Part shown: positions 1-20,586 of the stretch, piece after piece
Numbering within the stretch: position 1 is the stretch's first letter
Layout: each line of letters starts with the position of its first letter
Assembly: GCA_001192655.1 (NCBI GenBank)
Contig: BBVC01000042.1
Span: forward strand, 1 to 20,586
Reading direction: 5' to 3'
Origin: Caedimonas varicaedens
Lineage (GTDB): Bacteria; Pseudomonadota; Alphaproteobacteria; Caedimonadales; Caedimonadaceae
Length of the DNA: 20,586 nt
Notes under the pieces: generated by a model
Database searches by the model: none
Seen by the model: the letters and a program-made list of their open reading frames with translations, nothing else
Told to the model about the DNA's origin: nothing
Made by a program: the position numbers and the translations under genes

Positions 1-1
1 T

Positions 2-928
2 ATGTTGTTAGCTATAAATACCTTATTCCCAAAAAGTTTGGCATTAGGACAAGCAATTAAGCTATTTGATAAGCGAAAATTCCAGACCCTGAAAATAACG
101 CCCCATGCCGGCGAAGATGAAAATGCTTATTACTCACGTGAAGCAGATGGTTCACGTATTTTGATGTTTTTTTCTTTCACAAGTGAAATGGATAAGAAAT
201 CAAAAATTCATACCTGCCAATCCTCTGAAGTGGTTGCTCACGAAACAGGTCACTCCTTTTTAGACCTCTTGCATCCAGAATATTTTGATAGTCACTCTCC
301 ACAAACAGGAGGATTACATGAAGCTTTTGGCGATATCACATCCCTCTTCTGGGTTTTGTCCCAACACCGCCAATGCGAGGATTTACTAGCCGACACCAAA
401 GGTAATCTTCATGAACAGAATTTTCTAGCCTTGCTGGCTGAACAGTTTGGAAAAGCAATCGGTAGCAAAACAGGACTCAGAAATGCAGATGATGATGTGA
501 ACATTCTTAAAGTAGATCATGAAGTTCATGAGATTTCCCGTGTTTTTACAGGAGCTCTTTACGATATATTTGTTGATGGGTTTAAAGCTGCTTATCAGAT
601 AAAAAGAAACCAGGCTCCAGTCATTAATATTCTTTTAGATACAGGAACCTACCTTCGTCGTCTTTTTCTGCATTCCATTATAGAATCTAAAAACTTTGAT
701 CCTACATTTTCAAATATTGCTTTTCAAATGATGACACTCGCCACAGCACGCGCTAATGCACCGACCGATGCTTTAGACAAACTTGGTTGGTCAGAATTTA
801 TCAAGAATCAATTTACACGCAGAGGAGTCCCTGTTGATCTTAACTCTCGTGCTTTAAATTTTCTTGACCAAATTAAGGTAGAAAAGGTTGGAATTTGCGG
901 CACCACCCATAAAAAGTTTACAACTTGA
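2..928 (+). CDS. Thermolysin-like (M4-type gluzincin) zinc metalloprotease, probably 5'-truncated by the window edge
   Basis: The HEXXH zinc site 'VVAHETGHSF' is followed 23 residues after the second His by 'GGLHEAFGDI', which resembles the M4 'GG(I/L)NEAFSD' third-ligand motif. Upstream 'ENAYYS' matches the M4 'NAFY/W' strand. Downstream 'HEISRVFTGALYD' resembles the M4 'H.NSGI.NKA.Y' region. HEXXH sits only ~80 aa into the ORF, so the N-terminal domain is probably off-window. The ORF ends just before a strong terminator. Confidence 0.7.
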   Translation: MLLAINTLFPKSLALGQAIKLFDKRKFQTLKITPHAGEDENAYYSREADGSRILMFFSFTSEMDKKSKIHTCQSSEVVAHETGHSFLDLLHPEYFDSHSPQTGGLHEAFGDITSLFWVLSQHRQCEDLLADTKGNLHEQNFLALLAEQFGKAIGSKTGLRNADDDVNILKVDHEVHEISRVFTGALYDIFVDGFKAAYQIKRNQAPVINILLDTGTYLRRLFLHSIIESKNFDPTFSNIAFQMMTLATARANAPTDALDKLGWSEFIKNQFTRRGVPVDLNSRALNFLDQIKVEKVGICGTTHKKFTT

Positions 929-938
929 CCCACTCCAT

Positions 939-966
939 AAAAAAGCCTCTAAAAGAGGCTTTTTTA
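939..966. terminator. Bidirectional Rho-independent terminator
   Basis: Perfect 8-bp stem AAGCCTCT (943-950) / AGAGGCTT (954-961) with an AAA loop. It is flanked by an A-run (939-944) and a T-run (960-965), so it reads as hairpin plus U-tract on either strand. It lies 11 nt after the protease stop codon. Confidence 0.8.
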
Positions 967-1446
967 TCTTTACAAAATGGCACTTAGATGAGGGGGCTCT
1001 GTAACATGTATTTAAAAACTCTACAATTATAAGCTCGGAAGTTTTTAAAACTTTTGTTTCAAACTCTTCATCAGAGATTTCAGAAATTGGGTTGGCTTCC
1101 AAGTGTGATTTTAGCACTGTCAAACGGGCTTGATCCTCGATATCAAGGACAAGCTTAAACACCAAATCAAAAATTTCGCCAATACTTGCTCCGCAAGGAA
1201 TGCCTATTTCGTGTTGGACTGAGCAAAAATGCTTGAAGTATTTCCGCACCCACTTTGACAAGGCTCACAACGGACTTTTTCCCAATTCCATTTTTGATTG
1301 ATAAGAATATGTTCCCCCCTATAATGAGAGGATACCTGTCAGGACACTCGGCATGTGTCAGAGATGAGGATAGTAACGCATATCTTCTTCATTATACTAT
1401 CTGCTCACATCTATTTCTTATTTCCAAAGAATTTTATAATTAAAAA

Positions 1447-2922
1447 CTATCCCCTTTTACGTTTCGTTTGAGACATAGTATAAGAAACAGGCTTAATTTC
1501 ATTGGGGTTATTTGGCAATGCAGAACCACCATAAGACTTTACAAGGCTGCCCATCGTTGCCAATAAACGCAATGCTGCCGTATCTTCAGCTGCATCAGCT
1601 GTGATCAGCGAACCTTTCGCCAAAAACACTTCATGAGCTGCATCCAGAATTTGTAAAAAGCTGAGATTACCCAAATCATACTGGCTTAGATAAGTATGGA
1701 GCATCTGCATCTTGCTTTTAACCGCCTCTCTCAAAGCATCCGCTTGCCGGTGAGCGCTTGACATTTCTGCCCAGGAAATACGAACCTCACGCTCTGTCCT
1801 GCGCAACTCGGCCTCACGCTTGAATTTGGCTTCGGTGACGCGCTCTATATATTCCCGCTTCTTGGCAATATCCCGTCCACCATTGAAAAGATTGTAACGA
1901 ACGACTGCCAAGGCACTCAGCGTTGTCTGATTTCCGTTAGTGCCAGGTGCATTAAAGTTTCGTTGCGCATCTCCTTCCAGAGAAAGAGAAGGGTAAAAGG
2001 GTGTATTTGTAACTTCAAGGTCAGCTTTTGCAACTTCAACAGTTGCATTAGCAACTTCCAGCGAACGACTGGACTGTCGTGCGAATTCCAATGCAGCTTC
2101 TTGGGTTGTTGGCAATAAATTGCCTGGCACATGTGCATTTTTTAATCTCCCTGGCTCGTGACCTATAACTTCCATATAGCGTGCAGCAGAACTCTCCAGG
2201 TCACCCTGAATATCTCGATAGGCTGCTCTTGCATCTTCAAGACGCGATTGCACATGTTGAGTATCTGCAATTGTCGATCTACCTGCGTTGACCTGACTGC
2301 GAACTTTTCCTAAAATATTTTCATGTTGCCTGATGTTTTCCTCTGCTAGACGCACAAGACGCTGAAATCTTCTAAGAGTGATGTATTCACGCGCCGCATT
2401 GAAAGCAACCAGTTCTTTTGTTTCATTGATTTTCTTGCCGGATTGCGTTTCTTCCTTAGAGGCTTTTTCAACTTTATGGGGAGTATCAAGACCATCAAAA
2501 ACCATCTGTCTGACAGACAGTGACATATCATAACGATCTGAAACAACAGTCCCATGGGCAGCTGAGTTGAGTTTATTTCCTGATAATTTATCTCGAAGAT
2601 AACCATATCCCCCTGCTGCACGTGCATCCAAGGTTGGGTAATATCCTGCTTTTGCCTGTTCAATTCTCTCCGCAGCTTCTTGTTTGGCGGCATAATCAGC
2701 CTTGATATTTGGACTATTTATAAGAGCACTCATAATAGCTTCGCGTACACTGTTGTTATCCGTCATACTATCATCCGAGCTTATGGCAACGGGCTTGTGC
2801 ATTTTATGATGTTTGGTACCGGCTGCAACAACAGTTTGTGGGATCAAAAGACCCATAGCGACAAAACTTACACTTGTTAAAATAGTGCGATTGAATTTAT
2901 TTTGTAAGGACTTCTCTCTCAT
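1447..2922 (-). CDS. tolC: TolC-family outer-membrane efflux/type I secretion protein
   Basis: 491 aa with an N-terminal signal peptide (MREKSLQNKFNRTILTSVSFVAMGLLIPQTVVAAG). Two repeated OEP-type halves are visible (e.g. 'AKQEAAERIEQAKAGYYPTLDARAAGGYGY' and 'VEVAKADLEVTNTPFYPSLSLEGDAQR'). A GGAGG Shine-Dalgarno lies 4 nt upstream of the ATG (complement of 2927-2931). The gene is divergent from the ABC/MFP pair. Confidence 0.88.
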   Translation of the reverse strand: MREKSLQNKFNRTILTSVSFVAMGLLIPQTVVAAGTKHHKMHKPVAISSDDSMTDNNSVREAIMSALINSPNIKADYAAKQEAAERIEQAKAGYYPTLDARAAGGYGYLRDKLSGNKLNSAAHGTVVSDRYDMSLSVRQMVFDGLDTPHKVEKASKEETQSGKKINETKELVAFNAAREYITLRRFQRLVRLAEENIRQHENILGKVRSQVNAGRSTIADTQHVQSRLEDARAAYRDIQGDLESSAARYMEVIGHEPGRLKNAHVPGNLLPTTQEAALEFARQSSRSLEVANATVEVAKADLEVTNTPFYPSLSLEGDAQRNFNAPGTNGNQTTLSALAVVRYNLFNGGRDIAKKREYIERVTEAKFKREAELRRTEREVRISWAEMSSAHRQADALREAVKSKMQMLHTYLSQYDLGNLSFLQILDAAHEVFLAKGSLITADAAEDTAALRLLATMGSLVKSYGGSALPNNPNEIKPVSYTMSQTKRKRG

Positions 2923-3071
2923 TATTCCTCCCCCCCTTTTTTAGCCGTATTTTAACAGCATTTTTATATAAATTTATGTAAATTTAAGTTTAATCCTATA
3001 AAAGTTAATTCATTATTAACCTGAAGTCCATAAGATAATCTTAGACTATAACTAAAAATGATTTTCCAGGC
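2923..3071. promoter_or_regulatory. Divergent intergenic control region between the tolC-like gene and the ABC-MFP operon (promoters inferred, not mapped)
   Basis: A 149-bp, very AT-rich spacer between two divergently oriented start codons. It contains the tolC Shine-Dalgarno. No specific -35/-10 boxes or operator can be assigned with confidence by eye. Confidence 0.35.
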
Positions 3072-5315
3072 ATGACAACCGATAAAAAAAATAATCCTGT
3101 ACCCCTAAATTCAGAATCCAGGAAAAATGAACAACCTGCCCCTGTCGAGAAAAGTTCGCTAAATTCTCAATGGCTTAAGGAAATATGGCAACAAAAAGCA
3201 TTTGATGATGATTCGCTCTTGTCTTGTCTTGAGATCTTGGCCAGCTTTCATGGGCGGCCGACATCTTCTGTCTCCTTGAAAGCAGGATTGCCACTCGATA
3301 AAAACCTTTTAACGCCTGAACTTTTTATACGTTCCGCCGCACGTATTGGACTCTCTTCAAGGGTGATTCATAAAAAACTTATCGACATCTCAACATTTAC
3401 CCTGCCCTGCGTACTCATCCTGGAAGGCGCTAAAGCCTGCTTGCTGGTTTCCCAACCTTCACGAGAAGATGTAGAAGTCATTTTCCCGGAAACAGGCCGC
3501 GGCTCAAAAGTCATGGGGCTGGAAGACATCAATCAGATATACAGTGGGTACGCTATTTTCTGTCAACCCCTTTATCGATATGATCAACGCTCTGCTGATA
3601 TTGAAATTGAGCACCCCAAAAACTGGTTTTGGGGAACTCTCGCAAAATCCTGGTCTATTTACATGCAAGTGGCCATCGCTGCTATCTTGGTAAATTTATT
3701 TGCGATTGTAAGCCCCCTGTTTGTGATGAATGTTTATGATCGCGTTGTTCCCAATAATGCAACAGATACCTTATGGGTTCTGGCAACGGGAGTTTTCATT
3801 GTTTTTGGGTTTGATTTACTGCTCAAGACACTGCGTGTTCACTATGTAGATTCGGCAGGCAGAAATGCAGATGTCATTCTGGCAAGCCGAATTTTTGAGC
3901 AAGTCCTTGGAATGCGACTTGCATTCCGTCCCGAATCCTCAGGGAGTTTTGCAAACCAGCTGCGTGAATTCGAAACCCTGCGCGAATTTTTTTCTTCTGC
4001 AACACTCGTTGCCTTTATCGATTTGCCTTTTGTATTTCTTTTTATTCTTCTGATTGGATATATCGGCGGAGCCATTGCCTGGGTACCTCTCTTAGCCGTC
4101 CCTATTATCATGGTCGTTACTTTTATTTTACAGGGACCCTTACGCGGCTGGGTTAACAAATCTTTTAGAGAGGGCGCTCAAAAACATGCTCTTTTAGTAG
4201 AAGCTATCTATGGGCTGGAAACAATAAAAAGTTTCGGCGCAGAAGGACGGATGCAACGTAATTGGGAGAATTTTGTATCCCAAGCAGCGTCTTCTTCCAA
4301 CGCGGTACGTTTTTTGGGAGCGCTTGCTTTAAATTTTGCAGGCTTTATTCAACAGCTTTCCTATATACTTGTCGTTGTTGCGGGCGTTTATTTGATTGCC
4401 AAAGGTGACCTGTCTACGGGGGGGCTGATTGCATGTTCCATTCTCTCAGCGCGGGCTATGGCCCCTCTTAGTCAGGTTGTCTCCCTGTTATCCAAATTAA
4501 ATCAATCACGCACATCTCTTGAAGCGCTCAATAAAATTATCAAGCTCCCCACAGAAAGAGGAGAACTCCAAAGTTATCTCCATCGCCCTAATCTTCATGG
4601 TGATATTGAATTTAAGGATGTCAACTTTTCTTACCCAAACCAAAAGACAAAAGCTTTGGAAGGACTCAGTTTATCCATAAAATCAGGTGAAAAAATTGGC
4701 GTTGTCGGTCGCATTGGTTCAGGCAAGTCAACCCTTGAGAAGCTTATTCTCAACCTTTATACTGCCGATGAGGGGTCTATTCAAATCGATAGCACAGACA
4801 TTCGTCAAATTGATCCTGCAGACCTTCGTAAAAATATCGGCTATGTTCCGCAGGATATCTACCTCTTTCATGGTTCGGTACGAGATAATATAACATTGGG
4901 ATCAGATCATGTAACTGATGAAGAAATCCTGAAAGCTGCTATTTTATCAGGTGTGCATGACTTTGTTCGTCATCATCCCATGGGGTATGATATGCCAATC
5001 AGTGAAGGAGGGGCTTCCTTATCAGGCGGTCAGCGTCAGACTATTGCCGTTGCGCGTGCGCTTATCAGAAATCCTTCTATTTTGTTGCTTGATGAACCTT
5101 CTGCCATGATGGATCATACTTCAGAAGCACAAATCATTCAGAGATTGCGTTCCATTATTTCTGATAAAACGGTGATTATTATTTCTCATCGAATACCCCT
5201 GCTTGATCTAACTGACAGAATTATCGTGATGGATAATGGTCGAGTCATAGCAGATGGCCCCAAGTCTGAAGTGCTGAAGGCTCTTTCCAATTCACAAATT
5301 CGCAGTGCAGGGTAG
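3072..5315 (+). CDS. Type I secretion ABC transporter (permease/ATPase) with an N-terminal degenerate C39-like domain (HlyB/LssB type)
   Basis: 747 aa. The N-terminal 'DDDSLLSCLEILASFHG' aligns with E. coli HlyB 'DYGLYALEILAQYHN'. A six-TM-type hydrophobic core follows. Walker A 'GRIGSGKST', ABC signature 'LSGGQRQ', Walker B 'ILLLDEPSAMMD' and H-loop 'IIISHR' are all present. Confidence 0.92.
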   Translation: MTTDKKNNPVPLNSESRKNEQPAPVEKSSLNSQWLKEIWQQKAFDDDSLLSCLEILASFHGRPTSSVSLKAGLPLDKNLLTPELFIRSAARIGLSSRVIHKKLIDISTFTLPCVLILEGAKACLLVSQPSREDVEVIFPETGRGSKVMGLEDINQIYSGYAIFCQPLYRYDQRSADIEIEHPKNWFWGTLAKSWSIYMQVAIAAILVNLFAIVSPLFVMNVYDRVVPNNATDTLWVLATGVFIVFGFDLLLKTLRVHYVDSAGRNADVILASRIFEQVLGMRLAFRPESSGSFANQLREFETLREFFSSATLVAFIDLPFVFLFILLIGYIGGAIAWVPLLAVPIIMVVTFILQGPLRGWVNKSFREGAQKHALLVEAIYGLETIKSFGAEGRMQRNWENFVSQAASSSNAVRFLGALALNFAGFIQQLSYILVVVAGVYLIAKGDLSTGGLIACSILSARAMAPLSQVVSLLSKLNQSRTSLEALNKIIKLPTERGELQSYLHRPNLHGDIEFKDVNFSYPNQKTKALEGLSLSIKSGEKIGVVGRIGSGKSTLEKLILNLYTADEGSIQIDSTDIRQIDPADLRKNIGYVPQDIYLFHGSVRDNITLGSDHVTDEEILKAAILSGVHDFVRHHPMGYDMPISEGGASLSGGQRQTIAVARALIRNPSILLLDEPSAMMDHTSEAQIIQRLRSIISDKTVIIISHRIPLLDLTDRIIVMDNGRVIADGPKSEVLKALSNSQIRSAG

Positions 5316-5321
5316 GTTTAG

Positions 5322-6680
5322 ATGTTGTCTTATTTCAAAAAAATATTTCCCTCTGCTCAGGAACAAGAAAATACCGATTTTATGCCCCCTCATATTGCTG
5401 CCCACCATCGAAAACCTGAACGTAAGGTATCAATCCTTATGGGAGCAGTTATTCTATTCTGCATTACTTTTATTATTTGGGCGAACTGGGCTGAATTGGA
5501 TGAAATTGCGCGTGGGGAAGGCAAAATTATTCCTTCCAGCTCTGTACAGAAAATTAGCAATCTTGAAGGAGGAATTATTCAGGAACTTCTTGTTAAGGAA
5601 GGACAAATTGTTCAAAAAGATCAAATTTTAATGCGTATTGACCCAACGATTGCGGACGCGCACTTAAAAGAAGGTCGCGATAATTATTACCGATATCTTG
5701 CCGATGTAGAGCGATTGAAGTCCCTGACAGAGGGTCGAGACTTTATCGTTCCTGAAGAAGTCGAGAAGAATGCCCCTCAAGCTGCCGATGAAGCTCGTGA
5801 ACGCTATAAAGCACGCAAAGAGCGCTTAGCCAATGAAATTAATATCTCACAAAAAGAGCTGGATCAAAAAACTCAAGAATTGCATGAGCTTCAGGCACGG
5901 GAAATCGAAGCGGCAAAAGCCACAGATCTCTCTCAACAAGAGCTAGCCATTCAAAAACCTCTTGTTGAACGTGGATTAGGCGCCAAAATGGATCTTTTAA
6001 AAATTCAACGGGATTTAAATGACGCTCAGGGACGTCTTAATTCGACGAAAATTAATATCCAGAAAGCTGAAGCTGCGGTCAATCAGGCTTCTGAAAAACT
6101 CAAGCAAGTTCCTGTTATTTTCCAAAACGAAGATTATACGGAATTAAGAGAGGCTAGCAATAAACTGGCGCAGGCGCAGGGAAGTTTTACCTCACAGGAA
6201 AATATCGCGTCAAGAACAGAAATTCGCTCGCCTGTTAAGGGAATTGTAAAACAGATCCTGCTGACCACGATTGGAGGCATTATAAGACCAGGAGAAGACA
6301 TCATGGAAATTGTTCCCCTGGATGATAGTCTTCTGGTTGAGGTCAATATTAAACCCTCTGACATTGCTTTTCTGCATCCGGGTGAACCCGCTATGCTCAA
6401 AATCTCAGCCTATGATTATTCCATTTATGGAGGGCTCCACGCCGAGCTTGTGGACATCAGCCCGGATACTGTTGTCGATGAAAAAGACCAACGACATCAA
6501 AGTTATTATAAAGTCAAGCTCAGGACAACCAATCTGAAATTCACAAAATCCGGGGATGAAAAACCGCTGATTCCCGGTATGGTTGTGACGGCTGATATCA
6601 AGACGGGAAAAAAAACAGTCATGCACTATCTGTTAAAACCAATCATTAAAGCAAAAGACGAAGCCTTAACAGAACGATAA
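5322..6680 (+). CDS. HlyD-family type I secretion periplasmic adaptor (membrane fusion protein)
   Basis: 452 aa with a single N-terminal TM segment (VSILMGAVILFCITFIIWANWA) and a long coiled-coil middle (ELDQKTQELHELQAREIEAAK...). The C-terminal barrel motifs 'IRSPVKGIVKQI', 'GMVVTADIKTGKKTVMHYLLKPI' are typical of HlyD/LssD-type MFPs. The start codon lies 6 nt after the ABC stop. Confidence 0.9.
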   Translation: MLSYFKKIFPSAQEQENTDFMPPHIAAHHRKPERKVSILMGAVILFCITFIIWANWAELDEIARGEGKIIPSSSVQKISNLEGGIIQELLVKEGQIVQKDQILMRIDPTIADAHLKEGRDNYYRYLADVERLKSLTEGRDFIVPEEVEKNAPQAADEARERYKARKERLANEINISQKELDQKTQELHELQAREIEAAKATDLSQQELAIQKPLVERGLGAKMDLLKIQRDLNDAQGRLNSTKINIQKAEAAVNQASEKLKQVPVIFQNEDYTELREASNKLAQAQGSFTSQENIASRTEIRSPVKGIVKQILLTTIGGIIRPGEDIMEIVPLDDSLLVEVNIKPSDIAFLHPGEPAMLKISAYDYSIYGGLHAELVDISPDTVVDEKDQRHQSYYKVKLRTTNLKFTKSGDEKPLIPGMVVTADIKTGKKTVMHYLLKPIIKAKDEALTER

Positions 6681-6757
6681 GTATTCTTATATACAAAAGG
6701 CCAACAGCGTTTCTTCATTTCTGAAGTCTAGTCCATGAAAACCTTAGAGGAGGATTG

Positions 6758-7118
6758 TTCCTGTATTTGGCATTCTTAAGCATGGCGGTCATGTTTACAT
6801 CCACGTCATTGATGATACCAAAACATTTGATGCGATAGACTTGTTTATACAGACTGTTATCGTTCTTATAACACCTCAGATGTTTCTGAATTCAAACATT
6901 GTCGTATAACCCACTCAGAACTTTTCGCGCACAAACATAATCACATAAATGGTATTGAAAACTTCTGGAACCAAGCAAAACGTCACCTAAGAAAATACAA
7001 TGGTGTTCCCAAAAATAATTTTTATCTTTTCTTGAAAGAGTGGGAGTGGCGTTTTAGCATGAGGTCACCTAAAGAACTGCTTAAAGATCTTAAAACGAGT
7101 CGCAAAGAATATTATTAG
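6758..7118 (+). mobile_element. Decayed IS1595-family (ISXO2-like DDE) transposase remnant: N-terminally truncated with an internal frameshift
   Basis: Hand translation gives RRIVPVFGILKHGGHVYIHVIDDTKT from 6758. After a frame change near 6825-6835 it gives (C)DRLVYTDCYRSYNTSDVSEFKHCRITHSELFAHKHNHINGIENFWNQAKRHLRKYNGVPKNNFYLFLKEWEWRFSMRSPKELLKDLKTSRKEYY*, with the stop at 7116-7118. 'PVFGIL..GG.VY', 'YTD.YRSYN', 'HINGIENFW..AKR' and 'F.L.LKE.E.RF' are hallmark IS1595/ISXO2 motifs. There is no start codon, the N-terminal zinc-ribbon/HTH part is missing, and I see no terminal inverted repeats. Confidence 0.8.
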
Positions 7119-7154
7119 ATGTCAGACCCAAGTTTTGTCCCATTTTGAGCTTCC

Positions 7155-9095
7155 TTAGTTTCTTGCATGAGTAGTACCATGTTTTGATTCTAAAGAAGAT
7201 TTCAAGCCAATATTCCAAACTTCAAGACAGAAAAATAACCAAACCTTCTTTAAATCATCCACTGTTCCATTATTCAGTGATTTTAGAATAAAATCCTTTG
7301 TAACCCTACAATCAAAGTATTCATAAATAAATGCGCTGTCACTCATAAAAACATCATGACAAAAAGCTTTAAGATCTGTTTTTAACCATTGAATAAATGG
7401 CACCTCGAATCCCTTTTTAGGGGCGCTGGCAATGTTGGCTGGAAGATATCTCTTGGCAAGCTGTCTTAGTAGAACTTTGCTATTAAGTGCAGTAGCTTTC
7501 AAATTATCAGGAAGAGATAGCCCAAATCTTACAAGCCTTTTATCTAAGAATGGAGATCTTACCTCCAAAGAATTTGCCATAGAGGCAATGTCCATTTTTA
7601 CAAGTAAGTCATAAGGCAGCTCGCATATCAAATCCATAAACATGCTTTTTTCTAATATACTAGTGAAGCTCTTGGCATGTAAAAGCTCATTCAGAAACGC
7701 AGAATTTCCGTCTAGTCTGGCTCCAAATTTAAAAAAATCACTCCTATTTAAACCTTGACCACGTTGGTATAAGAAAGCATCTAGTTCATCAAGCGATAAT
7801 ACCTCTGCTGCTCTTTTGATGAAATCGAGTTTTGATCTATAGAGGTTATTACTAGGCAAAAATGATTTGATAACTTTTCCAGATAACATGAGATTGCGTT
7901 TTGAGAAATATTTTTTAACGCGATCTTGGGCTGCTGATAGCTGATAACGCCTGTAACCCCCAAAAACTTCATCACCTCCATCACCAACAAGTGCCACTTT
8001 TAAAAAAGTAGAGGTATGCTTTGAGACATAATAAGATGGAATGGCAGAGGCATCTGCAAAAGGTTCTCCATACATTGAAAGTATGTTCACTATATTGTCT
8101 TTTAGCTCACTCTGATTAATTATGATTTTGTTAATTTTAGATCCATACTTTTCTGCAACTTCACTTGCGAGATTGATTTCATCTAAATCTTCTGCATCAG
8201 AAGAAAAAGAAAAGGCTTGAATACCGGGTTTAAGTTGAGCAGCAAGAGCCATAATAAGTCCACTATCGATACCCCCGGAGAGAAACACACCAACGTCAAC
8301 ATCAGAACGAAGTCTTAATTTTATGGAATCTCTGAGTAAAACATCTAACTCTTCAAGAGCTTCATTTGAAGTGGTAATTTGTTTACTTTGAGGGATTTGC
8401 AGTTTATCATATGGTGTCAATGTGACGTTCAGGTTTCCATCCACACATAGAGAGTACCCTGGCGGAAGCTCTTTTATTTCCTCATATATAGTGTTTGTTC
8501 CCGGGATGTAACCAAGTGACATAAAATCAGAAATACTTTCTGATTTTATGTTTAATTTATTTAAGCCTATAAAGTGGGCAAGAGGTTTTATTTCAGATGA
8601 GAATGTAAATGCTCCATCTATTAATGAATAGTATAGTGGTTTTTCGCCAAGTAAGTCTCTGCTCAAAAATAGATTTTTTCTTTTATTATCCCATAATGCA
8701 AAAGCAAACATACCATTCAAGTGGATGGGAGTATCATTTCCTTTTTCTAGATATAGTTTATAAATAACTTCAGTATCACTTTTAGATAAGAAAGAATATT
8801 TACTCAAATAATCATTGTGAAGCTCAAGGTAATTATAGATTTCTCCATTATAAGTCAAAACATTCCCATATTTATTGTCGATAAATGGTTGATGACCTTT
8901 ATCAGTAACATCTATAATCGATAAGCGTCGATGACCAAGAATTAATCCATGTTCTGCAGATGACCATATGCCAGCTCCATCAGGTCCTCGATGAGCAAGT
9001 AAGTTTAAAGCGCAGTTGACTTTTTCTTTGTGCTCATGAATAGACTGATGGTTTCCTTTCAAGTATGGTGATAAAACTCCAAATATACCGCACAT
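7155..9095 (-). CDS. Asparagine synthase (glutamine-hydrolysing) family amidotransferase, glycan-locus type (WbpS/WbtH-like)
   Basis: 646 aa starting 'MCGIFGV', the Ntn glutaminase nucleophile Cys2. The PP-loop ATP-pyrophosphatase motif 'VFLSGGIDSGLI' is present. A GGAAGG Shine-Dalgarno lies upstream. It is the last gene of the minus-strand glycan operon. Confidence 0.88.
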   Translation of the reverse strand: MCGIFGVLSPYLKGNHQSIHEHKEKVNCALNLLAHRGPDGAGIWSSAEHGLILGHRRLSIIDVTDKGHQPFIDNKYGNVLTYNGEIYNYLELHNDYLSKYSFLSKSDTEVIYKLYLEKGNDTPIHLNGMFAFALWDNKRKNLFLSRDLLGEKPLYYSLIDGAFTFSSEIKPLAHFIGLNKLNIKSESISDFMSLGYIPGTNTIYEEIKELPPGYSLCVDGNLNVTLTPYDKLQIPQSKQITTSNEALEELDVLLRDSIKLRLRSDVDVGVFLSGGIDSGLIMALAAQLKPGIQAFSFSSDAEDLDEINLASEVAEKYGSKINKIIINQSELKDNIVNILSMYGEPFADASAIPSYYVSKHTSTFLKVALVGDGGDEVFGGYRRYQLSAAQDRVKKYFSKRNLMLSGKVIKSFLPSNNLYRSKLDFIKRAAEVLSLDELDAFLYQRGQGLNRSDFFKFGARLDGNSAFLNELLHAKSFTSILEKSMFMDLICELPYDLLVKMDIASMANSLEVRSPFLDKRLVRFGLSLPDNLKATALNSKVLLRQLAKRYLPANIASAPKKGFEVPFIQWLKTDLKAFCHDVFMSDSAFIYEYFDCRVTKDFILKSLNNGTVDDLKKVWLFFCLEVWNIGLKSSLESKHGTTHARN

Positions 9096-9148
9096 CTAAT
9101 AAAGCCTTCCAATCTAAAAAGGTGATACCTAAAATTTGATTCGGAGAG

Positions 9149-10411
9149 TTAATCTTTATGGATCAGCATGCGCTTCTCGATTTGCGATGCACGCATGCTT
9201 GCTCTTTTGAAGTGAAATTCACTGTAGGAATTAGCTGACACCAAAGAAGCTTTTCTATAATAGTTTAACGCCATATTTACCTTTCCCATTTCTTCATAGC
9301 ATCGACCCATAAAGTAAAGAACTGGTTTAGGTTTAAATGATTCAGACTTATCAATTTGAATCAAAGTTTGAAATTGTTCAAGTGCCTCCGAGTACTTTTT
9401 TGTTTTATATAAGGAAAAACCATAATAATATAGTGAATACAACTTATGACGGTAGTTTATAGATGATCTAGAGAGCCTTTTGTAAATCTTTTCCGCTTCA
9501 TTATAGTCTTCGATAAGCTGATGATGTCTGGCTTTTAAAAGATCATAAGATTCATTTAATTCTTTGTTCGTGAGATTATCCTGATTACTGAATAAGTTAA
9601 GAATGTTTACAGAAATAAATCCGGTAGTTTTTGGAGACTCAGTCTCAATATAGCTTGTCTCCTTGTAATGAGAAATTTTTCCATCCAAATAAGATAAGTA
9701 AAGCATTTGAATAAAACGTGCATACCATTTTCCTAAATAATTTAATAAAAATCTATTAATGTCTGCAATAAAAAAACAAATACCAGATGTTGGATCAACA
9801 TCTTCTCTAATTTCATATTTATATATGTAATCAACCGGTGTATATAACTTATTCATATAATTAAAAATTTCATTTTTGTCAGGGAATGATTTTTGTATGG
9901 ACAGTATTCCAAGTCTTTTTATTAAGAAATCTTTATCATTTTTTATGTGAGACAAGAGTTCTTCATATGTCAATAATTCACCCAGATCATTAACGTAAAC
10001 AATTCCTCCAAAAGGCTCAAAAACAATCCACTTTCCATCTATATTGATTTCAAGAAAGGCATGAAGCTTAGAATGTACTAATCTAGATTTGAGACCTGCT
10101 TTTTTTAGAAGTTTTGCAGCTATTAACGATTGAACACTGCACAAACCATTGCCATGCAGGAGTGCAGCCAACTCATTTGTGGGAGCATGTGAGCAGCCAT
10201 CTGAGGTTATATTCTCTGCTATATACTCAGCAAGGTTTTCAATGGTTTCTCTGTCATTCCGACCTTTTATATATTTATTTGCAATGCAAGTAAAAACAAC
10301 ATCTTCGTACACATAATTAAGGTATTTAACATAAATAAATTTGAACAAAATTATAAAAGACAATAAAAGTGGAATAAGAAGATAGATTTTTTTCATTTTA
10401 AGTAATCTCAT
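9149..10411 (-). CDS. Membrane-anchored transglutaminase-like cysteine-protease-fold protein with C-terminal TPR repeats (function unknown)
   Basis: 420 aa with an N-terminal signal-anchor helix (KKIYLLIPLLLSFIILFKFIYV). The core 'GNGLCSVQSLIAAKLLKKAGLKSRLVHSKLHAFLEINIDGKWIVFEPFGG' fits the transglutaminase-like template C..(A/S)..L...LR..G(I/L).(A/S)R.V......HAW.E......W...DP. Putative catalytic residues are Cys91 (10139-10141), His117 (10061-10063) and Glu132 (10016-10018). The C-terminal ~100 aa have TPR-like periodicity (YNEAEKIYKRL..., YSEALEQFQTLIQID, GRCYEEMGKVNMALNYYRKA). The start is either 10411 or the ATG at 10396, which is 1 nt after the GT4 stop. Confidence 0.6.
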   Translation of the reverse strand: MRLLKMKKIYLLIPLLLSFIILFKFIYVKYLNYVYEDVVFTCIANKYIKGRNDRETIENLAEYIAENITSDGCSHAPTNELAALLHGNGLCSVQSLIAAKLLKKAGLKSRLVHSKLHAFLEINIDGKWIVFEPFGGIVYVNDLGELLTYEELLSHIKNDKDFLIKRLGILSIQKSFPDKNEIFNYMNKLYTPVDYIYKYEIREDVDPTSGICFFIADINRFLLNYLGKWYARFIQMLYLSYLDGKISHYKETSYIETESPKTTGFISVNILNLFSNQDNLTNKELNESYDLLKARHHQLIEDYNEAEKIYKRLSRSSINYRHKLYSLYYYGFSLYKTKKYSEALEQFQTLIQIDKSESFKPKPVLYFMGRCYEEMGKVNMALNYYRKASLVSANSYSEFHFKRASMRASQIEKRMLIHKD

Positions 10412-11555
10412 ATAATTTTTTTTGTATATCTCTTATGAGGTTCTTATGAGAAAATTTCTTTTCAGCGAGAATCCTTGATTTTTGACCAAAAATTTCTCTT
10501 TTTTTATCGTCCAAAGCTAAATCTGAAATTGCATTGGCAAGCGCATCTGCATCACCAGGGGGAACAAGGTAACCATTCACACCAGACTCTACAACTTCCC
10601 TACAACCAATAACATTTGTCGTAACAACAGGTTTTGAAAATGCTAAAGCTTCGATAAGACTTCTTGGAACTCCTTCTCTAACTTTAGAGGGGAGAACTAC
10701 AATCGATGCCATTTTAAAAAAAGTTTTAATGTTAGAATGAAAATCAGACTCCCAAATTAAATTGCTGGGTATTAATTTTTTCATTTCTTCCACATCAACA
10801 CTGTCATATGTTCCCTCATCTAGAGGGGAAACCATTAAAAACCGCCATCCTTTTAAGTTCTTACATTTCCTGGAAGCCTCAATGAACTCTAGCAGCCCTT
10901 TAGTGAGAATCAACCGTGCTGTTACCATGAGAACAATTTTTTCTCCAGGGATTATTCCCAACTTATTAGTTATAAATTTTATCTTTTCTTCAGTGACATT
11001 ATCTTCCTGAAACTCTTCTAAATTTATTCCACTCCCATAAAGAAGGACAGTTTTATCCGGACTAACAAGCCCCTTCGAAACAAAATCTGCCATATCATCA
11101 GGATTTTGAAACCATACTTTAGTGTTTAATCTTAGAGACAGCCTATAGAGAAAAGATACAATAGGTGTCAGTATTTTTTTCTTGAAAGATGTTGTTTCTT
11201 GAAAGATATATCCAAGCCCGGAAATCAAACTCACTATCTTTGGTACGCCACACAAATAAGCTGCCAAACCACCATAAATGTTAGGTTTGATCGTTATATT
11301 ATGAACAATATCATATTTATTTCTTTTGAGAAAAAAAACTAATCTAAGGAAAAGTAATAAATCCTGCAAAGGAGAGATAAATCTAGAAAACTGAATGGTA
11401 TGAACCTTACATCCGAGAGCCATGATTTGAGAAACATAATCTCCTGGCGGAACAATAACAGTAATGTCATAACCCCTACTAATAAGTCCAGAAATCAGAT
11501 CTTTTCTGAAATGAAACATTGAAAACGCTTCATTTCCAATCAGCAAAATTTTCAT
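10398..11555 (-). CDS. GT4-family (GT-B fold, retaining) glycosyltransferase
   Basis: 385 aa. The N-terminal 'MKILLIGNEA' resembles Glyco_trans_4. The C-terminal E-x7-E region is 'EGVPRSLIEALAFSKPVVTTNVIGCREVVESGVNGYLVPPGD'. Its ATG directly abuts the upstream dehydrogenase stop (TAAATG), and its 3' end overlaps the next ORF. Confidence 0.88.
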   Translation of the reverse strand: MKILLIGNEAFSMFHFRKDLISGLISRGYDITVIVPPGDYVSQIMALGCKVHTIQFSRFISPLQDLLLFLRLVFFLKRNKYDIVHNITIKPNIYGGLAAYLCGVPKIVSLISGLGYIFQETTSFKKKILTPIVSFLYRLSLRLNTKVWFQNPDDMADFVSKGLVSPDKTVLLYGSGINLEEFQEDNVTEEKIKFITNKLGIIPGEKIVLMVTARLILTKGLLEFIEASRKCKNLKGWRFLMVSPLDEGTYDSVDVEEMKKLIPSNLIWESDFHSNIKTFFKMASIVVLPSKVREGVPRSLIEALAFSKPVVTTNVIGCREVVESGVNGYLVPPGDADALANAISDLALDDKKREIFGQKSRILAEKKFSHKNLIRDIQKKLYEIT

Positions 11556-12851
11556 TTATAACCTAACATACTCTATATTTTCGTTCATAAACGAGCTTTT
11601 ATTAAACATCCCTTTAACGTCAAAAATTAGAGAACCACCACCTTTTAAGGATTTTGTAAAATAATTCGGACCAAGTTCCCTATAGTAGTCGTGGCAAACC
11701 GCAACAATAGCAACATCCAAATCGACCATTTCATCAATCTTGTTCATTGAACGGCCGTATTCTTCCGCAACTGAATCATCATAAACTAATGGATCATGGA
11801 TCAATGTATTTATATTTAATGACTGAAAGAATTTATATATGTCTTCGACTTTACTATTTCTAATATCAGGACAGTTTTCTTTAAAACCAAGACCAAATAT
11901 CCCAATATTTAATGAAAAAAAGTTTTTCTTTTTTTCTATTAACTTTTTAATAATAATTTCACCAATATGAGTACCCATACTATCATTAGTCTCGCGGCCA
12001 CAAAGAATCACGTGGGGCTTCACCCCTAAGAGTGTGGCTTTATAAGTAAGATAATATGGATCTATTCCGATACAATGGCCACCTACAAGACCTGGGATAA
12101 AATTCAGAAAATTCCATTTTGTACTTGCGGCTTCCAGAACTTCAAGAGTATCTATCCCCATTTTTTCGAAAATGATAGATAATTCATTTACGAAGGCTAT
12201 ATTGATATCTCTTTGTGAATTTTCAATAACTTTTGCCGCTTCTGCAACCTTTATAGAAGAGGCTTTATGTATGCCCGCCTCAACTACCGTTGAATACACA
12301 TTGGAAAGAACCTCAAGGGACTTATCTGTTTGAGCAGATACTATTTTTTTGATTGTCTTCAGTGTGTGCTTTTTATCTCCAGGATTAATCCTTTCTGGAG
12401 AGTAGCCTACAAAGAAATCCTTGCCCGCTACCAAATGTGACTTGCTTTCAAGTATTGGGATGCAATAATCTTCAGTTACACCAGGATAAACCGTAGATTC
12501 ATAAACGACTATATCGTTTTCACTAAGAAGCTCACCCACAATGGTTGATGCCGACTCTAAAAATCCCAAATCTGGATTATTTGTACGGTCAAGTGGAGTA
12601 GGAACAGTAACTATATAAAAGTTAACATCCTTTAATTCTTTGGCACTATTTGTATATTTGAGAGATGATTTTTGAAGATCAGCCTGAGAAATTTCATGGG
12701 TTCTATCATGCCCATTTTTTAGTTCTGTAATACGCCTTTCATTTAAATCAAATCCAATCACTGGAAAATGTTCTGATAAAGCATGGGCTAATGGTAATCC
12801 AACATAGCCTAATCCAATAACGCCTATTCTTATTTGGGTATTATCTATCAT
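11556..12851 (-). CDS. Nucleotide-sugar 6-dehydrogenase, TviB/WbpO/Cap5O-like (UDP-N-acetylhexosamine dehydrogenase type)
   Basis: 431 aa. The N-terminal Rossmann motif 'IGVIGLGYVGLPLAHAL...VIGFDLNERRITELKNGHD' closely resembles Vi-antigen TviB 'IAIIGLGYVGLPLA...VVGFDVNKKRILELKNGVD' (from memory). The catalytic Cys motif is 'GGHCIGIDPYYL'. The UDPG_MGDP_dh C-terminal region is present. Confidence 0.88.
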   Translation of the reverse strand: MIDNTQIRIGVIGLGYVGLPLAHALSEHFPVIGFDLNERRITELKNGHDRTHEISQADLQKSSLKYTNSAKELKDVNFYIVTVPTPLDRTNNPDLGFLESASTIVGELLSENDIVVYESTVYPGVTEDYCIPILESKSHLVAGKDFFVGYSPERINPGDKKHTLKTIKKIVSAQTDKSLEVLSNVYSTVVEAGIHKASSIKVAEAAKVIENSQRDINIAFVNELSIIFEKMGIDTLEVLEAASTKWNFLNFIPGLVGGHCIGIDPYYLTYKATLLGVKPHVILCGRETNDSMGTHIGEIIIKKLIEKKKNFFSLNIGIFGLGFKENCPDIRNSKVEDIYKFFQSLNINTLIHDPLVYDDSVAEEYGRSMNKIDEMVDLDVAIVAVCHDYYRELGPNYFTKSLKGGGSLIFDVKGMFNKSSFMNENIEYVRL

Positions 12852-12865
12852 GACTGTAAACCTTA

Positions 12866-13490
12866 TTAACTTAATAAATATTTTGCTCTATCAATAACTT
12901 GTGCAACTGAAGGATAGTAACCCTTCTCCAGGAAAGATGATGTGGGCACAAGGCAATCTAGCAGTGTAACTCTCTGTGGTTTTGACTTCAATAATGAGAG
13001 ATCTAACCTTTCAACAACGGAGGCGATAACTTCTCCTGCCATACCACATAGTTTCCATCCGCCATTAAGACATAGCAAACGTCCTGTACTTAATGATAAC
13101 TACCTCTACTGAAATTCCATCTTGAGTAAGAGCTTTTGCAGCTTTTTCAAAAAAAGTAGAATATCCCAATGGGAACATCATTTTCATGTGACAAAAATTA
13201 AGTTTTAACAGCCTCTGTAGATGTACCCCCAAAGAACTTGGGTTCAAATCGATAGTCTTTGCCCACACATAGCGCTGAACCATACGATCGATTTGCTTTT
13301 GAGAGATATCATCTCCTGCAAGTTCTGTGGCTTGAGAATAATTTGTTTCAACTTAACCTCAACGATGTGTCACAACTTCAAAGGCGGCAAGAGGAGGAAC
13401 CAATTCTCCCCATACGAGCCTCCGTACGAGATCCTCAATCTGCGCCCATTTATAAGAGAACAACAACGTTTTGTAAAGTTTTTTCTTTAG
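12866..13490 (-). pseudogene. Decayed paralogue of the ThDP-dependent E1 alpha/beta pair: alpha C-terminal remnant fused to beta C-terminal remnant, with frameshifts and a large internal deletion
   Basis: ORF 12866-13078 (…NGGWKLCGMAGEVIASVVERLDLSLLKSKPQRVTLLDCLVPTSSFLEKGYYP…) aligns ungapped with the C-terminus of the intact E1 beta at 17862-18917 (…DGSWKNCGIAGEVIASVVERIDPRILKSKPSRITLPDSPAPTSKVLEDIYYP…). I count 34 of 70 identical residues. ORF 13065-13283 contains 'GYSTFFEKAAKALTQDGISVEVVII', matching beta 'GSSYSSYLAMQAAKELEKQRIFAEVIDL'. Hand translation of the minus strand at 13284-13490 gives 'SYKWAQIEDLVRRL' and 'LAGDDISQKQIDRM'. These resemble E1 alpha C-terminal 'IKAWKKRDPVQRL' and 'LEKNEIMSQKEFQQHL'. 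The pieces lie in different frames and are interrupted by stops, and roughly the first 200 aa of beta are absent. Confidence 0.7.
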
Positions 13491-13514
13491 AAATGACCGC
13501 AACATTGTCTCAAT

Positions 13515-13781
13515 CTACTTTCTCTCCTGAATGTCCTGTCTCATTTTATGTTGATGAGTGATGATTTTGTGTTTCAGGATTTCAATTTCAAGCTGCCACA
13601 GTAAAACCAGTAGAAAAAAAGCCGCGTAGGCGCCTGTCATCAAAAAAAGCGGAAGTATCATACTTTCATGAACAGCACTTCCCCCGACACGTAGAAAGCT
13701 GGCAGGCTGATGAAGCGTCGTCCACCAGGTCACAGACCATTTGATTACGGGAAGATTCAAAGCGCCAATCATCACCGTTTA
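13515..13781 (-). pseudogene. ccmC: 3' fragment of the heme exporter / cytochrome c maturation gene ccmC
   Basis: 'IGALNLPVIKWSVTWWTTLHQPASF' matches the conserved CcmC 'VG..N.PII.FSVEWWNTLHQ' motif, and is followed by the final TM helix. Only ~88 C-terminal codons are present, whereas full-length CcmC is about 240-260 aa. An in-frame stop lies immediately upstream (~13782-13784), and no CcmC-like sequence is visible further upstream. Confidence 0.7.
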
Positions 13782-14151
13782 CGACGGGGTTCATATTTTT
13801 CTTGAGACAGTGCGTAATTCACCAGTCTATAAATATTCTTGTGCAATCCTTGGATCTGCATAAAAAGACTTTCCTGAGTTGATGTTGAACTACCCTATCT
13901 TTAAGGTCTTCTATGGTTTCTTTGAATACTGGAAAACCTGTCTCTCATCTCTCTGAATTGAGACAACCTATGCATGAAAATTTTCTTAAAAAATTTAATA
14001 GACTTTACGAATCTTTCGAATAAGTTCAGAGAAATCAAGGTTATTCAGATTGCAGAAGAGCTCGTGCAAAACCGTATTTTCATCTTGCTTATTTTAAAAA
14101 ATACATATATGGTCTGTCCTAGTGATTTTTATGGCATTAACAATATAAATT

Positions 14152-14895
14152 ATGAAAAGAATTTTAGATCTTATCTTTTCTATTCTGGGCTTAATCATTC
14201 TTAGTCCGCTACTTTTGATCTGTATGTCCTTAATATGGCTACAAGATTATCATTCCCCTTTTTATTTAGGAGAAAGAGTTGGCAAGAATGGTAAGCGTTT
14301 TAAAATGATCAAATTAAGATCAATGGTTCAGGATGCAGATAAAACGGGTGTGGATTCAACCTCCGCAACAGATGTTAGGATTACGCCTTTAGGATCTTTT
14401 ATTCGGCGCTTCAAGTTAGATGAAATTCCCCAACTTTTGAATGTTATAAAAGGAGAAATGAGTCTGGTCGGGCCAAGGCCCAATGTAAGGCGTGAAGTTG
14501 ATTTATATACTGATGAAGAACTCAAACTTCTACGCGTAAATCCAGGCATTAGTGATATTGCTTCGATCGTTTTTTCTGATGAAGGAGAAATCCTCCAAAG
14601 TGAGGAGGATCCCGATATTTCCTATAATCAACTCATCCGTCCATGGAAAAGCAGATTAGGGCTATTTTATATTTCGCATCAAAATTTTTTGCTTGATTTA
14701 AAGGTTATTTGGATTACTGTCATTGCAATTGTTTCTCGAAAGGCTGCCTTAAAAAAAGTTGTTTCTTTGTTGTCTAACCTGAATGCACCAGATGATTTAA
14801 AGAAAATAAGCCTGCGTGAAGAAAAATTAGTAGCCACAGCTCCTCCAGGGACAAATGTTATTGTAAAGTCTCGCAGCACTGTTTCGAAAGGCTAG
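14152..14895 (+). CDS. Small monotopic phosphoglycosyl transferase (bacterial sugar transferase, PglC/WbaP-C-terminal type): initiating undecaprenyl-phosphate sugar-1-phosphate transferase
   Basis: 247 aa. The N-terminal re-entrant helix is 'KRILDLIFSILGLIILSPLLLICMSLIWL'. 'FKMIKLRSMV' is present, and the catalytic region 'LDEIPQLLNVIKGEMSLVGPRP' carries the Asp-Glu dyad. It is the first gene of the plus-strand operon. Confidence 0.88.
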   Translation: MKRILDLIFSILGLIILSPLLLICMSLIWLQDYHSPFYLGERVGKNGKRFKMIKLRSMVQDADKTGVDSTSATDVRITPLGSFIRRFKLDEIPQLLNVIKGEMSLVGPRPNVRREVDLYTDEELKLLRVNPGISDIASIVFSDEGEILQSEEDPDISYNQLIRPWKSRLGLFYISHQNFLLDLKVIWITVIAIVSRKAALKKVVSLLSNLNAPDDLKKISLREEKLVATAPPGTNVIVKSRSTVSKG

Positions 14896-14908
14896 GAAAG
14901 CAACAAAC

Positions 14909-15679
14909 GTGGACTATAAAGATGTTACGGAATTATCTGGTGAAGAGATCTCCCAAGAGCAACTACAACGGATTTGTAATCGATATTATTGGGCGGGAAG
15001 CTATTGTCAAGGCAAAGACACACTTGAAGTTGCTTGTGGAACGGGGCCAGGGCTAGGATATCTGTCACGAATTTCCCAGAGGCTTGTGGCAGGAGACATT
15101 TCTGAGGAAATTTTAAGTATTGCTCGTCTTCATTATGAAGAACGAGTTGATATTCAGCAGTTTGATGCTTCAAGTATGCCTTTTCCCAATCAATCTTTTG
15201 ATGTTGTGCTTATCTTTGAAGCTATTTATTATTTGCCAAATGTGGAACAATTTATGAAAGAGTGTAGGAGAATTCTGCGTCCTGCAGGTATCCTCTTAAT
15301 TGTGACAGCCAATAAGGATCTCTATGATTTTAATCCTAGTCCTTATAGCTATGGCTATTATGGCGTCCTCGAATTAGAGAGATTACTGAGCACCCATAAT
15401 TTCGAAGCGACTTTTTACGGTAGCACATCTGTAAAAACAACCTCATTTAAACAAAAGATTTTTAGACCAATGAAAAAAATAGCTTCTGCTCTCAATCTTA
15501 TTCCCCAAACAATGAAGAGAAAATCATGTCTTAAAAGACTTGTGTTTGGAAAATTAGTTCCTATGCCTTATGAAATTGATAGCTCAACAAGAAATTACGA
15601 GCCACCCGTGTCCCTAGTTTCAGACCATCCTGACAGGGTTCATAAAGTTATTTTTTGCGCAGCTCATATGAAAAACTGA
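14909..15679 (+). CDS. Class I SAM-dependent methyltransferase
   Basis: 256 aa with a GTG start. Motif I is 'LEVACGTGPGLGYL', post-I is 'LVAGDISEEIL', and later motifs are 'FDVVLIFEAIYYL' and 'LRPAGILLIV'. It starts 13 nt after the transferase stop. Confidence 0.8.
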   Translation: MDYKDVTELSGEEISQEQLQRICNRYYWAGSYCQGKDTLEVACGTGPGLGYLSRISQRLVAGDISEEILSIARLHYEERVDIQQFDASSMPFPNQSFDVVLIFEAIYYLPNVEQFMKECRRILRPAGILLIVTANKDLYDFNPSPYSYGYYGVLELERLLSTHNFEATFYGSTSVKTTSFKQKIFRPMKKIASALNLIPQTMKRKSCLKRLVFGKLVPMPYEIDSSTRNYEPPVSLVSDHPDRVHKVIFCAAHMKN

Positions 15680-15695
15680 TAGAAAGGATAAATTT

Positions 15696-16823
15696 ATGTC
15701 AAAGGCTCGAATAATTCCTTTTTTTAATTATCCAGCTTTGTTTTATCAGCAAGAAGAAAAATTTATTTCAATTTTTAAAGATGTTTGTTCAAGGGGTGCC
15801 TATATTCTGCAAAAAGATTTAGTAGAGTTTGAGGAGAATTTGAAAAAATTTCTTGATGTGAAATACGTCTTTGGTGTAGCTGATGGTACAAATGCAATTA
15901 TTTTAGGATTAAATGCCGCAGGGATCGGCCCTGGTGATGAAGTGATTGTTCCTTCACACACATATATAGCTTCAGCAGCAGCGGTTGCGCTTGTGGGTGC
16001 CAAACCCGTATTGTGTGATATTGGGGAAGACAATCTGATTGATCCTGCATCTGTCAAAGAAAAACTTACCCAAAAAACAAAAGCGATTATGCCTGTTCAT
16101 GTAAACGGACGGACGTGCAAAATGGATGATTTGCGGGATATTGCTCAACAGCATAATCTCATGATTGTTGAAGATGCTGCTCAGGCTCTGGGATCGAAAT
16201 ATAAGGGGAAAGGCGCAGGGACATTTGGGAAATTTGGAACTTATAGTTTTTACCCTGCCAAAGTTTTAGGATGTTTTGGTGATGGGGGAGCAATTGTAAC
16301 AAACGATGAAGAGATTGCCAGAAAGGTCTCCCTGTTAAGAGATCACGGGCGCGATGAAAGAGGTCGTGTTATTACGTGGGGAACTAATTCTCGTCTTGAT
16401 AATTTACAGGCTGCTATTTTGAATTTTAAATTACAGTCTTATAATGAAGATATTAAGAGACGTCGTGAAATCGCCAAAAAATATGACGAGTCATTAAAAA
16501 GCATAAAAGAACTTACGTTGCCTCCAAGCCCTAATGAAAACCAGGCTCATTTTGACATTTACCAAAACTATGAGTTAGCGGCCGATCGTCGCGATGACTT
16601 AAAAGCTTATTTGCAAGAAAAAGGGATCTCGACAATTATTCAATGGGCTGGTGTTCCTGTTCATAAATTTATAGAGTTGGGTTTTAATGAAATTTTGCCT
16701 AAAACAGAAAATTTCTTCGAAAGATGCCTGATGCTGCCTATGAATGTTTCTTTAAGTGATGACGATATCAATTATATTTGCGATTCTATACATTTTTTTT
16801 ATTCGCATAACAAAATTAATTAA
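15696..16823 (+). CDS. DegT/DnrJ/EryC1/StrS-family PLP-dependent sugar aminotransferase
   Basis: 375 aa with 'GVADGTNAIILGL', 'MIVEDAAQALGSKYKGK' and the PLP-lysine region 'YSFYPAKVLGCFGDGGAIVTND'. The length is typical of the family. Confidence 0.88.
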   Translation: MSKARIIPFFNYPALFYQQEEKFISIFKDVCSRGAYILQKDLVEFEENLKKFLDVKYVFGVADGTNAIILGLNAAGIGPGDEVIVPSHTYIASAAAVALVGAKPVLCDIGEDNLIDPASVKEKLTQKTKAIMPVHVNGRTCKMDDLRDIAQQHNLMIVEDAAQALGSKYKGKGAGTFGKFGTYSFYPAKVLGCFGDGGAIVTNDEEIARKVSLLRDHGRDERGRVITWGTNSRLDNLQAAILNFKLQSYNEDIKRRREIAKKYDESLKSIKELTLPPSPNENQAHFDIYQNYELAADRRDDLKAYLQEKGISTIIQWAGVPVHKFIELGFNEILPKTENFFERCLMLPMNVSLSDDDINYICDSIHFFYSHNKIN

Positions 16824-16837
16824 TTTTTAAAAAGTAA

Positions 16838-17890
16838 GTGACGAGAATGCTTAATCTTGGAGACTTGGCTAATCCAAAAAAATTTATAGACCCTGTTCAT
16901 ATTGATCGAGCAGATAGTGAATTTCTCATACAGGCTCTTTGTATGATGATGCTAATTCGAGAAACAGAACAATGTATCGCTGAGCTTGTGAAATCAGGGA
17001 TTGCCAATTGTCCGTGCCATTTAGCCGTTGGACAAGAGGCTATTTCTGTCGGGGTGGCAAGGCATTTGAACAAGCAGGACAGAGTGTTTGGCAATCATCG
17101 CTCTCATGCACAATATCTTGCTCTCGGTGGAGATCTGGAAGAGTTACTAGCTGAAATTCTTGGAAAAGTAACAGGGTGTTCGAAAGGCATGGGTGGATCG
17201 ATGCACCTTTATGCTGGTGAACAGGGTTTCCATGGGTCTGTTCCTATTGTAGCAGGGACAATTCCTCTGGCTGTTGGCGCTGCATTGGCGGCAAAGTTTG
17301 ACCAACAGGGTTCTGTGGGGGTTGCTTTTTTTGGAGATGGCGCTTGTGAAGAAGGTGTTTTACATGAGAGCCTTAATATAAGTTCCATTATGAAGCTTCC
17401 TATGATTTTTGTTGTAGAAAATAATCTTTACTCAAGTCATCTGGACATCCAACAACGCCAACCGTTTGATTCTACATCCCGCTTTGCAGAAGCCCATGGT
17501 ATTCCTTATGAAGTTGTAGAGGGAAACGATGTTGGAGTTGTTGAAAAGGCTGCTGCAAAATTGATTCAAAGAGCTAGAGATAATAAAGGCCCTGGATTCC
17601 TTGAGGCGGTAACTTTTCGATGGTTAGGTCACGTAGGATCAAATGAAGATATTGATGTGGGTGTACGCAGAAGCCTGGAAGAAATTAAAGCCTGGAAGAA
17701 AAGAGACCCTGTGCAACGACTGTTTTTGGCTCTTGAAAAAAATGAAATAATGTCACAGAAAGAATTTCAACAGCATCTTCAGGACATTAAAAAAAGAGTA
17801 AGTCAGGCAAAAGAAAACGCTCTTCAAGCGCCGTGGCCAAAATTAGAGAATTTGGAAAGTTATGTCTATGCGTCTACTGGATCCGAATAA
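16838..17890 (+). CDS. ThDP-dependent 2-oxoacid dehydrogenase E1 component, alpha subunit (AcoA/PdhA-like), orphan in a glycan locus
   Basis: 350 aa with 'HLAVGQEAISVGV', 'RSHAQYLALGGDL', 'GKVTGCSKGMGGSMHL'. The canonical ThDP motif GDG-x26-NN ('GDGACEEGVLHESLNISSIMKLPMIFVVENN') lies at 17333-17425. The start may be GTG at 16838 or ATG at 16847. Confidence 0.85.
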   Translation: MTRMLNLGDLANPKKFIDPVHIDRADSEFLIQALCMMMLIRETEQCIAELVKSGIANCPCHLAVGQEAISVGVARHLNKQDRVFGNHRSHAQYLALGGDLEELLAEILGKVTGCSKGMGGSMHLYAGEQGFHGSVPIVAGTIPLAVGAALAAKFDQQGSVGVAFFGDGACEEGVLHESLNISSIMKLPMIFVVENNLYSSHLDIQQRQPFDSTSRFAEAHGIPYEVVEGNDVGVVEKAAAKLIQRARDNKGPGFLEAVTFRWLGHVGSNEDIDVGVRRSLEEIKAWKKRDPVQRLFLALEKNEIMSQKEFQQHLQDIKKRVSQAKENALQAPWPKLENLESYVYASTGSE

Positions 17891-18917
17891 GCAGAATATT
17901 AATGGTCAACAATTAACTTCCTATTCAGAAGCTATTCAAATTGCATTTGAATATCTTTTGGAGAAATATCCCGAAGTTTTTATTTTAGGACAAGGAGTTT
18001 GGAGTCCTTGGTATGTTGGGACAACTATGAAGGGTTTAGATAAGAAGTTTGGAAAAGAGAGAGTTATTGACTCTCCTGTCTCTGAATGGGCATGTACAGG
18101 GTTAGGTGTTGGTGCTTCTCTTTTTGGCTACAAGCCTATTATTATACATCCCAGAATGGATTTTATGGTTCTTGCAAGTGATCCGCTTGTTAACCAAGCT
18201 GCAAAATGGTCCTATATGCTGGGGGGGCAAGCAAATCCTCAAGTAACGATAAGAGCTATTATAAACAGGGGAGGAGAGCAGGGAGCACAACATTCTCAAG
18301 CCTTACATTCCTGGTATGCTCATATTCCGGGGTTAAGGGTCGTTATGCCTTCAACTCCCAAAGATGCGCGCGATCTCTTAATTTCTTCGGTTTTGTGCAA
18401 GGATCCAGTGATATATATCGACGATAGGTGGCTTTATGACCAGAAAGAAATGCTTTCACCTATTGAAGAATTAGATTTAAGCAAAGAAAAGCCTCAGATT
18501 TTAAAAGAAGGAAAAGACATCACCATAGTTGGATCCAGTTACAGTTCTTACTTGGCGATGCAAGCCGCAAAAGAATTAGAAAAACAGAGGATCTTTGCTG
18601 AAGTAATAGATTTAAGGATTCTTAACCCGATAGATTATAACATTATTGTTAAATCAGTAGAGAAAACAAATAGATTAATGGTTGTTGATGGAAGTTGGAA
18701 AAATTGTGGAATAGCCGGAGAAGTCATTGCAAGCGTCGTTGAAAGAATCGATCCTCGGATTTTAAAGTCAAAACCATCACGGATTACGTTACCGGATTCT
18801 CCCGCTCCAACGAGTAAGGTTTTGGAAGATATATATTATCCAAAAATCGATCGTATTGTCCAAAATATTGAGTTAATAGTAAAAACACCGTCAAAATTAT
18901 CAAATAATATTTTTTAG
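17862..18917 (+). CDS. ThDP-dependent 2-oxoacid dehydrogenase E1 component, beta subunit (AcoB/PdhB-like; transketolase pyrimidine-binding plus C-terminal domains)
   Basis: 351 aa with 'RVIDSPVSEWACTGLGVGASLFGYKPII', 'NQAAKWSYMLGG', 'GAQHSQALHSWYAHIPGLRVVMPSTPKDARDLL' and C-terminal 'GIAGEVIASVVE'. It overlaps the alpha stop by 29 nt, which suggests translational coupling. No E2 (lipoyl/acyltransferase) or E3 gene is in the window. Confidence 0.85.
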   Translation: MSMRLLDPNKQNINGQQLTSYSEAIQIAFEYLLEKYPEVFILGQGVWSPWYVGTTMKGLDKKFGKERVIDSPVSEWACTGLGVGASLFGYKPIIIHPRMDFMVLASDPLVNQAAKWSYMLGGQANPQVTIRAIINRGGEQGAQHSQALHSWYAHIPGLRVVMPSTPKDARDLLISSVLCKDPVIYIDDRWLYDQKEMLSPIEELDLSKEKPQILKEGKDITIVGSSYSSYLAMQAAKELEKQRIFAEVIDLRILNPIDYNIIVKSVEKTNRLMVVDGSWKNCGIAGEVIASVVERIDPRILKSKPSRITLPDSPAPTSKVLEDIYYPKIDRIVQNIELIVKTPSKLSNNIF

Positions 18918-19266
18918 AGAAAGTCCTGACGCTAAAAAATGAATAACTTTAATTTGCATAATTTTTTCTAATTTCGTAAGAAGAAAAAAATATTTTTTCA
19001 ATTATAAGTTAAAAAATGGGTATCTATGCTAAATTTAATCAATAAAAAAATTGAATCTATTAAATTTTCAGTATTTTCATGCGTGCCGTTTCCATATCTC
19101 TATAAAATGGCTTTTTTTATTTTATTACCGATGACTGTTTTTGCTCCACAAGGAATCACTGTTCTCACTCTTATACTTGCAGTCATTTTTTTTCTCGATA
19201 TGTATACTTCTTTCTCTTTAAAATACATATTTCAGAAAAATAACAAGCTCTTGCTTCTGATAAGTA

Positions 19267-19298
19267 TTTTTTTAATTTTTCTTTTTTTACTTCTTTTT
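19267..19298 (+). repeat. Cluster of homopolymeric T tracts at the frameshift site (T7 at 19267-19273, T5 at 19276-19280, T7 at 19282-19288, T5 at 19294-19298)
   Basis: Counted directly from the sequence 'tatttttttaatttttctttttttacttctttttgg'. Confidence 0.9.
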
Positions 19299-20128
19299 GG
19301 TCAATTGCTAAAGAAGAAAGCTTCAAAGAAGTACTAAGAATTACAATTCTGTTCCTGGCAGGGTATTCTGTTTTCAGGGGATTGCAGACAACTTCATATC
19401 AAACAGAGATTATCAAAAGCCTTTGGACAGGATGGGTTGTGACCGTTATTCTACTCTTCATTGAAGCAATAACAGAAGGAATTATATTAAGTGTTATGAA
19501 ATTCTCTTATGTTGAAATGCACAAATATAACAAATCCACTTCTGTGATGGTTCTTTTTTTAATTCCAGTATTTCTTTTAAAGAAAAAATATTTAACACTT
19601 GAGCAAAAAGAATCCCTCTTTTTAGGAAAAAAATTAGAAACAGCTATTTTTATTCTTTTTATTGTTACTATTTTTATTTTAGTTAGTGGAACTTCCAAAC
19701 TGGCATTGATGGGCGGGATAATGCTACCATTTGCTCTTTATATTCTGCCTCAGAAAGTGAGGAAAGGGTTCTTACAAATCATTGTCTGCTTTTATTTTAT
19801 AGGTATTTTTATCATCCCAAATATTTACGCTATTCCTACTATAAAACAATACACTTTCAAGAATGTTGGATCTACTAGTTTTTATGATCGTATAAGTATC
19901 TGGACAAATGTACGTAACATAGTTCTTAATAAATCCGACAGTGTTAAAGGCTCTACTCGTCGTACTTTTTTTGGATTTGGCCTAGGAAGCTCAAAGGTAG
20001 AAGTTTTTTCAAAGCAAAGATGTGCATGGGAAATACCCCTCTCTTCTCTTTTATCAGATAGCTCGAAACGAAATAGGATACGACCGTACTTAGGAAAATA
20101 TTTAAGACATAAAATGAACATAAAGCAG

Positions 20129-20167
20129 AATACTCAACCGACAAATACTCAACCGACAAATACTCAA
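20129..20167 (+). repeat. In-frame 15-bp tandem repeat (AATACTCAACCGACA x2 plus a 9-nt partial third unit) encoding NTQPT-NTQPT-NTQ
   Basis: Units at 20129-20143 and 20144-20158 are identical, and a partial unit lies at 20159-20167. The repeat sits inside the large loop that precedes the HPHNN motif of the ligase-family protein. Confidence 0.9.
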
Positions 20168-20586
20168 AACAATTCCTTAGCACTGAAGTTTGGGCAATGC
20201 AATAATAGTGGTATTAAAGCTCCTATTTACAAATATCCTCTTGCTATTACTGAAGGTCTCCCTCTTCATCCTCATAATAATGTCTTACAAATTACCTTAG
20301 AATTAGGGTTTGTGGGGATTTTTCTCTTCTTTTTAATGATTCAATTATGTATCCAGGGAATTTGGAAATTAAATTCAAACCCTTGTTATCTGTGCATGTT
20401 ATCAGGAACACTCTTAAGCTTTTTGATCATTAGTTCTATCAGTTATGGCATTTGGCAAAGTTGGTGGGTATGCACCCTATGGCTTGTTCTTTCTGTTTCG
20501 CAACGTATTCGAAGCTGAGAATCTCGAATAAGGGTAAAGCCCCTCCCATAATTTAGACCACTAGCCTAGGAGGATTTAAGTATACA

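Follow-up and report, generated by a model that had tools for sequence, protein, structure and literature searches.

The gene analysed here lies at positions 9149–10411 on the minus strand of a 20,586-nt window (the whole stretch of DNA studied) from Caedimonas varicaedens, an obligate endosymbiont that lives in Paramecium. The open reading frame given in the original prediction is real: it starts with ATG and encodes a protein of 420 amino acids, or of 415 amino acids if M6 is the start, which is the form annotated at NCBI under the name "tetratricopeptide repeat protein". We refer to it as the TG-TPR protein. Its ATG (10409–10411) overlaps with the final 14 nt of a GT4 glycosyltransferase gene (10398–11555, minus strand; stop codon TAA at 10398–10400), confirming the claimed overlap between the two genes and, with it, translational coupling within a glycan operon. 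The alternative ATG of M6 (10394–10396) is located 1 nt past the GT4 stop; in a 56%-identical homologue (locus L001), M1 is kept and M6 is not. With 30.9%, the TG-TPR gene has the lowest GC content of the seven genes compared.

The first gene of the operon encodes a TviB/WbpO-like UDP-N-acetylhexosamine 6-dehydrogenase (11556–12851, minus strand), which reaches 434.5 bits with the TviB model, below its cut-off of 592, and 361.9 bits with the NDP-sugar dehydrogenase model, above the cut-off of 189.8. The GT4 and TG-TPR genes follow, and 53 nt further downstream, behind a GGAAGG sequence, starts the gene for a glutamine-dependent AsnB-like amidotransferase (7155–9095, minus strand) with a Cys2 nucleophile (MCGIFG). 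This protein matches GATase_7 (E = 1.8e-38). Its best NCBIfam match is TIGR03108 eps_aminotran_1 at 420.1 bits, below the cut-off of 816.9, whereas with the generic model asn_synth_AEB it exceeds the cut-off (415.1 bits vs. 267.1). Judging from its sequence, it is likely an amidotransferase for uronic acids of the WbpS/WbqG type, enzymes that form uronamides (PMC7468200).

A divergent glycan operon (14152–18917, plus strand) contains genes for a small Bac_transf protein, that is, a phosphoglycosyl transferase, a methyltransferase, a DegT aminotransferase and a TPP-dependent E1 alpha/beta-like pair. Bac_transf and DegT genes also flank homologues of the TG-TPR gene at other loci. Pseudogene debris is visible near the operon (12852–14151). 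An Rfam scan of the 20,586-nt window detected no RNA family, promoter-like sites were fewer in a promoter scan than in shuffled sequences, and no convincing terminator was found within the operon.

Membrane anchor and topology

Based on hydropathy and flanking charges, residues 9–27 (IYLLIPLLLSFIILFKFIY; 10331–10387, minus strand), which are preceded by MRLLKMKK, form a predicted signal-anchor helix. With a mean Kyte-Doolittle value of 2.36 and a KR-rich N-flank, it is the single hydrophobic helix of the protein, in agreement with the original prediction; a hydropathy scan found no second TM-like segment. In the AF2 model, a helix comprising residues 4–47 extends from the anchor into the catalytic domain. 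The predicted anchor helix seems to remain uncleaved.

Among 36 family members with an intact N-terminus, the N-flank of the TM helix carries two to six K/R and usually no acidic residue, and the C-flank is roughly neutral in most of them. Judged by the positive-inside rule alone, the TG-TPR protein is probably oriented N-in/C-out, so that its catalytic domain would face the periplasm. The presence of only one hydrophobic segment, together with the lack of a DUF3488 match, also disposes of an affiliation to the DUF3488/TgpA type that had been put forward for checking: TgpA-type proteins need a polytopic N-terminal DUF3488 domain ahead of the TG core.

A transglutaminase-like core with a conserved triad

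The transglutaminase-like core comprises residues 49–133 (envelope of Pfam PF01841; 10013–10267, minus strand) and reaches 25.0 bits with Transglut_core (cut-off 23). The same model is matched independently by 17 of 36 aligned family members at E ≤ 0.01 (best E 9.4e-14). When the family profile was compared with PDB sequences, it matched the putative cysteine protease 3ISR, which is transglutaminase-like, at E = 8.7e-7, and the alignment paired C, H and D of the two. Foldseek searches with the AF2 model of the whole protein (pLDDT 86.3, pTM 0.87) returned TPR proteins and menin only, and the transglutaminase fold became visible only after the N-domain had been modelled on its own. This model matched exclusively transglutaminase-fold structures in the PDB, with a probability of about 1.0, including PNGase (2f4m, 3esw, 1x3w), 3isr, 4xz7, 9crn and CPR-C4 as well as the TG-like domains of menin and XPC. 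Pfam, the comparison of the family profile with PDB sequences, and AlphaFold combined with Foldseek thus all support the papain-like transglutaminase core that had been predicted.

The triad C91-x25-H117-x14-E132 was found at the predicted positions and with the predicted spacing. The putative nucleophile Cys91 (codon TGC, 10139–10141, minus strand) is placed at the N-terminus of helix 91–104 in the AF2 secondary structure, and the other two residues on successive strands: His117 (CAT, 10061–10063, minus strand) at the start of strand 118–124 and Glu132 (GAG, 10016–10018, minus strand) at the end of strand 127–132. Glu indeed replaces the usual Asp, since the third residue is D in 97, E in six and G in one of 106 relatives. 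C91 and H117 are invariant in all 106 family members, down to ~18% identity, and 103 of them have an acidic residue (D or E) as the third member of the triad. From homology and secondary-structure placement, we infer a canonical geometry of the Cys-His-Glu triad. By its profile match, triad order and modelled core fold, the TG-TPR protein is a member of the superfamily PF01841.

The core fold and the triad spacing are as in the PF01841 proteins 3ISR, 4XZ7 and 3KD4, which differ in being soluble, in their accessory domains and in having no known association with glycan loci. The top Foldseek match of the N-domain is PNGase/Png1, a transglutaminase-fold enzyme that cleaves the amide bond next to a sugar. 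However, PNGase is cytosolic and eukaryotic and contains a zinc-binding Cys motif that is missing from the TG-TPR protein, in which there are just five Cys, none of them in a CxxC pair. The similarity is confined to the shared core, with a TM-score of about 0.26, and membership in the PNGase group was rejected.

Middle region and TPR module

The core is followed by a family-specific, helical middle region (residues 134–281; 9569–10012, minus strand) with a conserved FG..Y...Q motif (G227, Q235) and, in the Caedimonas clade, a beta-hairpin insertion at about residues 243–275. The C-terminal TPR region (residues 282–414; 9170–9568, minus strand) consists of seven helices, corresponding to about three TPRs and a cap. 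It matches TPR_2 with 36.6 bits and TPR_12 with 36.5 bits, scores that exceed the Pfam cut-offs, and Foldseek retrieved TPR structures such as YbgF (2xev, TMt 0.82) with the whole-protein model, so the array proposed from the sequence is present. The region opens with a family-wide A-R-(N-Y) helix, in which R295 is R in 84 and K in eight of 97 aligned sequences. Since the long TPR array is missing in one clade of the family, we regard it as an accessory element.

Several polysaccharide secretion systems are scaffolded by TPR arrays (PMC8760489). Menin, which combines a TG-like domain with TPRs, is among the structural matches, and the neighbours of the nucleophile have changed in the Caedimonas clade, from the family consensus WCDQQ to LCSVQ. 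The TG-like domain and the TPRs could therefore serve as a non-catalytic binding platform, acting as a scaffold or chaperone by analogy to menin, XPC/Rad4 and Cyk3. We consider this improbable in view of a Cys and a His that persist in every one of the 106 members, and an acidic third residue in nearly all, at identities below 20%. Moreover, one clade does without the TPR array, but not without the catalytic core. The inactive TG-like domains that we know of have lost their catalytic residues.

A rare family in surface-sugar gene clusters

A word-indexed protein search yielded three close homologues, and its profile version added one clade. Even an exhaustive HMMER search of 1.84 billion proteins returned only ~50 related clusters, which contain proteins of 300–430 amino acids with the layout of the TG-TPR protein. 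They derive from at least eight phylum-level lineages, including Omnitrophota, Planctomycetota, Acidobacteriota and Gemmatimonadota, but also Elusimicrobiota, Nitrospinota, Firmicutes and an alphaproteobacterial endosymbiont. A literature search combining transglutaminase-like proteins with TPR, glycosyltransferase, exopolysaccharide or O-antigen clusters retrieved nothing on this family, and a search on TglA of S. pyogenes, a structural match of our model, also came back empty. One Burkholderia paper naming transglutaminase-like genes concerns nitrogen regulation and was set aside as not relevant.

Homologue loci were gathered with a narrow alignment, which biases the sample towards members with the WCDQQ or ARNY motifs. 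Glycan genes are present at 21 of the ~25 independent loci in this sample (at least 2 kb of flank each), demonstrating that the genomic context of the Caedimonas gene recurs. Locus L002 has the same four-gene operon as the window; at L001, no GT4 gene precedes the homologue. In a marine clade (L031, L034, L040 and L049), the genes form a cassette of AsnB, GT4, Bac_transf, TG and DegT, which is the gene set of the window. The link to an amidotransferase recurs as well: at L006, the AsnB-like gene adjoins a homologue of only 22% identity with a 4-nt overlap, and at eight of the ~25 loci such a gene is located within 5 kb. AsnB-like genes occur widely in glycan loci in any case, and their presence near only eight of the ~25 homologues rules out a uronamide as the one substrate shared by the whole family. 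A Wzy_C gene abuts the TG homologue at L018 and L059, and a PMT_2 gene of the GT-C type at L012, L051 and L057; these neighbours, whose products are periplasm-facing enzymes, suggest that the family works at the periplasmic face. No conserved protein partner gene was seen across the homologue loci. A distant relative of the TG domain occurs in a fusion with a uronyl C5-epimerase domain. Taken together, sequence searches and gene neighbourhoods place the TG-TPR protein in a rare family without a name, whose genes turn up repeatedly in surface-sugar clusters of many bacterial phyla.

Comparison with known systems

A TG-like gene beside an AsnB-like gene is a hallmark of lasso clusters, and the adjacent genes of the window resemble the McjB/McjC pair in this respect. 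They could thus encode a TG-like leader peptidase (B) and an Asn-synthetase-like lactam cyclase (C) for a ribosomal peptide, and the AsnB-like protein does reach 234 bits with the lasso cyclase model, albeit below the cut-off of 525. However, this protein keeps Cys2 and a full glutamine amidotransferase domain, and its best match is the uronamide-forming eps_aminotran_1 family. The TG-TPR protein has no match to Transglut_core3 (PF13471) or RRE and is predicted to be membrane-anchored with an external domain. The 53-nt gap is too small for a precursor ORF, and glycan genes surround the gene both here and in its relatives. We regard a B/C identity as effectively refuted, with a negligible chance of being correct.

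The Vi locus is a close parallel in architecture. In it, the UDP-GlcNAc 6-dehydrogenase TviB, the GT4 protein TviE, which builds the HexNAc-uronic acid polymer, and TviD act on poly-GalNAcA; in the window, the genes for the TviB-like dehydrogenase (434.5 bits) and the GT4 protein lie directly upstream of the TG-TPR gene. TviD contains a Cys-His(-Asp) domain followed by TPRs that bind TviE, and is encoded together with TviB (PMC8760489). The two proteins hence share the combination of a Cys-His catalytic domain with TPRs beside genes for a 6-dehydrogenase and a GT4 enzyme. By this analogy, the TG-TPR protein might be a cytoplasm-facing acyltransferase that accepts acyl groups from acyl-CoA, carries them as thioesters and acylates the growing HexNAcA polymer, its TPRs docking onto the GT4 protein. 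Arylamine N-acetyltransferases, which have a transglutaminase-like fold, are loaded from acyl-CoA in this way. We nevertheless consider such a role very unlikely. The charges around the TM helix predict N-in/C-out in most members with an intact N-terminus, and the Wzy_C and GT-C neighbours likewise indicate the periplasmic face. TviD, by contrast, is a cytoplasmic protein of 831 amino acids with nine TPRs and C-terminal membrane association, and its catalytic domain was modelled with an SGNH fold (PMC8760489), not a transglutaminase-like one. There is no detected sequence similarity between the two proteins, and no TviD-type NCBIfam model was matched at E ≤ 0.1, so membership in the TviD group was rejected; the library presumably includes a TviD model.

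To our knowledge, the only studied analogue of the TG-TPR protein is HvyA. This periplasmic homologue of transglutaminase-like cysteine proteases is encoded in a capsule export locus of Caulobacter crescentus, where it blocks capsulation and requires its Cys, His and Asp residues (PMC4241560). HvyA resembles the TG-TPR protein in its transglutaminase/papain-like fold, its Cys-His-Asp triad and the location of its gene, which lies in a capsule locus; it is exported to the periplasm, where the catalytic domain of the TG-TPR protein is predicted to lie. It differs in being soluble, with a cleavable signal and without TPRs, whereas the TG-TPR protein has an anchor, a middle domain, TPRs and a Glu in the triad. 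By analogy, the latter could act as a periplasmic protease or protein transglutaminase on a protein of the glycan machinery or the envelope and thereby tune glycan production. All characterised transglutaminase-fold enzymes known to us work on peptide- or protein-linked amides and not on sugar carboxamides, which would favour such a protein target. TPR modules mostly bind proteins, as in the case of TviD and TviE (PMC8760489), and the neighbouring genes vary among loci, which is easier to reconcile with a generic machinery target than with one specific sugar. On the other hand, the TG-TPR protein is not a member of the BTLCP family, also raised in the original prediction, as its N-terminal 260 residues did not match PF06035 even at E ≤ 10. 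Neither is there a conserved protein partner gene across the loci, and the recurring set of AsnB, GT4, Bac_transf and DegT points to a specific glycan chemistry. We see an HvyA-like function as a serious possibility, but on the unlikely side.

Accelerated evolution of the Caedimonas gene

Between the TG-TPR gene and its counterpart at L002, 38 codon differences are nonsynonymous and 15 are synonymous, compared to 12 nonsynonymous and 36 synonymous ones in its three operon neighbours pooled (Fisher p 3.4e-6). The corresponding dN/dS is 0.63 for the TG-TPR gene and 0.05–0.12 for the neighbours. Relative to this close relative, the TG-TPR gene alone is strongly accelerated in amino-acid change. 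Within the gene, dN/dS is ~0.5 in the core and middle regions and 2.6 in the TPR part.

Fast evolution combined with the LCSVQ change beside the nucleophile could mean relaxed constraint. In the extreme case, the gene would be near loss in Caedimonas, with little or no current function, and the excess of nonsynonymous change, the nearby pseudogene debris (12852–14151) and the low GC content would all be compatible with such decay. We judge this to be a long shot: three lineages, down to 56% identity, have an uninterrupted ORF that keeps the triad and most motifs, dN/dS of the core and middle regions is below 1, and an excess weighted towards the TPR part is also expected under diversifying selection on an exposed surface. 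Fast evolution of one gene in a nearly frozen operon suggests a position at the host interface, with decay as the alternative.

A proposed role in surface-glycan modification

Starting from the observed fold, the conservation of the catalytic residues, the domain layout common to the family and the location in glycan loci, we propose that the TG-TPR protein is an extracytoplasmic Cys-thioester enzyme whose target is a part of the neighbouring glycan that bears an amide, or else a protein of the machinery assembling this glycan. We hold this reading to be plausible, if not quite probable; topology, catalysis, substrate and order of the steps are conditional throughout. The protein would be catalytically competent and a dedicated accessory of the surrounding surface-glycan pathway, tethered to the inner membrane by its one N-terminal helix, with the catalytic domain and the TPR module on the periplasmic side. 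The TviB/WbpO-like dehydrogenase would produce a UDP-HexNAc-uronic acid, the GT4 enzyme would then add the uronic acid, and the AsnB/WbpS-like enzyme, still in the cytoplasm, would spend ATP and glutamine on turning the carboxylate into a carboxamide. Once the lipid-linked glycan has been flipped, Cys91, activated by His117 and with Glu132 as the orienting residue, could attack an amide carbonyl, most likely one on the glycan, with the uronamide as the obvious candidate. Water may resolve the resulting thioester, which would amount to deamidation or trimming; resolution by an amine would instead amount to transamidation or cross-linking. The TPR module may bind either the polymer or a partner protein. 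Transglutaminases perform the same thioester chemistry on glutamine carboxamides, and no ATP is needed outside the cytoplasm.

A bolder version, which we think has only a slim chance of being true, would make the TG-TPR protein a periplasmic glycan transglutaminase that uses the AsnB-made uronic carboxamide as acyl donor and forms amide cross-links after export. Ammonia would be released and the sugar carbonyl passed to an amine, which could be a DegT-derived free amino sugar, a protein lysine or a lipid head-group, resulting in links within the surface glycan or between glycan and envelope. Such a reaction would amount to an ATP-independent, pre-activated ligation outside the cytoplasm, with a logic similar to D-Ala-D-Ala transpeptidation, and the cassette of AsnB, GT4, Bac_transf, TG and DegT would combine donor synthesis, acceptor synthesis and the cross-linker.

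Surface-glycan loci have been heavily mined, and nearly all enzymes assigned in them are cytoplasmic, or are polymerases, flippases or ligases. If a conserved cysteine enzyme outside the cytoplasm accompanies such loci, it would represent a missing modification or regulatory step after export. The context of the TG-TPR family, with its AsnB, GT4, Bac_transf and DegT genes, is repeatable and tighter than that of HvyA and hence offers a more tractable route to the action of the transglutaminase fold on capsules and O-antigens. If the substrate should indeed be a sugar carboxamide, this would be new enzymology.

A transglutaminase-like gene within a four-gene glycan operon

The TG-TPR gene of Caedimonas varicaedens, a Paramecium endosymbiont belonging to the Alphaproteobacteria, is an ORF of 420 amino acids on the minus strand (9149–10411). 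Its ATG overlaps the final 14 nt of the upstream GT4 glycosyltransferase gene, as the original prediction had suggested in describing a start that overlaps or abuts the GT4 stop. The NCBI entry on the 20,586-bp contig lists a 415-amino-acid "tetratricopeptide repeat protein" and uses an alternative ATG, M6, located 1 nt past the GT4 stop. In a 56%-identical homologue, M1 is kept while M6 is absent.

Together with its neighbors, the gene forms one unit of four minus-strand genes (12851 to 7155), within which a terminator scan revealed no convincing candidate. The order of transcription is a UDP-HexNAc 6-dehydrogenase (434.5 bits against the TviB model, below its equivalog cut-off, and 361.9 bits against the nucleotide-sugar dehydrogenase model, above the cut-off), the GT4 glycosyltransferase, TG-TPR, and a glutamine-dependent AsnB-like amidotransferase of 646 amino acids with Cys2 (7155–9095), which follows after a 53-nt spacer carrying the ribosome-binding motif GGAAGG. 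The first of these enzymes produces a uronic acid. Based on a model comparison, the AsnB-like protein is most similar to the eps_aminotran_1 family, which includes WbpS and WbqG, enzymes converting HexNAc-uronic acids to uronamides (PMC7468200).

The GC content of the operon (7155–12851) is 30.9–35.0%, lowest in the TG-TPR gene, compared with 42.5–43.4% for the adjacent type I secretion genes (3072–6680) and an E1-alpha-like gene (16838–17890); the operon may therefore have been acquired horizontally. The type I secretion set is complete within positions 2–6680, comprising a TolC-like outer membrane protein (1447–2922, minus strand), an ABC exporter with an N-terminal C39-peptidase-like domain (3072–5315), and a HlyD-type adaptor (5322–6680). 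Beside these genes, an ORF possibly cut by the window edge (2–928) has no Pfam match and carries a zinc-protease-like HETGH motif; its product could be a secreted cargo of the system.

Domain architecture and fold

The protein contains a single hydrophobic helix (residues 9–27) preceded by MRLLKMKK, and no further transmembrane-like segment was found along its length. Pfam Transglut_core matches residues 49–133 (25.0 bits, cut-off 23), C91, H117, and E132 show the predicted spacing, and several TPR models match residues 300–395. An AlphaFold2 model built from a 36-sequence family alignment is confident (pTM 0.87, pLDDT 86.3). In this model, an unbroken helix (4–47) joins the membrane segment to the domain, C91 forms the N-terminus of helix 91–104, H117 lies at the start of strand 118–124, and E132 at the end of the next strand (127–132), a modeled placement that corresponds to the canonical papain/transglutaminase arrangement. 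Residues 282–414 are modeled as seven helices, about three TPRs plus a cap, and the high pTM suggests that this module is packed in a fixed way against the catalytic domain.

A Foldseek search with the whole model retrieved TPR proteins. With the N-domain modeled on its own (pLDDT 77.8), only transglutaminase-fold structures were found (probability 0.93–1.00, with modest E-values of 2e-3 to 2.5e-2): mouse and yeast PNGase, 3ISR, 4XZ7, 9CRN, the transglutaminase-like domains of menin and XPC, CPR-C4, and 3KD4. An independent profile of 16 N-domains matched 3ISR with an E-value of 8.7e-7 and aligned the Cys, His, and Asp columns. Profile, triad, and fold thus agree that the protein belongs to the transglutaminase-like superfamily, and the signal anchor, catalytic core, and C-terminal TPR array of the original prediction are all borne out. 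Since the defining features of BTLCP/HvyA, TgpA (DUF3488), lasso-B, PNGase, and TviD proteins were looked for and found to be lacking, TG-TPR falls outside these groups, including the BTLCP and DUF3488 families that the prediction had named for checking.

A rare and unnamed family

A word-indexed search returned only the protein itself, one 91%-identical, and one 56%-identical protein. When residues 31–290 were run exhaustively by HMMER against 1.84 billion cluster representatives, only 53 clusters scored at E ≤ 1e-3. Most members are 350–415 amino acids long and have the whole layout in common: the signal anchor, G-x-x-W-C-D-Q-Q, H-T-x-x-E, W-x-x-x-D-P, an F-G..Y...Q motif, an A-R-N-Y-H-L helix, and the TPRs. 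Source records leave them unnamed or call them "TPR repeat protein", no dedicated Pfam family matches TG-TPR, and 17 of 36 members match Transglut_core by themselves.

We aligned 111 sequences drawn from proteins and loci, 106 of which are true family members. Without exception, these keep the catalytic Cys and His, even at less than 20% identity. The third position is acidic in 103 (Asp in 97, Glu in 6; Gly in 1), in agreement with the prediction that Glu replaces a usual Asp here; Glu occurs in the Caedimonas clade and in the protein P0013. This clade is a divergent branch, with WCDQQ changed to LCSVQ, YRE to YED, and DP to EP, and a beta-hairpin insertion at about residues 243–275. In a marine clade, the protein (300–330 amino acids) ends after about 1.5 TPRs, which makes the long TPR array an accessory feature and the A-R-N-Y helix part of the core. 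A purely non-catalytic scaffold, which the TPRs might bring to mind, is improbable in view of the invariant Cys and His.

Homologues recur in glycan loci

Locus scans covered GTDB species genomes (16 loci) and JGI metagenomes (41 loci), with six more from protein look-ups. The hosts, most of them uncultured, are Omnitrophota (6), Planctomycetia (3), Acidobacteriota, Gemmatimonadales, Elusimicrobia, Nitrospinae, and Syntrophomonadaceae. Clustering of the TG proteins at 60% identity gave 38 clusters, of which about 25 had flanks of 2 kb or more, and neighbors were assigned by phmmer against Pfam-annotated references. Recognizable glycan genes are present at 21 of these 25 loci, and the expected recurrence of homologues in glycan loci holds. 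We regard the family as rare and unnamed with a consistent glycan-locus context. The neighbors include SDR epimerase/dehydratases (directly beside the TG gene in six), GT2, GT4, and GT9 glycosyltransferases, MraY/WecA-type and Bac_transf initiating transferases, NDP-sugar enzymes, DegT aminotransferases, and B12-radical-SAM enzymes. In two lineages, the TG gene borders directly on a gene for a membrane enzyme that faces the periplasm: Wzy_C (L018/L059) in one, and a PMT_2 GT-C protein with TPRs (L012/L051/L057) in the other.

The suggested amidotransferase link recurs as well: an AsnB-like gene adjoins the TG gene in the window, in L002 (the same operon in a Logan assembly), and in L006, where 4 nt are shared with the gene of a 22%-identical homologue; at 8 of 25 loci it is found no more than 5 kb away. 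The marine clade carries a single cassette, AsnB-GT4-Bac_transf-TG-DegT, whose gene set is split across two divergent operons in the window. On the marine metagenome contigs (L031, L034, L040, L049), this compact cassette follows an SDR gene, and the TG gene of L049 is apparently split (6196–6450 and 6386–6799), possibly by a frameshift.

There are exceptions. In L017, FIST and PP2C genes flank the TG gene. In L001, which encodes the 56% homologue (Logan SRR30127145, 2.7 kb), it is preceded not by GT4 but by a small lipoprotein-like ORF of 97 amino acids (MKKLLAISSVFFILTGC...), together with a divergent 208-amino-acid ORF that has no Pfam match, so operon context is variable even inside the Caedimonas-like clade.

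L018/L059 is a 710-kb scaffold of an Omnitrophota MAG, on which the Wzy_C gene overlaps the TG gene start and DegT, methyltransferase, and E1-alpha/E1-beta-like genes are also found. The window has a comparable set of DegT, methyltransferase, and E1 pair (14909–18917), and the TPP-dependent E1 pair therefore seems to travel with such glycan loci. The window also encodes a polytopic membrane protein (19382–20518) with a sub-threshold Wzy_C match (27.9 versus 31.7 bits) and an internal TNTQP-TNTQP-TNTQ repeat, preceded by a hydrophobic ORF of 103 amino acids (19026–19337); this membrane protein is a possible polymerase or ligase for the locus. The 1.3-kb divergent "intergenic" region (12852–14151) contains, as judged by eye, apparent pseudogene fragments: ORFs 12866–13078 and 13065–13283 (both minus strand) look similar to the E1-beta-like protein (17862–18917) in its C-terminal half, and ORF 13515–13775 (minus strand) has a WWTTLHQ motif of the kind typical for CcmC.

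TG-TPR evolves faster than its operon partners

Compared with L002, the three operon neighbors show 98.6–99.8% protein identity and dN/dS of 0.045–0.12, whereas TG-TPR (9149–10411 versus L002 2887–4149) shows only 91.0% identity. Its codon differences are 38 nonsynonymous and 15 synonymous; the dehydrogenase, GT4, and AsnB genes taken together have 12 and 36 (Fisher p 3.4e-6, odds ratio 7.6). For TG-TPR as a whole dN/dS is 0.63, and for the TPR part, on few sites, 2.6. Relaxed constraint would explain these data, and diversifying selection acting on an exposed protein would do so equally. The ORF is intact and its triad unaltered. We consider it improbable that the gene is decaying in the endosymbiont. 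The spacer upstream of AsnB differs by an 18-nt indel (window 9096–9148, 53 nt; L002 4150–4184, 35 nt), with GGAAGG retained in both.

A possible role in glycan modification

The single anchor occurs family-wide; in most members with an intact N-terminus, its N-flank is rich in K and R and its C-flank close to neutral. From the fold, the invariant Cys and His, the acidic third residue, these anchor charges, and the glycan loci, we infer an active cysteine enzyme that would be sited at the outward-facing side of the inner membrane and serve the glycan pathway. The most economical hypothesis, which we put forward tentatively, is that it acts on an amide of the exported glycan, with a uronamide as the obvious candidate: the dehydrogenase would make a uronic acid, the WbpS/WbqG-like AsnB enzyme would turn the HexNAc-uronic acid into the uronamide, and Cys91 would form a thioester with the amide on the exported glycan, to be resolved by water or an amine. 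Such a mechanism is transglutaminase chemistry and does not need periplasmic ATP. The specific cross-linking version of this model is very doubtful. A secreted protein of 1020 amino acids (P0053) fuses a distant transglutaminase-like domain (GEGSC...HNTTEV...GKW...MDP) to a D-glucuronyl C5-epimerase C-terminal domain (E 1.2e-28), a weak hint linking this subtype to uronic-acid polymers.

It is possible, if rather unlikely, that the target is instead a protein of the glycan machinery, as in an HvyA-like enzyme. HvyA of Caulobacter crescentus is the sole studied transglutaminase-like protein within a capsule locus, and TG-TPR, which is outside the BTLCP/HvyA family, may work in a similar way. 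The operon also shows a notable architectural parallel to the Vi locus, which would suggest a cytoplasmic acyltransferase like TviD with TPRs docking onto GT4; the likeness may extend to architecture but not to family membership, and predicted topology and fold both contradict this reading, leaving it with little probability. We rejected a lasso-peptide B/C pair as extremely improbable: the partner gene encodes an intact glutamine amidotransferase, the surroundings are a glycan locus, and a lasso-specific domain or precursor is lacking.

A transglutaminase-like domain combined with TPRs is an ordinary enough identity. The conserved genomic association, probable extracytoplasmic action, and recurring amidotransferase link make the TG-TPR family a worthwhile and testable lead rather than a surprise.

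Follow-up and report, generated by a model that had tools for sequence, protein, structure and literature searches.

Enzymes of the E1 alpha/beta type (alpha-KADH2) place a pyruvate-derived, two-carbon acetyl branch onto C3 or C4 keto-sugars, and the branch ketone is either reduced (by the aldo-keto reductase Pau7 in paulomycin, and also in avilamycin) or transaminated (in kibdelomycin) (PMC12247030; PMC4753412; PMC4425429; PMC4802897; PMC10338323). One of these enzymes, KbDH-alpha/beta, joins pyruvate to ketones (ketone sugar analogues) in vitro (PMC12247030; PMC4425429), and a 2025 review places alpha-KADH2 enzymes chiefly in natural-product pathways and YerE-like enzymes in those for LPS (PMC12247030). 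The actinomycete set comprises AviB1/AviB2 (avilamycin), Pau11/Pau12 = Plm8/Plm9 (paulomycin), AlmDI/DII (aldgamycin), EvdU5/EvdS3 (everninomicin) and KbDH-alpha/beta (kibdelomycin), and E1-type sugar branching is so far documented only in antibiotic-producing actinomycetes. Such genes routinely carry annotations as subunits of pyruvate or acetoin dehydrogenases and have been read as part of acetyl-CoA or fatty-acid metabolism, as in Coxiella; our census ties a large, phylogenetically broad clade of them instead to a portable sugar-making cassette. We describe an E1 alpha/beta pair of this clade from Caedimonas varicaedens, which belongs to a widespread five-gene surface-sugar cassette and most likely adds a two-carbon branch to a keto-sugar.

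The stretch of DNA analysed (the window) is an entire contig of 20,586 bp. A tight operon on its forward strand encodes, in order, a phosphoglycosyltransferase (PGT), a methyltransferase, an aminotransferase, E1 alpha and E1 beta, with a Wzy_C gene after them; the other half of the glycan locus runs divergently from it:

14152..14895, + strand: small monotopic PglC-like PGT (PF02397, 9.6e-52; DE dyad at residue 90, PRP motif at residue 108)
14909..15679, + strand: class I SAM methyltransferase, MT1 (PF08241, 7.8e-23)
15696..16823, + strand: DegT-family PLP aminotransferase (PF01041, 1.2e-99; catalytic Lys in SFYPAK, residue 184)
16847..17890, + strand: E1 alpha subunit, 347 aa, ThDP/Mg-binding (alternative GTG start at 16838)
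17862..18917, + strand: E1 beta subunit, 351 aa, with pyrimidine-binding and C-terminal domains (PF02779, PF02780)
19026..20518, + strand: Wzy_C-type gene (O-antigen ligase, polymerase or O-oligosaccharyltransferase-like), with a weak PF04932 match
12869..13352, − strand: relic of a second cassette, an MT N-terminus (13343-13254) joined to an E1 beta C-terminus (13087-12872), found by tblastn and with clade profiles
7155..12851, − strand: divergent half of the glycan locus, consisting of the following four genes
11556-12851, − strand: TviB-like UDP-GlcNAc 6-dehydrogenase
10398-11555, − strand: GT4 glycosyltransferase
9149-10411, − strand: TPR/transglutaminase-like protein
7155-9095, − strand: AsnB-like amidotransferase

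E1 alpha more likely starts at ATG 16847 than at GTG 16838, because the purine-rich GACGAGA precedes the ATG and the resulting 347-aa product is the database entry GAO98323.1; an exact look-up with the 350-aa GTG form gave no match, the databases carrying the 347-aa form. The gap between the aminotransferase and E1 alpha genes is therefore 23 nt, and the 14 nt reported in the initial annotation applies to the GTG start. The 29-nt overlap between the alpha and beta genes was borne out, with GGAAAG 3 nt upstream of the beta ATG at 17862. The pair does not strictly end the operon, as had been proposed: the Wzy_C-type gene lies 108 nt further downstream on the same strand. Here this gene is split by a 1-bp deletion into ORFs 19026-19337 and 19382-20518, the indel falling in a T-run at ~19275, and in near-identical contigs it is intact (506-507 aa).

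The relic lies directly upstream of the TviB-like gene. Its two parts match E1 beta aa 269-340 (51% identity, E = 5e-22) and MT aa 2-31 (47%, E = 1e-7) by tblastn, and score 5e-23 and 1.9e-9 against the clade profiles; the beta fragment shows ~50-54% identity to every clade member and so did not arise by recent duplication. The gene families of the divergent half reappear beside the cassette in other loci. Promoter and terminator scans of the window yielded sites no more numerous than in shuffled sequence, and Rfam and tRNA scans of it were empty. An ORF at 13515-13775 on the − strand, guessed to be a CcmC remnant, had no Pfam support and was set aside.

Both E1 subunits are catalytically intact, as the initial annotation had judged them. 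E1 alpha matches PF00676 (E1_dh) with E = 2.6e-61 over profile positions 3-299 of 300 and carries the ThDP/Mg motif GDGACEEG...ENN (GDG-x26-NN) at residue 163 of the 347-aa form, and E1 beta contains Transket_pyr (PF02779, 6.3e-26) and Transketolase_C (PF02780, 2.2e-27) domains. Alignment to solved E1s, of which the nearest are human PDHA1 for alpha (8.4e-49) and Geobacillus E1 beta for beta (8.2e-52), showed that the cofactor-activating beta Glu ('AES/SEW'), beta His128 (Geobacillus numbering) and alpha His263 (human numbering) are kept. Both subunits score below the NCBIfam cut-offs for pyruvate dehydrogenase (PDH): 284 versus 393.85 bits for alpha (TIGR03182) and 249 versus 321 bits for beta (NF006667); against NF008854 the score was 239 versus 454 bits. 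Across the clade the core catalytic residues are retained, and invariant substitutions occupy the equivalents of human E1 alpha phosphorylation loops A and B and the beta N-terminal segment; the loop A equivalent has a three-residue insertion, and many clade-invariant substitutions surround the cofactor and substrate loops. The two subunits are fused as one ORF in four relatives (L009, L010, L081 and L091), which, like the overlap of the two genes, hints indirectly at an alpha2-beta2 assembly. No homologue of E2, AcoC or E3 and no lipoyl carrier was found anywhere in the 20,586-bp window, whose sole 'lipoyl-like' Pfam match lies within an HlyD membrane-fusion protein.

We assembled a census of 88 related loci with 871 kb of flanks, including a well-flanked subset of 35 with at least 3.5 kb on either side. 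All 88 terminals formed a monophyletic clade in neighbour-joining trees, which are poorly resolved. Clade members are 49-97% identical to the window alpha, compared with at most 36% (about 30-36%) for E2-linked E1s, a gap that may be partly a sampling effect, given the tree resolution, the small E2-linked outgroup (n=16) and a metagenome scan that relied on clade-specific peptide patterns. This placement apart from the pyruvate and acetoin dehydrogenase E1s agrees with the earlier suspicion that the pair does not serve a classical complex, as does the absence of E2, AcoC and E3 genes from all 88 clade loci, with the same probes positive in 17 distant E1 loci; an AcoC probe from locus L016 matched L016 and L025 and none of the clade loci.

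The association with glycan genes that the initial annotation anticipated proved systematic. Among the 35 well-flanked loci, the PGT is present in 33, DegT in 31 and an aldo-keto reductase in 3, and exactly one of DegT and the reductase occurs in 34, never both. The linkage is reciprocal, as searches starting from DegT homologues also lead to E1 alpha/beta, with homologues 62-77% identical to the window DegT likewise lying beside the pair. DegT is usually encoded immediately 5' of E1 alpha, and the most frequent gene order is [MT]-DegT-E1a-E1b-PGT[-dehydratase]. MT1 accompanies 27 of 51 DegT-type cassettes versus 0 of 11 reductase-type cassettes (Fisher p = 0.0014), and a PglF/WbpM-type 4,6-dehydratase (Polysacc_synt_2) occurs in 13/35 well-flanked loci and also in L045 and L132-L134. 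The same cassette genes occur in genomes or MAGs of Bradyrhizobium, Silicimonas/Oceaniradius, Micavibrio, Synechococcus, Chloroflexi and Rickettsiales. A tblastn search of 72,556 plasmids recovered no clade member (best matches 41-47% identity): the match on a Streptomyces griseofuscus plasmid adjoins a condensation-domain/ACP cluster rather than sugar genes, that on an S. albogriseolus plasmid has no recognisable sugar context, and that on an Azospirillum plasmid belongs to a separate E1 family in a heptose-type locus whose DegTs are 31-37% identical to the window DegT.

The best explanation of these sequences is that E1 alpha/beta is an E2-independent ThDP enzyme, predicted to be of heterotetramer type and dedicated to one unusual sugar. 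In the reading we prefer, with a probability of roughly 55%, the pair would C4-acetylate UDP-4-keto-6-deoxy-HexNAc, DegT would aminate the branch, the methyltransferase would N-methylate it and the PGT would load the sugar onto undecaprenyl phosphate. A 4,6-dehydratase of the PglF/WbpM type, which adjoins the cassette in many relatives, would supply the keto-sugar from UDP-GlcNAc; such a gene is absent from the 20.6-kb contig, a point against this reading, and we therefore infer the acceptor from those relatives. Pyruvate would then be decarboxylated by E1 alpha/beta and the resulting hydroxyethyl-ThDP added to the C4 ketone, giving a 4-C-acetyl branched sugar with a tertiary alcohol. DegT would turn the branch ketone into a 1-aminoethyl group, for which an aldo-keto reductase would substitute a 1-hydroxyethyl group in a minority of relatives, and MT1 would methylate the branch amine. 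Finally, the PglC-like PGT would transfer the sugar phosphate to undecaprenyl phosphate and so start the glycan, with the Wzy_C-type protein acting later.

Co-variation within the census bears on the order of these steps. Distances between cassettes with different partners (DegT versus reductase) are 0.474 for E1 alpha and 0.367 for E1 beta, against 0.461-0.468 and 0.357-0.360 within a type; neither subunit has diverged by partner type. In contrast, the PGTs do diverge by cassette type, the nearest neighbour of all 8 of 8 reductase-type PGTs being itself reductase-type. This pattern fits an E1 that acts on a common precursor and a PGT that acts on the type-specific product. An acetyl-branched end product would suit the gene set of L007, which consists of PGT-E1a-E1b and lacks both DegT and reductase. 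MT1 and the aldo-keto reductase match only generic class I and generic AKR structures, respectively, which do not fix their substrates. The solved relatives of the PGT are WbaP and PglC. The window DegT is closest to the ring 3-aminotransferases DesV, QdtB and WbpE and further from PglE and PseC; that its nearest solved relatives do not include a known side-chain transaminase counts against our preferred reading.

Much the same cassette could instead perform N- or O-modification, with DegT first making a 4-amino sugar, as PglE does, and E1 alpha/beta delivering a 2-oxo-acid-derived acyl group in place of a PglD-type acetyltransferase. The likeness to PglF/PglE/PglD/PglC with the pair in PglD's position would suit this, as would the lack of an N-acetyltransferase as a constant cassette member and the DegT gene mostly immediately preceding E1 alpha. 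However, hydroxyethyl-ThDP becomes an acyl donor only with the help of an oxidant or carrier, and no lipoyl-E2, flavin or ACP component is conserved across the 88 loci; E1-type systems known to transfer acyl groups rely on a lipoyl protein resembling E2 (QncN/L/M). Nor do the E1 sequences co-vary with an amine-forming versus an alcohol-forming partner, and L007 keeps E1 alpha/beta and the PGT with no enzyme that would create an amine or hydroxyl to be acylated. On balance we regard this route as unlikely, and of the two amino-sugar modifications that the initial annotation had raised, C-modification is favoured over N-acyl supply.

Lower still we place a role for E1 alpha/beta as a plain 2-oxo-acid decarboxylase, whose aldehyde product would be aminated by DegT or reduced to give a small amine or alcohol later joined to the glycan. 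The either-or of aminotransferase and reductase would also fit an aldehyde intermediate, and the branch point between aminoethylphosphonate and hydroxyethylphosphonate offers a parallel, but DegT-family substrates are sugar or inosose ketones, the conserved genes include no ligase or transferase capable of attaching such a small molecule, and a sugar 4,6-dehydratase is often adjacent. Moreover, no partner recurs more consistently than the PGT, and it varies with the cassette type; both features point towards a nucleotide-sugar product, and we consider a side group of this kind improbable. It is harder yet to credit that the pair is simply the E1 of a pyruvate, acetoin or branched-chain 2-oxo-acid complex, with E2/E3 encoded elsewhere and a place in the glycan locus owed to chance. 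The database names say as much (GAO98323.1, 'acetoin:DCPIP oxidoreductase subunit alpha'; GAO98324.1, 'pyruvate dehydrogenase E1 beta') and all core catalytic residues are present; against this stand the scores of both subunits under the curated PDH cut-offs, the 36% ceiling on identity with E2-linked E1s, the E2/E3 count of 0/88 alongside 17 positive controls, and a reciprocal linkage to PGT and DegT conserved across phyla. Bradyrhizobium, in addition, carries this E1 pair besides its housekeeping PDH.

If C4-branching by E1 alpha/beta is correct, E1-type C-branching extends from antibiotic sugars to cell-surface glycans, and the reducing end of O-antigens, capsules or protein glycans would be expected to carry a new class of branched amino sugar. 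A ketone-accepting ThDP carboligase for UDP-sugars would also become available with a matched side-chain transaminase, both of interest for biocatalysis. To our knowledge, a HexNAc with a 1-aminoethyl branch has not been described in any bacterial surface glycan, which also counts against our preferred reading. Somewhat short of an even chance, in our estimate, is the broader proposal that in many Gram-negative lineages, protist endosymbionts included, surface glycans start from a lipid-linked HexNAc-derived octose whose C4 carries a 1-aminoethyl (N-methylated) branch or, in the reductase variant, a 1-hydroxyethyl branch. Primary cell-envelope glycan synthesis would then gain its first E1-type (alpha-KADH2) carboligase, one whose substrate is a UDP-sugar, and the cassette would make a sugar undescribed in any bacterial envelope. 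Cultured carriers such as Bradyrhizobium (WP_007612603.1, WP_198287840.1) and Oceaniradius (WP_424992289.1) make the question directly testable.

The initial annotation pointed to similar genes in the O-antigen region of Coxiella burnetii, which holds at the level of annotation only: CBU_0692/CBU_0693 (and CBU_0686) are annotated as E1-type 'pyruvate dehydrogenases' acquired horizontally and are read in that study as fatty-acid/acetyl-CoA metabolism (PMC5423948). Publications on the Legionella pneumophila LPS locus and on Coxiella LPS that we examined make no mention of E1, thiamine or transketolase genes. We take the Coxiella genes, CBU_0686 included, to lie within the O-antigen region deleted in phase II strains.

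Compared with PdhAB, AcoAB and BkdA1A2, the window pair shares fold, domain set, ThDP/Mg motif and catalytic Glu and His, yet it is only about 30-36% identical to them and has no lipoyl-E2, AcoC or E3 nearby. YerE/YerF (yersiniose), ErwE and MygE are alike in the chemistry proposed here, adding a ThDP-bound acyl anion equivalent to a nucleotide 4-keto-sugar in an O-antigen pathway before the branch ketone is reduced; YerE, however, is a single-chain, flavin-binding member of the acetolactate-synthase/decarboxylase superfamily with CDP-3,6-dideoxy-4-keto-glucose as its substrate, whereas the window pair spreads E1_dh and Transket_pyr/Transketolase_C over two chains, and its TPP_enzyme_C match is weak and partial, unlike the YerE-type architecture. 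The pgl/bacillosamine cassette likewise builds a lipid-linked initiating sugar with a dehydratase, a DegT and a small PGT, with E1 alpha/beta (often plus a methyltransferase) here standing in for the acetyltransferase PglD. The closest parallel, drawn by description only, is with the actinomycete enzymes, which share with this clade a two-gene E1 pair without E2/E3 inside a sugar pathway. They have a keto-sugar-forming dehydratase nearby, a gene that is absent from the window but present in 13 of our 35 well-flanked relatives, and their reduce-or-transaminate fate of the branch is mirrored by the alternation of reductase and DegT in the clade. The initial annotation is supported in assigning the pair a sugar role, but the chemistry is less obscure than it held, since actinomycete E1 pairs acting on keto-sugars in antibiotic pathways, and KbDH-alpha/beta in vitro, were already known. 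The actinomycete enzymes come from Gram-positive secondary-metabolite clusters, their substrates being dTDP/NDP-deoxyhexoses or sugars that are already attached, whereas members of this clade occur in Proteobacteria, cyanobacteria and Chloroflexi, coupled to a PGT, beside UDP-GlcNAc-type dehydratases and within cell-surface glycan loci.

We confirmed that the E1 alpha and beta reading frames are present and intact, as the initial annotation held: both carry complete Pfam domains, and alignment with solved E1s indicated that the catalytic alpha His, beta His and beta Glu are retained. The ThDP/Mg motif of alpha (GDG-x26-NN) and the 29-nt overlap between the two genes were also verified. The plus-strand genes around the pair are:

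14152-14895, plus strand: PglC-like phosphoglycosyltransferase (PGT)
14909-15679, plus strand: class I SAM methyltransferase (MT)
15696-16823, plus strand: DegT aminotransferase, catalytic Lys present
16838/16847-17890, plus strand: E1 alpha, full-length PF00676 E1_dh match (E 2.6e-61)
17862-18917, plus strand: E1 beta, Transket_pyr and Transketolase_C domains
19026-20518, plus strand: Wzy_C-type gene, starting 108 nt after beta

The run PGT, MT, DegT, E1 alpha/beta has intergenic gaps of only 13, 16 and 23 nt. For alpha, the ATG at 16847 is the likelier start codon, having GACGAGA upstream and giving the 347-aa product that databases list; the gap after the aminotransferase is then 23 nt, and the 14 nt given earlier fits a GTG at 16838. 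GGAAAG lies just 5' of the beta ATG. Databases name the products acetoin:DCPIP oxidoreductase alpha (GAO98323.1) and pyruvate dehydrogenase E1 beta (GAO98324.1).

The window spans a whole contig (20,586 bp) of Caedimonas varicaedens, a Holosporales endosymbiont of Paramecium. The window PGT contains both the DE dyad and the PRP motif, and the opposite strand encodes a TviB-like UDP-GlcNAc 6-dehydrogenase, a GT4 glycosyltransferase, a TPR/transglutaminase-like protein and an AsnB-like amidotransferase; the TPR and transglutaminase-core-like gene (9149-10411, minus strand) lies inside the glycan operon and overlaps the GT4 gene by 14 nt. Relative to contigs about 98% identical over this stretch, the Wzy_C-type gene has lost 1 bp from a T-run at ~19275, which breaks it into two ORFs; contigs 92-98% identical to the window have it whole (506-507 aa). 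The gene may have become a pseudogene, the tract may be prone to slippage, or the assembly may be in error. A relic of a second cassette (12869-13352, minus strand) lies in 1.3 kb of nominally intergenic DNA directly upstream of the TviB-like gene; in this relic, MT residues 2-31 (13343-13254) are fused onto the last ~120 residues of E1 beta. Its beta match (13087-12872; C-terminal 72 aa, 51% identity to the live copy, E 5e-22) is roughly equidistant from every clade member. The relic looks like the product of an internal deletion that took out most of beta together with DegT and E1 alpha, and it suggests cassette turnover. A complete type I secretion set occupies 1447-6680 (TolC-like OEP, minus strand; ABC transporter with an N-terminal C39-like domain and HlyD, both plus strand). 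In a contig >90% identical to the window, beta is followed by Wzy_C, a Y1 transposase remnant and the same secretion genes, here inverted, which shows rearrangement of the region. At the contig start, a 308-aa reading frame (2-928) without a Pfam match contains the zinc-protease-like motif HETGH (HExxH) and may encode a secreted metalloprotease that is a substrate of the adjoining secretion system.

Homologues of window alpha number in the thousands; identity is 54% or higher for each of the best 120, whose sources are Bradyrhizobium, Silicimonas, Aliihoeflea, Rickettsiales and numerous metagenomes. We sampled 88 non-redundant loci from genomes and metagenomes, which formed a single exclusive clade in a neighbour-joining tree, with 49-97% identity to window alpha versus at most 36% for E2-adjacent E1 alphas and human PDHA1, setting the pair apart from E2-linked E1s. 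Relative to the latter, clade alphas share a DVG insertion and invariant replacements (human numbering) of F61 to P, Y89 to H, G136 to P, N171/Q172 to E/E, M200/G201 to S/H and S264 to V, whereas clade betas have a remodelled N-terminal segment (GQGVWSPWYVGTTM where E2-linked E1s have GEDVGVNGGVFRAT) and HPR in place of IQF. Several signature positions presumably fall in phosphorylation loops A and B of human E1, which wall the active-site channel, and the signature would fit an altered acceptor. The 90%-identity cluster of window beta includes a beta subunit, MFI0478865.1, whose recorded source is 'Candidatus Rhabdochlamydia sp.'; this points either to misbinned sequence or to recent gene exchange between endosymbionts of protists and those of arthropods.

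At the 35 loci flanked by 3.5 kb or more on each side, the clade was systematically linked with PGT (33/35) and DegT (31/35); an aldo-keto reductase occurred at 3/35, exactly one of DegT and reductase at 34/35, window-type MT at 21/35 and a Polysacc_synt_2 (PglF/WbpM-type) 4,6-dehydratase at 13/35. [MT]-DegT-E1a-E1b-PGT[-dehydratase] was the most frequent order. The linkage was reciprocal: DegT homologues (62-65% identical) picked blind to E1 had MT, DegT, PGT, E1 alpha/beta and dehydratase in every context. Glycosyltransferases, UDP-GlcNAc 2-epimerase, Wzx, Wza-like exporters and AsnB-like amidotransferases also recurred. Four of the 35 loci, from Micavibrio and related MAGs, encode both subunits as a single fusion ORF of ~700 aa (L009 9935-12055, L010 9917-12058, L081, L091), handy single-chain versions for expression. 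In Azospirillum oryzae plasmid NZ_CP054615.1 (L130, 8953-13241), the neighbours of an E1 alpha/beta pair from an unrelated family (41.6% identity to window alpha) are two DegT genes, a radical SAM gene and heptose genes of GmhA/HldE type, so more than one clade pairs E1 with DegT in glycan loci.

A DegT-less variant, E1a-E1b-(MT2)-aldo-keto reductase-PGT, where MT2 is a second methyltransferase family, was found at L048 (10001-13788) and in L011, L051, L057, L068, L069, L098, L103, L110 and L127, and its predicted product is a sugar with a 1-hydroxyethyl branch, comparable to yersiniose or paulomycose. In the E1 tree, reductase-type cassettes were dispersed among DegT-type ones, and alpha and beta distances between types equalled those within types. 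PGTs, in contrast, split by cassette type (8/8 nearest neighbours concordant), and window-type MT accompanied 27/51 DegT-type versus 0/11 reductase-type cassettes (p = 0.0014); MT2 occurred with both. One locus, L007, contained only PGT-E1a-E1b. Together these patterns fit an order in which E1 would act first, on a common precursor, the carbonyl would then be aminated or reduced, the amine N-methylated and a PGT specific for the type of product act last.

Three other roles were weighed. A conventional dehydrogenase E1 is highly improbable: both window subunits missed the NCBI curated PDH cut-offs, and E2, AcoC and E3 were found at 0/88 clade loci (871 kb of flanking DNA) with probes (Pfam-verified E2 and AcoC from classical loci; E. 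coli Lpd) that detected partners at 17 distant E1 loci. The absence of lipoyl E2/E3 partners noted initially extends to the 88 clade loci. The window contains no E2, AcoC, E3, 4,6-dehydratase or aldo-keto reductase homologue, and no E2/E3 lay downstream of beta in the >90%-identical contig. Supply of an acyl group for N-modification is unlikely, because the oxidant or carrier it requires was never present at clade loci, where no recurrent acyltransferase, ACP or lipoyl protein was found. Less probable still is an aldehyde-forming decarboxylase serving a non-sugar substituent, which would leave the constant, type-specific PGT unexplained.

Clade, census and cassette linkage instead support the proposal that the pair is the sugar-modifying enzyme of the glycan operon. 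In our preferred scheme (probability about 0.55), for which we infer donor, acceptor and branch position, a 4,6-dehydratase would make a UDP-4-keto-6-deoxy-HexNAc; E1 alpha/beta would decarboxylate pyruvate and attack C4 with the hydroxyethyl-ThDP carbanion, so forming a tertiary alcohol that bears a 4-C-acetyl group; DegT would aminate the side-chain ketone; the methyltransferase would N-methylate the amine; and PGT would form the undecaprenyl-diphosphate sugar. The nearest solved relatives of window DegT are 3-aminotransferases, so a C3 branch, or ring amination following branching, may apply instead.

The initial view of this chemistry as poorly characterized needs correcting, as E1-type sugar branching is established in actinomycetes. 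There, the alpha-KADH2 superfamily (E1 alpha/beta-type) provides accepted C2-branching enzymes for several antibiotic sugars (PMC12247030), with genetic support for AviB1/AviB2 and Pau11/Pau12 (= Plm8/9) (PMC4753412, PMC4425429, PMC10338323), EvdU5/EvdS3 as a proposed branching pair (PMC4802897) and in vitro coupling of pyruvate with ketone sugar analogues by KbDH-alpha/beta (PMC12247030). A review places YerE-like enzymes in LPS branching and alpha-KADH2 enzymes mainly in natural products (PMC12247030), and full-text searches of the accessible literature returned no description of a PGT-DegT-E1 cassette. Actinomycete pathways use an aldo-keto reductase to reduce the acetyl ketone (Pau7; avilamycin) or transaminate it (kibdelomycin) (PMC4753412, PMC12247030), alternatives exactly mirrored by the reductase/DegT alternation of the clade. 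What appears to be new is widespread E1-type branching in a PGT-coupled, mostly aminotransferase-paired surface-glycan cassette of Gram-negative and other bacteria.
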